A DNA stretch of 64,000 nt, from positions 3,584,001 to 3,648,000 of the forward strand of contig CAVYRF010000002.1 in NCBI GenBank assembly GCA_963770895.1. The letters run 5' to 3'. The position numbers were made by a program, and so were the translations under genes. How positions within the stretch are numbered: position 1 is the stretch's first letter; each line of letters starts with the position of its first letter. This DNA is from an uncultured Acidobacteriota bacterium (GTDB taxonomy: Bacteria > Acidobacteriota > Thermoanaerobaculia > Multivoradales > UBA5704). Of the stretch, positions 1-64,000 are shown piece after piece. The notes beneath the pieces were generated by a model that searched no databases, was not told where the DNA came from, and worked only from the letters and a program-made list of their open reading frames with translations.

Positions 1-2
1 CG

Positions 3-1394
3 TTCCACGCCACCCGCGCCGCCTACACGCCGGCGGTCAACGGTCTGACCGACGTCCTGCTCGGCCACAACCCGAACCTTGCCGCGCCTTTCCGTCTGGG
101 CCGGGCGCAGAGCTACACCTGCAGCCAGGATCACGAGTACACCGCCGAGCAGACGGCGGTCGACCTGGGAGCGATGGATCGCTTTGTCGAAACCTTGGGA
201 GAGAGCGCCGCGACCTGTCCCGACTACGGGTTGGGCAAGAAGCTGACCATGGGCTACTTCGACGGCAACACGGTCGGCGCCCTGTGGAGCTACGCCCAGC
301 ACTATGCGATGAGCGACAACTTCTTCGGCACCACCTACGGCCCGTCGACGGTGGGAGCGCTCAACCTGGTGTCGGGCAAGGGGGGCCCCATCGATCCGCA
401 GCACATCGCCGGCGACCTGAGCGGCGACGTGCTGGGGTCGACCGTGGTCGGCGAGCCGGAGCCGTATTGGGACGACTGCGCCGGCGTCGAACAGGTGGCG
501 CTGACCGGCCGCAACATCGGCGACCTGCTGTCCGCCTCCTACATCACCTGGGGCTGGTTTCAGGGCGGCTTCGCGCCGACCGAAACCCACGCCGACGGCA
601 CCGTGGCGTGCGGCGCCAGGACGGCCAACCTGGCCGGCGCGCCGCAGATGGATTACAGCCCGCACGAGGAGCCGTTCCAATATTTCAAGCAGACCGCCAA
701 TCCGCATCACCTGCCGCCATCCGCAGCCAACATGATCGGTCACGGCGACCAGGCGAATCACCAATACGACCTGGCCGCCTTCTGGACCGCGGCCAAGGCC
801 GGCAACCTGCCACAGGTCAGCTTCCTCAAGGCGAAGCGGGCGAGCGACGGCCACGCCGAATCCTCGTCGCCGCTCGACGAGCAGGCCTGGCTGGCCGCCA
901 CCATCAACCAGCTGCAGCAGCTGCCGGAGTGGAAGACGATGGCGATCCTGATCACCTGGGACGATTCCAACGGCTGGTACGACCACGTGCTGGGGCCGCT
1001 GGTCAATGCGTCGAACACCGCCGCCGACGCGCTCACCGGCGCCGGCAGCTGCGGTTCCGGCTCGCCGCTGGGCGGCGTGCAGGGGCGCTGCGGCTACGGT
1101 CCGCGCCTGCCGCTTTTGGCGATCTCGCCCTTTAGCAAGGTTAACTTTGTCGATCACTCGCTGACCGACCAGACGTCGCTGCTGCGCTTCATCGAGGACA
1201 ACTGGAGCCTGGGCCGCCTGGGCGGCGGCTCGTTCGACGAGATCGCCGGCTCGCTCGGCAACCTTTTCGATTTTGGCCGCGATCCCCACGCCGGCACGCT
1301 GGTGGTGGACCCGGCGACCGGCGAGGTGAAGGCGGCGGCGGGCTTTGTGGCGCTCGAAGCCGCTGGCGGCGGCGACCCGCGGCCGGCGCCATGA
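3..1394 (+). CDS. Phospholipase C / acid phosphatase (phosphoesterase family), 5'-truncated by the window edge
   Basis: Frame is open from base 3 (FHATRAAYTP...CSQDHEY) into ORF 174..1394. Motifs TMGYFD, YAMSDNFF, YSPHEEPFQYF, ITWDDSNGWYDHV, GYGPRLP, DQTSLLRFIEDNW. Confidence 0.9.
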   Translation, partial: FHATRAAYTPAVNGLTDVLLGHNPNLAAPFRLGRAQSYTCSQDHEYTAEQTAVDLGAMDRFVETLGESAATCPDYGLGKKLTMGYFDGNTVGALWSYAQHYAMSDNFFGTTYGPSTVGALNLVSGKGGPIDPQHIAGDLSGDVLGSTVVGEPEPYWDDCAGVEQVALTGRNIGDLLSASYITWGWFQGGFAPTETHADGTVACGARTANLAGAPQMDYSPHEEPFQYFKQTANPHHLPPSAANMIGHGDQANHQYDLAAFWTAAKAGNLPQVSFLKAKRASDGHAESSSPLDEQAWLAATINQLQQLPEWKTMAILITWDDSNGWYDHVLGPLVNASNTAADALTGAGSCGSGSPLGGVQGRCGYGPRLPLLAISPFSKVNFVDHSLTDQTSLLRFIEDNWSLGRLGGGSFDEIAGSLGNLFDFGRDPHAGTLVVDPATGEVKAAAGFVALEAAGGGDPRPAP

Positions 1395-3082
1395 CGGTCA
1401 CGCGTCGCCAGCTGCTGCAGTTCGCGGCGGCGGCGGGCGCCCGCTACGCCCTGCTGCCGCGGCGCCTCAACTGGGCGCAGCGCTCGCCCGACCTGACGCC
1501 GTTCGTCGACCCGCTGCCGGTGCCGCCGGTGCTGCAGGGGGCGGCGCGCTACGACGTGCACATGCGGGAGATCCTGCACAAGCTCCACCGCGACCTGCCG
1601 GCCACCCGCGTGTGGGCCTATCACGGCACCTTCATCGGACCGACCTTCGAGGTGCGCCGCGGCTCGCCCATCGAGGTGCAGTGGTTGAACGAGCTGCCGG
1701 AGCGCCACCTGCTGCCGATCGATCACGCCCTGCACGGCGCCGAGCGCGAGCTGCCCGCGGTGCGCACCGTCGTCCACCTGCACGGCGCCAAGGTGCTGGG
1801 CGACAGCGACGGCCATCCCGAAGCCTGGTTCACGCGCGACTTTGCCCGCACCGGCCGCATGTTTTCCCGCCGCACCGTGCGCTACCCCAACGAGCAGGCC
1901 GCGGCGGCGCTGTGGTATCACGACCACGCCCTGGGCATCACCCGCTTGAACGTCTACGCCGGCCTGGCCGGCTTCTACCTGATCCGCGACGACGTGGAGG
2001 ACGCGCTGCCGCTGCCCCGGCGGCGCTACGAAGTGCCGCTGATGTTTCAGGACCGCTCGCTCAATGCCGACGGCTCGCTCGACTATCCGGTGCAGGGGCC
2101 GGTGGCGGCCGACGTGCCGGCGATATGGATCCCCGAGATGTTCGCCGACACCGGCCTGGTCAACGGCAAGGTGCTGCCGTTCCTGGCGGTCGAGCCGCGC
2201 AAGTATCGCTTCCGCATGTTGAACGCCTGCAACGCGCGCTTTCTCAACCTGTCGGTCGCCGGCGCCGGCGATCCGGCGGAGGTGCTGCCGCTGATCCAGA
2301 TCGGCAGCGACCAGGGGCTGCTGCCGCGGCCGGTCGAGCTCAGGGAGCTGCTGCTGGCGCCGGCCGAGCGGGCCGACGTGGTGATCGATTTCGCCGCGCG
2401 CGCCGGCAAGGACTTGCTGGTGCTCAACAACGCGCCGGCGCCCTATCCCGGCGGCGGCGCGCTGGGGGCGGTGCCGATGTTCATGCAGTTCCGCGTCACC
2501 GGCAGCGTGACGCAGCCGGACCAGCCGCTGCCGGCGCGCCTGGCGGCGCCGCTGCCCGAGCCGCTGCCGCCGGCCGGCTGCGTGCGCCGGCGCCTGCTGA
2601 TCGCCGAAACCGACGCCGCCTCCGGCGATCCGCTCATCGGCCTGCTCGGCACGGTCGAGGGCGGCGGCATGCGCTTCCACGCGCCGACGACCGAAAACCC
2701 GCGCGCCGGCGCGACCGAGATGTGGGAGCTGTACAACACCACCGAAGACGCCCACCCCATCCACCTGCACCTGGCGCGCTTTCAGGTGGTCGAGCGGCAG
2801 CTGTTCGATCTCAAGACATTTCAGGCCGGCGGCGGCATCCGCTTCACCGCTCCCCCCGAGCGCCCCGCCGCCAACGAGCGCCCCGCCTGGAAGGACGTGG
2901 TGGCGGCGCTGCCCGGCGAGCCCGACGCCGGAACCGGCCGCGTCACCCGCATCCTGCCGACGTTCGAGATGCCGGCCGGTCCCGTCCCCGCCCCCGGCAC
3001 CCACCCCGACTACATGTGGCACTGCCACATCCTGGAGCACGAAGACAACGAGATGATGCGGCCGCTGCGGGTGATGCCCTAG
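1391..3082 (+). CDS. Tat-exported multicopper oxidase (CotA/bilirubin oxidase-like)
   Basis: TRRQLL twin-arginine signal. All four Cu motifs: HLHG, WYHDH, HPIHLH, WHCHILEHEDNEMM. ATGA overlap with the upstream gene. Confidence 0.95.
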   Translation: MTVTRRQLLQFAAAAGARYALLPRRLNWAQRSPDLTPFVDPLPVPPVLQGAARYDVHMREILHKLHRDLPATRVWAYHGTFIGPTFEVRRGSPIEVQWLNELPERHLLPIDHALHGAERELPAVRTVVHLHGAKVLGDSDGHPEAWFTRDFARTGRMFSRRTVRYPNEQAAAALWYHDHALGITRLNVYAGLAGFYLIRDDVEDALPLPRRRYEVPLMFQDRSLNADGSLDYPVQGPVAADVPAIWIPEMFADTGLVNGKVLPFLAVEPRKYRFRMLNACNARFLNLSVAGAGDPAEVLPLIQIGSDQGLLPRPVELRELLLAPAERADVVIDFAARAGKDLLVLNNAPAPYPGGGALGAVPMFMQFRVTGSVTQPDQPLPARLAAPLPEPLPPAGCVRRRLLIAETDAASGDPLIGLLGTVEGGGMRFHAPTTENPRAGATEMWELYNTTEDAHPIHLHLARFQVVERQLFDLKTFQAGGGIRFTAPPERPAANERPAWKDVVAALPGEPDAGTGRVTRILPTFEMPAGPVPAPGTHPDYMWHCHILEHEDNEMMRPLRVMP

Positions 3083-3115
3083 TCCCGACGGGCCGCCCGC
3101 TGCTCGCCGGGACCC

Positions 3116-3535
3116 TCAAGCCGCGGTGGCCAGACCCTCCAGCCGGGCGGCCGCAAGCAGGCGATCGTCGCTGCAGACAAACAGGCAAGGCACCTGCAAC
3201 CGATCCCTCAGCTCGATGCAGGAGGCGAGCTGAATGCCGTCCGCCGCGCGCAGCGCATGCCGAGTCAGAAGAGCCACGGCGCGCGCCACCACTTCGGGCC
3301 CCACCTCCACCAGGAAGAGCGTCGCGAAATCAACGCGCAACATCGCCAGCACCCGGTCGCGCTCCGCTGTCGAGAAAGCCCCCTCGCGGCAGCGGCGCGC
3401 CAGCGCCGAAGCGACTTCCGCCTCCGACAACCGGGATGCGGCGGCAATGCCGCCGCGGAGAAGGGAATTCAGGCGCTTGCCGCCGGGCTCCAGCACATAT
3501 CGCTTGACCAGCGCGCTGGAGTCGAAATAGCGCAC
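3116..3535 (-). CDS. vapC: PIN-domain (VapC-family) toxin
   Basis: GTG start at 3535 gives RYFDSSALVKRY...E..SAL...LRAADGIQLASC...FVCSDDRL, carrying the acidic PIN residues. Lies directly downstream of the antitoxin. Start codon inferred. Confidence 0.88.
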   Translation of the reverse strand: MRYFDSSALVKRYVLEPGGKRLNSLLRGGIAAASRLSEAEVASALARRCREGAFSTAERDRVLAMLRVDFATLFLVEVGPEVVARAVALLTRHALRAADGIQLASCIELRDRLQVPCLFVCSDDRLLAAARLEGLATAA

Positions 3536-3569
3536 GTCCGGGGTGCGCTCCGCCGGCTCGGCAACGATC

Positions 3570-3878
3570 TTAGAAACGATCTTCCCGATCCTCCAGAACT
3601 GCTTGCGAAACCGACTGCCGCGATACGACAGGCTGAAAGTCCCGGAATACCGCGCGCTCCCGCACTTCCTGGCTGACCAGCCCCTGCGAGGCCAGGCGGT
3701 ACAGCTGCTCTTCAAGGCCACCGCCGAGCGCCAGCGGCCGCAGCTCGGCAATCGGCAGCCCGCGCTCGGTCACCAGGATCGTCTCCCCAGCCTTGACGCG
3801 CCGCAGATAGGAGCCCAGGCGGGTCTTCAGCTCCCGACAGCCGACAGCAACCGGACGGGAAGAGCGGAGCGGAGCCAT
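3570..3878 (-). CDS. Phd/YefM-family antitoxin
   Basis: VGCRELKTRLGSYLRRVKAGETILVTERGLPIAELRP is the prevent-host-death signature. ATG at 3878. Confidence 0.9.
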   Translation of the reverse strand: MAPLRSSRPVAVGCRELKTRLGSYLRRVKAGETILVTERGLPIAELRPLALGGGLEEQLYRLASQGLVSQEVRERAVFRDFQPVVSRQSVSQAVLEDREDRF

Positions 3879-3884
3879 GTGGTC

Positions 3885-3913
3885 ATTGTGGGCTCTTTGC
3901 GGTTCCGGGTCAA
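3885..3913 (-). promoter_or_regulatory. Sigma70-type promoter of the toxin-antitoxin operon (probably leaderless)
   Basis: Minus strand reads TTGACC-N17-CACAAT, then 6 nt, then the antitoxin ATG. No Shine-Dalgarno sequence. Confidence 0.6.
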
Positions 3914-4030
3914 GTCGAGCGAGGACCCATCCGACGCGCTGCCTCTTCGGCAAAACCCTCCGCCCGCGCCCCCCGGCCCGATCGCGGACGTGCCGCAGGC
4001 GCGCCGCGGTCGGGGCAACGTACCAGCTGC

Positions 4031-4312
4031 TCAGTCGCGCGTCGAGCGCTGCGGCTCCCTGCCTTCCGGCCAGCTCGGCACGCCGGCATCCAGCGAGAGC
4101 TTTGCGCTCTTGACGAATCCGGCCACCATCCGCCAGAAGCCAGCGGCCAGCAGGAGCTCCACCAGCTCGTCGTGTCCGAAGGCCTTCTCCAGCGTCGCCC
4201 AGGTCGCGGGGGTGACTTGAGCGTCTGCGTGCATTTCGTCAGCCAGGTGGAGCAGCGCACGATCGGTCTGGCCATAGGCGTCGCATGCCGCAGGATCACG
4301 CACGCCCAGGAT
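4031..4312 (-). pseudogene. C-terminal fragment of a carboxymuconolactone decarboxylase/AhpD-family protein
   Basis: DILGVRDP...DRALLHLADEMH..AQV...TWATL...FGHDELVELL..AGFWRMVA matches the C-terminal half of the family. The N-terminal half with the E...C.YE..H motif is absent. Confidence 0.6.
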
Positions 4313-4395
4313 GTCCCTTTTAGGACAGAATCGACCCTGATTCTGGATGCCGCGCGTGCTATCGTGTCCCTTCGCTTAACCGAACCTGTTTGCTC

Positions 4396-5868
4396 ATGCA
4401 ATCCGTTCGCGCTGCGGGCTCCGAGACTGCCTGCTTCGAGCTGCCGGCGGCCAGGGGTGTGCGGGTCCGCGGCGACTGCGGACGCGCCGACCGCCGCATC
4501 GCGGTCGGGCTGATCCTGCTGGCGTTCGCTGTGTACAACCTCAACTTCCGCGTCATCCAGGACGGCGACACGGTGCCGACGCGCCTGCTGCCGTTCGCCA
4601 TCTGGCGGTCGGGGACGGTGAGCCTCGATGCCGTGGGCGAGCTGGCGACGGCGGTGCCGCCGGGCAAGGCGTACCACGATGCCTACTGGCTGGCGTGGCG
4701 CGGCGGGCATCTCCACTCGACGTACCCGATCGTGGCGCCGGTGCTTTTGGCGCCGCTCTATGCGCCGGCCGTCGGCTATCTTGCCTGGGCGGGGTGGGAG
4801 CCGTGGCGGCTCCAGAACACCTCGCTGCGCATGGAGAAGCTGACTGCTGCGCTGGTGGCGGCGCTGTCGGTAGGCCTCTTCTATGTGCTGGCGCGGCGGC
4901 GTGTCGAGCGCTCACCGGCCTTCCTCGGCGCCATCGCCTACGGCTTCGCCACGGGCACGTGGGTCATTTCCAGTCAGGCACTGTGGGTTCACGGCCCGGC
5001 CGAGCTGCTGGCAGTCTGCCTGCTGCTTGCGGCGACCGTGCGCCAGCCGTCGATCGCGAGCCTCGGCGGAGCTGGTGTAGCCGCCGGCCTTGCGGCGGTC
5101 AACCGCCTGCCGGATGCCGCGCTGGTGGTGGTCCTGATCGTGCTCGCGCGGTGCGCGCGCTGGCGGGTGCTGTGGGCGGTGGGCGCCGCAGCGCTGGCGG
5201 CCGCGCCGTTCCTGCTCTACAACTTCAACACATTCGGGCACTGGGCCGGCGGCTACGCCTGGGCCGCCACGGGCTCCCACCCATACCTCGCCTTCCCACA
5301 ACTGCCGGGAGTGGCCGGGTTGTTGGTGAGCCCCGCCAAGGGGCTCCTGGTCTTCTCTCCCTTCTTCATCTTCCTGGCTGGACGCTTCGTGCCGCGGAAG
5401 CTCCAGCTTCCGCCCGGAGCGACCGCTGGCGTCGAGGTGGCCCGGGAGCCGCTTTACCTCCTCGACCTGGCCGTGCTCGCCGCCTTCCTGGCGCAGCTCT
5501 ACGCCTACAGCCGCTCGGACTTCCGGGCCGGCGCGTGCTACGGCCCGCGCTACCTGACGGACAGCTATCCGCTCTTGATCTGGCTGCTCCTGCCGGTCAT
5601 CGCCCGGCTGCGCGGCAACTGGCTGCGAGCCTTCCTCGTCGCCGTGGCCGCTGGCATCGCGATCGAGGGGGTCGGCGCCTTCTGCTATCCGCGCGGCCAC
5701 AGCGACGCTCTCTTCTACCCGCCCACACTCTCCCGCCGCATCATCGCGCCGAGCGTCTGGTCGCCGGCCAACGTCCCCTTCCTGCTCGAGGCGCGAGCCG
5801 GCATTGCGCCGTCCGAGCTGCTGCCGCACCGCGAGCAAGCCGGGACTTCCACGCTCCGCCGGCCCTAG
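4396..5868 (+). CDS. Polytopic membrane glycosyltransferase (GT-C fold, ArnT/PMT-like)
   Basis: Many hydrophobic helices. Loop GDTVP after the first TM; SQALWVHG, GLLVSPAKGLLVFSP and YGPRYL motifs. Confidence 0.7.
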   Translation: MQSVRAAGSETACFELPAARGVRVRGDCGRADRRIAVGLILLAFAVYNLNFRVIQDGDTVPTRLLPFAIWRSGTVSLDAVGELATAVPPGKAYHDAYWLAWRGGHLHSTYPIVAPVLLAPLYAPAVGYLAWAGWEPWRLQNTSLRMEKLTAALVAALSVGLFYVLARRRVERSPAFLGAIAYGFATGTWVISSQALWVHGPAELLAVCLLLAATVRQPSIASLGGAGVAAGLAAVNRLPDAALVVVLIVLARCARWRVLWAVGAAALAAAPFLLYNFNTFGHWAGGYAWAATGSHPYLAFPQLPGVAGLLVSPAKGLLVFSPFFIFLAGRFVPRKLQLPPGATAGVEVAREPLYLLDLAVLAAFLAQLYAYSRSDFRAGACYGPRYLTDSYPLLIWLLLPVIARLRGNWLRAFLVAVAAGIAIEGVGAFCYPRGHSDALFYPPTLSRRIIAPSVWSPANVPFLLEARAGIAPSELLPHREQAGTSTLRRP

Positions 5869-5953
5869 CCTTATCAGCGGATCATCTGGCAGTCGCACCT
5901 CCCACGGGAGTTTCTCAAAGAGATGGGAGTGCTGCAGCAGCGTCGCCATGCAG

Positions 5954-6712
5954 TCAGGTCTCCAACACCTCGCCGGAAAGGTCGACCCGGCGGCGCAGGT
6001 TCTGGCGTCGCATGAATTGTCGGACGTAGTCAAGTGCGCGGCCGCGATAGGTGTCGTAAAGCGGGTTCCTGGTGGGCTCGTGGTGGACGGAGACGGCTTC
6101 CGTATAGCCCACGCGGATCTTGCCCAGATGAGTGTAGAAGTAGGCGAAGTGCTCGCCGATCTTCAGCGCCTCGTCCCAACGGTATCGACGGAGCACGCGA
6201 GCAGGCGCCAACAATTGGCTGGGCGCGAAGTCGACCAACCGCACCGGTCCCACCTCTCCGCGCGACGCCCGGTGGCATTCCACCACGCCATCGCTCACCG
6301 AGTACAATCCCCAGAAGCCGGTGCTGTCGTCGATCCCTAGAAGGTCGACCCGCGCCGCCTCGAGAAGCTCCTCTGCCCTGCGCAGGTCCGTGTCCTGACC
6401 GAAGAAGCAGTCGTCATCGCAGTTGAAGACGTAGTGCGTCTTCGCCAGGCGGACGCCGTGATTGCGTCCTGCCGAAACGCCGACGTCGAAGCCGAGGTGA
6501 ACGTAGAGCGTCGCAGGTTCGTGCGCGGAGCGCGCCAGGAGTGCGCGATTGGCCTCGCGGCTGTCGTCGACGACGACTACCGGGATCGCCGGGTAGCGCG
6601 CCCGGATGCTGGTGATCAGGCGATCGACCGCTTCCGGACGCTCGAAGGTTTTGATCACGACGGTCGTTTGCCGCGGAGGTTCCATGAGCACAGTCTTGTT
6701 ACCCAGGAGCAT
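5954..6712 (-). CDS. GT-A fold glycosyltransferase (GT2/GT12-like)
   Basis: TVVIKTFERP, VVVVDDS, GVSAGRN and a DxD motif (CDDD). Confidence 0.88.
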   Translation of the reverse strand: MLLGNKTVLMEPPRQTTVVIKTFERPEAVDRLITSIRARYPAIPVVVVDDSREANRALLARSAHEPATLYVHLGFDVGVSAGRNHGVRLAKTHYVFNCDDDCFFGQDTDLRRAEELLEAARVDLLGIDDSTGFWGLYSVSDGVVECHRASRGEVGPVRLVDFAPSQLLAPARVLRRYRWDEALKIGEHFAYFYTHLGKIRVGYTEAVSVHHEPTRNPLYDTYRGRALDYVRQFMRRQNLRRRVDLSGEVLET

Positions 6713-6753
6713 TCATGCGTCGAGCTGCTGGCATCGCGGGGTCTACCTGGTGC

Positions 6754-8562
6754 TCAACCGCTTGTGGGCTGACTCCGCGAGGGGGCATCGACCGCGGCTA
6801 TTCGCCGCGCCGTGCCTCGACCCAGAAGGCGGAGCAGCCATGCGCGACAGCGCCAGGCTCGCGTGCCTTCCATGAACCGGACGCGGTCCTGCCAGCGTCC
6901 GAGCTCGTTGTGGAGCCGCTCGCGTTCGGCGGCGAGGAGATCGTTCGCCGTACGGAGTTTGGCTTCTGCCGCGGCCCGGTCTTCCTGCATCGCAACCAGC
7001 AGGTGCGGGAACCGCGATAGGTATAGCCGCTCATGCCTGCGGACGATGCACTCCTGGAGGGGCATGCTGAATTCCCTACGCTCGCACATCGAGACCATCG
7101 AATGAGGGCGCAAGCGATGATCGAAGCTCAGCACCGGCAGGTGACGGAATCCCCAGCCCTGCTCCGCGAGCGCAATCCAAAACTCCCAGTCCTCCCAGGC
7201 GGGGAGCTCGCGGGCGTAGCCCCCGCAACTCGACCAGGCCTCCTTTCTGAATACCGCGCAGGAGGCCACGTAGTTGCCGCATAGCATTCGGTCGAGGTCG
7301 AAATCCGGGACCTTGATATCGGCGGACCGCAGGCCGAACGTGTGGCGATCACCGTAGACCACCCCGAGGCGAGGCTCCTCATCGAGAAGCGCCACCGCCG
7401 CCTCGACGAAATGCCCACGCAGGCGGTCATCGGCGTCCAGGGTCAGGATGTAGGGCCCCTGGGCGCGGGCGATGCCCGCATTGCGGGCCTGCGACAGACC
7501 GACGCCCACTTCGTCCAGGATGTCGTAGCCAGCCTGTCGCAACCGACCCAGGACCTCGAGGGTTCGCGGCTGCCGAGAGCCGTCGTTGACGACAATGATC
7601 TCGCTGGTGGGCGCCGCGGCCTTCACGCTTGCGACGGCCTCGACGAGCAGCTCGCCGTGGTCGCGGCAGGGGATGACCACCGATACGCGCGGCGAGGCCG
7701 GTTTCGGCCGTGTCCGGGCTGAGCGCCGCTCGCGCACCAGGCCGGTCACCGGCAGATCGGCAGCCTCCTGCAGCTCGCCGTACAGGCCGAAAGCCTCGGG
7801 GCTGGTGGCCGCGACCAGATCGATCAGGGGGTGATCCAGAGGGTGGGCGCGCAGTCCCTCGTCTCCACGCAGGCGGGCAGGCAAATCGAGCTCCAGCGGA
7901 AGCCCGAACCGTGCAGCCAGGAGGTCGGTGAACCTGCGCGGCTCGGACAGCACGGCTTCGATCGAAATGAGGAGCGAGCGCTCTGCGTGGCGGCGACGAA
8001 AGTCCAGCAACCGGCGATTGTAGAAAGTCCAGATGCGGTAGCCATACTCCGGATTGCTCAGAAAGACGTCGGCACCGATCCGCTGCATGGCGTCGGCCAC
8101 ATCCCAGGGTGCCCGGTAGACAAGCAGATAGCCAGGCGCGAGCCCGGCGTCCTTGGCCAGATCGTCCCAGAAGTCGAGCACCAGCGTCGTGCGCGGATCC
8201 TTCCACCCCCAGCGGCATCCATCGTCGTGGGCCATCAGCAGCTCGCGTGCCGAATCCTTCACAGCGGCTGCAGGGCCAACGTCCCACGCCTCGGTCTCCG
8301 TCCAACCCCAGTCCCGATGTCCGGCCGCGGCCTCTGTGCAGGAGAGCATCAGCTGCCGGTTGACGGCGAGGAACTCCTGGTCCTCGAAATAGCCGCGCGG
8401 ATTGTTGGCATCGGCCGCGACGAGCCGCGTCCCCATCGCGACACCGCCAGCGGCGAGGATCGAGGCCAGGTAAGACGTGCCGGAACGATGCATTCCAGCC
8501 ACGACGATCGGCGAAACATGGGGGGTTCCTGCGGTGGTGGAGCCTGAGGTCCGCTCCTTCAT
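6754..8562 (-). CDS. Sulfotransferase-GT2 glycosyltransferase fusion with C-terminal coiled coil
   Basis: N-terminal GMHRSGTS (PAPS-binding loop), NPRGYFED, WGWKDPRT. Then VSVVIPC..VVNDGS..ARNAG..LDADD..WEDWEFW. Heptad-rich tail. Confidence 0.88.
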   Translation of the reverse strand: MKERTSGSTTAGTPHVSPIVVAGMHRSGTSYLASILAAGGVAMGTRLVAADANNPRGYFEDQEFLAVNRQLMLSCTEAAAGHRDWGWTETEAWDVGPAAAVKDSARELLMAHDDGCRWGWKDPRTTLVLDFWDDLAKDAGLAPGYLLVYRAPWDVADAMQRIGADVFLSNPEYGYRIWTFYNRRLLDFRRRHAERSLLISIEAVLSEPRRFTDLLAARFGLPLELDLPARLRGDEGLRAHPLDHPLIDLVAATSPEAFGLYGELQEAADLPVTGLVRERRSARTRPKPASPRVSVVIPCRDHGELLVEAVASVKAAAPTSEIIVVNDGSRQPRTLEVLGRLRQAGYDILDEVGVGLSQARNAGIARAQGPYILTLDADDRLRGHFVEAAVALLDEEPRLGVVYGDRHTFGLRSADIKVPDFDLDRMLCGNYVASCAVFRKEAWSSCGGYARELPAWEDWEFWIALAEQGWGFRHLPVLSFDHRLRPHSMVSMCERREFSMPLQECIVRRHERLYLSRFPHLLVAMQEDRAAAEAKLRTANDLLAAERERLHNELGRWQDRVRFMEGTRAWRCRAWLLRLLGRGTARRIAAVDAPSRSQPTSG

Positions 8563-8670
8563 GCTGCGAAATCTACCGCATTTCCAGGCCCAGGGCGGTG
8601 AATCCTGCCCGCGAGCGGATCACCAGAGGCCACGCAGCCCCAGTGATTGCCGGCGGGCGGGCGCGGGCGG

Positions 8671-9399
8671 TCAGGCGGGCTCGGCGGTACCGCCCAGGTA
8701 GGCGGCGCGGACGCGGGGGTCCTGGCGCAGGTCGGCGGCGGGGGCGTCGAGCTGGATGCGGCCGTGCTCGATGACGTAGCCGTAGTCGGCGAGGTCGAGG
8801 GCGCGATAGGCGAGCTGCTCGACCAGGAGCATGGTGAGGCCGCGCTGCTTGAGGTCGTGCAGGCGGCGGAAGACTTCGTCGATGAGCAGCGGGGCCAGGC
8901 CCATGGAGGGCTCGTCGAGCATCAGCAGGGTGGGCCGCAGCATGAGGGCGCGGCCGATGGCGAGCATCTGCTGCTCGCCGCCTGAAAGGGTGCCGGCGAG
9001 CTGCCCGATGCGGTCCTTGAGGCGCGGGAAGAAGTCGAAGACGGCGGCGCAGTCGGTGGCGAGCTCGGCGCGGGAGCGGGTGCTGCGCAGGCTGAAGGCG
9101 CCGAGCAGCAGGTTGTCGTGCACGGTCTGGTCGGGGAAGACGTGACGCCCCTCGGGCACGTGCGCGACGCGCAGGGCGGCGATCTTGTGCGGCGGCAGGC
9201 CGGTCAGGGAGCGGCCGGCCAGGGTGACGGTGCCGGCGGTGGGGGTGAGCAGGCCCGAGATGGCGCGCAGCAGGGTCGTCTTGCCGGCGCCGTTGCCGCC
9301 GATGACGCAGACGACCTGCCCGGGGGCGACGCGCAGCGAGACGCCGTGGAGGGCGCGCACCAAGCCGTAGTGAACGACCAGGTCGTGCACCTCAAGCAT
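8671..9399 (-). CDS. livF: Branched-chain amino acid-type ABC transporter ATPase
   Basis: GGNGAGKT, HVPEGRHVF, LSGGEQQML, LDEPSMGLAP, LLVEQ. Confidence 0.95.
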   Translation of the reverse strand: MLEVHDLVVHYGLVRALHGVSLRVAPGQVVCVIGGNGAGKTTLLRAISGLLTPTAGTVTLAGRSLTGLPPHKIAALRVAHVPEGRHVFPDQTVHDNLLLGAFSLRSTRSRAELATDCAAVFDFFPRLKDRIGQLAGTLSGGEQQMLAIGRALMLRPTLLMLDEPSMGLAPLLIDEVFRRLHDLKQRGLTMLLVEQLAYRALDLADYGYVIEHGRIQLDAPAADLRQDPRVRAAYLGGTAEPA

Positions 9400-11260
9400 G
9401 GAGGCCTCCGGCGGCGGCAGTGCCGAGATAGGCGCCGATGACGCGCTCGTCCTGCCGCACCTGGTCGGGGGTGCCGTTGGCGATGCGTTGGCCGAAGTCC
9501 AGCACGGTCACCTCGTCGGAGACCGACATGACCAGGTCCATGTGGTGCTCGATCAGGAGGATGGCCAGACCGCGCCGGCGCAGGGCGTCGATCAGGGCAT
9601 CGATGGTGGCGATCTCGCCGCTGGTCAGGCCCGCGGCCGGCTCGTCGAGCAGCAGCACTGCCGGATCGCCGGCCAGGGCGCGGGCGATTTCCAGCAGGCG
9701 CTGCTTGCCGTAGGGGAGGCTCTTGGCCGGCTCGGCGGCGCGCTCGGCCAGGCCGACGAAGGCCAGCAGGTCGAGCGCCCGCGCCCGCGCCTGGCGCTCC
9801 TCGCGGCGCGACCGCGGGGTGGCCAGGAGCACCGGCGCCAGGCCGCCCTGGAAGGTGTGCTGCAGGCCGACCAGCACATTTTCCAGGACGCTCATCTGGC
9901 CGAAGAGCGCGACGTTCTGGAAGGTGCGCGCGAGCCCCAGGCGCGAGATCTGGTGGGGCGCGGCGTGCGCGATGGAGCGCCCGCGCAGCTGGATGTCGCC
10001 GGCGCTCGGCCGGTAGATGCCGGACAGAAGGTTGACGGTGGTGGATTTGCCGGAGCCGTTGGGGCCGATGAGCGCATGCACGCGGCCGGCGCGCAGCACC
10101 AGGTTCAGGCGGTCCACCGCCACCAGGCCGCCGAAGGCGATGGTCAGGTCGCGGGTGGTGAGCACGGCATCGCCGGCGGTGCCGGCGAGATTGGTGGGGT
10201 TGGCGACGTTGGCAGCGTTGCCGGTGCCGGTAAGGTTGGCGGCGTTTGCAGGGTTGGCGGCGTCATCGGCGCGGCGGCGCGGGGCGAAGCGGCGGACCAG
10301 CGCTCCGGCCAGGCCGGCGATGCCGTCGGGGCGCAGGTAGAGGGTGATCAGCAGCAGGGCGCCGAAGATCATCAGCTGGTATTCGGCGATGGCGTTGAAG
10401 ATGTCGGGCACCACGATCACCACGAAGGTGCCGACCAGGTTGCCGAGGATCGAGCGGGTGCCGCCAAAAATCAGGGCGATCAGAAAGAGGATCGACAGCT
10501 GCAGCGAGAAGGTGGGCGGGCCGATGTACTTGTCGACGTGGACGAACAGGGCGCCGGCCAGCCCCGCCAGGGCGGCGCTCAACACGAAGGCCGCCAGCTT
10601 GAAGCGATAGCGGTTGACGGCGCAGCATTCCGCGGCGATGGCGTTTTCGCGCAGGGCTTCGAAGGCGCGCCCCCAGTAGCTGGCGGCGAGGCGATGGACC
10701 GCCACCAGCGACAGCACCATCAGCGGGTAGACCAGGTAGTAGAAGTGGTTGCCTTCGAAGTCCAGGGGCCCCCAGCGCAGCGCCGGCACGTCGCGGATGC
10801 CCTGCGAGCCGTTGGTCAGGCCGACGGCTTCGTTGGCGACGGTCTGCACGATGAGGCCGAAGGCGATGGTGGCCATCGCCAGGTAAGGGCCGGTGAGGCG
10901 CAGCGCCGGCATCCCGAGCAGCAGACCGAAGAGTGCGCCGACGACCACCGCCGCGGGCGCCGCCAGGAAGAACGGCGTCCCCAGCTTCCACATCAGGATC
11001 GCCGCGGTGTAGGCGCCGGCGGCGAAGAGTCCGGCGTGGCCGACCGAGACCTCGCCCGAGTAGCCGACCACCAGGTCGAGCCCGGCGATGACGATGGTGA
11101 AGATGCAGATCTTGGCCAGGACGCTGTGGATGTAGTACTCGTTGGCGCTGGCGAGCGGCGCGAAGGCGCCGGCGACGACCAGCGCCGGCAGGGCGAAGCG
11201 GCGGACGGCGGCGCCGGCGCGTCCGCCGGCGAAGCTGCCCGCCAAGCCGTCGCTCCCCAC
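9392..11260 (-). CDS. livM: LivM-LivG fused permease/ATPase
   Basis: Permease motifs GYSGEVSVGHAG and LRLTGPYLAMAT, followed by GPNGSGKS, RTFQN, LPYG.QR.LEIARAL, LLDEPAAG, IEHHM. Confidence 0.93.
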   Translation of the reverse strand: MGSDGLAGSFAGGRAGAAVRRFALPALVVAGAFAPLASANEYYIHSVLAKICIFTIVIAGLDLVVGYSGEVSVGHAGLFAAGAYTAAILMWKLGTPFFLAAPAAVVVGALFGLLLGMPALRLTGPYLAMATIAFGLIVQTVANEAVGLTNGSQGIRDVPALRWGPLDFEGNHFYYLVYPLMVLSLVAVHRLAASYWGRAFEALRENAIAAECCAVNRYRFKLAAFVLSAALAGLAGALFVHVDKYIGPPTFSLQLSILFLIALIFGGTRSILGNLVGTFVVIVVPDIFNAIAEYQLMIFGALLLITLYLRPDGIAGLAGALVRRFAPRRRADDAANPANAANLTGTGNAANVANPTNLAGTAGDAVLTTRDLTIAFGGLVAVDRLNLVLRAGRVHALIGPNGSGKSTTVNLLSGIYRPSAGDIQLRGRSIAHAAPHQISRLGLARTFQNVALFGQMSVLENVLVGLQHTFQGGLAPVLLATPRSRREERQARARALDLLAFVGLAERAAEPAKSLPYGKQRLLEIARALAGDPAVLLLDEPAAGLTSGEIATIDALIDALRRRGLAILLIEHHMDLVMSVSDEVTVLDFGQRIANGTPDQVRQDERVIGAYLGTAAAGGLHA

Positions 11261-11263
11261 GTT

Positions 11264-12142
11264 TCAGACCTTGGTGATCGATCGCCGGCCGAAGATGCCG
11301 GAAGGTTTGATCAGCAGGATGAGGATGAGCAGGATGAATCCGGGCGTGTCCTTGTAGCCGGTCGAAATGTAGCGCGCGGTCAGCTGCTCGGCCAGGCCGA
11401 TGAGCAGGCCGCCGACGATGACGCCGACGCCGGATTGCAGGCCGCCGACGATCGCCACCGCGAACGCCTTGATGCCGAGCAGCACACCCAGGGTGGGGCC
11501 GGCGAGCGTCAGCGGCGCCACCAGGACGCCCGAGACCGCGGCGATGGAGGAGCTGAGGATGAACGAGGCGGTGATCGCCGCCGGCACGTTGATGCCGGCC
11601 AGCGCCGCCGCCTCTTTGTCGGCCGCCACCGCGGTGACCGCCTTGCCCCACAGCGACCAGCGGCGGAACGCTTCGACGCCGGCCATGATCAGGGCGGCGG
11701 CGGCGATGACCAGCAGCTCCTGCGGCAGCAGGCGCAGGCTTCCCAGGCGCAGCGGCGCGCCGCCCAGGGGCGCCGGGAACGAATAGTCGTCGGTGCCCCA
11801 GATCCGCTCCGCGGCGTTGCGCGCCACGATCCCCAGGGCGACGGTGGCGAGCACCCAGGCGACCGGCGAGCCGGTGCGCAGCGCCGGCCGGATGGCCAGG
11901 TGCTCCAGCACGAGGCCGAGCAGGATGCCGGCCAGCGCCGCGCCCAGCAGCGCCGCCGGGTAGCCCAGCTTGAGGCGCACGTCCAGGGTCAGGCCGACCA
12001 GGGCGCCCAGCATGAGGAATTCGCCCTGGGCGAAGTTGACGGTGCGCGAGGTCGAAAAGGTGATGCTGTAGCCGAACGCCACCAGCGCGTAGATCATGCC
12101 CAGGGCGATGCCGGACAGGATCAGCTGAACCAGGTCGCTCAT
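11264..12142 (-). CDS. livH: Branched-chain amino acid-type ABC permease
   Basis: G.IYALVAFG, VNFAQGE, AALAGIN, KAFAVAIVGG, KPSGIFG. Confidence 0.95.
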   Translation of the reverse strand: MSDLVQLILSGIALGMIYALVAFGYSITFSTSRTVNFAQGEFLMLGALVGLTLDVRLKLGYPAALLGAALAGILLGLVLEHLAIRPALRTGSPVAWVLATVALGIVARNAAERIWGTDDYSFPAPLGGAPLRLGSLRLLPQELLVIAAAALIMAGVEAFRRWSLWGKAVTAVAADKEAAALAGINVPAAITASFILSSSIAAVSGVLVAPLTLAGPTLGVLLGIKAFAVAIVGGLQSGVGVIVGGLLIGLAEQLTARYISTGYKDTPGFILLILILLIKPSGIFGRRSITKV

Positions 12143-12170
12143 GGGCGTTCGCCGCGCGGGTGTGCGACGG

Positions 12171-13409
12171 TCAGGGTTTCGGCGGCTGGACCTGGCCGCC
12201 CTGCACGACGCCCATGACGACGTTGGCGCTGTGAATGGCTTCGTGATCGGTGGCGCTGAACGGCTGCGAGAAGGTGGCGATCACGCCGTCATAGGGCTTT
12301 TGCAAGGTTTCCAGCGCCGCCTTGATCTGCGGCCCGGCGGTCGAGCCGGCCTGCTGGATCGCCTGGGCGATCAGGTAGAGCGAGTCGTACCCCTGTGCTG
12401 CCGACACGGCGGACGGGATGCGATCGTCCTTGAACTTCCGCTGATAGTCGGCGATGAACTGCTTTGCCTTGGCGGTGGCGGCGCCGTTCTGGATGAAGGT
12501 CTGCGGCATGGTGGCGCCGTCGCCGTTGGCGCCCGCGGCTTCGATGAAGTTGGACATCGACAGCGTCCAGCTGCCGATCATCGGCACCTTGTAGTCCAGC
12601 TTCTGCATGCCGTTGGCGATCTGCGCCAGCTCGGGGCCGATGCCGTAGACGAGCAGCGCCTGGGCGCCGGCGGCGCGCGCCTGTTCGAGCTGCGGCGTCA
12701 TGTCGGTGTCCTTGATCTTGAACTTGCCGACGTAGACCGGCTGCACCCCGGCGGCGGCGATCGCGGTCTGCATCTTGGTGCAGCCGTTCTGGCCGTAGTT
12801 GGTGTCGTCGCACAGGAAGGCAACCTTTTTGAGCCCGCGCTTGACGACCGCTTCGTGCACGATCATTTCGGCCTGGATGTTGTCGCTGGCGGCGATGCGG
12901 AACACGTAGTTGTCGGGATTGTCCTTGAACAGTTCGTTGACCGGCGCCCCCGCCGAGACGTTGATCAGCAGCGGCACCTTGGCCTGCATCGGATATTTGT
13001 AGCTGGCCAGGGCGACGCCGGTGTTGATCGGTCCGAGCACGGCGACGACCTTTTGATTGCTGACCAGGTCCTGCATGACCTGGGCGCCGCGCTCGTTGGT
13101 GGCCTGATCGTCGCGCTCGACCAGCTCGATCTGCTTGCCGAGCACGCCGCCGTGGGCGTTGATCTCGTCGGCCGCCAGGCGCACGCCGTCGCGCATCGAC
13201 AGCCCCATGGGCGACGAGCCGCCGGTCAGCGGGCCGTAGACGCCGATCTTGATGGTGTCGCCGCCGCCGGCACCACCGGCGCCCGGACCGCTCCCCGGCT
13301 TGGCGCAGCCGGCGACGAGCGCCAGGGCGAGCAGGGGCAGCGCCAGAAGGGTGGCGGTCCGCAGCAGGGTGCAGGTGGGTCGCGATTGCCGGAGCTGGGC
13401 TAGGAGCAT
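12171..13409 (-). CDS. ABC substrate-binding lipoprotein (LivJ/K family)
   Basis: Lipobox LVAGC; TIKIGVYGPLTG, EINAHGGVLGKQIEL, AQGYDS. ATG at 13409 with GAGG upstream. Confidence 0.9.
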   Translation of the reverse strand: MLLAQLRQSRPTCTLLRTATLLALPLLALALVAGCAKPGSGPGAGGAGGGDTIKIGVYGPLTGGSSPMGLSMRDGVRLAADEINAHGGVLGKQIELVERDDQATNERGAQVMQDLVSNQKVVAVLGPINTGVALASYKYPMQAKVPLLINVSAGAPVNELFKDNPDNYVFRIAASDNIQAEMIVHEAVVKRGLKKVAFLCDDTNYGQNGCTKMQTAIAAAGVQPVYVGKFKIKDTDMTPQLEQARAAGAQALLVYGIGPELAQIANGMQKLDYKVPMIGSWTLSMSNFIEAAGANGDGATMPQTFIQNGAATAKAKQFIADYQRKFKDDRIPSAVSAAQGYDSLYLIAQAIQQAGSTAGPQIKAALETLQKPYDGVIATFSQPFSATDHEAIHSANVVMGVVQGGQVQPPKP

Positions 13410-13596
13410 GGAAACCTCGCCAGGTTCAAGGGCCGCGTTGTGGTCGGCTCGACCCTGGGCCCGGTACCGAGCCCGGTCGATCGCCGCCGCGCGATCCTGT
13501 GTCATTGCTAGCACGATCGTTGCCGGGAGAATACCATTTCGTCACACGAGCGCCATAGCCGGCCGGACTCGGGGTCATGGCGACTGCGCTGGCCGG

Positions 13597-13718
13597 GGGG
13601 GCGGTCGGGGCTGTCGCCTATCACGGCGGTCCCTGCAGATCAGTCGCGGCTGCCGCCTGTCGCGACACTCCCGGCGGGGCGGTCGGGGCTGTCGCCTGTC
13701 CCGACATTCCCGGCAGGT
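13597..13718. repeat. Degenerate ~39-bp tandem repeat (about 3 copies) over the 3' end of the GT-C gene
   Basis: Units starting GGCTG(T/C)CGCCT at 13609, 13648 and 13687 (39-bp period). GGGGCGGTCGGGGCTGTCGCCT occurs twice. Confidence 0.7.
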
Positions 13719-15486
13719 TATTTCTTTGCAGCAGGGCGCAGCGGGCGGGGTTTTGGGGGTCCAAGGCGTCGATGCGATGGAAATTGGCCTGCAGGTAGGT
13801 CCAGGTCTGGGGGTGGGTGTTGGCGAAGGTCAGCTCTTCCTGGCGGTCGACGGTGGCGTCCGTCAGGATGACCCAGGCGACGTCGTGGCGGCGCAGCTCG
13901 TCGACCATGCGGCGGTCGAGCGGTCCGGCGGCCGGCCAGAGGGGGTAGATGTCGTAGACCGGCGACGTGCGCCCCAGGAACGGATACAAGCCGGGCAAGT
14001 TGGGAGCCATCAGGACGGGGGCGCCGGGAGGGATGCGGGCGGCGGCGCTCCGTGCCCAGGCCAGCAGGCCGGCGGTGGGCGGCCGCAGGTAGAGCGTTTC
14101 GCCGGCGACCTGGGCGGCGACCGAAGGTCTGCCGCTCAGAACGCGAAAGAACGGCTGGGCCGGCACCGCGGTGGCAGTGGTGATCCCGCAGAGCGCCAGG
14201 GCGACCGAGGCCGCGGCCAGCCATCTCGTCCCGCGGGCGGCCGGGCCAGGCGCCGAATCGCCGCAACCTGCGGGGTCGGGCGCAGTGGCGCTACTGCTGG
14301 CGGCGTCTGGCGCCCTGGGCGTGCGGCGCCGGTTCAGGATCGCCGCGGCGGCGCCGCCGGCGGCGCGCGGCAGGGCGACCAGACCCAGGAGCAGGGGCGG
14401 GATGCTGGGCGCCAGGTGGGCCAGGTCGGCGCGCGAAAATGCGTGGTGGGTGTAGACGCTGCCGACGACGACGGCGGCGGCGAACAGCGCGTGCCGCCGC
14501 AGGCGCGGGCCGGGCAGGCAGAGCACGGCGATGGCGCCGCCGATGAAGAAAGCCGCCATCAGCAGGAAGCAGAAGCTGATGCTGAAGGTCTGGGCGGCCG
14601 CCCACGGCGTCAGGCCGGAGTACTGGAAGCGCCAGGGCCAGGGTACCGGCAGCGGAAAGTTGGTACGCCCTTCGTGCACGAAAAAGAGGATGGAGTCCAG
14701 GTAGCTGCGCCAAAAGCCGGGCACCAGAGCCAGCATGGCAAGCAGCGGCGCCGCACCCAGGAGGATGCCCGCCGTCCAGGCTCCCAACCGCCCCGCCAGC
14801 CGGCGCAAACCGCGCCCGCCATCGCGCAGGTGGAGGAGCAGGATGAGCGCGAAAAAGGCGACCCCCAGGTAGAGGCCGTGGTTTTTCCCCATGAAGACGC
14901 CGAAACCGACCAGGGCGCCGGCGATGCAGTGCCGCCGGGCGGTCGGGCGCTCGATCAGGGCGACGGCGGCCAGCACCGCCGCCATGGTGATCGCCGGCTC
15001 GAACAGCTTGTTGCGCGGCAGCAGCCAGAGCGTCAGCACGATGCCGACCGCGGCCAGGCCCAGGCGGCTGGCGACGGCGCGGCGCGCCGCGAGCAGGCCG
15101 CAGAACAGGCCGAGCGCGGCAAAGACAGCCGTGCTGATGCGCAGCCCCAGCAACCCCTCCCCGACCAGCGGCGTCCACGCCGCCGCCCAGCCGTAGCGGC
15201 CGGGGTCGTAGGAATAGAAATCCCGCAGCGGCACGGCGCCGTGCGCGACGGCCACCGCGCCATACCAAAGGAATCCCTCTTCGTTGAACGTGAAGTCAAT
15301 CCGCAGCTGCGCCAGCAGCAGGCCCGCCACCAGCATCACGGCCAGCAGCGCCGGCAGCAGGACGCCGAAGTGGGCCTCAGCCGGCGGCGGAGGCGCCAGC
15401 GCTTCGCCTATGGGCGTCGCCGGCGGCAAGCCGCGTGTGGAGGCAGATGGGCCAGCGGGGGTCAGGGAATCGGAAGCCGGCACCAT
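13621..15486 (-). CDS. Polytopic membrane glycosyltransferase-like protein (GT-C)
   Basis: First TM followed by NEEGFLWYGA..V.HG.VP.RDF.SY.PGRY, about 10 TM helices, and a soluble C-terminal domain (P.LPGLY.F..R.SP). Confidence 0.7.
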   Translation of the reverse strand: MVPASDSLTPAGPSASTRGLPPATPIGEALAPPPPAEAHFGVLLPALLAVMLVAGLLLAQLRIDFTFNEEGFLWYGAVAVAHGAVPLRDFYSYDPGRYGWAAAWTPLVGEGLLGLRISTAVFAALGLFCGLLAARRAVASRLGLAAVGIVLTLWLLPRNKLFEPAITMAAVLAAVALIERPTARRHCIAGALVGFGVFMGKNHGLYLGVAFFALILLLHLRDGGRGLRRLAGRLGAWTAGILLGAAPLLAMLALVPGFWRSYLDSILFFVHEGRTNFPLPVPWPWRFQYSGLTPWAAAQTFSISFCFLLMAAFFIGGAIAVLCLPGPRLRRHALFAAAVVVGSVYTHHAFSRADLAHLAPSIPPLLLGLVALPRAAGGAAAAILNRRRTPRAPDAASSSATAPDPAGCGDSAPGPAARGTRWLAAASVALALCGITTATAVPAQPFFRVLSGRPSVAAQVAGETLYLRPPTAGLLAWARSAAARIPPGAPVLMAPNLPGLYPFLGRTSPVYDIYPLWPAAGPLDRRMVDELRRHDVAWVILTDATVDRQEELTFANTHPQTWTYLQANFHRIDALDPQNPARCALLQRNNLPGMSGQATAPTAPPGVSRQAAAATDLQGPP

Positions 15487-15725
15487 ATGAAAGCCGAGAA
15501 GGGGCGGAGACAAGTGAGTCTAGCATCGCGGCTACCGCGCCGGCGGGGACACGATAGCTGTGTTGCGCCGTGCAATTCGCAACAGCGCAATCCTGCATTC
15601 GCCATTCAGCGGTTGTTGCCGCGTAGTCCCGAAGCCATCATGTACGCGCAGGCGGAACGCGCCGACTTGGCTCCCATACCGCGGCGGGCCTGCTGGCCTT
15701 GACGAGCACATGCCAAATCAGTGTG

Positions 15726-15755
15726 TTGACGCAGGTGAATGGATACCGGTAGGCT
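15726..15755 (+). promoter_or_regulatory. Candidate sigma70 promoter of the giant-protein operon
   Basis: TTGACG-N18-TAGGCT in an AT-richer intergenic stretch. Confidence 0.35.
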
Positions 15756-15888
15756 GTATTCCGCTTCAGAGCTGCAGACGCCGGAATTAGCAAACGCGCG
15801 GGCGTGGCGCTCGACCGCTGTCGGGAATGTACTCAGCGGCCGGCGCCCTCATCGTCCGAGGTTCCTTGCTGACCTGCCGGAGGTGATA

Positions 15889-18800
15889 ATGCGGCACGTG
15901 GTTCGAGCGCCTGTGCGGTTCCGTCTCGATGCATCGGGCGCAGTCCGAGCCGGCATACGGTTCGTTGTCGCAGCATGCTCCCTGGCAGCTCTGGCCACCA
16001 CCACGCTGGCCGCACAGACGGTGACGCTTCAGGCGAGCGCCGACACCACTCTCAAGCAGGGCAGTCCCAACAAGAGCTTTGGCGGTGAGGCGAGCCTGAC
16101 CATCAAGGAAGGCGGCAGCCGCGTTCTCCTCCAGTTCGACGGCGGCGCCATCGCTGCGGCGGTGGCCGGCGGTAGCCTGGCCTCGGCAGAACTTCAAGTC
16201 TACATGGGCGCCAATGCGGGGAATTGGGGCGCCACAGGCCGCACCGTGGACATCTATCAGCTCACAACCGCGTGGACGGAGGGCGGAGCGACCTGGAACT
16301 GCGCCGCCGATCCGAACCCTGGGCATACCGGTGCCGGCTGCACGAGTCCCTGGTCCGGCGGCACTCCCGCACAGGGCGGCAATGGCGCGAGCGGAGACGG
16401 CGAGGCGACCGACACGGCGCTCATCACGAACGGCACCAGCGGCTGGGTGACGTTCGACGTGACCTCGGATGTCGCGGCGTTTCTCACCGGCACGCCGAAC
16501 AACGGATGGCTCCTCCAGAAGACGGACGAGGGCCAGGCGGGCAGGATCGATCTGGTCTCGCGGGAGGGAACGGCGGGCCTCGGCCCGAGGCTGATCCTGG
16601 TCAGCCAAAGCGCCACCTTCGACACGGTGCCGCCGTCACTCGCCATCGTGTCGCCGTCACAGCCGGTCTTGGTGAACGTGCCCGCACCGGCGGTTGGCCT
16701 CACCTATCAAGACCCCGGCTCGGGCGTCGACACCTCGACACTTCGAGTCGCAATCGACGGTCAGGATTTCAGCTCGGGATGCAGCATCGGAGCGCAGGCG
16801 GCGAGTTGTCAGGCGCCTGTGCTGGCCGCCGGCGCTCACACCATCACGGCGAGCGTGAGCGATCGCGCAGGCAACGTCGCTACGGCCACGACGAACTTCC
16901 AGCTGCTCCTCGGTCCCGGCATCTCTACTCTCACTGTCCCGGTGAGCGCCGACACCTTCGTCACCGCCATGAGCCCCGACCATGAGCACGGGCGCGCCGC
17001 CGTGCTGCGGGTCGAAAAGAGCGGCCCGAGCCGGGCACTGGTCGCGTTCGACCCCGGAAGCCTCGCGGCCGCTGTGGCCGGCAACCAGGTGCTGGCGGCT
17101 CAGCTTCAGCTCGGAGTCGCCGCGAATGCCAAGAATTGGGGAGCGGCCGGGCGCACCATCGGCGCCTACCGGCTGACCACGGCATGGTCCGAGGCGGCGG
17201 CGACCTGGGACTGCCCTGCCGATACCAACTTGGACAATGCCACACCCGACTGCGCGGCACCGTGGAACGGCGGCTCGTTCGTGGCCACGCCGACTGCAAC
17301 GGCGCTGATCACGCGGCAGACCATAGGGAGCGTGAGCTTCGATGTGACCGCCGACGTGACCGCCTTCCTCGCCGGCACCGCGAACGACGGTTGGCTGATC
17401 GCGAAGACCGACGAAGCGCTGGCCGGGCGGATCGATTTCGCCTCGCGCGAGGCGAGCTCAGGCCAGGCGGCGCAGCTCATCGTTCAGGTCCAGGTCCCGG
17501 CGCCGCTGCCAACGGTAGCGATCACCTCGCCGCCCGACGGCTCCTACGCGCGTACTGCGATCGTCCAGGTCACCGGGCAGGCGGGTGGGTCCGCGACCAG
17601 CGTGTCGGTGAACGGTCAGGCGGCGACGCTCGGTCAGGGCGGCGCCTTTACCACGCAAGTCACCTTGATCCCAGGTGCCAACTCGATCGTCGCCGTCGCC
17701 TCCGACGCCGCCGGCAACCAGGCGGCGGCCACGGTCAGCGTCATTCTCGACACCACGCCCCCGACCGTGACGCTGACCTCGCCGCTGCCCGGAGCAATCA
17801 CGAACCAGCCGCAGGTCGTGGTCTCCGGCACTGCGCTCGACGACAACGGCGTCGCCTCCCTCATGGTTGCCGGCCAGGCGGTTGCGCTCTCGGGCAGTCA
17901 GTTCTCGACCACGGTCCACCTGGCTGCGGGATCGAACCCGATCATGGTCACCGCCACCGACTTGGCGGGCAACACAGAGACCGTTTCGGTCACCGTGACG
18001 CAGTTCAGCGTGCCGGTGGTCTCGATCTCGGCGCCGGCCGACCTGAGCTATGTGAACGCCACCACGGTCACTGTGAGCGGCACCGCCACCGGCGCCACGA
18101 GCCTCAGTGTGAACGGCGTGGCGGCGGTGCTCTCGGCCTCTGGCTTTACCGCCGCCGGCGTGCCCCTCATCGAAGGCGGTAATACGCTCACCGCCACGGC
18201 TACCGACGGTCAAGGCCACGTGGGGATCGCGAGCATCAACGTGGTGCGCGACCTGACGCCGCCGCACGTCGCGATCTATACCCCGGCCGCCGGTGCCACG
18301 ATCACCGGCTCGTCGGTCACCGTCTCCGGCCTGGTGAACGACATCGTGGCCGGCACCGTCAACACCAGCAACGCGACGGTGACCGTGAACGGCATTCCAG
18401 CGACGGTCGCCAACCGCTCCTTTATAGTCCCCACTGTGCCGCTGCAACCGGGCAACAATATCCTGACGGCCGTGGCGGTCGATGCCGCCGGCAACCAGGC
18501 ACAGGCAACGGTCACAGTGCGCCAGATGACCCCGGCCGGTGCGCGCATCGCGGTGGCGGCCGGCAACAGCCAGAGCGCGCCGATCGTGACATCGTTGCCG
18601 CAGCCCCTGGTGGCCGTGTTGCTCGACCCTTCCGGTCAGCCGGTCGTGGGGCAGCAGGTGCTCTTTCAGGCCATTGGCACCGACGGCACCTTCGACAACG
18701 GGCGGCGCACCTATGCCGTGACGAGCGATGTTTCGGGCCAGACCACGGTGCACTTTACGGTAGGGAGCCACGCCGGCGCGGGCAACCAGATGGTGAAGGC

Positions 18801-20532
18801 AACGGCACCCGGCTTCAGCGGGCCGGCGCAGTTCGTGGCCAGTGCGCAGCCAGGAAGCCCGACGCTCCTCGTGGTCGATTCGGGTGACCAGCAGCAGGGC
18901 GTCGCCGGCCAGGCCCTGCCGCTCCCCCTCGTGGCGGTCGTGGTCGATGCCGGCGGCAACCGTCTGGCCGGCGTCGCGGCGACGCTCAAGGTGGTGAAGG
19001 GGGCCGGCACCTTCACAAACGGTCAGCCAACGGTCTCCTTGACCTCCGACACCGACGGGCGGCTCATCGCCTCGTTCATCACCGATCCCGCGGAGGGAGT
19101 GGCCAACAACGTGGTGGAAGCGACGATCGACGTCCTGCCCACGGGGCCGGTGGTGAGCTTCACGGCCTCAGCGCTCGCAGCCTACGACCCGGCGCTCACC
19201 GCGATCAGCGGCGTCGTGCTCGACAACAGCAACCAGCCGGTGCCGGGAGCCACCCTCCGCATCCTCGGCACGGCGCTCACTACCGAGAGCGACCCGCAGG
19301 GCCTCTTCCAGCTCGCAGCAGTACCCGCCGGCACGCTCCAGCTTGTCGTGGACGGCAGCACCGTCCAGCGTCCCGGCTCCTGGCCACAGCTGGAGTTCAA
19401 CCTGACGCCGGTGCCCGGCCGTAACAACACCCTGCGCATGCCCGTCTACCTGCTACCGCTGAACCTCGAAAATGGCATCGTCGTGGATGAGACGCACGGC
19501 GGCACGCTGACGCTGCCCCAGCTGCCGGGCTTCGCCCTCACCATCAAGCCGGGATCGGTCACCTTCCCCGGCGGTGGAAGGAGCGGGACTGTGAGCGTGA
19601 CCGTGGTGCACAGCGACAAGGTGCCGATGGTGCCGAACTTCGGCCAGCAGCCCCGCCTGATCGTCACCATCCAACCGGCAGGAGCGCAATTCAATCCGCC
19701 CGCGAACCTCAGCATGCCGAACGTCGAGGGTTTCCCCGCCGGCAAGGTCGCGGAGCTCTACTCCTTCGACCATGACCTCGGCCACTTCGTGAGCATCGGC
19801 CCCGGCACCGTGAGCGACGACGGCACCGTCATCACCTCGAACGCGGGGGTGGGCATCGTCAAAGCTGGCTGGCACTGCTGTGGCTTCCCCCAGGGAAGCG
19901 GGGCTCCGAATGCCTGTCCTGAGTGCGCGCCGTGCACCGGCGCCCAGTGCACGCCGCAGCTTTGCAAGGCTTGTGCTGCGCCTGGGCTGTACTGCGACTC
20001 CGCCGCAACCTGCGTACCCGGTCTCCAGCTAATCCCCAGCCTTTGCGATGGTCTCAAGGTTGAGGAAAAAGGCCTTGTGCAGGGACCATGCAGCCTGGTT
20101 CCGGAACTAAAAGGGCTTCCAGATATTTGTGGCGCTGCCGCGGCCATCGACTATCCGAACGTCGTTATTACCAAGCCTTCAGCCTGCGCGAGTGTAGATC
20201 TATCCGGCGGCGAGTGGCGCGAGGTCATGACTTCGGATAACGGATGCCATCAATCTGGCGGGGTGAGAGATGGAAGCTGCATCATTTCCAGCCCAGGGAA
20301 CCGCTTAGGTCCCGCAGGGAAAGTTTGTCGGGACTACCTGTATTCCTGTGACTATCTCTCCGAATTGACCACCTGTAGAGAGACAAGACTACAGCGAATT
20401 TATGTCGGCTCGTGCCACGTTGCCACAAAGAGACTGGTCTTTGATATTACTGTCGCTGCCGATGGCGCTAGTTGTGGCGGATTGGTGACGAGGACGGACG
20501 TTCCGCCCGGAGATCCAGATTATGGCAACTGA
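15889..20532 (+). CDS. Giant secreted protein: two DNRLRE/CBM96-like domains, Ig-like repeats, carboxypeptidase-regulatory-like domain, Cys-rich C-terminal tip
   Basis: ATG 15889 after GGAGG; signal peptide ending TLAA-Q. Duplicated ADT..FD..TTAW.E..ATW..FDVT.DV..GW..SRE domains; repeated D..PP.V.I.SP / N.I...A.D.AGN Ig units; 21 Cys after GWH. Confidence 0.9.
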   Translation: MRHVVRAPVRFRLDASGAVRAGIRFVVAACSLAALATTTLAAQTVTLQASADTTLKQGSPNKSFGGEASLTIKEGGSRVLLQFDGGAIAAAVAGGSLASAELQVYMGANAGNWGATGRTVDIYQLTTAWTEGGATWNCAADPNPGHTGAGCTSPWSGGTPAQGGNGASGDGEATDTALITNGTSGWVTFDVTSDVAAFLTGTPNNGWLLQKTDEGQAGRIDLVSREGTAGLGPRLILVSQSATFDTVPPSLAIVSPSQPVLVNVPAPAVGLTYQDPGSGVDTSTLRVAIDGQDFSSGCSIGAQAASCQAPVLAAGAHTITASVSDRAGNVATATTNFQLLLGPGISTLTVPVSADTFVTAMSPDHEHGRAAVLRVEKSGPSRALVAFDPGSLAAAVAGNQVLAAQLQLGVAANAKNWGAAGRTIGAYRLTTAWSEAAATWDCPADTNLDNATPDCAAPWNGGSFVATPTATALITRQTIGSVSFDVTADVTAFLAGTANDGWLIAKTDEALAGRIDFASREASSGQAAQLIVQVQVPAPLPTVAITSPPDGSYARTAIVQVTGQAGGSATSVSVNGQAATLGQGGAFTTQVTLIPGANSIVAVASDAAGNQAAATVSVILDTTPPTVTLTSPLPGAITNQPQVVVSGTALDDNGVASLMVAGQAVALSGSQFSTTVHLAAGSNPIMVTATDLAGNTETVSVTVTQFSVPVVSISAPADLSYVNATTVTVSGTATGATSLSVNGVAAVLSASGFTAAGVPLIEGGNTLTATATDGQGHVGIASINVVRDLTPPHVAIYTPAAGATITGSSVTVSGLVNDIVAGTVNTSNATVTVNGIPATVANRSFIVPTVPLQPGNNILTAVAVDAAGNQAQATVTVRQMTPAGARIAVAAGNSQSAPIVTSLPQPLVAVLLDPSGQPVVGQQVLFQAIGTDGTFDNGRRTYAVTSDVSGQTTVHFTVGSHAGAGNQMVKATAPGFSGPAQFVASAQPGSPTLLVVDSGDQQQGVAGQALPLPLVAVVVDAGGNRLAGVAATLKVVKGAGTFTNGQPTVSLTSDTDGRLIASFITDPAEGVANNVVEATIDVLPTGPVVSFTASALAAYDPALTAISGVVLDNSNQPVPGATLRILGTALTTESDPQGLFQLAAVPAGTLQLVVDGSTVQRPGSWPQLEFNLTPVPGRNNTLRMPVYLLPLNLENGIVVDETHGGTLTLPQLPGFALTIKPGSVTFPGGGRSGTVSVTVVHSDKVPMVPNFGQQPRLIVTIQPAGAQFNPPANLSMPNVEGFPAGKVAELYSFDHDLGHFVSIGPGTVSDDGTVITSNAGVGIVKAGWHCCGFPQGSGAPNACPECAPCTGAQCTPQLCKACAAPGLYCDSAATCVPGLQLIPSLCDGLKVEEKGLVQGPCSLVPELKGLPDICGAAAAIDYPNVVITKPSACASVDLSGGEWREVMTSDNGCHQSGGVRDGSCIISSPGNRLGPAGKVCRDYLYSCDYLSELTTCRETRLQRIYVGSCHVATKRLVFDITVAADGASCGGLVTRTDVPPGDPDYGN

Positions 20533-21457
20533 AGGTCGTGTGATCGCGCGCTCAGTCCGGCGTGTCCTTTCCTTGCCACTCTGGCTGGCCTTCCACCTCG
20601 CCTGGATCACTGCCGCGAGCGCCCAGCCATCCGGCTGCTCATGGAGCGGTCCTTCCGTCGAGTCGTTTCTGGCTCAACATCCGCCGATAACTGCAAAGGA
20701 GGGGACGCTGGTTGCGGTCGTGGCGGCTTTTCAACGCGCGGGACTCCCCGTGTGCCTTGTCGCGAAGCGAGGAAACCAGCAGGTGAGGCTCGCGTCTGAG
20801 CCTACCCTGGAAGAGGTGCTGAAGGGGCTCGTGAGTCAGGCGCCAGGTTACCAGTTCCGTAGCGTAGACGGCAGGCTCGTGATCTATCCACAGGGGCAGG
20901 CCTTTGATACGCCCGTGGACCTGGGCCCTCTTCAGCGCATGACTCGCGCAGCTGCATACATGACCGTGCTCCACCGGCTGTCGCTTAAGGTGAAGGACCT
21001 TGCGGAGCTACGCAGTGGGATCAGCAACGAGGGCGCGGGGTGGGGTAAGCTCTCCTATTCCGACACGATCGAGGTCGGCGGGTCACGCACCGTCATTGAA
21101 CATTTGATGTCTTTGGTCCAGAAGCGCCCTGCTCTTGCGTTCGACGTAACCATAGATGGCATGCGGCTTCGGTATGAGTTTGTCGATACCCCGCTTTTGA
21201 CAAGGCTGGAGCTGCATTTGCCGCCTACCGTCAAGGTGGGGGAGACCTTCCCTGTAGAGGTGATGGCGAAGCTGGTCGATGGAGCGACAGCGCCCCTTTC
21301 AGGACCGGAATGTTGGGTGGGCTATGCGACAAGTAATCCCGAGGGCCTGGAGATCGATGATGCTGGAATCGTTACGGCACGCCGCAAGGGTACTTTCAAA
21401 ATCTACGTCAACTACCAGCACGTTCCCGCCGTCTACGCCGACGTCACCGTCGAATAG
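20522..21457 (+). CDS. Secreted protein with secretin-N/STN-like region and C-terminal Big_2-like Ig domain
   Basis: Signal peptide ending ASA-Q; LEEVL..L......YQF...DGRLVIYP; YATSNP....IDDAGIVTA..KG. Overlaps the upstream stop; lower GC than its neighbours. Confidence 0.75.
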   Translation: MATEGRVIARSVRRVLSLPLWLAFHLAWITAASAQPSGCSWSGPSVESFLAQHPPITAKEGTLVAVVAAFQRAGLPVCLVAKRGNQQVRLASEPTLEEVLKGLVSQAPGYQFRSVDGRLVIYPQGQAFDTPVDLGPLQRMTRAAAYMTVLHRLSLKVKDLAELRSGISNEGAGWGKLSYSDTIEVGGSRTVIEHLMSLVQKRPALAFDVTIDGMRLRYEFVDTPLLTRLELHLPPTVKVGETFPVEVMAKLVDGATAPLSGPECWVGYATSNPEGLEIDDAGIVTARRKGTFKIYVNYQHVPAVYADVTVE

Positions 21458-21477
21458 AGGCGTACCGTGAGCCTGCG

Positions 21478-24400
21478 ATGAACCTGGCTGCCGATCGTGC
21501 TCCGATGGCCTTGCTCGCGCCAAGGCATCGGCGCATATTCTTCCTGCCCTTGCTGCTTCATTTGCTCACGGCCGCGACATCCTTCGCCCAACTCGACCAG
21601 ACCTGCACGGTGAGCGCCTTGAACCGGACGGCACAGGTGGATGGCAACGGGGTCTGGGTGCTTACAAACGTGCCGGCAGGAACTGGCCAGGTGCGAGTGC
21701 GCGCAGCGTGCATGGCAAACGGCACGACCCGGTATGGGCAGTCGGACCTCTTCACGGTGCCGGTCAACGGCGCCATTCTGGTGAGCGATATTTCCTTTGC
21801 GAGCCAGGTACCGATTCCGTCGAGCCTGACGCTCACGGGACCGGGCTCGCCGCTGTCAGGTGCCGGCCAGCAGGCGCAGCTTTCGGCCATTGCGACCTAC
21901 CCTGACGGCACGACGGGGGACCTCACGCCCAGCAGCACGGGCACCGGATATCTATCGAGCAACCCGTCGGTGGCAAGTGTGGACGGGAACGGAGTGGTGA
22001 CGGCCAACGCCAGCGGCACGGTGGTGATCAGCGCATTGAACGAGGGCGTGCTTGGCGTGGTGCAGGTACAGGTGGTGCTTTCCGGCAGCACGGTGGGCGA
22101 CGGCATCCCGGACGATTGGAAGGTGGCGCACGGACTTGATCCCAACGATCCGTACTGCGCGCTGGAAGATCCCGACAATGACGGGCTCACCAACCTGGAG
22201 GAGTACCAGTACGGCACCGATCCGAACAACCCCGATACGGATGGCGACGGGCTGTCGGACGGCGACGAGGTGCACCTCTACCACACGAACCCGCTCCTAT
22301 GGGACACGGACGGGGACGGGATCTCGGATGGAGTCGAGGTGCGGACGGGGAGCGATCCGCTCGACATCCACAGCTTCAACCTGGCGGCGGCGCTCTCTTC
22401 GGTCACGGTGTCTCCGGCCGCGTTCACTTTGGTCTTCAATACGGTGAGCGGCCAGGCGTCGCGACAGATCGTCGCCACAGGCAACGTCATCGACGGCCGC
22501 ACCATCGATCTCTTCGATCCGCGCTACCAGACCCAGGTCGCATCGAGCAACCTCGCGGTCGCGAGCTTCGGAGTGCGACCGGGCCAGGTGTTCGCCGGGC
22601 AGAGCGGCACGGCGACGGTCACGGTGAGCAACAGCGGCTGGACGGCCGCATCCACCGTGACGGTGACGACGTTCTCGCCCACGGCCCTGGCGTTCCTGCC
22701 GCTTCCTGGATTTCAGAATGCGGTGGAGGCGGCAGGCGACTTCGTGTTTGTGGCCTCCGGCGGCTTCGGGCTGTCAGTCGTGGATATGACCAACTTGCAA
22801 GCGCCGGTGCTCGTCGCTCAGACGCCCACCCCGGGCAGTGCGAACGATGTGCGGGTTTCTGGCACGGTGGCGTATGTGGCCGAGGATGTCGGTCTGCAAC
22901 TGCTCGACGTGAGCGATCCGGCCCACCCGGCGCGGCTCGGCAGCCTGAGCCTCCCCGAGGGCGACCAGGTGCGTCTGGCGGTAGCCGGCAACCTGGTCTA
23001 TCTCGCCGACATGAACTTCGGCCTCCACGTGGTGGATGTGACGAACCCCATGCAGCCGGTCGAGGTCGGCTCGCTCGCGCTCGGGGGCACGCCGCGGGCG
23101 GTCGGTCTCGGCGGAATCGGGCTCGGCGGGTTCGCTCTCGCCGGATCGTATGCCGTGGTTGCCTGCGGCGATGGGGGTGTGGCGGTGGTGGACGTGAGCG
23201 ATCCGGCGGCGCCGTCCCTTGTGGGCGCCACGCCGGAGGATGCGCCGCGCGCCGGCAGCGTTACGGTGCGCGGCCACTACGCCTACGTGGCCGCCGGCGA
23301 GGAGGCGGTCTACGGCGGCTTGCACGTCGTGGAGCTTGCCGACCCGACGAATCCTGTGGAAGTGGGGGCGAGCGAGGACGACCTCGGGGTGACCCGGGCG
23401 GTGCTCCAAGACGGGTTTGCCCTGGGCGCGCAGTTCTTCCTGGCCGCGCAGGTGGCAATCTTCGATGTCAGCACCGTGCCTCCTGCCTATACGGCGGTGC
23501 TCGACCTCTCGACCTTGCCCGGCGGCGAGGGGGTCGTCGCGCCGCGTGCCAATGACATCGCGGTGCGCAACGGCGCGGTCTTCTTGGCCGCCAACGGGTA
23601 TGAGCTCGGCGAGTTCGCGAGCTACGCGACCTCTCAGGGGGGCCTCTACACGGGCCTCTTCGAGCTGCCGAACGACGGTGACACGACTCCGCCGACCGTG
23701 GCCCTCTCCGCACCGACGGCCGGGTCCGCGGTGATGGAGCGGCTGCCGGTCACCGTGACCGTCGCGGCGCAGGATGAGGTCTCAGTCACCTCGGTCGGCA
23801 TCCTGGTCGACGGCGCCCTCGTCGAAACGCTCTACAAGCCGCCGTATCAGACCACCATCCACGTGCCGTCCGGGCAGCCGACGATGACGCTCGGGGCGGT
23901 GGCGACGAACATCAGCGGCGTCCAGGCGACGACGACGGAGACGCTTACCGTCCAGCCGTACCCCTTGCCCGTCGCGACGCTTCTCGCGCCCGTGCCCGGC
24001 CAGATTCTGATCGACGGCACGCCGCTCACGATCGCGGTTGCGGCGAGCGACGCCGTGGCGGTGACGCGGGTCGAGGTCTATGTGAACGGCGCGCTCGTCG
24101 GCACGGCTTTCACGCCGCCGTACCTCTTTCAGGTCACGCTGCCGCGCGGCTCGGCGACGCTCGCGGTGACGGCGCTCGCATACAACGCGCTGGGGCCGGG
24201 CGCGATGTCGGCGCCGGTCGCTGTGCCGGTCCAGCCAGACGTGCCGCCCACGGTTGCGATCTTCTCGCCGGCCGACGGCGCGCAGGTGACCGAGGGAAGT
24301 GTGGTCTCGATCTTTGCAGGCGCGAGCGACCTGACCGGAATCGCAAGCGTGCTCTTCGATCTGAACGGCGTCGAGTTCCAGGGCACCGCCACCGCACCCT

Positions 24401-25524
24401 ACGTTGCCCAGGTCGTGGCGCCGCCGGCGGGCCAGACCATGGTGCTCGATGTCGTCGCGACCGATACCGTGAACCTGGCGGCGCAGTCAGCACCGGTCAC
24501 CGTTACGAGCGTGGTCGATCCGGGAACGGCGGTGAGCGGCACGGTGCTCGATCCGACCGGCGCCCCGGTCTCGGGAGCGAGCATCGTCGTGGTTGCGGGC
24601 GCTTCCTCGGCGAGCGCCACCTCCGGTGCGGACGGGTCCTTTACGGTGAGCGGCCTGCCGACCGGGAGCGGCGCCTTCGAGGTGAGCGCGGTCGGCACGG
24701 TGGGCGGCTGCCAGGCGGAGGCCGATGCCGAGGTGCCGCCGCCCCCGCCGGGCCGCAACGAATCGCTCGGCAACCTGACGCTCGTCCGGCCTCCGGCACC
24801 GGAGCCCACGGCCGTGACCGGCGTCGTTGTCGGTGCCGACGGCCAGGGGCTCTCCGGTGTCACGGTGACGGTTTCGAGCGCCGACCTGGCGGACACCGCC
24901 ACCGTCCTAAGCGGCTTCGGTGGCGCCTTCTTGGTATCGACCTTCCCCGCGCGGGCCTGGACCCTCCAGGCCGAAGCGACGGTCGTGAGCGGCGGTGTTC
25001 TGCTCTCCGCCGCAAGCGACCTGCATGGCCCGCACGCGGTCGCGGGCGGCACGACGGACCTTGGCACCCTGACCCTGAGCCCCTATCCCTTCACCGGCCC
25101 CGATCCCTTGACCACGGTCACCGGCCAGGCCACGAACCTCGACGGCTCACCGGCCGCCGGCGCCCAGGTGGTGCTCGACGTGGGCGATGGCCAGATCGTC
25201 GCGACCGCCGCTTCCGACGGAACCTTCGCCGTTTCCGGCGTGCCCACCCTGCAAGGCACGCTGAAGATCACCGCCTCGCTCCACCTGCCGTGCAACGTGC
25301 TCCTGGTTGCCGGCCCCATGACGGTGAGCGAGCTTGTGGCCGGCGGCCAGACCGCCGTGAGCCTCCCGCAGCTCGTGCCCGATCCGGGGCCGCCGCCGCC
25401 GATCATTTTCACTTCGGCACCGGTCGGAGGGTGGCCCGCGGAAGGCATGCGGTGCGTGGCCGCTCCGAGCGCCGCCGACGGATGGTTTGCGACGCTCACG
25501 AGCGCGGCGGAGTTCCTGCGTTGA
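21478..25524 (+). CDS. Giant secreted protein: Big_2 Ig, TSP3-like Ca-binding repeats, LVIVD repeats, Ig repeats, carboxypeptidase-regulatory-like domains
   Basis: Signal peptide ending SFA-Q; DPDNDGLTNLEE / DTDGDGLSDGDE / DTDGDGISDGVE; repeated GL.VVDVS.P..P..VG; PP.V.I.SP..G and V.G.V...DG.P..GA units. Start could be 21505. Confidence 0.9.
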   Translation: MNLAADRAPMALLAPRHRRIFFLPLLLHLLTAATSFAQLDQTCTVSALNRTAQVDGNGVWVLTNVPAGTGQVRVRAACMANGTTRYGQSDLFTVPVNGAILVSDISFASQVPIPSSLTLTGPGSPLSGAGQQAQLSAIATYPDGTTGDLTPSSTGTGYLSSNPSVASVDGNGVVTANASGTVVISALNEGVLGVVQVQVVLSGSTVGDGIPDDWKVAHGLDPNDPYCALEDPDNDGLTNLEEYQYGTDPNNPDTDGDGLSDGDEVHLYHTNPLLWDTDGDGISDGVEVRTGSDPLDIHSFNLAAALSSVTVSPAAFTLVFNTVSGQASRQIVATGNVIDGRTIDLFDPRYQTQVASSNLAVASFGVRPGQVFAGQSGTATVTVSNSGWTAASTVTVTTFSPTALAFLPLPGFQNAVEAAGDFVFVASGGFGLSVVDMTNLQAPVLVAQTPTPGSANDVRVSGTVAYVAEDVGLQLLDVSDPAHPARLGSLSLPEGDQVRLAVAGNLVYLADMNFGLHVVDVTNPMQPVEVGSLALGGTPRAVGLGGIGLGGFALAGSYAVVACGDGGVAVVDVSDPAAPSLVGATPEDAPRAGSVTVRGHYAYVAAGEEAVYGGLHVVELADPTNPVEVGASEDDLGVTRAVLQDGFALGAQFFLAAQVAIFDVSTVPPAYTAVLDLSTLPGGEGVVAPRANDIAVRNGAVFLAANGYELGEFASYATSQGGLYTGLFELPNDGDTTPPTVALSAPTAGSAVMERLPVTVTVAAQDEVSVTSVGILVDGALVETLYKPPYQTTIHVPSGQPTMTLGAVATNISGVQATTTETLTVQPYPLPVATLLAPVPGQILIDGTPLTIAVAASDAVAVTRVEVYVNGALVGTAFTPPYLFQVTLPRGSATLAVTALAYNALGPGAMSAPVAVPVQPDVPPTVAIFSPADGAQVTEGSVVSIFAGASDLTGIASVLFDLNGVEFQGTATAPYVAQVVAPPAGQTMVLDVVATDTVNLAAQSAPVTVTSVVDPGTAVSGTVLDPTGAPVSGASIVVVAGASSASATSGADGSFTVSGLPTGSGAFEVSAVGTVGGCQAEADAEVPPPPPGRNESLGNLTLVRPPAPEPTAVTGVVVGADGQGLSGVTVTVSSADLADTATVLSGFGGAFLVSTFPARAWTLQAEATVVSGGVLLSAASDLHGPHAVAGGTTDLGTLTLSPYPFTGPDPLTTVTGQATNLDGSPAAGAQVVLDVGDGQIVATAASDGTFAVSGVPTLQGTLKITASLHLPCNVLLVAGPMTVSELVAGGQTAVSLPQLVPDPGPPPPIIFTSAPVGGWPAEGMRCVAAPSAADGWFATLTSAAEFLR

Positions 25525-26573
25525 CCTCCGGGGCTGGAGCGCAGCCGCCGAGCTTACCTGTGGGCATCAGCCGGCGGCGCCTGCTCGAAGGCGGTGCGGC
25601 GCTCACGGGCCTCATCGTGGCGCACGGGGCTGGTGCGAGAGCGCCCGGCGGCGGCGCGAGGGAATCGGCGCGCGCCGCCGCGGCACGGCTCGAGGCGGAG
25701 TTGCCAGAGCCCACCCATGCCACAAACGGCGACGAAACCGCGCTGCCAGGCTGGATCGCCTGCTACTCCAAGGGACTGCCCCACAATGCGGAAGGTGAGG
25801 TGGACCCGGCGGCCTATCGGCTGCTCCTGCGGGCGGTCGCGAGCCGCGACCCGGCCGACTTCGAGTCCATCCCGCTCGGCGGCTTCGTGAAGCTGGCGAA
25901 CCCCCAGGCCGCCCTGGCCGAGAACCTCATCGGCCCCGATCCGGGACGCCTCGATCTGGTTCCTCCGCCGCGCTTTGCGAGCGCCGAGCAGGCATCCGAG
26001 CTCATCGAGCTGTACTGGCAGGCGCTCCTGCGTGACGTGGCGTTCGAGGACTACGAAACTCACCCCTTGGCCCAGCGGGCGGCGGCGGAACTCACACGTC
26101 TGGCCGAGTTCAAGGGGCCACGAGCGGCGGGCGGCACGGTCACCCCGCGCACGCTCTTCCGCGGCCCCGGTGCGGACTCGGCGACCGGCCCCTACCTCTC
26201 GCAGTTCCTCTACCGCGACGTCTTCCTGCCACCGGTGTGGGTGAAGCAACAGGAGCGCACGGCCGCCGCCGGCATCGACTTCATGACCCGGCACGACACG
26301 TGGCTCGATTGCCAGAACGGCGCCCTGACCGGGGTGAACCGCTTCGACCCGATGCCCATGGGATCATTGCGAACGGCGATGCCGCAGGTCAGGGTACCGC
26401 CAGGGGCCCGCGGAGCCTGCCGGCGCCAGGCCGAAAATCCTTCCGTTTTCCCCACAATTCAGGGACTGCGCGGAGACCTGCCCTGGGGGGGCCGGTCGGC
26501 AGGGCCTTTTCGATTTGCAGGCGACCGAGGTGCCGCTGGAGCCGTCGCTGGCAGTCCGGGGAGGGGCGGATGA
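25521..26573 (+). pseudogene. Truncated Tat-exported vanadium-dependent haloperoxidase (N-terminal half only)
   Basis: TTG overlaps the upstream TGA; ISRRRLL signal. H.TNGDE, YSKGLPH...GEVD..AY, LANPQAA, PPPRFAS, ELYWQALLRDV.F, GPYLSQFL. Similarity stops near 26355; no HP.Y..GH or R...G.H vanadate motifs follow. Confidence 0.75.
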
Positions 26574-26801
26574 CGGGAGGGTCCACTTGGCGGCGCTCTG
26601 GGGCGAGGCAATGCGGGGAGCCGCTGGCGATACGGCTCACCGCCAAGCCGCTTGCCGGCCCGCGAGCCCGCAGCGCGACGACAAGGGGAGTCCTCCCGGC
26701 GGCCGCCCCGGAGCTGGCCGCAGGGCTGCGCGAGGGCCGGCGCGCCGGCGGCGATGCCGGCGATGGGCTGGCGGATGCTCAGGGAGGCGCGGCGGGGCGC
26801 G

Positions 26802-26863
26802 CCGCCTGCTCACCCTGAGCGCGGCGATCCTGGAGGGGACCGGGCGGGAGGGTGAGCGGGCGG
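26802..26863. repeat. 15-bp inverted repeat (14/15 match), terminator- or REP-like
   Basis: CCGCCTGCTCACCCT at 26802-26816 and AGGGTGAGCGGGCGG at 26849-26863, just past the stop of the minus-strand gene. Confidence 0.55.
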
Positions 26864-26895
26864 ACGAGCCGCCGCAACGGGAGTTTGGGTGGGGT

Positions 26896-27249
26896 TTACT
26901 GGAAAACGCGCTTGCCGCCGGCCTTGATCTGGCCCCAGCCTTGCGGGCAGGTGTCGCGCGAGGGGATGTCGAGGCAGAAGCAGACCTTGGTGGTGCCCGA
27001 GTCGACGGTGCTGTTGCCCTTGGCAGGGACGTTGATCTCAAGCTGAGAGGGCTTGTGCTCGCAGGACGCGTCGTCCGAGCCGAAACGGGCGAAGATGGTG
27101 ATGTTGTGGTTCGAGTTGTTGACCAGGGTCACGCCGCCAGAGGCAGGCATGCCGCCGGCGTCTTTCTGAGCCAGGACGACGCCGGTCCCGAGTACGACAC
27201 AGATGGCGAGAGACGCAAGAACCCACTTAGCCCGTGAAAAGTGCTGCAT
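26896..27249 (-). CDS. Small secreted beta-rich protein with 4 Cys in the mature part, unknown function
   Basis: GGAGGAGG RBS; signal peptide ending VLA-Q; VTLVNNSNHNITIF; coding-like codon usage. Confidence 0.8.
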   Translation of the reverse strand: MQHFSRAKWVLASLAICVVLGTGVVLAQKDAGGMPASGGVTLVNNSNHNITIFARFGSDDASCEHKPSQLEINVPAKGNSTVDSGTTKVCFCLDIPSRDTCPQGWGQIKAGGKRVFQ

Positions 27250-27381
27250 TGCGTAATCCTCCTCCGGAAGAAGTTGATCTGCTCTCACCCGGCTGGCATT
27301 GGCGCCTGTCCTGGGCGGAACCCTGGGCGCGCGCTTGGTGGCGCGCCGTCAGGAGCCCCGGCGGGTGGAGCTACTGACGTA

Positions 27382-27406
27382 TACGCAAGAATCGGTCCGA
27401 AGTTCC
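27382..27406 (-). promoter_or_regulatory. Candidate ECF sigma promoter
   Basis: Minus strand GGAAC-N16-CGTA upstream of the small secreted protein; AAC and CGT are the usual ECF elements. Confidence 0.5.
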
Positions 27407-27612
27407 AGCATGAGTCGAGATTCTTTGAAAAGGCGCACATGCCGTATCGTGCGGACAGGACCGGCGCGGCCCGGCCGCCCTCTGGATCAAGGCTGGTAGA
27501 TACGGGGATGGGTATTGGGTTCTGGGTGCCGGGCGGACCGGCCCGGCGGGCGGCGGCGCGCAGGCGGGAGCCTGCGCGGGCCATCGCGATGCCAGATTGG
27601 CTGGCCGGGACG

Positions 27613-27942
27613 TCAGGCGCCGGTTGAATTGGCAGGTGGCCGCGGCGGCTCGGCTTGCGCCACCGTTGGCGGAGCCGGCGGGGGCGCCCAGGCGGCGGGC
27701 TGGGCCTGCGCCACGGGCGGAGCCTGCACATAGGGCTGGGCCACAGGTGGCGCAATCTGACCGGTGGCCTGCTGCGCCGGGTTGGATTCCGCCTTGTGAC
27801 CGCCTCCCAGAGCGTCCCTGAAATCGCGGATCGAGGTCCCCAGCCCCTTGCCCAGCTCCGGCAGGCGCTTCGGGCCGAAGAACAGCAGGGCCAGGCCCAG
27901 GATGATGAGCAGGTGCATGGGTTGGAACAGTCCTTCGAACAT
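27613..27942 (-). CDS. tatA: Twin-arginine translocase subunit TatA
   Basis: TM helix, then FGPKRLPELGKGLG..IRDFR; GGAGG RBS. Confidence 0.95.
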   Translation of the reverse strand: MFEGLFQPMHLLIILGLALLFFGPKRLPELGKGLGTSIRDFRDALGGGHKAESNPAQQATGQIAPPVAQPYVQAPPVAQAQPAAWAPPPAPPTVAQAEPPRPPANSTGA

Positions 27943-27980
27943 ATGACCTCCAGGAAAAGGGCACTTCCCCCTTCACGCCT

Positions 27981-28009
27981 ATTCTGGTCCTGCGGGCGTC
28001 CACGGTCAA
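27981..28009 (-). promoter_or_regulatory. Sigma70-type promoter of tatA
   Basis: Minus strand TTGACC-N17-CAGAAT. Confidence 0.55.
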
Positions 28010-28199
28010 GCGGATGCGAAAAGCCAGGAAGCCCGGCGGGCCATTCCCGCTGTCAAGGCAAGTGTAAACAGTGAGCCGCGCGGGCTTGTGGCCCCCGCCG
28101 TCGTGGGCAAGCCAGGTGCTTTCGATCCGAACACGCCAGGCTTGCCCTTGCCGGGCGTGCTTGAGCGTCACCCGCCGGGATGCCGGCGCCGCAGGCGGG

Positions 28200-28247
28200 T
28201 CCGGCGGAGCCCCCCGCGCCTGGGTTGGGTTGGGGGACTCCGCCGGA
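28200..28247 (-). terminator. Strong hairpin closing the trb-parB-adhesin operon
   Basis: TCCGGCGGAGCCCCCC / GGGGGACTCCGCCGGA, a 16-bp stem with one G-U on the minus-strand RNA, 16 nt past the stop. No U tract. A second inverted repeat lies at 28105-28147. Confidence 0.55.
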
Positions 28248-28263
28248 TGTGGGGGTGGGGCGT

Positions 28264-30171
28264 TTACCGGGGCCGGGACCGGCCGCCGGTGGGAGGAGCG
28301 AGCGGCGCGGCAGGGGGCGGCCCGCCGCCGGGCTTGTTGCGCCGGCGCAGGCGCCCCACGGCCACGCTTCCGAGCAGGGTGAAGAGCGTCGCCAGGCCGG
28401 CGCTGCCCAGGGTCGGGACGGCGGCGGGCTGGGTGGGTGTGCCCGGGCCGCCGGGATTGCCGGGTGGCTGGGGCGGGGTCTGGGCGCTGGAGCAGGCGGT
28501 GTCGCCGGCGGCGTCGGTCAGGCAGGAGCTGTTGGCGATCTGCTGCAGTCCGGCCGGCAGCGGCGCGGCGGCGGTCAAGGCGAAGGTGCGGGTGCCGGAG
28601 GCGTCGGCCGGCAGCGGCCCCAGGGCCAGGGTGCAGGTGGCGCCGGGACCGCCGGCGGCGGGCGAGCAGGTCCAGCCGGGCGAGCTGGCGGCGGCGGCAA
28701 AGGCGGTGGCGTCCGGGACGGTTTCTCCCAGGCTGGCGGCGGCGGCGTCCTGGTCGCCGGTGTTGGCGTAGGCCAGCTGAAAGACCAGGGTGGCGCCGGC
28801 GGCCAGGGCCGGGCCGGCGTAGCTCTTGGCGAGCGACAGGTGCGGGTTGCCGTGGGTGGGCGAGGAGACGCTGGCGCAGACCGGCGCCAGGCCGGCGGCG
28901 CTGGCGCAGGCGGTGTTGGCGATGGCGGTGATGCCGGCGGGAAGCGGCGACGCGACGGTGACCGCGAAGGTGCCATGGAGCGTGGCGCCGGCTGCGAGGG
29001 TACCCAGCGCGTCGGTGCAGCTGGCGCCGGCGGGGCCGGCGGCGGGGACGCAGCTCCAGCCTGGCGAGCCGGCGGCGTCGAAGGCGGTGGCGGCGGGGAC
29101 GGTCTCCGCCAGGACGACGCTGCCGGCTCCCTGGTTGCCGGTGTTTTGCACCGCCAGGTCCCAGGTCAGCACGCCGCCGGGCGCACCGGTGCCCTGGGTG
29201 AGCGATTTGACCACCTTGAGCGCGGCGGCGCCGGTGGTGGCGGTGGCGACGCTGGCGCAGGCGGCGACGGTGGTCGGGCCTTCGCGCACGCAGGCGGTGT
29301 TGTTGATCACGCTGACGCCGGCGGCCAGAGGGCTGGCGAGCGTCACCGCGAACAGGCTGGTGAGCGTGCCGTCAGCGGCCAGGTTGCCGACCGGGTTGCG
29401 GCACAGCGCGCCGGGGTTGCCGTCCGGCGCGCAGACCCAGCCGGCGGCGCTGGCGGCGGCGTCGAAGGTGGTATTGGCCGGCACCGTGTCGACCAGCTGC
29501 AGGCCGCCGTCGCCCAGGCCGCTCAGGTCGCGCACCGTCAGGGTGTACAGCAGGGTCGAACCGGGGGCTCCGGAACCGGCGGCGGTCTTCTGCAGGCTGA
29601 CGTGCGATGGCGTCGCGGCGCCGCAGGCGGCGGCGCCGGCGCCCTGCGAGGCGGCGTCGAACGAGCGGCCGTCGGAGGTCGTCGCCTGGGCGGTGGCGGT
29701 GAAGGCCGGTGAGGTGGTGGACTCGAAGAGCGCCTGCCAGGTGACGACCACGGTCCAGCTGTTGTTGTCGAGCGGGTCTGCCGGACAGCTGAAATTGACC
29801 GCGCCCGAGGTGTCGCCGGGGCCGTTGCCGCGCGCCACGGTGGGCTGGCAGCCGACGGTGAGGTCGTTGTCGATGCGCAGCGTCCCCGGCTGGTAGACCA
29901 GACCGCTGGTGCCGGCGCCGGGGATCGTCAGGCTGCCGGTGAGCGCCGGGGTGCCCGAATCGCGGGTGGCGTAGGTGGCGCTCAGCAGCACCGGCTCGCC
30001 GCAGTCGAGGATGCCGTTGCCGTTGACGTCGACGAAGCCGGCGACCGCGACCTGGAGAGACGGTTGCGCCGCGAGCGGCGGGGCGGCGCCGCCCAGCAGG
30101 ACGGCGCGGATGGTGGCGCCGCGGGTGCGGCGGCAGGCAGGGGGGGTGGTGGGGGTGGCGGGTGGGTGCAT
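28264..30171 (-). CDS. DUF11-repeat surface protein with IPTL-CTERM-like sorting signal
   Basis: AAGGAGG RBS; signal peptide; three L..K.....PG..L.(Y/W/F).L...(N)...(D/E)TVP..T.F..A.S.GW.C..C..G.L..I.N repeats; Pro/Gly linker; VPTLGSAGL, TM, RLRRR. Confidence 0.85.
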   Translation of the reverse strand: MHPPATPTTPPACRRTRGATIRAVLLGGAAPPLAAQPSLQVAVAGFVDVNGNGILDCGEPVLLSATYATRDSGTPALTGSLTIPGAGTSGLVYQPGTLRIDNDLTVGCQPTVARGNGPGDTSGAVNFSCPADPLDNNSWTVVVTWQALFESTTSPAFTATAQATTSDGRSFDAASQGAGAAACGAATPSHVSLQKTAAGSGAPGSTLLYTLTVRDLSGLGDGGLQLVDTVPANTTFDAAASAAGWVCAPDGNPGALCRNPVGNLAADGTLTSLFAVTLASPLAAGVSVINNTACVREGPTTVAACASVATATTGAAALKVVKSLTQGTGAPGGVLTWDLAVQNTGNQGAGSVVLAETVPAATAFDAAGSPGWSCVPAAGPAGASCTDALGTLAAGATLHGTFAVTVASPLPAGITAIANTACASAAGLAPVCASVSSPTHGNPHLSLAKSYAGPALAAGATLVFQLAYANTGDQDAAAASLGETVPDATAFAAAASSPGWTCSPAAGGPGATCTLALGPLPADASGTRTFALTAAAPLPAGLQQIANSSCLTDAAGDTACSSAQTPPQPPGNPGGPGTPTQPAAVPTLGSAGLATLFTLLGSVAVGRLRRRNKPGGGPPPAAPLAPPTGGRSRPR

Positions 30172-30197
30172 GGGTGTACGGTCCCTCCTTTGGGGGG

Positions 30198-31109
30198 TCA
30201 GGCGAGGCAGGCGTACAGCTGCTCGACGCGCTCGTCGGGGCTGCCGTGCGGCTGGCTGCCCAGACGGACCAGCAGCGTGTCGAGCTGCGGCGTGGTGAGC
30301 TGGACGGTCAGCGGCTGGTGGAGCCCGGCGGCGACCGTGGGATCCAGGTCGGGGGCAGGATGGCCGGCGGTGCCGCCGGCAGGGGCAGGGGAAGGATCGG
30401 TGGGGGGCGCCGTGGCGGCGGCGAGGTCACTGCCGGCGTAAGCACCGGCACCGGCGCCGGCGTCGCGCAGCTGGGCGGCGATTTCGATCTGCTGCACCGT
30501 GATCGGGCCGCCGGTGCGCCGCGCCAGCGCCAGCAGGCGATTCTGCTGGGGCGCCGGCAGGCGATCGAACAGGTTGGCGCCCAGGATGCTGGCCAGGAAC
30601 CCCTCGCGCAGCGCGTCGCCGAGCGGGCCGGTGGCGGCGGCCAGGCGCAGGTAGTGGGAGCACCAGGCGGGCGAGCGGTGGTGCCGGCGGGCGAAGTCGG
30701 TCTTGGTCAGGCCGGAGAGCGCCACGGCGCGGGCGATGGCGCGGGCGCGGTCGTAGAGCGACAGGCTGCGCCGCAGCTCGCCGTCGTTTTCGTCGAGCTG
30801 CAGCATGAGCCGGTCGGACGGCGACAGCGGCTCCTGGCGCACCACGACCGGCACCGCCTGCAGGCCGGCCAGCTGGGCCGCCTGCCAGCGGCGGCCGCCG
30901 GTGATGATCTGGAAGGGCGTCGTCGCGCGCGCCGCCGGCAGCGGGTGGGGCGCCACCAGCAGCGGCTGGATGACGCCGTGCGCCCGCACGCTGGCGGCCA
31001 GCGCCTCCAGGTCCGGCCCGGCGATCGTGCTGCGCGGCTGGTCCGGGTCGGGGGCGATGGCGGACACGGCGACCAGCAGGGCGCCGGCCGGCGCGGCGGG
31101 AGCGCTCAA
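30198..31109 (-). CDS. parB: ParB/KorB-family CTP-clamp DNA-binding protein
   Basis: PDPDQPR, LAASVRAHGVIQPLLV, IITGGRRWQAA, QLDEN, and HTH TKTDFARRHHRSPAWCSHYLRL. TTG start overlaps the trbI stop. Confidence 0.85.
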   Translation of the reverse strand: MSAPAAPAGALLVAVSAIAPDPDQPRSTIAGPDLEALAASVRAHGVIQPLLVAPHPLPAARATTPFQIITGGRRWQAAQLAGLQAVPVVVRQEPLSPSDRLMLQLDENDGELRRSLSLYDRARAIARAVALSGLTKTDFARRHHRSPAWCSHYLRLAAATGPLGDALREGFLASILGANLFDRLPAPQQNRLLALARRTGGPITVQQIEIAAQLRDAGAGAGAYAGSDLAAATAPPTDPSPAPAGGTAGHPAPDLDPTVAAGLHQPLTVQLTTPQLDTLLVRLGSQPHGSPDERVEQLYACLA

Positions 31110-32851
31110 GGAGGGCCTCCCTGGGCGGAGGAGCCGGCCGCCTGGCGCGGCGTGCCGGGCAGATCGGCGGTGACGAAGACAAAGAAGGGCGTGCCGGCGG
31201 GCACGCGCAAGGTCGGCTGCACGGCCAGGTCGCGGCGCACCAGCTCCAGGCCGACGCTCGACAGCTCCTGGCCCAGGGCGGCGGCGGCGACCTGCTGGCT
31301 GCTGGGCGCCGTCGCGAAGCCGCTGGCCGCCGGCTGCGACAGCTGGGCGCCGGCGCCCAGCAGCGACAGCAGCACGGCATCGCCGAACACCCGCCGCAGG
31401 TGGTTGTCGGTCTGCGCCGGCAGGCCGGCGGCGCCGGTGGCGTCGGCGGCGGGCAGGCCGGCGACTTCGACGCTGCCGCCGTCGGCGAACAGGAAGCGGG
31501 TCCAGGCGACCAGCAGGCGGTTCTGGCCGGCGGCGACCTGGTCCTGGTAGCGCCCCAGCAGGCGGGTGCCGCGCGGGATGACGACCTGTCGCAGGGTGCC
31601 GTCGTAGACGTCGCGGCTGACCTGCGCCAGCAGCGGCCCGGGCAGACCGGAATCGACCGCCGTCAGCAGGGTCGCCGAGATCAGCGTCCCCGCCGCCACC
31701 GTCCCGCCGGCGGCCGGCGCGCGGTAGCGCACCGCGAGCGGTTCGCCGCCTGCCGGGGGGTGCCCGGCCAGCGCCTCCCAGCGCGAGCCGCCAGGACTGC
31801 CGCTGGCGGCGGCGCTCGCTCCGGCGCCGGGTCCGCCGCCCGCTCCGGCTCCGATGCCCGCTCCGGCACCGCCGGCACCGCCGGCACCGCCGGCTTCAAT
31901 GCCAGTTCCGGCTCCGATTTCTGCTCCGCCACCGGCGCCTGCTCCGGCGGCGCCCGCGGCGTCCGCCGGCCGGCGTGGCGGGCTGCCTCCTTCACCGGCG
32001 CCGCCGGTGACCGGGCCGACATTCGGGGGCGCCGGCGGGGCTGCCGCGGCGTCTGGCCCTGCGGCATCGCCACCTGCGCGGCCCTGGCTTCCGCCGCCGG
32101 CGTCCCCGCCACCGTCCCCGCGGCTACCCCTGCCGCCATCCCAGCCTTCGCTGGCCGGGAACCAGCGGCCCTGCCGTGGCGCACCCTGAGCGGCGCCGAT
32201 CGCGATCGCCAGCGGCGAGCGCAGGGCGCGCTGGAAGGCGGCGCGGGGGCTGCCGGGCGGTTCGCCGGTGCCAGTCGTGGTTGCAGTTGCGAAGGGTCCG
32301 CCGCCGGCCCCATAAGCTTCCGCGCCGCCCTGTCCGCCGGCGCCTGCCTGGGCGGTGCCGGCCGCGCCGGCCGCCGCGTTGCGATCGCCGCCGGGCGCCT
32401 GCAGCAGGCGCATCAGGCGGGCGGTTTCGGCCGCCGCGGACGGGTCGGCGCCCTGAGCGTCGCCGGCGCCATCGACCGCGCCGGTGCCGCCTGCGGCACC
32501 GATCCCGGCGCCGGCTCCGGCGGCACCAGCGCCGGCGGCTCCGGCCCCGCCTCCGGCGGCCAGTCCAGCCGCGATCGCCGCGGCAGCATCGCCGGCGCCC
32601 GCCGGCCGCCCGGCCACGGTGCCGGGAGCCAGGCGCAGGAAGCCGGGGGCGCCGCCTTCGAGGCGTTGCGCCAGCGCCAGGCCGGTCGCCCGCGGCGGCG
32701 GTGGCGGCGCGGCCAGGAAGACCGCCGCCAGCAGGGTGACGATCAGGATGAGCGCCGCCACCAGCAGCACGGCGCGGTTGAGCCGCCGTACGGTGTGGGA
32801 CAGGATGGGCGGCACCTTGGACGGCAGCGGCGAGCCGGAAACCGGGTCCAT
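31106..32851 (-). CDS. trbI: T4SS core protein TrbI/VirB10
   Basis: RRLNR plus TM, long Gly/Ala linker, AGTLI.ATLLTAVDSGLPG, IPRGTRLLG.Y, GQNRLLVAW.R, DNH, QPTL.V..G. Confidence 0.93.
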   Translation of the reverse strand: MDPVSGSPLPSKVPPILSHTVRRLNRAVLLVAALILIVTLLAAVFLAAPPPPPRATGLALAQRLEGGAPGFLRLAPGTVAGRPAGAGDAAAAIAAGLAAGGGAGAAGAGAAGAGAGIGAAGGTGAVDGAGDAQGADPSAAAETARLMRLLQAPGGDRNAAAGAAGTAQAGAGGQGGAEAYGAGGGPFATATTTGTGEPPGSPRAAFQRALRSPLAIAIGAAQGAPRQGRWFPASEGWDGGRGSRGDGGGDAGGGSQGRAGGDAAGPDAAAAPPAPPNVGPVTGGAGEGGSPPRRPADAAGAAGAGAGGGAEIGAGTGIEAGGAGGAGGAGAGIGAGAGGGPGAGASAAASGSPGGSRWEALAGHPPAGGEPLAVRYRAPAAGGTVAAGTLISATLLTAVDSGLPGPLLAQVSRDVYDGTLRQVVIPRGTRLLGRYQDQVAAGQNRLLVAWTRFLFADGGSVEVAGLPAADATGAAGLPAQTDNHLRRVFGDAVLLSLLGAGAQLSQPAASGFATAPSSQQVAAAALGQELSSVGLELVRRDLAVQPTLRVPAGTPFFVFVTADLPGTPRQAAGSSAQGGPP

Positions 32852-32854
32852 GGC

Positions 32855-34033
32855 TCACTCCTCCCTGCCGGCGGCGCCGGCGGCACCGGGGGCGCCGGCG
32901 GTGGCGGCCGGGTCGTCTGCCGTCCGCCGGGGGCGCTGGCGGCCGGCCGCGTGGTTGACGATTTCGAGCTGCTGCCGGTGACCCTTGCCGGCGCCGTCGC
33001 CGATCACCAGCACGGCGCGGTCGACGACGCGGTCGGTGACGTAGGCCTGCTGCTCCAGCCGGTAGTTGAGCAGGGCCAGGGAGCCGTCGGGCTGGGCCGC
33101 CAGCAGCGCCGGCGCCTCGGCGTGGCGGGCGGCGTCGGGGAGCAGGATGTAGGTGTGCTCGCCGTCGTCGAACACCTGCGACGGCGTCCACGGGAAGCCG
33201 CGGTCGCGGCGCCAGCGGTAGTCGAAGTTGAGCTGCGACAGCGCGACGCCGGGGGCCAGCGCGGCCGGCGCCCGCGCCGCGGCGGCGGCGGCCGCGGCCT
33301 GGGCCGCCGCGGCGGCGCGCTCGGCGTCGGCCCAGCGCCGCACCAGGTCTTCGGGGTAGTAGAAGCGCAGCAGGCCGGTGTAGGGCAGGCGTGGGTTGTA
33401 GCGTTGCGCGGCGCCGCGCGGTTCGCGGCAGGGCGGCGAATCCAGGCTGACCTCGTAGACCCGCCGGTCGGTCGCGATCACCAGGTTGGTGCTGACGTCG
33501 CACGCGGTCGGCTTGACCAGGACCAGCGGGGTGCGGGCTCCCGGCCCCGACGCCGCGGTCTGCACCAGCCAGCGTTCGCTGTCGCCGGTGGCGGTGGCGA
33601 GCAGCGTTTCGGCTTCCTCCAGCTGGATCGCGCAGGCGCGCAGCGGCGCGCACCGCACCACCGGCCGGGTGTGGCCGTAGGGCACCAGCACCGTCGCGCC
33701 GCCCAGCTCCAGCGACTTGAGGTCCGCCGCGTCGCCGCTGGCGCGCCAGGCGCGCGTCAGCGCCTCCCCTGCGCCCGCGCCCTGGTCCGCGCCGTCGCCG
33801 CCGGCGGCGGATGGCGCCGCGGCGGCGGCCGCGCCGGCGCCCGCGGCAGCGGCAGGGGCGGTGGGGTCGGAGACCGGGGCAGGGGCGGCGCCGGCGGTCC
33901 AGGGGCAGATGAGCAGCACGGCGAGCCAGCAGGCCGGCGCCGGCCACGGCAGGCGGCGGCGCCGGGAGCGGGCGGCGGCGAGGGCGCCATGGCAGGCGGC
34001 GCCGGAGGCGGGGGAGAGGGGCGGGCGGATCAT
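32855..34033 (-). CDS. trbG: T4SS core protein TrbG/VirB9
   Basis: CAPL....IQL...E, GDSERW, VKP....STNLVIATDRRVY, LNFDY, WTPSQVFDDG..TYI, APAL, NYR, Y.TDR. Confidence 0.93.
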   Translation of the reverse strand: MIRPPLSPASGAACHGALAAARSRRRRLPWPAPACWLAVLLICPWTAGAAPAPVSDPTAPAAAAGAGAAAAAAPSAAGGDGADQGAGAGEALTRAWRASGDAADLKSLELGGATVLVPYGHTRPVVRCAPLRACAIQLEEAETLLATATGDSERWLVQTAASGPGARTPLVLVKPTACDVSTNLVIATDRRVYEVSLDSPPCREPRGAAQRYNPRLPYTGLLRFYYPEDLVRRWADAERAAAAAQAAAAAAAARAPAALAPGVALSQLNFDYRWRRDRGFPWTPSQVFDDGEHTYILLPDAARHAEAPALLAAQPDGSLALLNYRLEQQAYVTDRVVDRAVLVIGDGAGKGHRQQLEIVNHAAGRQRPRRTADDPAATAGAPGAAGAAGREE

Positions 34034-34806
34034 CGCGGGTCTCCCATGGAGAGCTGCGTCCAGTTGATCTCGGTGACGAACAGGCCGAGCGGGTTGGTGA
34101 GGATGGCGGCGGCGGTCTCGGGCGGCTGCTGCTCGACGCGCAGGTAGGCTTCCCAGGCGGCGGCGCGCGGCGCACCGGCGAAACGGGGGCGCTCGATCTC
34201 GCGCCAGCTGACCTTCCAGGTCTGGCTGCGCGGCACCTGCAGCACGGCGGTGACGTCGACCTGGCGGGTGATGCCGCGGCCGAGCACGCGCGGGTCGTGG
34301 GCGGGATCGGCGAACCAGGCGTCGAGGGTGGCGCGGGCGGGGCCAGCCAGGTAGGCGTAGGCGTCCAGCAGCCGCACGCGCTCGGCTTCGGGATCGGCGG
34401 AGACGGCGCGCAGGTTGCGGATGAGCGCCGCCAGCTGGAACACGGTGACGCGGCTGTCGCCGCGGCGCAGACGTTCGGCGGGACCGAACGCCAGGGCCTG
34501 GCCGAAGCGATCGACTTCGACCACGTAGGGGGTGATGCGCGAGGCGGCGCCCTGGCGGATGTAGGCGGCCAGGACGCCGGCCAGCAGCGCCAGCAGGGCG
34601 AAGCTGACCAGCTGCCAGTTGCGCTTGCCCTTGGCGAGGTCGCCGAAGACGCTGGCGAACTCGTGGCGCGCGGCCAGGAACGGATTGGCCGCGGGCCGCC
34701 GGGCCGCGGCGACGTCCCTGCTGCGATCGGTGCGATCGGTGCGATCGGTGCGATCGGGCCGAGCGGGCCGATCGGGGCGGGCGGTGCGAGCGGGCCGGCC
34801 GGTCAT
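34030..34806 (-). CDS. trbF: T4SS inner-membrane protein TrbF/VirB8
   Basis: NPFLAAR.E......G......NW, TM, ITPYVVEVDRFG, AYAYL, TWKVSWRE, NPLGLFV.EINW. ATG 34806 overlaps the trbL stop. Confidence 0.93.
   Translation of the reverse strand: MTGRPARTARPDRPARPDRTDRTDRTDRSRDVAAARRPAANPFLAARHEFASVFGDLAKGKRNWQLVSFALLALLAGVLAAYIRQGAASRITPYVVEVDRFGQALAFGPAERLRRGDSRVTVFQLAALIRNLRAVSADPEAERVRLLDAYAYLAGPARATLDAWFADPAHDPRVLGRGITRQVDVTAVLQVPRSQTWKVSWREIERPRFAGAPRAAAWEAYLRVEQQPPETAAAILTNPLGLFVTEINWTQLSMGDPR
34722..34757. repeat. Perfect 9-bp tandem repeat x4 within the trbF 5' end
   Basis: TGCGATCGG at 34722, 34731, 34740 and 34749, encoding DRT repeats. Confidence 0.9.
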
Positions 34807-35819
34807 CGCAGCGAGTCCTGGAGCCGCAGGGTGGCGCCCTGGGTGAGCCGCGCCGCCACCGCCGCCGGCACCCGCCACACCAGCAGACAGAGGATGAGGG
34901 CGCCGGCGAGCAGCTGGAAATCCAGCGTCAGCGACGGCGCCGGGGGCTGTCCGCCGGCGCCGGCCGGCGTCAGGCTGAGCACCACCCACTGCCGCGACAG
35001 AGCGGTGCCGACGCCGGCCAGCAGGTACAGCAGGTAGACCCGGACGCCGGTCTGGAAGGCGTACAGCAGGTAGCCCTCGGCAAAGGGCGCGGTGCCGCGG
35101 AAGCTGGCGAAGCCCAGGAACAGCGCCCCGCCGGTGAGCACGATGTAGGTTTCGACCAGCGTCATGCAGATCTGCGCCGCGATGCCGGCGTAGGCCAGGA
35201 CCACCAGCAGCGCCGTCGCCGAGGCCACGATGTTGCCGGTGGGATCGGTGAGAAAGCCGGCGTTGCCGACGGCGAGCAGCAGGTTGGAGGCGATGGTGAT
35301 GCCCAGGTCGAGCAGCTGCGACGGGTTGACGGCGGTGGTGCCGGTGGCGCTCTGGCCGGCCGCCTCGAAGCCGCGGGTGATGGCGGGCACCCACAGCGGG
35401 AACAGGTAGATCAGGCTGAACAGGAACGACAGCAGCATGAACTTGCGCAGCAGCGCCGCCAGCGCCGCGTCCAGGCCGTCGCGGCCGAGCGCCCACCAGA
35501 TGCCGGACACCGCCAGCTCCAGCGTGGCGAGCAGCGCGAAGGTCCGTTCGGCCAGCGGCACGATGCGCGCAAGCCAGCCGGCGGCGGCCGTTTCGTAGTC
35601 CAGGACCAGGCCGTCCACGACGCCGGCCGCGTCCTGCTGCCGCGGCACCCCCGGCTCGCCGGCGGCGGCGCCGGCGGCGCGGGCGGGCACAGCGAGCGCC
35701 AGCGCCAGCAGCACCACCACTGCCAGCGCCGGCAGCACCGGCAGCGCCAGGCGGATCGGGCAAGCTCTCCCCATTGCCGCCGCGCTGGGGCGGCGGGCAG
35801 GTCCATGCAGGCTTGACAT
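34803..35819 (-). CDS. trbL: T4SS polytopic protein TrbL/VirB6
   Basis: F.LLATLEL, I..GF..AG, NPSQLLDLG, LVE.YI, FLGF....T...AE.YL, VPAAVA. Position between trbJ and trbF. Confidence 0.9.
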   Translation of the reverse strand: MSSLHGPARRPSAAAMGRACPIRLALPVLPALAVVVLLALALAVPARAAGAAAGEPGVPRQQDAAGVVDGLVLDYETAAAGWLARIVPLAERTFALLATLELAVSGIWWALGRDGLDAALAALLRKFMLLSFLFSLIYLFPLWVPAITRGFEAAGQSATGTTAVNPSQLLDLGITIASNLLLAVGNAGFLTDPTGNIVASATALLVVLAYAGIAAQICMTLVETYIVLTGGALFLGFASFRGTAPFAEGYLLYAFQTGVRVYLLYLLAGVGTALSRQWVVLSLTPAGAGGQPPAPSLTLDFQLLAGALILCLLVWRVPAAVAARLTQGATLRLQDSLR

Positions 35820-35831
35820 GGCGGCTCCGCG

Positions 35832-36650
35832 TCAGTCGGCCGGCCAGGCGGGCGGCGTGAAGGTCCAGCCTGGCGAGGCGTTGATGGCGGCGGCGCGGGC
35901 GGCGTCGGCGGTCATGGCGCCGAAGGTGGCGCGCGCCTGGGCTTCGCGGTTGATCCAGTAGCCGCCGGCGACCGCCTGCAGGTTGGTCTGGACGGCGAGC
36001 GCCTGGCGGGTCAGCAGCTGCTCCTGGGCGGAGAAGCCGGCGAGCGTGGTGAGCAGCTCGAGCGCCTGCTGGTGACCCTGGGTGCCGGCCATCTGGGCGC
36101 GGATCGCGGCCAGCAGCTGCTCGCCGGCGGCCAGCTCCTGGCCCTGGCGGGCGGCGGCGGCGAGGCCGGCGCGCAGGGTGTCGAGCGCCCGGTCGGTCTG
36201 CTGCGGGTAGGTGGTGCCGAAGGTCGCGGTCCAGCTCTGCCAGCCCGGATAGGTGGCGGTGAACTCGCCGCCGGGGTCGGGCAGCGAATAGCCGAGCGAC
36301 TGCCCCGAGCGCGCCAGCGCCGCCAGGTCGCCCAGCTCGCTCGCCACCTGGCGCCATGCCGGCGCGTCGAGCTTGCGCAGCGCCTGGAGCTGGTAGCGGA
36401 TCTGCTGCGCCTGGTTGGCCAGCTGCTCCACCTGCTGGTAGATCTGCAGGGCGAACTGCAGGTAGTGGACGTAGTGCCAGTGCGCGTTGAGCGCGATGTG
36501 CGCCACGTCGGTCACCGGGATGATCGCCGCCGCGGGCGGCGTCGCGGCGGCCGTCTGCAGGACCAGCGCCAGGGTCGCCGCGGCGGCGACCGTGCGGCGG
36601 CGGCGCGCGGCAGCGGGGGAGGGGGCGGGGGGGCGTGGCAGGATGGTCAT
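35832..36650 (-). CDS. trbJ: T4SS protein TrbJ (VirB5-like)
   Basis: Signal peptide, PVTD, Q-rich helix QIYQQVEQLANQAQQ, F..TYPG, S/T.G..QALE. ATG 36650 overlaps the trbE stop. Confidence 0.85.
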   Translation of the reverse strand: MTILPRPPAPSPAAARRRRTVAAAATLALVLQTAAATPPAAAIIPVTDVAHIALNAHWHYVHYLQFALQIYQQVEQLANQAQQIRYQLQALRKLDAPAWRQVASELGDLAALARSGQSLGYSLPDPGGEFTATYPGWQSWTATFGTTYPQQTDRALDTLRAGLAAAARQGQELAAGEQLLAAIRAQMAGTQGHQQALELLTTLAGFSAQEQLLTRQALAVQTNLQAVAGGYWINREAQARATFGAMTADAARAAAINASPGWTFTPPAWPAD

Positions 36651-39223
36651 CGCGGGGTCTCCTTCTGGACGGCGGGGGTGGCGGGTGCGAAGCCGGCGGC
36701 GAGCCGGTCGTAGAGCGGCAGGTGCGCGGCCAGGCCGCGGCTTTCCAGCCAGGCGCGCGGCCAGCCGGCGCCGTGGCTTTCGATCAGCTGGCGCGCCTGG
36801 GCGATCGCCTCGGGCAGGGTCATGCCCTCGGGGGTGCCGACGAAGGCGAGCGCCGCCGGGCCCAGGCCCAGCTCGAACAGGCGCGAGCCGCGCGGGCTCT
36901 TGAAGTAGTAATCGCGCTTGCGGCGGGCGTGGGCGATGAGGTGGATCTCGGCGTCGTTGAGGCCCAGGTCCAGGTAAAGGGCGCGGTGGCCGGGCGCGGC
37001 GGCCTCGGGGTTGGCCAGCAGGATGCGGGTGGGGCAGCTCTCCAGCAGCACGTGCCGCGACGGGCTGTCCCACAGCTGCGACAGGCTCTGCGTCGCCAGC
37101 ACCACGGCGGCGTTCTGCTTGCGCAGGGTGAGCAGCCACTGCTTGATGCGCGCCGCGAAGGCGCTTTTCATCAGCGGCAGCCAGGCTTCCTCGATCACCA
37201 GCAGCGACGGCCGCCCCTGCTCCAGGCGCTGTTCGACGCGATGGAAGAGATAGAGCAGGACCGGCAGCAGCACGCGGTCGTCCATGTCCACCAGGCGCTT
37301 GAGCTCGAAGACCTGGTAGGGGCCGCCGTCTTCCAGGTCGTCTCTCCCGGCGTCGAGCAGGTGGGCCAGGTTGCCTTCGGCATAGGGGGCCAGAGCGGCC
37401 GCCAGCTCGCGCTCCTGCAGCTGCGGCACCAGCTCGGACAGGCGCCGGTGCTGCCGCGGCTCGGTCGACAGCAGCGCCAGCGCCGCGGCCAGGGCCTGGC
37501 GCGCCGGCGGCGTCACCGCGACGCCGTTGACCGCCAGCACACCCTCCAGCCACTCCAGCGCCCACAGCCGTTCGCCGCGGCGGTCGATGGCGGCGAGCGG
37601 TTGCAGCGCCACCGGCTCGTTGACCAGGTCGTAGTGCCGGGCGCCGGCGGCGCGCGCCAGCAGCCACCCCGAGTAGCCGACGTCGAAGCTGAACGCCTGC
37701 GCCCGCGGGTAGCGCAGGAACTGCGCCAGCAGCAGGTTGAGCAGCGTGCTCTTGCCGGCGCCGGTGCCGCCGACGACCAGGGTGTGGCCGACGTCGTCGT
37801 CGTGCAGGTTGAGCCAGAACGGGGTGGCGCCGGTGGTCGCCGCCCACAGCAGCGCCGGGCTGCGGCGCGGGAACAGCGGCGACGGGTTGTGCGGCAGGCC
37901 GGGCCAGACGCTGGTGACCGGCAGCAGGTCGGCCAGGTTGCGGCTCGACACCAGCGGCCGCCGCAGGTTGGCCCAGCCGTGGCCGGGGAGGCTGCCGCGC
38001 AGCGCCTCCAGGGCGTTGACGTCTTCGACGCGGGCGGTGAAGCCGCGGTCGTTGAGCGCCTTGACCACTTCGGCGGCGTTCTGGTCGGCGCGCGCCGCGT
38101 CGCGCTCGGCGACCAGCACCACCGGCGTGTACAGGCAGAAGCGGACGCGGCCGGAGGCGTTGTCCGCCGCCGCCAGCGCCGCGTCGCGCGCCATGGCGCC
38201 GGCGTCCTGATCCAGGAACAGCTCGTCGTCGCGCTCGCGTGCGGCGCTGGGCGCGGCGCCGTCGCCCACCGTCAGCTCGCGCAGCCAGGAGGCGGCGCCG
38301 CGGCGCTTTTTGAACCAGCCCAGGCGGACGCGGGCGATGTGGCGCGCCGCGACGGCCTGCGACAGCGGGATGATGCGGTGGGAGGCGCGGAAGGCGAAGC
38401 CCAGGCCGCCCAGGAAGTCCAGGATGCCGGAGAACGATTCGTGTGGGAAACCGTGGATGGCGACGATGCGCACCGCCAGGTCGCCCACCCGCGGCATCCA
38501 GCCGCCGGCGACCGGCTGGTCGGCGAGCAGCCCGTCCAGCCAGGCGCCGTGGGCCGGCGCCTTGACCGGGTGGTCGAGGCCGGTCAGGCAGGCGTGCAGG
38601 TGGGTGAGCAACTCGTCCGAGCCCAGGCGCACCACCTTGAGATGGGTGGACAGGCGCCGTTCGAGCTGCGCCGCCTCCGACTGGAAGGTGTCGTGCAGCT
38701 CGCTCCAGGCCCGCAGGCCGCCGCCCTGGCGGCCGCGCACGAAGAGGGCCGCCAGGCGCGAATACAGCTCGCGCGGCGGCAGGTAGGTGGCGGCCAGCAC
38801 GCTGTCGCTGACGAAGTGGCCTCCCGCCGTCTCGTAGGCGGCGCGCCGCTCGGCGTCGAGCAGCGCGGTGACCGGGTCGGGGAAGGCCCCCGGCGGCGCA
38901 TAGCCGAGCGCCGGGCGGCGGCGAAAATCGACGTGGAACATCCAGCCGTCGCCGTAGGGGAGCAGGGCGTCGTGCAGCTGGGCCGCCAGCGCCTCGAGCT
39001 CGGCGGCGGTGGCGGCCGCCAGGTCGGGGCCGCGGTAGCTCCAGGCGGTGAGCAGCGAGCCGTTCTTTTGCAGCACGGTGCCCGGCGCCACCAGGTGCAG
39101 CCAGCCGAGCAGGTCGCACAGGCCGCGCGGCTCGCGCCGGTGCTCGCGCAGGCGGTCGAGCAGCTGCGCGGCGGCGCCGCCGGCCACCAGGGTCAGCGCG
39201 GTTGTGATCGGCGTCAGGCTCAT
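36647..39223 (-). CDS. trbE: T4SS ATPase TrbE/VirB4
   Basis: QKNGS....YRGPDL, FPDPVT.L.D.ERR, GSLPGH..AN.RRP, LNLH..DVGHTLVVGGTGAGKS, W..TLRKQNA.V..ATQS, ESCPTRI.L.N. ATG 39223. Confidence 0.96.
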   Translation of the reverse strand: MSLTPITTALTLVAGGAAAQLLDRLREHRREPRGLCDLLGWLHLVAPGTVLQKNGSLLTAWSYRGPDLAAATAAELEALAAQLHDALLPYGDGWMFHVDFRRRPALGYAPPGAFPDPVTALLDAERRAAYETAGGHFVSDSVLAATYLPPRELYSRLAALFVRGRQGGGLRAWSELHDTFQSEAAQLERRLSTHLKVVRLGSDELLTHLHACLTGLDHPVKAPAHGAWLDGLLADQPVAGGWMPRVGDLAVRIVAIHGFPHESFSGILDFLGGLGFAFRASHRIIPLSQAVAARHIARVRLGWFKKRRGAASWLRELTVGDGAAPSAARERDDELFLDQDAGAMARDAALAAADNASGRVRFCLYTPVVLVAERDAARADQNAAEVVKALNDRGFTARVEDVNALEALRGSLPGHGWANLRRPLVSSRNLADLLPVTSVWPGLPHNPSPLFPRRSPALLWAATTGATPFWLNLHDDDVGHTLVVGGTGAGKSTLLNLLLAQFLRYPRAQAFSFDVGYSGWLLARAAGARHYDLVNEPVALQPLAAIDRRGERLWALEWLEGVLAVNGVAVTPPARQALAAALALLSTEPRQHRRLSELVPQLQERELAAALAPYAEGNLAHLLDAGRDDLEDGGPYQVFELKRLVDMDDRVLLPVLLYLFHRVEQRLEQGRPSLLVIEEAWLPLMKSAFAARIKQWLLTLRKQNAAVVLATQSLSQLWDSPSRHVLLESCPTRILLANPEAAAPGHRALYLDLGLNDAEIHLIAHARRKRDYYFKSPRGSRLFELGLGPAALAFVGTPEGMTLPEAIAQARQLIESHGAGWPRAWLESRGLAAHLPLYDRLAAGFAPATPAVQKETPR

Positions 39224-39555
39224 GGCGTCGTCGGCAGCGCCGGGTCGGGAGGCGCGGGCGGCGCGTGGAGCGGCGCGCCGGCGGCGTAGAAGTCGGCGCC
39301 GCGCAGGCTGCGCACGTAGAGGTCGGCGACGCGCGGGTCCTTGGCGCACAGGAAGACGGCCAGGGGGTGGAAGACCAGGGCGTAGAACAGGGCGAGCGCC
39401 AGGGTGAGCAGGTGCGGCCCGGCTTCGAACAGCAGCAGGAACACCGCCGCCGCCTCGAACAGCAGGAACTGCGGCGCGACGCCGGCGTAGAGCACCGGCC
39501 GCCACAGCGAGGCGTGCAGGCGCGTCTTGGCCGGGGTGGTGGGCGTCGAGGTCAT
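39220..39555 (-). CDS. trbD: T4SS protein TrbD/VirB3
   Basis: LHASL.RPVL.AGV, two TMs, H......AK.DP....Y.R....Y.A. Confidence 0.88.
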   Translation of the reverse strand: MTSTPTTPAKTRLHASLWRPVLYAGVAPQFLLFEAAAVFLLLFEAGPHLLTLALALFYALVFHPLAVFLCAKDPRVADLYVRSLRGADFYAAGAPLHAPPAPPDPALPTTP

Positions 39556-39577
39556 CGCGCTGGTCTCCGCCGTCTGG

Positions 39578-39940
39578 CTACAGCAGCGCGCCCTGGAAGC
39601 CGAGCGCATCCACCAGGTTGACCGCGCCGAGCACGATGGCGACGCCGAACAGCGCCTGGCCGAAGCGCTTGGCGCCCTGCTCGTGGCTGGTGAACGCCCA
39701 CATGGCGCCGCCCAGCACGAACGCCAGCGCGGCAATGGTCTTGGCGGTGGGACCGGTCAGGTTGTCCACCACCACCTGCAGCGGGTGGTTCCAGGGCAGG
39801 TCGGCGCCGCCGGTGCCGGCGACCGCCGGGCGGGTGGCGACCGCCGCCGCGGTGAGGGCGGCGGCCAGCCAGGCGCCGACGCGGCGGGTGACGGCGGTGG
39901 TGGCGGTGGCGGGTCTGGCAGGACGGAGCGGTGGGCGCAT
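39578..39940 (-). CDS. trbC: T4SS pilin TrbC/VirB2
   Basis: Signal peptide, LPWNHPL......LTGP.A, two hydrophobic helices, C-terminal GALL. Confidence 0.92.
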   Translation of the reverse strand: MRPPLRPARPATATTAVTRRVGAWLAAALTAAAVATRPAVAGTGGADLPWNHPLQVVVDNLTGPTAKTIAALAFVLGGAMWAFTSHEQGAKRFGQALFGVAIVLGAVNLVDALGFQGALL

Positions 39941-40013
39941 GACGGGGTTTCCTCCGGGGTGGGGTCCAAGGCGGCCGTGGCAGCTGGGCGGTGGTTGGGG
40001 AGCGGTGGCGGGC

Positions 40014-40997
40014 TCACTCCGCGGGCAGCGAGCGCAGGCGGTAGGCGGCGCCGTCGTAGCCGCCGACCGCGGCCACCTCGGTGACGCGGCGCCCCTGGCT
40101 GCCGCCGGCGATCATCACCACCATCTGGACGGCGGCGCCGACCAGGTGCGGCTGCGGGCCGACGCGGTTGCGCTGTGCCAGGCGGTCCAGGCGGTCGAGC
40201 GCCGCCAGCGGGTCGTCGGCATGGAGGGTGGCGCAGCCGCCGGGGTGTCCGGTCTGCCAGGCGTCGCACAGGTCGAGCGCGGCTTCGTCGCGCACCTCGC
40301 CGACCACGATGCGGTCGGGCGAGGTGCGCAGCGCCGCCTTCACCAGGTCCTTGAGCTTGAGCGCTTCGGTGGTGCGCAGCGCCAGGCAGTCGGCGGCCGA
40401 ACAGCGCAGCTCCACCGTGTCCTCCAGGATGACGATGCGCGCGCGCGGCGCCTGGCGGGTGATCTCCAGCAGGATGGCGTTGCACAGCGTCGTCTTGCCG
40501 CTGCCGGTGCCGCCCGCCACCAGCACGTTGCGGCGCGCCGCCACCGCGTCGACGATCGCCGCGTGGTGGCGCCGGGCGAGCACGCCGGCCGTGACGTAGT
40601 GATCCAGGCTGTACACCACCGCCGGCGGCTTGCGCAGGTTGAAGCTGGGAGCGGCGACGAGCGGCGGCACGAACCCCTGCAGCCGCGCGCCCAGGAAGGT
40701 CGCGGCCGGCAGCTCCGCTTGCAGCTGCGGCCGCGCCGCATTGATCACGGTGCCCAGGCCGCTGGCCACGATGTTGAGGAACCGCTGCACCTGGCTGGCG
40801 GTGAGCGCCGTGCCGCTGTCGCGGCGGCCGCGGGCGCGGCTGTCGAGGAACAGCCGGCCGCCCGGATTGACGTAGATCTCGGTCACGTCGGGGTCGGCCA
40901 TGGCAGCCATCACCGCCGGCCCCACCGCCCGCGCCAGGGCGTCGCAATGGCGGCGTCCGGGGTCCATGCCGCCTGTCTCCGCGTCGTGCTCGGCCAT
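40014..40997 (-). CDS. trbB: T4SS ATPase TrbB/VirB11
   Basis: DP.VTEI..NP.G.L, LRKP, VAGGTGSGKTT, ILEDT.EL, LRTSPDRIVVGEVR, W.TGHPGG.ATLHA. AAGGAGG RBS. Confidence 0.96.
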   Translation of the reverse strand: MAEHDAETGGMDPGRRHCDALARAVGPAVMAAMADPDVTEIYVNPGGRLFLDSRARGRRDSGTALTASQVQRFLNIVASGLGTVINAARPQLQAELPAATFLGARLQGFVPPLVAAPSFNLRKPPAVVYSLDHYVTAGVLARRHHAAIVDAVAARRNVLVAGGTGSGKTTLCNAILLEITRQAPRARIVILEDTVELRCSAADCLALRTTEALKLKDLVKAALRTSPDRIVVGEVRDEAALDLCDAWQTGHPGGCATLHADDPLAALDRLDRLAQRNRVGPQPHLVGAAVQMVVMIAGGSQGRRVTEVAAVGGYDGAAYRLRSLPAE

Positions 40998-41024
40998 CCG
41001 CGTACCTCCTTGATCGCGGAAGCC

Positions 41025-41053
41025 ATCCTAGACACTATTCTACGAATAGTCAA
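41025..41053 (-). promoter_or_regulatory. Sigma70 promoter of the trb operon with an overlapping palindromic operator
   Basis: Minus strand TTGACT-N17-TAGGAT. Inverted repeat ACTATTC-N3-GAATAGT at 41034-41050 covers the spacer and half of the -35 box. Confidence 0.8.
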
Positions 41054-41153
41054 GACTAGTGAGCGAATATATTTGAAGGCAGCCGAAGCCGATGCCGGAA
41101 CCGCGCCCGGACACGGGGGCCGGGGGGAGGGGTCAATCTGGTCCGCGGGAAAT

Positions 41154-41325
41154 GCGGGTCAGCTCAGGGGGGCGGCCGAGCCGTGGGAGGAGCGGATGAG
41201 CTCAGGGGGAGGCCGCCGAGCCGCCGAAGGAGCGGGTCAGCTCAGGGGAGGCCGCCGAGCCGCCGGAGGAGCGGGTCAGCTCAGGGGAGGCCGCCGAGCC
41301 GCGGGAGCAGCGGGTCAGCTCAGGG
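41154..41325. repeat. ~39-bp tandem repeat, about 4.4 copies (VNTR)
   Basis: Consensus GCGGGTCAGCTCAGGGGAGGCCGCCGAGCCGCCGGAGGA. Units start at 41154, 41192, 41232, 41271 and 41310 (partial, includes the sulfatase stop). Confidence 0.92.
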
Positions 41326-42648
41326 CAGATAGCCGAGCGCGCGCAGGCGGGCGCGCTCTTCGTCGCCGACCATCGCGGCGGGGCCGCTGGTGGTGGGCAT
41401 TTCCGCCACCAGGGTGTGCAGGCGCTGGTTGAGCGCCGCCGCCAGGTCGCGGTGCTGGGCCGCCACGTCGCGGTGTTCGCCGGGGTCGGCGGCCAGGTCG
41501 TAGAGGTGCCCGTCGTACAGCTTCCAGGGGGCCAGGCGGATCGACACCCCCGGGTCCGAATCCATGTGGCTGACGGCGAACCGCGGCAGGGCGGCGCGGC
41601 CCTGGGCGAGCGGCTCCAGGTCGCTGCCGCGGAACTGCCGCGGCTGCGGCCAGCCCATGGCGGCGACCAGGGTGGGGGCGATGTCGATCTGCCGCACCTG
41701 CGAGGTGACCGTTTCGCCGGCGTAGCGGCCGTCCGGGAACTTGATCAGCAGCGGCACCCGCAGCAGCTCGTCGTAGAGCGTATGGGAGTGCCAGCCGACC
41801 GAGCCGTGCTCGGCGAACTCTTCGCCGTGGTCGGAGGTGAAGACGATCAGCGCGCCGTCGTAGCGGCCGGTCCGCTTGAGGAAGTCGACCAGGTTGCCGA
41901 ACCCTTCGTCCATCGAGCGGATCTCGCCGTCGTAGGTGGCGACGATGTGCTCCAGGTCGCGCGGCCCGATGTGCAGCCGTCGGGTGCGGATGGCGAGCAG
42001 CGTCGGCATGTCCGTCTGCCCGGCCGGCAGCGGTCCGTGATAGGGCTCCGGCTCCTCCATCGCCAGGTAGCGCGGCGACGGCGTGTACGGATGGTGGACT
42101 TCGTAGGTGTGCAGAAACAGGAAGCGCGGCGCCGCCGGCGGGTGGGAGCCGAGCCAGCGCGTCGCCAGCGCCACGACGTCGGTGAAGTGATAGATGCCGG
42201 CGGGGGGAGACGAGCTGTACAGGTCGAAGCCGTGGTCGATGCCGTAGGCGGCGGCGATCTGGCCGCCGTCGTTCCACGACAGCGTCTGAAAGCCGTGCTG
42301 GCGGAAGATCGAGGCGATGGTCTGGAAGCGCGGCGACAGCGCGTGGTTGATGCGATGCTCGGCGCCGTGCTGCTGCGGCAGCAGCGACGTCATGATCGAA
42401 GCGTGCGACACCAGGGTCGAAGAGCCCGCGGCGATCGCCTGCTGGAACAGCACGGCATCCTGGCGGAAACGATCGATGTGCGGGGTTGTCGGCCGGCTGT
42501 AGCCGTAGCAGCCCAGGTGGTCGGCGCGCAGGGTGTCGATCGACACCAGGATGACGTCGCGCGGCAGGTCGACCGCGCCGGCGGCGCCCACGTCGTGCGC
42601 CCGCACCCGGCCCGGCAGCAGGCCGGCGGCCAGCGCCACCGCCGCCAC
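41320..42648 (-). CDS. Sulfatase-like alkaline-phosphatase-superfamily hydrolase/transferase
   Basis: VILVSIDTLRADHLG.YGY..PTTP.ID, STLVSHASIMTS, FLFLHTYEVH.PY, YDGEI, FTSDHGEEF.EHG, LRVPL, LRALGY. The start may be a CTG at 42693. Confidence 0.9.
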   Translation of the reverse strand: MAAVALAAGLLPGRVRAHDVGAAGAVDLPRDVILVSIDTLRADHLGCYGYSRPTTPHIDRFRQDAVLFQQAIAAGSSTLVSHASIMTSLLPQQHGAEHRINHALSPRFQTIASIFRQHGFQTLSWNDGGQIAAAYGIDHGFDLYSSSPPAGIYHFTDVVALATRWLGSHPPAAPRFLFLHTYEVHHPYTPSPRYLAMEEPEPYHGPLPAGQTDMPTLLAIRTRRLHIGPRDLEHIVATYDGEIRSMDEGFGNLVDFLKRTGRYDGALIVFTSDHGEEFAEHGSVGWHSHTLYDELLRVPLLIKFPDGRYAGETVTSQVRQIDIAPTLVAAMGWPQPRQFRGSDLEPLAQGRAALPRFAVSHMDSDPGVSIRLAPWKLYDGHLYDLAADPGEHRDVAAQHRDLAAALNQRLHTLVAEMPTTSGPAAMVGDEERARLRALGYLP

Positions 42649-42689
42649 GGCCCCCAGCGTCGTCCAGGCGAACGGCTGCCAGCGGGCGC

Positions 42690-45600
42690 TCAGACCTTCT
42701 CCCAGATCAGCACCTGGGCGGGGAGCCCGAGGGCCGCCGTGGCGTCCAGCTGGCCGGCCGGGCGCAGCGCGGGGTGCCGGGGCGGCGCGGGGTGCGGCTG
42801 GCCGCCGTCGGCGACGGCGGTGGTGGCGGTCGAGGGAGCGGCGGTCACCAGCAGGAAGAGGCCGCCGCGCGCCAGTCTGCCGGCGGCGTTTTCGAGCAGG
42901 ATCGGGTGGTCGCCGCCGGGTGTGAGATCGACGTGCAGCCAGGCGTCGCTGGGGAAGCGGCCGGCGCCCGGCAGGCCGCCGCCGCCGTCCGCCAGGCGGG
43001 AGCCCAGGTGGGCCGCCGCCGCCTGGTGCAGCTCGGCGGCGCGCGGGCTGTGCGCCGAAACCTCGACGGCGGCGGTGTTGGCGAGCGCGGGCAGCTGCTG
43101 GTCGAGCACCGCCAGCAGGCGAGTGAGCGCTTCGGGAGTGCAGCCCGCGCCGGCGGCGCCGTTGGCGGGATGGGCGCCATTGGCGCGATGGGCGCCATGG
43201 GCGCCGTTGTCCTGGCGCGGGGCGGCCGCCGCGCGATCGCGCGGCAACCGCTGCTCGACCGCCAGCAGGCTGCGGGAGTGCCCGGCCAGGCCCTGCTCGG
43301 CGGCGTCCTGCCGCACTGCCAGGCCGGCCAGCCGCGCGGTCAGCGTGTTCTGCCGGGTGGTCACGTCGTGCAGCGCCGCCAGCAGGTCCTGGCGCTCGGC
43401 GTTCATGTCGAGCAGCCGCGCCAGCTCCGCCTCCAGCGCGCCCAGGGAGGCGATCCGGGCGTCGAGCGCCGCGCCGGCGGCGTCGCGTGCCGCGTTGGCG
43501 GCGTCGCGTGCCGCGTCGGCGCCGATGCGTGCCGCCGCCTGCGCGTCGATCAGGGCGCGCAGCAGGTCGTGCTCGCGGTCCCAGGCGACCCCCAGGTCGC
43601 GAACGCGGCGGATGGCGCGGCGCAGGAATCGCCAGGCCCGCGCCGGGGCCGGTCCGCTGGCGGGAGCGCTCAGGCTGCTGCGGCGGCGCACCGCGTCCCA
43701 GCGCTCCAGCGCCCCGGCCAGGTCTGATGGCGACGGGGCGGCCGCGGCATCGGCGGGCGCTGCCGGCGCCGTTTGCGTGGTCGGAGCCGTGGGCGTCGCG
43801 TCTGCCGTGGGCGCGGTTGCCGGGGGCGTCGCTGCACCGGCAAGGGCGCCGCGCAGGCGCTCGCCTGCCGCCGCGGCGGCGCGCGCCACGTCCTGCCGCA
43901 GGTCTGCCGCCGGGCGCGCCCAGGAGTTGTCGGTCGCCGGATAGGCGGGCGTCTTGCGCAGCGCCAGGTGCACCGAGCAGAACACCTGGCCCTGGTGCGA
44001 CAGCACCAGGTGCGGCAGCCGGCGCTCGCCGTGGCCGATCTGGCGCGCCGCCTCCAGCAGCTCCCGCGAGGTGGCCAGCGTGGCGGCGGACACCGCCGGC
44101 ACCAGGTCGTCCACCGGTTCGAGGCCGCTTGCCTGGACGATGTGGCGGCGCAGGCCGGCAGCGTCGAACAGCTGCACGTCCTGCCAGCCGGAGGCTCCCG
44201 GCGGGCCGGCGATCAGGAACTCCGTCGACAGCACGGCGACCCCGCCCGGCGCCAGCACGCGGCCGATCTCATAGGCCGCGGCGGCCACGTCGGCAAGGCC
44301 GCCGAAGTGCTCGATGGAGCCGCTGGCGAAGACGCCGGCGAAGGTGTCGTCCGGGAAGTCGAGCACCCGTCCGTCCATGTGCTGCACCGTGAGCTTCCAC
44401 GATTCGAAGGGATAGGGGCACAGCTCCTGCGGGCGCGTCAGCATCAGGGTCGACGCTTCCTGCCATTGGCCGGGACCCAGGTAGAGGTCGGTGGCGATGA
44501 CCCGCGCGACGTGGCGGGTGAGGTAAAAGCAGGTCAGCTCGCTGCCCGCGCCGACGCCCAGCAGCGTCGCATCCGGCCGCAGGGCGCCGTAGCGGCGCAG
44601 GGCGCGGACGCTCATCGCGATCTCCCAATGCTTGCGGTCTTCGGTGCCGGCGGGGAAGTCCGCACCGCGCACCGCCGCTTCGTGGGGGAAGATGTCGCGG
44701 ATCAACGCCGCCAGCTCAGGGTCGCGGAAGTCCTCGATCGCGCAGACCTTGTTGTGGGCCAGGCCGCCACCCTCGCCGGCATCGGCGCCGGCATCGGCAG
44801 CGGGATCGGCGCCGGCGCCGGTGGCGGCCGCCTCCGGTGGCAGCTGGTGGGCCGGCCGCTCGGTCAGCTCTTCGATCACGGCGCGGTAATGGTCCGCCAT
44901 CTGCTGCAAGGTGCCATGCGCAAGATGATACTCGCGTGCGGCGCGTCCCGCCGCGGCCGCGTGGCCGGGATCGGCGGCCAGGCCGGCCAGCCAGCCGGCG
45001 AGGTGGACGGCTTCCTGGTCATCGGGCTTGATACGGTAGCAGAACCGCGCCGGCAGGTGGTCCCAATCGGCCACGTCGGTGACCGCCACCGGCCGGCCCG
45101 CGGCGATGGCGCGCAGGAGCGTCGCCGACATCTGCTTGCGGAAGGGAAAGCGCAGGTTGACCACCGCGTCGCAGGCCAGCAGCAGCCGGTAGAAGTCGCC
45201 CTTCGCCACCTGTTCGAACAGGCGCAGGCGGGAGGCGATGCCCAGGTCGCGCGCCACCTCCTTGAGGCGGATGCGGTAGGCGGGGCGCGAAAAGCGGCCG
45301 ACGACGATCAGCATGGCGCCGGGCACCTGGGGGGCGATGCGCGCCACCGCCTGCAGCGCGGCTTCGATGCGCTTGACCGGATCGGCGATGCCGAAGGTAC
45401 CCACGATGAAGGCGTCCGCCGGCAGGTTGTAGAACCGGCGCAGGGAAGCCGCGTCGCCGGCGGGATGGCTGATGCGCGGGTCTTCCACCCCCATCGGGAA
45501 GCTGAAGACCCGCGCCCGCGGATAGCGCTCTTCGATCTCCTGCGCGGCGCGCGGCAGGTGGACGATCTGGGCCAGGCTGGCGTCGATCAGTGAGCGCAGC

Positions 45601-47345
45601 ATGTAGTGCCGGCCCAGGAACTCTTCGCTGGCGCGGGTGCGGTCGGCGGGGTCGGTGCGCGACAGGGCGTCCCAGGCTTCGCGGGCCTGGCGCCCCTCCG
45701 CCACCTCGATCTCGCGGCCGATCTGGTCCACCGGCCAACCGGCGGCGAACAGGTCGAGGTGCACGTACCCCAGGGTCAGGTCGTGCAGCACCAGCACGCC
45801 GGGCCAGCGGCGGATGGCCTCCAGCATGAAGACGTGGAACATGGAGGCGCCCAGCTGGTAGATCACGGCGTCGAACGGCTGGCGCCGCCGGCGGCGCTCG
45901 AAGGCGGTGTAGTGGAAGACCGGCCAGGCGGTGACCAGCTCCTGGTCCGGCAGGTAGCCGTCGTCGACGAACAGCTCCAGGTCCGCCGCCGGCGCCAGCG
46001 CGCCCAGCAGCTCGGCGGTGTAGTCGGAGATGCCGCTGGCGATCGGCGGCAGCGGTCCCCAGAATGCCAGGCGCAGGCGGCGCGGCGGCGCCGGTTGCCG
46101 CCCGCGCGGCGGCAGGGGGCGGGGGGGGCGCGCCGCGTCGTCGTCAGCGATGGCCTGCCGGTAGCTTTGCAGCGTGGCCTCACCCAGGCGGCGCGGCGTG
46201 AAGCCGGCGGCGCGCGCCAGGCCGGCGGCGCGCAGATCGCGGCGCAAGCCGGGGTCGCCGTCGAGCTGGGCGAAGGCGCGGGCGAAGCTGGCCGGGTCTT
46301 CGGGGTCGACCAGCAGGCCGGCCTGGCCCACCACTTCCGCCGGCGCCCCGGCGCCGGCGGCGATGACCGGCGCGCCGCAGCGCATCGCCTCGAGCGCCGG
46401 CATGCCGAAGCCTTCGTAGCGCGACGGCAGCACGAAGAAATGGCAGGCGTTGTAGAGCGCCGCCAGCTCGCGGTCGGCGACGAAGCCGGGGACGATGGTC
46501 TGGTCCCGAATGCCCAGGTCGAGCAGCCAGCGCTCGACGACATGGCGCCCGGCCAGGTCGAAGTCGCCGACCACCACCAGCGGGTGGCGGCGGCGCCACG
46601 GCTCCGGCATCGCGGCGAAGGCGCGCAAGAGCGTCAGCGCGTTCTTGGCGTGGTGGAGGTGGGTGAGCGACAGCACGAAGTCTTCGGGCAGCGGCACGCG
46701 GTGCCGGAGGTCCGTCAGGGCGGCCGCCACGGCCGGCGCGTCGAGCGGCCGGAACCAGGGTTCGGCGATCGGGTAGGCGACGTCGATGCGCCGGCGGTCG
46801 ATGCCCAGCTGGTCGGCGGCTTCGTCGCGCGCAAAGCTGGAGATGGCCAGCAGGCGGTCGGCGAAGCGCAGCGCCCGCGTCGTGCGCAGGTAGCGCGCCA
46901 GCTCCGCGCCGCGAAAGTAGCGGTCGCGGTAGATCAGCGGGATCAGGTCGTAGTGCGTCGCGACCAGGGCGCAGCTGTCGCAGCGCCAGAAGGCAGGCTC
47001 CGCGTTCTGAAACGGCGTCGTGGCATGGAAGAGGTCCAGCCCCAGGTCGGCAAGCAGCCCTGAAAGGGCGGCGGCATGGCGCAACAGGTCGCGCTCGGCG
47101 TGAGGCTCGCCCTGGCCGGTCAAACCGGGTGGCAGGCTCGCCCGCGAGACGTTGGGCGCGGCGGCGATCTCGGGCAGCAGCAGCTCGGGATCGCCGTCGG
47201 GCGCCAGCAGCAGCACGAACTGGTGCTGCCGCGCCTCCGGCAGGCGCAGGACTTCGCGCAGCTGCTGCTGGGTGAAGCGCCCCATGCCGCGGTCGACCGT
47301 GGCGCGGCCGCCGGACAGCATGCGGAAATCGACCCCGAATCGCAT
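42690..47345 (-). CDS. Multidomain polysaccharide enzyme: GT4-GT4-SAM methyltransferase-coiled coil
   Basis: GT4 no.1 (RG.GR, YDLIP, PSRYEGFGMP.LEAM); GT4 no.2 (PLPP..SGI.DY, YQLG.S.FH, VLHD, VNLRFP); methyltransferase (LGVGAG.E, ATDLY, MDG..L.F.D..F, SIEHFG, RVL.PGG); heptad-rich tail. ATG 47345. Confidence 0.9.
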   Translation of the reverse strand: MRFGVDFRMLSGGRATVDRGMGRFTQQQLREVLRLPEARQHQFVLLLAPDGDPELLLPEIAAAPNVSRASLPPGLTGQGEPHAERDLLRHAAALSGLLADLGLDLFHATTPFQNAEPAFWRCDSCALVATHYDLIPLIYRDRYFRGAELARYLRTTRALRFADRLLAISSFARDEAADQLGIDRRRIDVAYPIAEPWFRPLDAPAVAAALTDLRHRVPLPEDFVLSLTHLHHAKNALTLLRAFAAMPEPWRRRHPLVVVGDFDLAGRHVVERWLLDLGIRDQTIVPGFVADRELAALYNACHFFVLPSRYEGFGMPALEAMRCGAPVIAAGAGAPAEVVGQAGLLVDPEDPASFARAFAQLDGDPGLRRDLRAAGLARAAGFTPRRLGEATLQSYRQAIADDDAARPPRPLPPRGRQPAPPRRLRLAFWGPLPPIASGISDYTAELLGALAPAADLELFVDDGYLPDQELVTAWPVFHYTAFERRRRRQPFDAVIYQLGASMFHVFMLEAIRRWPGVLVLHDLTLGYVHLDLFAAGWPVDQIGREIEVAEGRQAREAWDALSRTDPADRTRASEEFLGRHYMLRSLIDASLAQIVHLPRAAQEIEERYPRARVFSFPMGVEDPRISHPAGDAASLRRFYNLPADAFIVGTFGIADPVKRIEAALQAVARIAPQVPGAMLIVVGRFSRPAYRIRLKEVARDLGIASRLRLFEQVAKGDFYRLLLACDAVVNLRFPFRKQMSATLLRAIAAGRPVAVTDVADWDHLPARFCYRIKPDDQEAVHLAGWLAGLAADPGHAAAAGRAAREYHLAHGTLQQMADHYRAVIEELTERPAHQLPPEAAATGAGADPAADAGADAGEGGGLAHNKVCAIEDFRDPELAALIRDIFPHEAAVRGADFPAGTEDRKHWEIAMSVRALRRYGALRPDATLLGVGAGSELTCFYLTRHVARVIATDLYLGPGQWQEASTLMLTRPQELCPYPFESWKLTVQHMDGRVLDFPDDTFAGVFASGSIEHFGGLADVAAAAYEIGRVLAPGGVAVLSTEFLIAGPPGASGWQDVQLFDAAGLRRHIVQASGLEPVDDLVPAVSAATLATSRELLEAARQIGHGERRLPHLVLSHQGQVFCSVHLALRKTPAYPATDNSWARPAADLRQDVARAAAAAGERLRGALAGAATPPATAPTADATPTAPTTQTAPAAPADAAAAPSPSDLAGALERWDAVRRRSSLSAPASGPAPARAWRFLRRAIRRVRDLGVAWDREHDLLRALIDAQAAARIGADAARDAANAARDAAGAALDARIASLGALEAELARLLDMNAERQDLLAALHDVTTRQNTLTARLAGLAVRQDAAEQGLAGHSRSLLAVEQRLPRDRAAAAPRQDNGAHGAHRANGAHPANGAAGAGCTPEALTRLLAVLDQQLPALANTAAVEVSAHSPRAAELHQAAAAHLGSRLADGGGGLPGAGRFPSDAWLHVDLTPGGDHPILLENAAGRLARGGLFLLVTAAPSTATTAVADGGQPHPAPPRHPALRPAGQLDATAALGLPAQVLIWEKV

Positions 47346-47509
47346 GTCCAGGTCAGCGGCGGACGAGGCTCGCGAAGCCAGCGGCGACTTGTGACATTGA
47401 AGCCACAATCATAGCCGACCGCGGCGCGACATGGAACGCCGGGGGGGTGGCACCCACCCGTGGACACCCCGGGGGAGCAAGCGATCGCGTGACAGCCGGC
47501 AGATCCTGC

Positions 47510-47539
47510 TGGACAGGTGGCGGAGCGGACCCATACACT
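47510..47539 (+). promoter_or_regulatory. Candidate sigma70 promoter
   Basis: TGGACA-N18-TACACT upstream of the beta-helix gene. Confidence 0.35.
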
Positions 47540-47601
47540 AGGAGCGGTTCCAAAAAACCGTGGACATGCCTGCCAGAGGGCAGGCAAGGAGGGTTGTTGC
47601 A

Positions 47602-48534
47602 ATGAGATCTGAACGGCTCCGAGTGCTCGGGTTGACTCTGCTCCTGCTGCTGACTTTGACGACGCTTGCCCATGCGCAGGCGACGCGGACCTGGGTGTCT
47701 GGGGTGGGCGACGACGCCAACCCGTGCAGCCGCACGGCCCCCTGCAAGACGTTCGCCGGCGCCATCTCCAAGACCGCCGCCGGCGGTGAGATCAACGTGC
47801 TGGATCCGGGCGGATTCGGCGCCTTGACCATCACCAAGGCGATTTCGATCGAGGCTGACGGACTGATCGCCGGCGTGCTGGTGTCGGGCACCAACGGCTT
47901 CGTCATCGCGGCCGGGGCGACCGACACGGTGACGCTGCGCGGCCTGACGTTCGAGGGCATCGGCACCGGCCTGAACGGGGTCTCGATCCTGTCGGCAGGC
48001 AACGTGCTCATCGATCACTGCTATATCAACGGTTTCACCAACGAGGGCATCAACATCGCGCCCGCCGCGCCGGCGACCGCCACCAACGTGACGATCCAGG
48101 ACACCACGATCAAGGGCACCACGGGCGCCGTCCCCAACGGCTACGGCATCTACGTCAAACCCGCCGCGGGCACGACCGCCAACGTGACGATCAATCGCGT
48201 CACGGCCAACACCAACCAGGCCGGCGCCCTGCGCCTGGAAGGCAGCGCCAGCAAGGCGACGGTGCGCGACAGCAATTTCTCGCTCAACACCGCCGGCAAC
48301 GCCGTGGTGGCCAATACCAGCTCGACGATCAGCATGGACAACACGCTGATCGCGGGCAACGCCAACGGCATTGTCGCCAGCAACTCCGGCACCGTGCGGA
48401 TCAGCAACATTTCGCTCTTCGACAACACCAACAACGCCATCAACGCGACGGGCGGCACGGTGCTGTCGTTCGAGAACAACCGCATCGTCGGCACCATCAC
48501 CGGCGGCCCGATCTCGACCCAGGCCCAGCAGTAG
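47602..48534 (+). CDS. Secreted right-handed parallel beta-helix (pectin lyase-fold) protein
   Basis: AAGGAGG RBS; signal peptide ending AHA-Q; TRTWVSGVGDDANPCSRTAPCKTFAGA; Asn/Gly-rich I.N..I..N..G coils. Confidence 0.88.
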   Translation: MRSERLRVLGLTLLLLLTLTTLAHAQATRTWVSGVGDDANPCSRTAPCKTFAGAISKTAAGGEINVLDPGGFGALTITKAISIEADGLIAGVLVSGTNGFVIAAGATDTVTLRGLTFEGIGTGLNGVSILSAGNVLIDHCYINGFTNEGINIAPAAPATATNVTIQDTTIKGTTGAVPNGYGIYVKPAAGTTANVTINRVTANTNQAGALRLEGSASKATVRDSNFSLNTAGNAVVANTSSTISMDNTLIAGNANGIVASNSGTVRISNISLFDNTNNAINATGGTVLSFENNRIVGTITGGPISTQAQQ

Positions 48535-48579
48535 GCAGGCCGCCGTTCGCGGCATGCGGCCGGGAGGCGTGGCGATCGA

Positions 48580-49953
48580 ATGACGCAAACGGCTTTGGAT
48601 GGCGGACCGGCGCGCGCCACGGCGCCGGTCCGTGGCCGCATGTTGCTCGACATGGGCGGCTACCAGTGGGCGGTGCTATTTGCCGCCTGGCTGGGGTGGG
48701 GTTTCGACTGCTTCGACAGCCTGCTGTTCAACTTTGTCGCTCCCAATTGCGTGCCGACGCTGCTCGGCCTGCCGCTGGGGTCGCCGGCAGCCAAGTCGGC
48801 GACGCTGCTGTGGACCGGGATCTTCACCTCGCTGCTGCTGCTGGGGTGGGCGGCGGGCGGCATCCTGATGGGGCACGTGGCGGACCGCATCGGCCGCAGC
48901 CGGACGCTGCTGCTGACCATGCTGATCTATTCGCTCGGCACCGCCGCCTGCGCCCTGGCGCCCAACCTGTGGGTGCTGGGGCTGTGCCGGATGGTGTCCA
49001 GCCTGGGCATCGGCGGTGAATGGGCCGCCGGTGCGGCGATGGTCGCCGAGGTGGTGCCCGAAAAGCGCCGCGTCGAAGCCGGCGCGCTGCTGTACACCTC
49101 GGCGCCGCTGGGGCTGTTCCTGGCCAGCTTCACCAACCTGCAGATCGCCGGCAGGTTCTTCAAGTCCTCGCCGGAAGTTTCATGGCGCTACGTCTTCCTG
49201 GCCGGGCTGGCGCCGGCGGTCGTCGCCATCCTGGTGCGGGTGTTCGTGCGCGAGCCGGAGCGGTGGCGCCTGGTGGCGCAGCGCTCGGCGCGGCCGCGGC
49301 TGCGCGAGCTGTTCACGCCGGAGTACCGGCGGCTGACGCTCGCCGGCTGCCTGATGGCGGGGGTGGCGCTGATCAGCTGGTGGAGCAGCAACGCCTTCAT
49401 CCCGATCATCAGCGGCGGCCTGGCGACGGTCACGGCCAAGGCGCGCGCCCTGGACCGCGTCGCCACGGTGGTGCTGGTCGAGCACTGGAAGTCGGCGGCG
49501 ACCAACTACTTCAACGTCGGCGGCCTGCTGGGCACCCTGCTCACCGTGCCGGCGGCGAAGCTGCTCGGGCGGCGCCCGATGTTCGCCATCTATTACACCG
49601 GCGCGGGGCTGTCGATGCTCGCCGCCTACGGCCTGGACCTGGCGCCCGAAACGCGCCTGGCGATGTACTTTCTGATCGGTCTGACAGCCTTCGGCGTGCT
49701 GGGCAGCTTCACCTACTACCTGCCCGAGCTGTTCCCCACCCGCCTGCGGGGAACCGGCGCCGGATTCACCTACAACGTCAGCCGCGTCGTCGCGGCCGCC
49801 GGGCCGCTGCTCATCGGCAGCATCGCGGCGCAGGGCGCCAACTCCCTGACGACCGCCCTGCGCGCGCTGTTCTATGTCGGGTTTGCGCCGCTTCTGGGCC
49901 TGGCTTTCCTGCCCCTCGCCATCGAAACCAAGGGCCGGCCGCTGGAGGATTGA
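48580..49953 (+). CDS. MFS transporter
   Basis: GWGFD.FD, G..ADRIGR.R, R...LGIGGEW..G...VAE, LGRR, PELFPTRLRGTG; about 12 TM helices. Confidence 0.93.
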   Translation: MTQTALDGGPARATAPVRGRMLLDMGGYQWAVLFAAWLGWGFDCFDSLLFNFVAPNCVPTLLGLPLGSPAAKSATLLWTGIFTSLLLLGWAAGGILMGHVADRIGRSRTLLLTMLIYSLGTAACALAPNLWVLGLCRMVSSLGIGGEWAAGAAMVAEVVPEKRRVEAGALLYTSAPLGLFLASFTNLQIAGRFFKSSPEVSWRYVFLAGLAPAVVAILVRVFVREPERWRLVAQRSARPRLRELFTPEYRRLTLAGCLMAGVALISWWSSNAFIPIISGGLATVTAKARALDRVATVVLVEHWKSAATNYFNVGGLLGTLLTVPAAKLLGRRPMFAIYYTGAGLSMLAAYGLDLAPETRLAMYFLIGLTAFGVLGSFTYYLPELFPTRLRGTGAGFTYNVSRVVAAAGPLLIGSIAAQGANSLTTALRALFYVGFAPLLGLAFLPLAIETKGRPLED

Positions 49954-50065
49954 GCGCGGCCGGGCTGGCCTGGCTGCGCACGCTGCCGGACCCATGCCGG
50001 CACGGCGGGCGCGGTGGGTGCAGCGGGCGGAGCCAGGCCCCGTCTTGCAGGCCGGGGCTGCCGGC

Positions 50066-50857
50066 TTACGGCTTGATCACGTAGTTGACCGTGATGTTGG
50101 TCTTGTTGTGGTTCTGGTCGGTGGCGACGACGATCACCACGTGCGACTTGGCGTCGGTGCTGTCCGCCTTGATCATGCCGGTGGAAGACTGGCCGCCCAG
50201 GGCCATGGTGGCGATGGGCTGCACGTTGAGGCCGTTGGACTTGAGGTGATCCTGATAGAAGGCGACGACCTTGTCGACCGAGTCGGTGGTGGTCATCGAG
50301 AAGGTCTGGGTGGAACCGTCGCTCGAAGAGGTGGCGGACATGCCGCCCTGGACGTCCGCTCCCGGATAGGCCGGCAACCAGGAAGGCAGGCTCTTGGGCG
50401 TGCCGGCGTTGGCGGAAAAGGTCGACTGATTGCCCTTGTCGTCGGTGACCTTCAACACCGCGCCCGAACCCGACCCATTGGCGGCGGTGGCGTCGAAGAC
50501 CGCGGTGCCGCCCTTGTCGCTGGAGAACTTGATCTTGCCGTTCTTGATGTCGTCCATGCTCACCGTGACCGTGTCGTTGGTCTTCTTGTTGTGAACGGTC
50601 AAGGTGTTGGCGGTGTCGTCAGAGCTCACCAGCTCGAGATCGGGGTTGGCCTGCACGATGAGCTTCGCCGTCGCCATGCCAGGGTTCTTCTGGAACGGGT
50701 CGACCACCTTGGTTTTCACGATATATGCGCCGACCACCATCGCGATCACGCCCAGGACCAGAATTGCGCCGCACCCGATCGCGATCCAACCGAGTGGACC
50801 CATACCCTTCTTGGCCGCCGGCTGCACAGGGCCGGGCGGCGGAGATTGCACCGTCAT
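50066..50857 (-). CDS. Single-pass membrane-anchored protein of unknown function
   Basis: KKG..PL.WIAIGCG TM; ANPDLELVS.D, LP.W.P.YPGA, D..DKV..FY. Strong codon bias. Confidence 0.8.
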   Translation of the reverse strand: MTVQSPPPGPVQPAAKKGMGPLGWIAIGCGAILVLGVIAMVVGAYIVKTKVVDPFQKNPGMATAKLIVQANPDLELVSSDDTANTLTVHNKKTNDTVTVSMDDIKNGKIKFSSDKGGTAVFDATAANGSGSGAVLKVTDDKGNQSTFSANAGTPKSLPSWLPAYPGADVQGGMSATSSSDGSTQTFSMTTTDSVDKVVAFYQDHLKSNGLNVQPIATMALGGQSSTGMIKADSTDAKSHVVIVVATDQNHNKTNITVNYVIKP

Positions 50858-51103
50858 GAAAGATCCCCTTTCTGAGGAAGTTGTCCGGCTAAAGCCTGCC
50901 CCTACGCTACCACGCCGCGGCCGGGAGCGCCTCGGTTTTGCGCTTGCGCCAGGTTCGATACGCGCGTTTATCGATTCTCTGCTATGCTTGCGCCGCATTC
51001 CAAGGGATGGGGAGTCGCTGGGTACCGCAAGCCGACGTGCTTCGACATGGTTTGGTGACATGTGGGCACGAGGTTTGAATAGGACTCCGTGCGGAGGTGG
51101 GGC

Positions 51104-51793
51104 ATGAATTACTTTCTGGGCGTCCTGCTACTTTCACTGGTTCCAACCACCGCTCCCTCGAATGGCGTCCAGCCGGCGCCGGCCTCCTTTGACCGTCAGC
51201 TGGAGCGATTCACCCAGCTGGCGATCGAGGGCAAGACCCAGGAGGCGGTCGTCTTCCTGAGAAAGCCCGGATTCCTCAAGGCGGTGGATCGCGAAGGGCA
51301 TACGGCGCTGTTCGGCGCTGCCGTCGCCTGCAACACGGACGTGCTGGACCTGGTGCTGGCCAGCTCGCCGGCGCTCAACCACCGCGATCGCGCTGGCGCC
51401 ACCGCCCTGTTCTACGCCGCCAGCCAGGGGCGCAGCGAAGTGGTGCGACGCCTGGTCGAGCACGGCGCCGACGTCAATCTACCGAACGAGCAGGGGCGGA
51501 CGCCGCTGATGGCGGCGGTGATGATGAATCACCTGGGAGCCAGCCGTCTGCTGCTCAGCGCCCGGGCCGACGTGAACGTGCAGGACAAGAACGGTTCGAC
51601 GGCCCTGATCGAGGCTGTCGAAGGTAGCCATTTCGACCTGGTGAACCTGCTGCTGCAGCACGGCGCCAATCCCCGTCTGGCGCGCAACAACGGCACCACG
51701 CCGCTGCAAGTCGCGCAGATCAAGGCGCAGCCCAAGATGGTCGATCTGCTACGCCACGAAGAAGACGCCACCGATCCCGCAAACCAGCCCTGA
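51104..51793 (+). CDS. Ankyrin-repeat protein with signal peptide
   Basis: Repeats G.T(A/P)L..A......V..L...GADVN x4-5; GGAGG RBS. Confidence 0.92.
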   Translation: MNYFLGVLLLSLVPTTAPSNGVQPAPASFDRQLERFTQLAIEGKTQEAVVFLRKPGFLKAVDREGHTALFGAAVACNTDVLDLVLASSPALNHRDRAGATALFYAASQGRSEVVRRLVEHGADVNLPNEQGRTPLMAAVMMNHLGASRLLLSARADVNVQDKNGSTALIEAVEGSHFDLVNLLLQHGANPRLARNNGTTPLQVAQIKAQPKMVDLLRHEEDATDPANQP

Positions 51794-51887
51794 CATAGCG
51801 CCGGGCACACGCGTCGCGGTCCATCCAGGCCAGTTGGATCCTGGAATGCGGCAGGCGGTTCTGACCTGGCGTCGCCGGGTGCGGTTG

Positions 51888-52487
51888 TCAGCGGGTCCGT
51901 TCGAATTTGATTTCGTCCAGCCAGCTTTCTTTGCCGTTCTCGTACCAGGTCCAATGGGTGGTGAAGTGGTCGGCGTCCACCAGGTGGAGGACCATCTTGT
52001 CCATGTGGCCCGTGTCGCGCGACGGCAGGTTGACCGCGTCGAGGTAGGTGAAGGTCACGGCGTGGCCGGCGTCGTCGAAGCCGGTGGCCGACAGGCGGGG
52101 CGTGCTGCCGAAGGCGCAGTAATGGGTGGCGAGCAGCCGGTTGCCGTCCAGCTGGTAGGTGATGCTCATGCGGTTCTTGCCGGTCGGGTCGTCGCTCGCC
52201 AGGATGTCCTGCTGCAGGACCCTGCCGCCGGCGATGAGGCGGAAGGTGTCGGTCTCCTCGTGCCCCTTGCCGTTGGCGCCCTTCCAGGTGCCCTGCAGGC
52301 CTTTGAGCTGGTCGAAGGTGACGGCGGTCTGGGGGGCGGCCGCCGCCGGCGCGGCGGTGGGTGCAGCGGCAGCACCCAACAGGGCGGGCAAGCTCGCGGC
52401 GGCGATCAGGGTCGCCAGGGCGACGGCCGGCCAGCGCAGGGTCGGCCGGTGGCTGGACAGGGAGACAGGACTGACTCTGCGGACCAT
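51888..52487 (-). CDS. Secreted beta-barrel-like hypothetical protein
   Basis: AAGGAGG RBS; signal peptide; F..LK.L.GTW.G, M...Y..DG..L..THYC..G..PR, GHM. Confidence 0.8.
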   Translation of the reverse strand: MVRRVSPVSLSSHRPTLRWPAVALATLIAAASLPALLGAAAAPTAAPAAAAPQTAVTFDQLKGLQGTWKGANGKGHEETDTFRLIAGGRVLQQDILASDDPTGKNRMSITYQLDGNRLLATHYCAFGSTPRLSATGFDDAGHAVTFTYLDAVNLPSRDTGHMDKMVLHLVDADHFTTHWTWYENGKESWLDEIKFERTR

Positions 52488-52598
52488 GAAGAACCTCCTT
52501 GGCAAGGGGAGGGCAGCCGCGCGGATGGCGGCGCCCTTCAGCATGCAGAGTGCCCGCCGCGCCGGCTTGCGAGACGGTCGCCGGCGGTACGCTCCGGC

Positions 52599-52901
52599 TC
52601 AGCTGCCGCTTTCCCCGCGGCCGGTCGCGAGGCGGCGCCCATAGGCGCTGGCGCTCGCGGCGACCGGCACGCCGACCGCGACTGCCGCGACGATCGACTC
52701 CATGGGCAGGCTCCGCAGCAACCATACCGCCGTGACCGCCGCCACCACGGCATAGATCGCGATCGCCACGCGGCCCAGCGGCGTCAAGCGGCGCGGCCGC
52801 ACGCGGCGCAGGACGCGGGCGTCGAATGCGGGTGAGAGCCGCGGCGCATCCGCGGCCATGGCGTTGGTCAGCAGCCGGTCCATCCCTGCGTCATCGTGCA
52901 T
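52599..52901 (-). CDS. Small two-TM protein, probable anti-sigma factor
   Basis: DRLL..AM...PRLSP.F..RV then two TMs; overlaps the ECF sigma stop. Confidence 0.7.
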   Translation of the reverse strand: MHDDAGMDRLLTNAMAADAPRLSPAFDARVLRRVRPRRLTPLGRVAIAIYAVVAAVTAVWLLRSLPMESIVAAVAVGVPVAASASAYGRRLATGRGESGS

Positions 52902-53481
52902 CGAAACCTCGTTCAGCAAGCATGGCGTGCAGCAGCCGCCTGGCGCGGTGGAGGTATGACTTCACGGTGTTCTCCGGCACATCGAGCATCACCGCGATGT
53001 CGCTTACGCGTGCGCCCAGCCAATAGTGGAGGCGCAGCGCGGACTGGTACACCTCGGGCAGCTCGCCGACGCACGCCAGGACGGCTCGCTGGCGCCGCTC
53101 GTCCTGCAACCGATCGTACGGACCGCGCTCCTGCGACGGTTGCGTCGCCAGCGCCTGGTCGCTCACGTGCGGTGCTCGATTTCGGGCGCGCGCCTTGAGG
53201 TTGAGCGCCTGATTGAACGTGATGCGGTAGATCCACGACCCGAACCTGGCCTCGCCGCGGAACGAGCGTAGAGCATGGTGCACGCGCAGCATCACGTCCT
53301 GGGCGACGTCTTCGGCTTCCGGTACGAGCTCCTGGCCGAGGATGGAAACGGCCAGACGAAACACCGGGTCTCGATAGCGCCGCACCAGCTCGGCAAATGC
53401 GTCGTCGTCGGCCGACTCCCGACACCGTTCGACCAGCCACTCGTCCGCCCGATCGGCGTAGGCGGCAGGATCAGCGCACAC
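52891..53481 (-). CDS. ECF RNA polymerase sigma factor
   Basis: AF.ELV.RY, AEDVAQD, FRGEARF.SWIYRI..N, LP..Y, IA..L..PE.TVKS.LHRAR. Confidence 0.95.
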   Translation of the reverse strand: MCADPAAYADRADEWLVERCRESADDDAFAELVRRYRDPVFRLAVSILGQELVPEAEDVAQDVMLRVHHALRSFRGEARFGSWIYRITFNQALNLKARARNRAPHVSDQALATQPSQERGPYDRLQDERRQRAVLACVGELPEVYQSALRLHYWLGARVSDIAVMLDVPENTVKSYLHRARRLLHAMLAERGFDAR

Positions 53482-53848
53482 GTTCGGAGGCGAGGGCGTA
53501 GTACAGCATCAACCCGATGCCCAGAAGCGCCAGCGGCAGTGGCAGCGGCCAGAGGTCTGGAGCATGCAGCTGCGGCCCGGCCCACCGCAGAGCCAGCATG
53601 GCGCCGCCGCCCAGGGCCAGCCAGACGATGCCGTGCAGCAGGGGGGCCCGCGGGTCCGGCGGCATGCGGACCCTCGGCGGATCGAGCGGCAATTCCGGCA
53701 GCGGAATGCCCTTTTCCATGGCCGCCATGCGCTCCTGGTGGACGATTTCAAGGCGGCTCTGCCGCCCGACGTGGCGGAAGTACAGATACCCCACGAACGC
53801 CACGGCGACCGCCGCGACGACGATGCCATCTCCGATCGAATGTTCCAT
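53471..53848 (-). CDS. Small three-TM protein (DUF6249-like)
   Basis: TM, HQERMAAMEKG.PLPE, L..GIVW...G.G, P...GIG...Y; AAGGAG RBS. Confidence 0.8.
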   Translation of the reverse strand: MEHSIGDGIVVAAVAVAFVGYLYFRHVGRQSRLEIVHQERMAAMEKGIPLPELPLDPPRVRMPPDPRAPLLHGIVWLALGGGAMLALRWAGPQLHAPDLWPLPLPLALLGIGLMLYYALASERVR

Positions 53849-53869
53849 GTCCGTTCTCCTTGCCCTTTG

Positions 53870-53896
53870 GACAAGGCGTGGCGTTCGGCGGTTGCA
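53870..53896 (-). promoter_or_regulatory. Candidate autoregulated ECF promoter
   Basis: Minus strand TGCAAC-N17-TGTC just ahead of the DUF6249-sigma-anti-sigma operon. Confidence 0.5.
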
Positions 53897-53929
53897 GCAG
53901 CCGGCCGCCGGGGCGGCGGGGAGGGGACA

Positions 53930-54550
53930 CTACGGCTGTGCGGTGGCGGCGGGCTTGCGGCAGGTGAGCTGGTCGGCGGCGACCCAGTCGGGGCCGCTCT
54001 TGTTGATCTGCCAGGCGACGGTGAAGACTTCGGGGCTCTGGATCTCGAAGACGAAGCGGTTCCTGGGGTTGGCGTAGCTCACGGCGTCGGTGCCGGTCAT
54101 GACCAGGGTGCGGCCGTGCCAGCCGGGGCTGGTGTAGATGGCGTAGCCGGCGTTGTTGGCGTCCAGCTCGACCAGCTGGTGCCGGGCTTCGTCGCGACCG
54201 ATGAGGTAGTGCGCGACGTACCCCGGCGGGTCGATGTCGGTTTCCACCAGCTCGATCCAGCGGTCGCCGAAGGCGCCCCTGCCTTCGTATTTCGAATGGT
54301 GCGGCCGGGTGCTGGGCTGAAAGCTCCCCTTGCAGTCCCAGGTGCCGGTGAAGCTGAAGCCCGCCGGCGGGTCGGCGAGCAGCGGGGGCGCGTCCGGCGC
54401 CGGCGCCGCGCCGCTCGGGACGGGAGCGCTGGTGGCGCGGCCGGCGGTGCCGCTGGGGATCGGGGCGCTGCCGGCGCCTCGGGCGGCGCCGGTGGCAAGG
54501 ACGGCCAGGATTGCCAGGCCGCCTGCCGCGGCGCGCAGGGTCGATCGCAT
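53930..54550 (-). CDS. Secreted DUF1579-like beta-barrel protein
   Basis: Signal peptide; F.GTWDCKG, D.N.GY...TS.GW.G..L, terminal TCRK. Confidence 0.75.
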   Translation of the reverse strand: MRSTLRAAAGGLAILAVLATGAARGAGSAPIPSGTAGRATSAPVPSGAAPAPDAPPLLADPPAGFSFTGTWDCKGSFQPSTRPHHSKYEGRGAFGDRWIELVETDIDPPGYVAHYLIGRDEARHQLVELDANNAGYAIYTSPGWHGRTLVMTGTDAVSYANPRNRFVFEIQSPEVFTVAWQINKSGPDWVAADQLTCRKPAATAQP

Positions 54551-54596
54551 CCTCGTAGCTCCTTTGCCGCAGGCGGGGGCGCGGCCGCGCCGCCCA

Positions 54597-56861
54597 CTAC
54601 TGCAGGTGACTGCGCAGCCAGTCCACGCTGCGCACCAGCGCATCGTGCGCGTCGGCGGCGTTGAGGTGATGGCCCTCGTCGGGATAGATCACCAGGCGGG
54701 TTTCGACGCCCAGGGTGCGCAGCGCGTGCCAGTACTCGTAGGATTGAGGCGCCGGCACCTCGGCGTCGCGCTCCCCTTGCAGCACCAGGGTCGGCGTGTG
54801 CACCGCCTTGATGAACGTCATGGGCGAGCTGCGCGCGTAGATCCAGGGGTCGTCGTAGACCGAGGCGCCGAAAAACGGGATCATCCAGCGATCGATCCGA
54901 TTCTGGCCGTAATAGCTCTGCCAGTTGGCCACACCGGCTCCCGCCACCGCGGCGCGGAAGCGGTCGGTCTGGGTGATGGCCCACATGGTCATGTAGCCGC
55001 CGTAGCTCCAGCCATCGATGGCCAGGCGCTGTGGATCGATCGGCGCCGCCGCCAGCGCCGCATCGACGCCGGCCAGGATGTCGCGCAGGTCGCCGTAGCC
55101 GAAATCCTTGACGTTGCCGCGGGTGAACGCTTCGCCCATGCCGTAGCTGCCGCGCGGGTTGGGCAGCAGGACGTAGAACCCCTGGCTGGCCAGGGCGCCG
55201 GCGACGCGCGGCCAACCCGCCTGGTGGGCTGAAGACGGTCCGCCGTGCACCAGCACGACGAGCGGCGCGCGGCGGCCGGATTGCAGAGCCGCGGCCGGCG
55301 GGGCCAGCAGCCAACCCTGCGCCTGTGCTCCGGCGGCCAGGTCGCTCGGCCAGCGCAGCGACCGGGCGGCGCCCCAGACGGGCTGCACCGCGTCGTTATG
55401 GTGGGTGACCTGGCGCCAGCCGGCGCCCAGGGGGGCATCGCCGTCGCCAGTGGGGACCGCGCCCGCGGCGGTGGCCGCGAGGGTGGCGGACGCGGCGCTG
55501 GCGGCGTCCAGCGTCCCTGCCCAGATTTCCGGCGGGTGGGTGAACGAGCTGACGATCGCGGCGCCGACTTGCCCGTCGCGCGACACCGCCAGCCCAGGGC
55601 CGCGGCTGGCGGAGAACGTCGCGTCCCGGCGCCACAGCGGGGTCGCGGCGTCGCCGGCGGGGGCGAAGCGCGTCAGCCCCATGCCGCCCTGGATCTCCTC
55701 CAGGACCAGCAGCGCGCCGCCCGCCGTCCACGCCAGCCAGGCGGCCGAGGTGGGGCGGTCGGCGGTGAGATCGCGCGCCGGGCCGCCGGCCGCCGGGACG
55801 GTATAGACGTCGCCGCCGGTCACGCCCTGATCGCTCATCACGCCGCCGATCAGAGCGATGGTGCGCCCGTCCGGCGACCAACGCGGATCGGCCATCTGGA
55901 ACGACGGCTTGAGCAGCGAGCGGGCGGCGCCGCTGGCGCGATCGAAGCGGTACAGCTCGGCATCCCACCAGTTGTCGTCGCCCTCGCCGTGGGCGGCGAC
56001 GCCGGCCAGCGCCGAGCCGTCGGGCGACCAGTCGAAGTCGTACACGAACAGGTCCGGCGGCGACGCCGGGCGCACCGCGCCGCCGGCCAGGTCGACGATC
56101 GCGATGCGCTGCTCGTCCGGATTTTCGCCCACCGTGCCGGCGTCGCGCGGCGCCGCCGCGGTGGGTGCCGCGGAGGTGCTGCGGCCGGCGATCCACAGCA
56201 GGGCGATGGCCGTGCCGTCGGGCGACCAGGCCAGGTCCGACAGCTGCCCGCGCAGGTCGGTCAGCGGTCTGGCGCCGCCCGCAAAGTCGGCGACCCAAAC
56301 CTGTTTCTGGTGGTCGGCAGGCATCTCCGGCATCGTGGCGCCGGGCCTGGCCGCCGGCTTGCTGGCTGCACGGCGGCCGGCGCCGTGCCGTGATCCCGCC
56401 GGTCCCGGCGCTCCCGGAGGAAGTGGGGCCAGGAACGCGAGGCGCGTGCCGTCCGGCGACCAGACCGGGTTGCTGGCGCCGGCGGCCCCGGTCTCCAGGC
56501 GCCGGGCCGGTCCTGCGATGCCGCCGGCCCCGAGCTCGGCGACGAAGACGATGGCGCTGGATTCTCCGCCCTGGCCGCGCGGCGTCTCGGTCCAGGCGAT
56601 GCGCCGCCCATCGGGCGACACCGCCGTGGCGCCAAACGATCGCGTCGCCGCCTCGGCCGCCAGCGCCTGATCGAGCGTGGACGCGCTGACGCCGGCGTCC
56701 GCGCCGGCCGGCGGCGGCGGTTGCGGCGGCGGCTGAGGCGCGGTGTGGCCAGGCGCCGCCGCCCCGCTCGCGATCGTTGCCGCCGCGAGCCCGATGCGTA
56801 GCGCGGGACGCCAGATCCACAGGGAGCGGCGCGGCAGGGTGGCTCGGCGGAGCGTGGTCAT
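54597..56861 (-). CDS. S9-family (prolyl oligopeptidase/acylaminoacyl) peptidase
   Basis: WSPDG propeller repeats; VHGGP, NPRGSYG.G, GWSYGGYM, GERDAEV, YPDEGH. ATG 56861 overlaps the GNAT stop. Confidence 0.95.
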   Translation of the reverse strand: MTTLRRATLPRRSLWIWRPALRIGLAAATIASGAAAPGHTAPQPPPQPPPPAGADAGVSASTLDQALAAEAATRSFGATAVSPDGRRIAWTETPRGQGGESSAIVFVAELGAGGIAGPARRLETGAAGASNPVWSPDGTRLAFLAPLPPGAPGPAGSRHGAGRRAASKPAARPGATMPEMPADHQKQVWVADFAGGARPLTDLRGQLSDLAWSPDGTAIALLWIAGRSTSAAPTAAAPRDAGTVGENPDEQRIAIVDLAGGAVRPASPPDLFVYDFDWSPDGSALAGVAAHGEGDDNWWDAELYRFDRASGAARSLLKPSFQMADPRWSPDGRTIALIGGVMSDQGVTGGDVYTVPAAGGPARDLTADRPTSAAWLAWTAGGALLVLEEIQGGMGLTRFAPAGDAATPLWRRDATFSASRGPGLAVSRDGQVGAAIVSSFTHPPEIWAGTLDAASAASATLAATAAGAVPTGDGDAPLGAGWRQVTHHNDAVQPVWGAARSLRWPSDLAAGAQAQGWLLAPPAAALQSGRRAPLVVLVHGGPSSAHQAGWPRVAGALASQGFYVLLPNPRGSYGMGEAFTRGNVKDFGYGDLRDILAGVDAALAAAPIDPQRLAIDGWSYGGYMTMWAITQTDRFRAAVAGAGVANWQSYYGQNRIDRWMIPFFGASVYDDPWIYARSSPMTFIKAVHTPTLVLQGERDAEVPAPQSYEYWHALRTLGVETRLVIYPDEGHHLNAADAHDALVRSVDWLRSHLQ

Positions 56862-57331
56862 GGTGAGGGGTCCTCGGTAGGGGCCGCTGTCAGATACATG
56901 CCCGGCCGCACGATCTCCATGTGGCGGTCGGGCTGGGCGAGGGCGGAGAAGCCGAAGTGCCGGTAGAGCGGGTGCGCATCGCGGGTCACCAGCGAAAACC
57001 GGCGCAGGCCCGCGACCGCCGGGTAATCCATCACGCACTCCATGAGCCAGCGTCCGAGCCCCTCGCCGCGGTGCTCGGGCAGCACGTAGACGTCGCACAG
57101 GTAGGCAAACGTGGCCTGGTCGGTGACGACCCGCGCCAGCCCCACCTGCCCGCCGCCTGCCGCGAGCAGGCTGAAGCAGAGAGAGTTGGCGACCGCCCGC
57201 GCCAGCACCTGGCGCGGGATGCCGGCGGACCAATAGGCGGTGGCCAGAAATCCATGCACCGCATCCAGATCCAGGCGCGCCGGATCGGTGGTCACGACGA
57301 AGCCGGGTCGCGTGCGTTCGTAGCAGTCCAT
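56858..57331 (-). CDS. GNAT acetyltransferase
   Basis: ARVVTD.ATFAYLCDVYV...HRG.GLG, L.TRDAH.LY..FGF. Confidence 0.95.
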   Translation of the reverse strand: MDCYERTRPGFVVTTDPARLDLDAVHGFLATAYWSAGIPRQVLARAVANSLCFSLLAAGGGQVGLARVVTDQATFAYLCDVYVLPEHRGEGLGRWLMECVMDYPAVAGLRRFSLVTRDAHPLYRHFGFSALAQPDRHMEIVRPGMYLTAAPTEDPSP

Positions 57332-57359
57332 GGGCCGCCCGCAATCCTACACCGCGTAC

Positions 57360-57764
57360 TTACGAACCGGAGCGCCAGGGGCGATCGCGCGGGCGCTTGT
57401 AGGGCGGCGGCGGGCCGCTGTCGAGCGATGCGGGCGGCTCGGCGGGCGGGGAAGTTGCCGCAGAGGGTGCCGCGGCCGGCATTGCCAGCGGCGCATCCCC
57501 GGTCGGCGACAGCTGGGACGCCGCCGCGGGCGGTGCGGCCTGGATGGCGGGAGGCGCGGCTGCCGCGGCCGATGCGACTGCCGCGCTGGCGTGGCGCCGC
57601 GTCAACCAGGCCAGGGCCACGGCCTGCAGGGCCGGGATGGCAGCGAGCTCCAGCAACGCGCCCCAGCCGCGGTCGGCGCGCTGGAAAACCGCCAGCGACA
57701 CCGCCGCCCGCGTCAGCCAGAAGGCCGCCAGCAGCGCCAGCCAGACATGGACCAGTCGTCGCAT
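57360..57764 (-). CDS. Small membrane protein with Pro/Ala tail
   Basis: ATG 57764 after GGGG/GAGCAGG; two hydrophobic helices. Confidence 0.55.
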   Translation of the reverse strand: MRRLVHVWLALLAAFWLTRAAVSLAVFQRADRGWGALLELAAIPALQAVALAWLTRRHASAAVASAAAAAPPAIQAAPPAAASQLSPTGDAPLAMPAAAPSAATSPPAEPPASLDSGPPPPYKRPRDRPWRSGS

Positions 57765-57931
57765 GGTGTTTCGCCCCTGCTCCCTGCGGCGCCGGCCGCC
57801 CGGCGGCGGCGCCGCCCTGGCGCCGGCAAGAGGATCGCTCGATCCGGCCTGCCGGCGCAATCGGCGGCAGGCCGCGAGGGGTGGTGTACACTGCAAAGCT
57901 ACAAGGCAACTTCGCTCCAAAAGGAGGTCCC

Positions 57932-60406
57932 ATGCTGCCGCTGCTCTCAGCTACCGCCTTCTTTGCCGCATCCCTGGCGGCGAAGACACCACAGATGTCC
58001 GGTATCAGCGCCGTGCACCCCTCCACCCGCCGGCCGGCGGCGGTGGAGGCGGAAGACCTGCGGCGCGCCGATCAACCGGCCGAAGCACAGGCCTTCTTTC
58101 TGCAAAAGCGGGTGGGCGCCGGCGAGAAGGCGCTGCCGTACGAGCGCTACCTGGCGGCGCGATCGCAGATGGCGCTGATGCGCCAGTACTCGAGCAGCAC
58201 CAGGAGCTTTCTGCCGTCGCGCGCCTCGCTCGCTGGGACGGCGGCGGCGGCCGCGACGACGGGATGGACGGCGCTCGGGCCCGGCAACATCGGCGGCCGC
58301 ACGCTGTCGCTGGTGTTCGAGCCGGACAACGCCAACATTCTGTATGCCGGCACCGCGGACGGCGGCATCTGGAAGACGACCAACGGCGGCGCCGCCTGGG
58401 CGCCGCTCGGCGACATGCTGCCCAGCCTGGCGGTCAGCTCGTTGATCATGGACCCCGTCAATTTCGACGTGCTGTATGCCGGTACCGGCGAAGGGGCCTA
58501 CAACGGCGACTCGGTGCAGGGCGCCGGGGTGTTCCAGACGGTGGACGCCGGCCAGCATTGGACGCAGATGCCCGGCACCAATACGCCGGACTTCTACTAT
58601 GTCAACAAGCTGGTGCTCAGCCCGGCGAGCGGCCGTCTGTACGCCGCCACGCGCACCGGCGTGTGGCGCTACAACGCCGCCGCCGGGGCATGGGCGCAGC
58701 TGCTGGCGCCGGGGACCTTCCTGGGCTGCTTCGACCTGGCGCTGCGCATCGACAGCTCCGGCAACGAAGTGATGTTTGCCGCCTGCGGCAGCTTCCTGCA
58801 AGGGGCGATCTACCGCAATACGCAGGCGCAGGTCGCCGGCTCTCCATGGAACGTGGTGTTCACCAACCCCGCCATGGGGCGCACCAGCCTGGCGATCGCG
58901 CCATCCAATCCCGACACCATCTACGCCATGGTGACCAGCAATGCCAACGGCCCGCACCAGGGCTACAACGAAGGCCTGCTGGGCGTCTTCCGCTCGACCC
59001 AGGGCGGCGCCGCCGGCACCTGGCAGGCGCGCCTGGTCAACACCAGCCACGACCTTACCAGCACCTTGCTGCTGAGCAACCCGGTGTACGCGGTCCTGGC
59101 GCTGTGCAATTTCGGCCCTTTCAACGCTTACTACAACCAGGGTTGGTACGACACGGTGATTGCCGTCGATCCCACCAACGCGGACCGCGTCTGGGCCGGC
59201 GGCATCGACCTGTTCCGCTCCGACGACGGCGGCCAGACGTTTGGCGCCGCGTCCTATTGGTGGGTGCAGCCCGACCCCCCTTACAACCATGCGGACCAGC
59301 ACGCGCTTGCGTTCCCGCCGGGCTATGACGGCGCCGCCAACCAGCAGCTGTTCAGCGGCAACGACGGCGGCGTCTTCGTCACCCGCAACTCGCTGGCGCA
59401 GACCGCGCTGCACGACCCGTACGAGCTGTGCAACGACAAGTACAGCCAGGTGGTGTTCGAAAACATCAACAACGGCTTCTCCGCCACGCAGTTCTACGAC
59501 GGCGCCGTGTATCCCGACGGCAGCACCTACTTTGGCGGCACGCAGGACAACGGCACCGTCGGCGGCGACGACCAGACCGGGCCCAACCAGTGGAATACGC
59601 TGCTGGGCGGCGACGGCGGCTTCGTGGCGGTAAATCCCGCCAACACCAGCGTCCTCTACGCCACCAACACCGGTCTTTCGCTGCAAAAATCGATCGATGG
59701 CGGGCAGCTGTTCGTCAACGCCATCGGCGGCATCGCGGACAACAACTTCCTGTTCATCGCGCCGTTCATCCTGGACGCGACCAACCCGCAACGGTTGTGG
59801 ACCGGCGGCTCCTACCTATGGCGTACCAACAACGGCGCCGCCAACTGGTCGCGCGCCAGCACTCGCGTGGCCGGTTCGCTGGGCGCGGCGATCAGCGCCA
59901 TCGCCAGCTCGCCGGTGGATGCCAACCACGTCCTGATGGCAACCACCGAAGGCAACATTCAGCGCAACAGCGCGGCGCTCGCGGCCGCTCCCACGACGGT
60001 CTGGCCCCGCGCCAAGCCGCGCAGCGGCTACGTCTCGTGGCTGACGTTCGATCCCGCCGACGCCAACACCGCCTATGCCACCTACTCCACCTTCGGCGGC
60101 ACTCACGTCTTCAAGACCATCGACGGCGGCGCCACCTGGAGCGGCATCGACGGCACCGGCACCGGCGCCCTCCCTGACATGCCCGTCAACACCATCGCCG
60201 TCGACCCGGCAACGTCCAACCTCTACGTCGGCACCGACATGGGCGTCTTCGTGTCCCTCGACGGCGGCCAGAGCTGGGCGCTGGAGCTGACCGGCTTCCC
60301 CAATTCCGTCACCGACGCCCTGGTCATGCACGTCGATCCCACCGGCGGCCGCTCCGTCTTCGCCTTCACCCACGGCCGCGGCGTCTGGCGCGTCGATCTC
60401 CAGTAA
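57932..60406 (+). CDS. Secreted BNR/Asp-box (VPS10/GH74-like) beta-propeller protein
   Basis: AAGGAGG RBS; W..LGP.NIGGR, K/RS.DGG.TW repeats, HADQH, QFY, GGTQDNG, GGDGG, FTHGRGVW. Confidence 0.92.
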   Translation: MLPLLSATAFFAASLAAKTPQMSGISAVHPSTRRPAAVEAEDLRRADQPAEAQAFFLQKRVGAGEKALPYERYLAARSQMALMRQYSSSTRSFLPSRASLAGTAAAAATTGWTALGPGNIGGRTLSLVFEPDNANILYAGTADGGIWKTTNGGAAWAPLGDMLPSLAVSSLIMDPVNFDVLYAGTGEGAYNGDSVQGAGVFQTVDAGQHWTQMPGTNTPDFYYVNKLVLSPASGRLYAATRTGVWRYNAAAGAWAQLLAPGTFLGCFDLALRIDSSGNEVMFAACGSFLQGAIYRNTQAQVAGSPWNVVFTNPAMGRTSLAIAPSNPDTIYAMVTSNANGPHQGYNEGLLGVFRSTQGGAAGTWQARLVNTSHDLTSTLLLSNPVYAVLALCNFGPFNAYYNQGWYDTVIAVDPTNADRVWAGGIDLFRSDDGGQTFGAASYWWVQPDPPYNHADQHALAFPPGYDGAANQQLFSGNDGGVFVTRNSLAQTALHDPYELCNDKYSQVVFENINNGFSATQFYDGAVYPDGSTYFGGTQDNGTVGGDDQTGPNQWNTLLGGDGGFVAVNPANTSVLYATNTGLSLQKSIDGGQLFVNAIGGIADNNFLFIAPFILDATNPQRLWTGGSYLWRTNNGAANWSRASTRVAGSLGAAISAIASSPVDANHVLMATTEGNIQRNSAALAAAPTTVWPRAKPRSGYVSWLTFDPADANTAYATYSTFGGTHVFKTIDGGATWSGIDGTGTGALPDMPVNTIAVDPATSNLYVGTDMGVFVSLDGGQSWALELTGFPNSVTDALVMHVDPTGGRSVFAFTHGRGVWRVDLQ

Positions 60407-60579
60407 CCGCGCCACCATCGCTCCCCGCCCCCCGCCATTCCCGCCCGCGAGCACGCGCTCCGGGCGGGGGCGGCCCCTGGCGCCGCGGGTCACGCCTGGT
60501 GGCCGCGGGCGGCTTCCGGCGTATGCTGCGCGTGGCCGCCGGCTGTGCGGCGCGCCGATTCGGGGAATCTCCTGCTGCC

Positions 60580-61398
60580 ATGTCCATCTACGCGATCGGC
60601 GACGTGCACGGTTGCTTCGAAACGCTGCAGGCGCTCCTGGCGCGCATCGGCTACGCCCCCGGCACCGACAGGCTGTGGATGGTCGGCGACCTGGTGAACC
60701 GGGGACCGCGGTCGCTGGACGTGCTGCGGTGGGCGAGCGGCATGGGCGATGGGCTGGTGGCGGTGCTCGGCAATCACGATCTCTACCTGCTGGCGCGCGC
60801 GGCCGGCGTCGTCGAGCGCAAGCGCCGCGACACGCTCGACGCGGTGCTGGCGGCGCCGGACCGCGACGACCTGCTGGCGTGGCTGAGGCAGCGGCCCCTG
60901 CTGCACCGCGAAGATGGGCACGTGCTGGTGCATGCGGGCCTGTTTCCCGCCTGGACCGCGGCGCGGGCGGAGGAGCTGGCGGGCGAGGCCGCGACGCGCC
61001 TGCGCGGGCGCGGCGGCGACCGCCTGCTGCGCCAGGCGCTCGCCAAGCGAGTCGAGCGCTGGCGGGAGAGCGCCGGCGCCGGCGCCCGCGCCCGCATCGC
61101 GCTCGCCGGTCTGGCGCGCATGCGGGCGCTGGCCGCGGACGGCAGCCTGTGCGCCGACTTCAGCGGCGCGCTCGACGAGATGCCCGCGGGCTGCAAGCCC
61201 TGGTTCGAAGTCGCGGAGCGGCGCAGCGCCGGCGAGCGCATCGTCTTCGGCCATTGGGCGGCGCTGGGGCTCCACATGGTGCCCGGCATCGCCGCGATCG
61301 ATACCGGATGCGTCTGGGGCCAGCGCCTGACCGCCCTGCGCCTGGACGACGGGGCGGTCTTCCACGAGCCGGCGCGAGAGCGCCCCGGACAGGTTTGA
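60580..61398 (+). CDS. apaH: Symmetrical bis(5'-nucleosyl)-tetraphosphatase
   Basis: YAIGDVHGC, GDLVNRGP.SL, LGNHD, VHAG, FGHWAALG, DTGCVWG..LTA. Confidence 0.93.
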   Translation: MSIYAIGDVHGCFETLQALLARIGYAPGTDRLWMVGDLVNRGPRSLDVLRWASGMGDGLVAVLGNHDLYLLARAAGVVERKRRDTLDAVLAAPDRDDLLAWLRQRPLLHREDGHVLVHAGLFPAWTAARAEELAGEAATRLRGRGGDRLLRQALAKRVERWRESAGAGARARIALAGLARMRALAADGSLCADFSGALDEMPAGCKPWFEVAERRSAGERIVFGHWAALGLHMVPGIAAIDTGCVWGQRLTALRLDDGAVFHEPARERPGQV

Positions 61399-61429
61399 AC
61401 GGCCGCGAGCCTCTCAGCTGGTGTGCCTC

Positions 61430-63241
61430 ATGACCGCGGAAACCGGGTCGGGCGCGGCGACACGGCGCGCACCGCGGTCGTGGGCCAGGCTTGCCGGCTG
61501 GCTCGGCTGGGTGTCGCTCGCCGGGCTGGCCGTCTGGCGCTATGCCGGCCGGGCAGCGGACGACATCTACATCACCTATCGCTACGCCTACAACCTGGCG
61601 GCCGGCCGCGGGCTTGTCTTCAATCCGGGCGAGCGCGTGTTCGGCGTCAGCGACCCGGGAGTCGCGGTGGTGCTGGCAGCGCTCCATCGCGCGACCGGCG
61701 TGGCGATCCCCACGCTGGGAACCGCGGTCACCGCCGTCGCGCTGCTCGCGATCGCCGGCACGCTCCTGGCCGCGGCGCGCCGCGCCGGCCGCGAGGCGGA
61801 GGCCTGGGCGGGCGGCACGCTGCTGCTTTCGTCGGCCTACGTCTGGCTGGGCCAGGGAGCCGGGCCGCTGCCGGCGCTCGCCCTGCTCCTGGGCGCCGCG
61901 CTCTGGGCCGGCGGCGGCCGGGCGCCCGCGGCCGGAGCCTTGGCCGGGGTTGCCTTCTGCTGCCGGCCCGACGCGGCGCTCGGGGCCGGCTGTCTCACGG
62001 TTTTGATTGCCGTCGAGGGGCTGCGGCGGGTGCGCTCGGCGGGGGCCGGCGGCGGGGAGCCGGCTGCGGGAGCGGGAGCGAGCGCGCAAGTGGCGAAGGA
62101 CTGGCCGGTGGCGAAGCATGGGGCGGTTGCGGATGCCGACCTGGCGGCGGTGGGCAGCGGCGCGGCGGTGGGCAGCGGTCCGGCGGCGCGTAGCGGTCTG
62201 GAGGTGCGCAGCGAACCGGCGGCGCGCCGGGAGCTGGCGCTCGCGCTGCTGCCGGCGTTCACCTGCGCCGCTGCGTTCGCCGCGGTGGCCGCGGTGGCGC
62301 TGATCGCCGCCTGGGGCTACTTCGGCCACGCGCTTCCCGAGACGCTCTGGGTCAAGCGGCAGTTCGCGGCGCTCAAGCCGCGGGATTTTGTCGGCCGCGC
62401 CTTCTGGCAGCCGGCGGCGGGCCTGTTCGCGTCGCTCGCCGGGCCTGGCGGCGTGGCGCTGCTGGCGCTGGGCGTTGCAGGCCAGCCGGTCCTGTTCCGA
62501 CACGGCGGCTGGCCCGGACGGCTGCTGGTCCTCGATTCGCTGGTGACGGCCGCTTTCTATACCGCCGCCCGAGTGCCGTACTTTCTTTGGTACACGCTGG
62601 TTTCGGCGGTGGCAGTGCTGGTCGGCGCCTGCCTGCTCGGCGGCGAGCTGGCGCGGCGCGGGATAGCGGGGGGGGCAGACGGGGAGGCGCCGGGGCGGCG
62701 CGGGCGCGGGCGCACGGCCGGCCGAGTTCTGCTTGTCGGTGTCTCCGGCCTGGTCGGGCTGGTAGCCGCCAGCTGCCTGGCCGCGGGCGTGCGTTGGTGG
62801 AGCGCCGGCGGCAACCAGGACTGGCGTCTCACCGCCTATCGCAGTGCCGGAGAGTGGATCCGGGGCCACACGCCAGCCGGCGCGGGCCTTGTCCTCGACG
62901 AGGTCGGCCTCATCAGCTACTACAGCGACCGGCCGGTGCTCGACCTCATCGGCCTGGTGTCGCGAAGCTCGCGCCCCTATGCCGCGGTGGGCGACCCGCT
63001 CGGCGCGTTCCTAGCGGCGCCCACGGAGCTGGTCGTCTTCCACACCTACAACCCGCGCGGCGGCACGCGGCCCATCCACGACCGTCCCTGGTTCGCCACC
63101 GCCTTCGCGCCCGCCGCGGTGCTGGCCGATCGCGAGGCGGGCGCGGAGATGATCGTCTACCGACGCCGGCCGGGCTCAGCCATACCGCCCTCGCGGCCGC
63201 CCCTGCGGCGAAGCACGCCGGCTGATGCGAGCGCGCCGTGA
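61430..63241 (+). CDS. Polytopic GT-C membrane glycosyltransferase-like protein
   Basis: DDIYITYRYA.NLA.G.GLVFNPGERV, RPD, YFG..LPET..VK, G.I.YYS...V.D..GL. Confidence 0.8.
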   Translation: MTAETGSGAATRRAPRSWARLAGWLGWVSLAGLAVWRYAGRAADDIYITYRYAYNLAAGRGLVFNPGERVFGVSDPGVAVVLAALHRATGVAIPTLGTAVTAVALLAIAGTLLAAARRAGREAEAWAGGTLLLSSAYVWLGQGAGPLPALALLLGAALWAGGGRAPAAGALAGVAFCCRPDAALGAGCLTVLIAVEGLRRVRSAGAGGGEPAAGAGASAQVAKDWPVAKHGAVADADLAAVGSGAAVGSGPAARSGLEVRSEPAARRELALALLPAFTCAAAFAAVAAVALIAAWGYFGHALPETLWVKRQFAALKPRDFVGRAFWQPAAGLFASLAGPGGVALLALGVAGQPVLFRHGGWPGRLLVLDSLVTAAFYTAARVPYFLWYTLVSAVAVLVGACLLGGELARRGIAGGADGEAPGRRGRGRTAGRVLLVGVSGLVGLVAASCLAAGVRWWSAGGNQDWRLTAYRSAGEWIRGHTPAGAGLVLDEVGLISYYSDRPVLDLIGLVSRSSRPYAAVGDPLGAFLAAPTELVVFHTYNPRGGTRPIHDRPWFATAFAPAAVLADREAGAEMIVYRRRPGSAIPPSRPPLRRSTPADASAP

Positions 63242-63720
63242 AGAGTTAGCGCGGCCCTGGGCGCAAACCGCTCGGGTATTGTGGCAGCGCCGGCACGGTT
63301 CTGCCGGGGACATTTGCACCAGCTTGGGGTGGGGAGGATTCGCCGGCGCGGTCTGGGTTCGCAGGGCCAGCTGCTGCCCGAGCGCGCACCGCGGGCTCAG
63401 GGATTGGCGAGTGCGCGGTCGATTGGGCAATGATCCTGATGGGGCAAGTGGATAGATCTGGCACTATGGGCCGGAGCGAGAAGCGCACGGGGGCCGCGGT
63501 GCGCGCGAGGCAAGGGCATCGGAGGAGATCGGCGGGAGCTCTTGGGTCAATGCGACAAACCCTTTGAGCATACGCCTCACCTGACGCGCTATGGCGACGT
63601 CAGGCGTTGTCGTCGTCGTGCCAGGCCTCGATCCAGGCTCGAGCGTCGGCGACTGGTGCACCCCGGCTGGCCAAGTCCTTGACAACTGGCCGGATGCCAA
63701 ATGCCGGGCGCGGCGCCGCC

Positions 63721-64000
63721 TCATCGCAGCGCCAGGAGATTGGCGAACAACCGGTAGCCGCCGGGCACCCCGGCCGGCAGCTGGCGGAAGAGCGCCAGGC
63801 CGGTGTAGACATATTTGCCCTTGCCGACGGCTGCCACCAGCAGGCCGCCGCGCTGCTCCGGACCGCCCGGGTCGGCCATGGCGAGCAGCGGCGTCCACGC
63901 CGGATCCCAGGTGTGAGCGAAATAGAGCCCGCGCTCCTGCACCCAGCCCTGCCAGTCGGCGGGGCCGATCCTGTTGGGCACGTTGAACGCCGGGCTGGCC
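63721..64000 (-). CDS. C-terminal part of a PIG-L/LmbE-family deacetylase-like multidomain protein (runs off the window)
   Basis: PN.I...DW.GWVQERGLYF...WD, GKG.YVYTGL.LFRQLPAGVPG.YRLFANL is the usual C-terminus of these proteins. Confidence 0.75.
   Translation of the reverse strand, partial: ASPAFNVPNRIGPADWQGWVQERGLYFAHTWDPAWTPLLAMADPGGPEQRGGLLVAAVGKGKYVYTGLALFRQLPAGVPGGYRLFANLLALR

Follow-up and report, generated by a model that had tools for sequence, protein, structure and literature searches.

A chromosomal Trb conjugation-channel operon, intact and lying apart from a transfer operon, in a soil acidobacterium

The window (the whole stretch of DNA that was analysed, 64 kb) carries on its minus strand, at its positions 28264-41053, the genes trbB-C-D-E-J-L-F-G-I followed by a ParB-like and a DUF11 gene. 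What can a conjugation channel serve for where no gene of DNA transfer accompanies it? A sequence-only reading had proposed a long-domesticated secretion system, either repurposed or working with unlinked coupling and relaxase genes. Gene identities were obtained by profile searches against Pfam and NCBIfam. All eleven genes are present and open on the minus strand, and the features are as follows.

41025..41053, minus strand: promoter-like site TTGACT-17 nt-TAGGAT, upstream of trbB
40014..40997, minus strand: trbB, VirB11-type ATPase, 327 aa (NCBIfam TrbB_P 333.8 bits, cut-off 304.55)
39578..39940, minus strand: trbC, VirB2-type pilin, 120 aa (PF04956, 62.3 bits)
39220..39555, minus strand: trbD, VirB3-like, 111 aa (PF05101, 27.8 bits)
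36647..39223, minus strand: trbE, VirB4 ATPase, 858 aa counted from the ATGA-overlap start
35832..36650, minus strand: trbJ, VirB5-like, 272 aa (TrbJ_Ti E=3e-19, 69 bits, below the curated cut-off of 100.55)
34803..35819, minus strand: trbL, VirB6-like, 338 aa (TrbL_P 137.5 bits, cut-off 128.85)
34030..34806, minus strand: trbF, VirB8-like, 258 aa (VirB8 121 bits)
32855..34033, minus strand: trbG, VirB9-like, 392 aa (CagX 136.7 bits)
31106..32851, minus strand: trbI, VirB10-like, 581 aa (TrbI 163.4 bits)
30198..31109, minus strand: ParB/KorB-like CTPase-fold protein, 303 aa (ParB_N); the TTG start overlaps the trbI stop
28264..30171, minus strand: DUF11-repeat surface protein, 635 aa (DUF11 70.7 bits), distal gene of the operon
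28190..28245, minus strand: G+C-rich hairpin (CCGGCGGAG.CCCCC ... GGGGG.CTCCGCCGG), directly past the DUF11 stop

The genes are intact and tightly coupled, as had been proposed: ATGA overlaps at D/E, E/J, L/F and F/G, a TTGA overlap at trbI/parB and gaps of 73, 22, 12, 3 and 26 nt were all read from the sequence. The Walker A motifs of TrbB (GGTGSGKT) and TrbE (GGTGAGKS) are intact; TrbE reaches 745 bits with NF010447, under the 1020-bit cut-off of that model, and is above cut-off with PF03135. TrbJ gave no match in the Pfam search and is conserved at 55-64% in the same-genus copies, and the mature part of TrbC shares 94-99% identity with them. The trbD start was placed 22 nt past the trbC stop (homologs are 105-111 aa long). 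A 9-bp coding repeat occurs eight times at the N-terminus of trbF, and the middle of TrbI is of low complexity, rich in Gly, Ala and Pro.

Two sites came out of the promoter scan of the region, where shuffles would give 0.1. Between the hexamers of the promoter-like site lies a 7+7 bp palindrome (ACTATTC-GTA-GAATAGT, ~41034-41050), a candidate operator; an arm of 7 bp was reached in 27 of 5000 shuffles. Sigma-70-like promoters are likewise found in the copies of the relatives, where the palindromes differ. The hairpin that closes the operon has no T-run; it was unlisted by the terminator scan and was read from the sequence. For the promoter and the closing hairpin announced by the sequence-only reading, a promoter-like site and a hairpin are present, whereas its claim of a host-like composition fails: the G+C content is 76.1% in the operon versus 68.8% and 71.2% in the 20-kb flanks (genome, 70.8%).

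Over the 64 kb of the window, neither tRNA nor att-like repeat was found, and no relaxase, T4CP, TraF or integrase domain was detected in the 31 flanking ORFs and two upstream genes scanned, in agreement with the earlier description; the gene list is crude and based on GC3, so small genes could be missed. The statement that DNA-transfer genes are lacking is true of the window only, because the genome encodes them on contig C1. There, a nikA-like gene, a relaxase gene, traF and an IncP-type traG form the only such coupled operon of the genome, at least 2.76 Mb from the trb operon (about four million bases), with ATGA overlaps at nikA/relaxase, relaxase/traF and traF/traG. The NikA-like protein scores 39.5 bits (cut-off 27), the relaxase has the His-rich motif HRDSGHGHVH, and TraG, the one canonical T4CP of the genome (best NCBIfam model IncP-type TraG, 439.5 bits), has the Walker A GSGKST and the Walker B LLLLDE. 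This TraF is the single T4SS-type TraF, the sole other S26 match being fused to a lanthipeptide synthetase, and TrbE is the only VirB4 detected in the genome. Among the alternatives of the earlier reading, only that of unlinked coupling and relaxase genes fits the genome-wide search. An 18-bp palindrome, candidate oriT or operator, accompanies the C1 operon, whose G+C content is 78.5%; both operons exceed their flanks (69-73%). Both are also kept exactly from the promoter region to the last gene, at 320-520 bp from the adjoining host genes. A second nikA-relaxase pair, without T4CP, is located at C1:1263926-1265096.

TrbE was found in all nine other genomes of the genus and in 27 of the 61 genomes searched (G000 included). 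The number of trb copies varies, some genomes having several. The G003 ortholog, with a TrbE 75% identical, is part of an ICE-like element organised as SSB...TrwC relaxase-T4CP...TraF-trbB..I-ParB-DUF11-primase; a second element of G003 has the order traG-trb-DUF11, and G016 and G044 the order traG-trbB..I-ParB. Homology between the window and its relatives ends at the edges of the operon, and none of the flanking genes of the window is near the operon in G003, G002 or G009. The Trb tree groups copies across genomes, and the two copies of G009 are not sisters. Besides the window copy, a second intact stand-alone copy is found in G009; homologs of relaxase, T4CP, TraF, primase and SSB are all absent from the 68.7-kb contig G009_C5. 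The T4CP in the element of the G003 ortholog shares only 35-41% identity with the C1 TraG, whose nearest relatives (54-64%), in G009 and G002, do not share a contig with the trb copies. The locus trbB..trbI-parB-DUF11 is thus not syntenic in relatives and its tree mixes genomes, and with an ortholog in an ICE-like element the operon looks mobile, not domesticated as had been suggested.

Branch lengths were calculated from 1512 gap-free columns of TrbE, TrbF, TrbJ and TrbL. The terminal branches are of 0.236 for the window, 0.234 for the G003 ortholog and 0.208 for G009_C5, so that the window operon has no extra divergence compared with the copy in a complete element. For every gene, pairwise dN/dS stays under 1 (0.20-0.84), and no sign of relaxed evolution was seen. 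The values of ParB (0.76-0.84) and DUF11 (0.41-0.66), calculated with NG86, a method that the GC3 of about 94% biases upward here, suggest that these accessory genes are under weak constraint.

The two distal genes are not particular to this locus. A ParB gene follows trbI in five of the six relatives' loci that extend that far, and in G003, G009 and G002 the corresponding place is taken by DUF11 orthologs (883-906 aa, upper estimates); in the second G003 element a DUF11 homolog is likewise 3' of trbI. Both window proteins fall short of their orthologs in the genus, for which the ORF lengths are upper estimates. ParB and DUF11 are family-typical distal genes of related same-genus elements, not host additions. 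KorB of IncP-1 (RK2/RP4) and BisD of ICEclc are described as ParB-family CTP clamps that regulate transfer genes (PMC11790492, PMC12409273). The window protein resembles them by its ParB N-terminal CTPase fold, by the boxes DQPR, GGRRWQA (GxRRxxA) and EN..R, and by the position of its gene beside trb genes; a ParA-ParB-TrfB block likewise follows trbI in plasmid pMsip01. Unlike in KorB/BisD systems, no ParA/IncC, KorA or TrbA partner adjoins it. The match to the KorB structure 8qa8 has E=3.3e-5, but it is chromosomal ParB/Spo0J, not KorB, that gives the best structural-sequence matches (E about 1e-16). The protein is most likely a CTP-dependent regulator of transfer genes. The DUF11 protein, which most likely acts as an adhesin in mating or cell contact, has a C-terminal PTL-hydrophobic-Arg tail that is IPTL-CTERM-like (19.3 bits, slightly below the cut-off of 20.8).

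An ICE family common in this Thermoanaerobaculia genus has this locus as its mating-pair-formation (Trb, MPF-T) operon, and in the present genome the site retains nothing but the operon. It represents ordinary mobile-element machinery in an unusual split arrangement, since the transfer genes are about four million bases from an intact channel operon. With eleven open genes, intact ATPase motifs and no extra divergence, the operon still looks functional. With moderate confidence, we consider it an ICE-derived, intact Trb module that probably works in trans with the C1 operon: TraF would mature the TrbC pilin, the Trb proteins would build channel and pilus, NikA and the relaxase would nick a putative oriT near their own operon and TraG would pass the DNA to the Trb channel. 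Without an integrase near either operon, the system would have lost the ability to move as an ICE; if the operons co-function, DNA linked to their own oriT, or small relaxase-bearing elements, could still be mobilised. The partners of the nearest Trb relatives differ from the C1 transfer genes, so the two operons may come from different elements.

The trb order trbBCDEJLFGI, without trbK or trbH, is identical to that described for Tn4371/ICEMlSymR7A-type ICEs (MPF-T) in PMC2789088, as the sequence-only reading had stated, and the genome encodes, like these ICEs as presented there, an IncP-type TraG, a VirD2/RlxS-like relaxase and a TraF peptidase. This likeness is one of gene order and content. 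In contrast to Tn4371-type ICEs, traG is at least 2.76 Mb away instead of upstream of trbB, the C1 order is nikA-relaxase-traF-traG, no integrase, repA or parA is nearby, ParB-like and DUF11 genes follow trbI and the host is acidobacterial. The separation of a nikA-relaxase-T4CP module from the MPF also recalls mobilisable elements that use the MPF of another element, but here both halves are chromosomal, single-copy and without integrase, and neither is a recognisable self-contained mobile element.

A serious rival, which we judge possible though doubtful, is an ICE decayed by deletion and rearrangement, both operons being idle leftovers, possibly of two elements, in which disabling mutations would not yet have arisen. 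A genome-wide survey of tyrosine recombinases found none closer than 202 kb to the trb operon or about 880 kb to the C1 operon, and the window has no att-like repeat or tRNA. Other debris exists: a relaxase domain with an internal stop (C2:176617), a 28-bit fragment (C1:1837602) and a solitary primase/AAA_25 homolog (C2:2951286-2953097). The ParB dN/dS near 0.8 and the difference between the C1 TraG and relaxase types and those linked to the closest Trb ortholog also favour decay. Stand-alone copies recur in the genus and one of them, G002_C85, is without trbB and the greater part of trbC; such a pattern resembles decay, and it is a point against the in-trans reading, as are the weak constraint on ParB and DUF11 and the shorter length of the two proteins. 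Against an inert remnant, all fifteen genes (eleven in the trb operon, four on C1) are open with their catalytic motifs kept, random deletion would rarely yield two operons retained exactly from promoter to last gene, the window branch is no longer than that of the copy in a complete element and exactly one copy of each needed function is in the genome.

We regard as unlikely an exaptation in which the Trb channel and the DUF11 protein would serve adhesion, contact-dependent protein delivery or DNA release or uptake, independently of C1. The operon has its own predicted promoter, the gene of a surface repeat protein is putatively co-transcribed with the channel, and a second intact stand-alone copy is known from G009. 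An MPF-T locus in a chromosome, without neighbouring relaxase or integrase, fits the MOBless T4SS of Guglielmini et al. (2011, 2012) as described in PMC3548315, whose authors argue that these are often exaptations. Unlike in MOBless T4SS, a cognate-type relaxase, T4CP and TraF are encoded elsewhere in the same chromosome, and the closest ortholog, in a sister genome, sits in a relaxase-bearing element. DUF11 and ParB also occur in complete relaxase-bearing elements and so do not mark a new function, synteny of the locus is lacking within the genus, and a variable copy number with a mixed tree is unlike a fixed host function. TraF is usually needed for P-type pilin maturation, and its only gene is in the C1 operon, which links the channel to that operon. 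The analysis identified no candidate effector genes, nor anything pointing specifically to adhesion or delivery. Of the earlier interpretation, the partnership with unlinked genes fits and the long domestication is unsupported.

It is highly improbable that the two operons are separate chromosomal pieces of one element, joined by site-specific recombinases before transfer. The two do add up to one complete transfer set, split ICEs have a precedent in the tripartite ICEs of Mesorhizobium presented in PMC5882170, and a cluster of four to five tyrosine-recombinase matches (C2:3826825-3830748) is situated at 202 kb from the trb operon. However, the 23-28 kb around the trb operon contain no recombinase gene, nor do the ORFs called over about 30 kb around the C1 operon include one (its nearest tyrosine recombinase is about 880 kb off), no repeats are common to the junctions of both loci and the genes flanking both resemble ordinary host genes.

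The split of the preferred in-trans pair may, as a weak suggestion, derive from a single inversion, more or less centred on the replication origin. In G009, no RNase D-side genes adjoin the sulfatase and the inversion is unsupported there. GC skew is consistent with C1 and C2 forming one 8.1-Mb chromosome, with dnaA at C2:1.657 Mb. By the inferred contig join, trbB (1.97 Mb from dnaA) and traG (2.21 Mb) are on opposite replichores in inverted orientation, a geometry for which our own post hoc arithmetic gives odds of roughly 0.03.

The trb operon of the window had been described by the sequence-only reading as eleven intact and tightly coupled genes. All eleven were identified with Pfam and NCBIfam models, on the minus strand between positions 28264 and 40997. 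The window has a G+C content of 71% and its raw ORF lists are crowded with spurious frames; the genes were chosen by third-position G+C.

Genes of the trb operon (window positions).
40014-40997, minus strand, trbB: TrbB_P, 333.8 bits, exceeding the cut-off; Walker A kept
39578-39940, minus strand, trbC: PF04956
39220-39555, minus strand, trbD: VirB3
36647-39223, minus strand, trbE: TrbE model NF010447, 745 bits; Walker A kept
35832-36650, minus strand, trbJ: TrbJ_Ti, E=3e-19; no Pfam match
34803-35819, minus strand, trbL: TrbL_P, exceeding the cut-off
34030-34806, minus strand, trbF: VirB8
32855-34033, minus strand, trbG: CagX
31106-32851, minus strand, trbI: TrbI
30198-31109, minus strand, ParB-like gene: ParB_N
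28264-30171, minus strand, DUF11 protein gene: DUF11; tail slightly below the IPTL-CTERM threshold (19.3 against 20.8 bits)

The VirB4-family ATPase of P-type (Trb) mating-pair formation (MPF-T) is represented by TrbE, which has a Walker A motif and matches PF03135 above the cut-off of 21 bits (37.6 bits in the window, 34.4 bits in the genome search). The accessory set TrbB, C, D, J, L, F, G and I is present in the same locus. The score of TrbE against NF010447 is under the equivalog cut-off of 1020 bits. Clear matches were obtained for TrbJ, TrbF, TrbG and TrbI, with E-values between 3e-19 and 8e-45, yet these too stay under their equivalog cut-offs, so the trb lineage is divergent. The junctions were also as described, with ATGA overlaps at D/E, E/J, L/F and F/G, a TTGA overlap at trbI/parB and intergenic gaps of 73, 22, 12, 3 and 26 nt. 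The operon has its own sigma-70-like promoter (TTGACT-17-TAGGAT, 41053-41025), and a promoter scan of the trb region gave 2 sites where 0.1 was expected. A G+C-rich hairpin without a T-run is localized 3' of the last stop codon. The immediate flanks are tatA on one side and, on the other, a sulfatase and a 1572-aa glycosyltransferase-methyltransferase.

The operon had been presented as a secretion system with no DNA-transfer genes. This holds for the window, which contains no tRNA and where no relaxase, coupling-protein, TraF or integrase domain was detected in the 31 flanking ORFs and the two genes upstream of trbB, but not for the organism. The assembly (8.16 Mb, three contigs), in which the window occupies C2:3584001-3648000, contains, by whole-genome search, one VirB4 and one canonical coupling protein (T4CP), and the latter is encoded on contig C1 in an operon of four genes.

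Genes of the transfer operon on contig C1.
C1:557141-557500, nikA-like relaxosome gene: PF21983, 39.5 bits against a cut-off of 27
C1:552858-557144, relaxase, 1428 aa: PF03432
C1:552028-552861, traF: Peptidase_S26; 58% identical to the trbB-adjoining TraF of a sister genome
C1:549743-552031, traG: T4SS-DNA_transf, TrwB_AAD_bind and TraG-D_C; best NCBIfam match IncP-type TraG, 439.5 bits

All three junctions of this operon are ATGA overlaps. The relaxase has kept its His-rich motif, and TraG its Walker A and B motifs. A perfect palindrome of 18 bp, 54 bp 5' of nikA, is a candidate oriT repeat or operator; the predicted fold of this region is not unusual (z = 0.82). A stop-free frame of 1064 codons (C1:549743-552937) covers traG and continues back across traF, whose reading frame is a different one. 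In this region of about 79% G+C long open frames mislead, and an automatic caller could yield a false 'fused' T4CP of 1031 aa.

Other candidates for transfer functions were considered in the whole genome. The only other S26 match (C2:3860096) is not a second TraF and corresponds to the N-terminal domain of a RamC/LanC-type lanthipeptide synthetase. This protein of 1034 aa (C2:3859988-3863092; 9988-13092 of locus excerpt L073) combines S26 signal-peptidase-like, RamC_N, kinase and LanC domains, and is a lanthipeptide synthetase with an integral peptidase. The weak PF02534 matches on contig C2 were rejected as canonical coupling proteins, being atypical NTPases of the T4CP superfamily. The first (C2:4640072-4644613; L036:10072-14613) has a TrwB_AAD_bind match of 44.9 bits and is fused to a PQQ beta-propeller, and the second (C2:5375197-5378190; L035:9197-12190) has one of 54.4 bits; both are large, and no T4SS genes are found near either. 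A second nikA-like gene with a 264-aa relaxase, without coupling protein, is present at C1:1263926-1265096 (L103:9926-11096). This pair adjoins fragments of a primase/AAA_25 gene and may be what is left of a mobilisable island able to use the Trb channel. A relaxase-domain match with an internal stop (C2:176617) and a fragment (C1:1837602) were also detected, and no relaxase of the TrwC type was found in the genome. No integrase domain was detected in the ORFs called up to about 30 kb away from the C1 operon. A genome-wide survey of tyrosine recombinases put the nearest ones 202 and 263 kb away from the trb operon; for the C1 operon this distance is about 880 kb. At C2:3826825-3830748, 202 kb from the trb operon, there is a group of four to five matches to tyrosine recombinases within 4 kb.

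To our knowledge, conjugation in Acidobacteriota is essentially unstudied. A limited literature search on ICEs (integrative conjugative elements), T4SS and relaxases of Acidobacteria returned general surveys, none of which describes these elements in its title or abstract. The closest TrbE loci belong to MAGs of Thermoanaerobaculia or Acidobacteriota. TrbE was detected in 27 of the 61 genomes searched (the present one counted), among them 16 of the 36 other genomes of the family, and these counts are floors, as the search included a stricter first look. The genus is full of Trb-type elements, with TrbE in all nine other genomes, and several genomes carry more than one copy. In the three better assemblies that were checked, those of G002, G003 and G009, each genome has four to seven coupling-protein matches.

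Related trb loci (named by genome and contig), with the identity of TrbE.
G003 ortholog, 75%: ICE-like, with SSB, TrwC relaxase, 553-aa T4CP, BrnA antitoxin, ECF sigma, TraF, trbB to trbI, ParB, DUF11, primase/AAA_25 and MarR-like genes
G003 second element, 57%: traG-trb-DUF11, without ParB
G016 and G044, 48-50%: traG, trbB to trbI, ParB
G009_C5, 75%: trbB to DUF11 only, without relaxase, T4CP, TraF, primase or SSB homolog; contig of 68.7 kb
G002_C85, 74%: trbD to DUF11 only, trbB lost and the end of trbC remaining; about 98 kb examined
G009_C45, 76%: contig of 11 kb; nothing recognisable in the 3.4 kb 5' of trbB

The operon had been read as long domesticated, with the composition of its host, and three observations disagree with this. 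Firstly, its G+C content is 76.1%, whereas the 20-kb flanks have 68.8% and 71.2% and the whole genome has 70.8%. Values of 74-76% are found for the operon in all four genomes compared (surroundings, 68-71%), and the high G+C is a signature of the element family. Secondly, there is no conserved synteny: the flanking genes of the window are absent near the operon in G003, G002 and G009, and the DNA homology between the window and the related loci is confined to positions 28483-40954. Thirdly, the trb genes do not track the genomes. In the tree obtained from 1512 gap-free columns of TrbE, TrbF, TrbJ and TrbL, the partner of G009_C5 is the ortholog of G003 rather than G009_C45, which indicates that the family moves between genomes. 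The terminal branches are 0.236 for the window, 0.234 for G003 and 0.208 for G009_C5, so the window copy shows no extra divergence. Little weight was given to dN/dS, the synonymous sites being under strong constraint with GC3 at about 94%.

The search for an empty site gave no clean case. Contig C43 of G009 has homologs of the beta-helix, GT1572 and sulfatase genes and no trb in the following 6.7 kb, but no tatA, and the glycosyltransferase gene of the window has no ortholog in G003 or G002. Relatives of the C1 operon were found as relaxase-traF-traG or traF-traG blocks in G009 and G002 (TraG 54-64% identical), with no trb genes 3' of traG over 18 kb (G009_C15) or 8 kb (G009_C82). An exact scan of metagenome contigs with a 32-nt stretch of the promoter gave 0 matches. 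A scan based on TrbB gave 18 loci, all with at most 58% identity and too remote for context statistics, and four soil or unlabelled runs contained only short low-depth contigs from related organisms, none spanning either operon flank. Large defence-type proteins (TIR-CHAT-STAND and TIR-NB-ARC-TPR) adjoin the trb elements in two sister genomes (L040:16371-20000 and L041 for G009 C5; L025:9180-13136 for G003), and in G002 a TIR-WD40 protein is found near the trb copy.

The two last genes belong to the element family and were not added by the host, as they recur in related loci: the ParB-like gene follows trbI in five of the six loci reaching that far, and the DUF11 gene is 3' in all four such loci of the same genus. 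The ParB-like protein has the ParB_N domain of the ParB/KorB CTPase clamp family (68.8 bits), and its boxes GGRRWQA, DQPR and EN..R align with those of ParB (6t1f) and Spo0J (1vz0). No ParA adjoins it among the window genes scanned, which favours a regulatory role over partition; by analogy with KorB and BisD (PMC11790492, PMC12409273), it would be a KorB- or BisD-like regulator. In three of four copies, the -35 and -10 hexamers of the trbB promoter enclose a perfect palindrome, with an arm of 7 bp in the window (reached by 27 of 5000 shuffles), 6 bp in G009_C45 (152 of 5000) and 5 bp in G009_C5 (481 of 5000); the G003 ortholog has none beyond chance. The palindromes differ in sequence in each copy and, with 48-53% identity, the ParB-like protein is one of the operon's least conserved, a pattern that would fit a co-evolving repressor-operator pair. 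A 39-bp tandem repeat (41143-41325; 4.7 copies, 87% match) separates the sulfatase stop codon from the trbB promoter. Its core of 21 nt is found nowhere else in the genome; it is not a feature of the family, being absent 5' of trbB in the copies of G009. Our guess is that the promoter palindrome and the repeat array are candidate binding sites of the ParB-like protein. The C-terminal tail of the DUF11 protein (...AAVPTLGSAGLATLFTLLGSVAVGRLRRRNK...; PF18203, IPTL-CTERM) resembles those of the cell-surface type, and the protein would most simply be a mating or contact adhesin.

The trb locus would work like, and descends from, the Trb systems of the Tn4371/ICEMlSym type. A conjugative system in the sense of CONJscan has MPF, T4CP and relaxase at one locus; here the single canonical T4CP is encoded with its relaxase on C1, and no arrangement of the contigs brings them closer than 2.76 Mb to the trb operon. 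Neither is the locus an ICE, with no integrase domain and no tRNA in the window and the nearest tyrosine recombinases 202 and 263 kb away. The Tn4371 family is described with the order int-repA-parA-parB...traF-rlxS...traR-traG-trbBCDEJLFGI and with an identity of more than about 75% among core genes (PMC2789088). Judged by gene order and content the locus is outside this family: the trb order alone matches, traG is not adjacent, and int, repA and parA are absent. It corresponds to a MOBless T4SS, defined as a T4SS locus without neighbouring relaxase (PMC3548315), yet the missing parts are supplied elsewhere in the genome. The same source notes acidobacterial MPF-T, from one genome, as a basal lineage.

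The genome has a single MPF-T operon, intact, and a single further operon, also intact, that provides every conjugation function missing from this MPF. No integrase is near either, and each is the sole copy of its functions. From this gene content we infer that the two operons would act jointly in trans. The TrbC pilin would be processed by TraF (a role described in PMC2789088), and the channel and pilus would be assembled by the Trb proteins. NikA and the relaxase would then nick at an oriT, to be sought in the palindrome-bearing region, and TraG would couple the nucleoprotein to the channel. The strongest argument at the sequence level against a self-sufficient trb operon is that TraF is encoded in the C1 operon only. 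A more specific form of this reading we consider improbable. Here both operons would be a chromosomally fixed, host-retained two-locus conjugation machine, by which cells of Thermoanaerobaculia would transfer chromosomal DNA to each other in an Hfr-like manner, as well as small islands with only a relaxase; nicking would occur at the nikA-relaxase palindrome region, the ParB-type clamp would set expression and the DUF11 adhesin would hold mating pairs.

A serious alternative is that both operons are inert, left over without role. Stand-alone trb copies do recur in the relatives, the copy of G002_C85 is visibly truncated, and other debris of transfer genes is present in the genome. Against this, the fifteen genes of the two operons are all open, each operon is neatly kept from promoter region to last gene at 320-520 bp from host genes, and there is no excess divergence. 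The repurposing of the channel for adhesion or protein delivery, proposed by the sequence-only reading, is permitted by the literature on MOBless T4SS (PMC3548315); the missing synteny fits it poorly, and the ParB-like and DUF11 genes add nothing specific, occurring in complete elements too. That the two operons are pieces of one split, polypartite ICE has a precedent (PMC5882170), but the nearby recombinases that it would need were not found among the ORFs scanned around either operon and the junctions of the two loci share only chance-level matches of 8-16 nt.

Concerning the separation of the two operons that may act in trans, the cumulative GC skew decreases over C2:0-1.85 Mb, then increases up to the end of this contig, and it increases throughout C1. 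If C1 is attached in reverse to the start of C2, the arms measure 4.09 and 3.98 Mb. C1 and C2 fit one circular chromosome of about 8.1 Mb, with a join that we infer, in a layout of these two of the three contigs (the third, C3, has 88 kb). A separate megaplasmid is less likely for C1, since the skew of both contigs fits one chromosome. With dnaA at C2:1.657 Mb, the distance from dnaA would be 1.97 Mb for trbB and 2.21 Mb for traG, and the two genes would be on different replichores and different strands. A single inversion centred on the origin, broken between traG and trbB, leaves such a pattern; by rough post hoc arithmetic, a coincidence of this kind has odds of about 0.03. The C1 genes adjoining traG have no homologs beside the sulfatase of G009, which brings no support to an inversion. 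The two operons may equally come from two different elements; the TraG and relaxase types of C1 differ from those accompanying the closest Trb ortholog (G003).

The interest of these loci is mainly in the split arrangement and in the caution that it brings on 'stand-alone' T4SS calls from local context. The remaining parts of a T4SS that is called 'relaxase-less' from a local window can all be encoded elsewhere in the genome, which matters for the counting of such loci as exaptations. If the pair works in trans, it would be a naturally occurring, immobilised system of conjugation that can mobilise chromosomal DNA; otherwise it is a clear picture of the module-by-module breakdown of an ICE.

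Two repeated features are found on the tatA side of the operon. An intergenic element of 51 bp, between tatA and the DUF11 gene (about 28091-28141), has 10 further sites on C1 and C2 at 86-90% identity and about 12 shorter partial matches, and looks like a REP-like host repeat. The gene pair at 15739-25524 encodes a 1597-aa Glucodextranase-B/CBM96 protein and a 1348-aa LVIVD/TSP3/Big_7 protein. This pair is a multicopy surface-protein module, with four copies on C2 that are 70-93% identical, and five copies of the LVIVD protein are present in G003.
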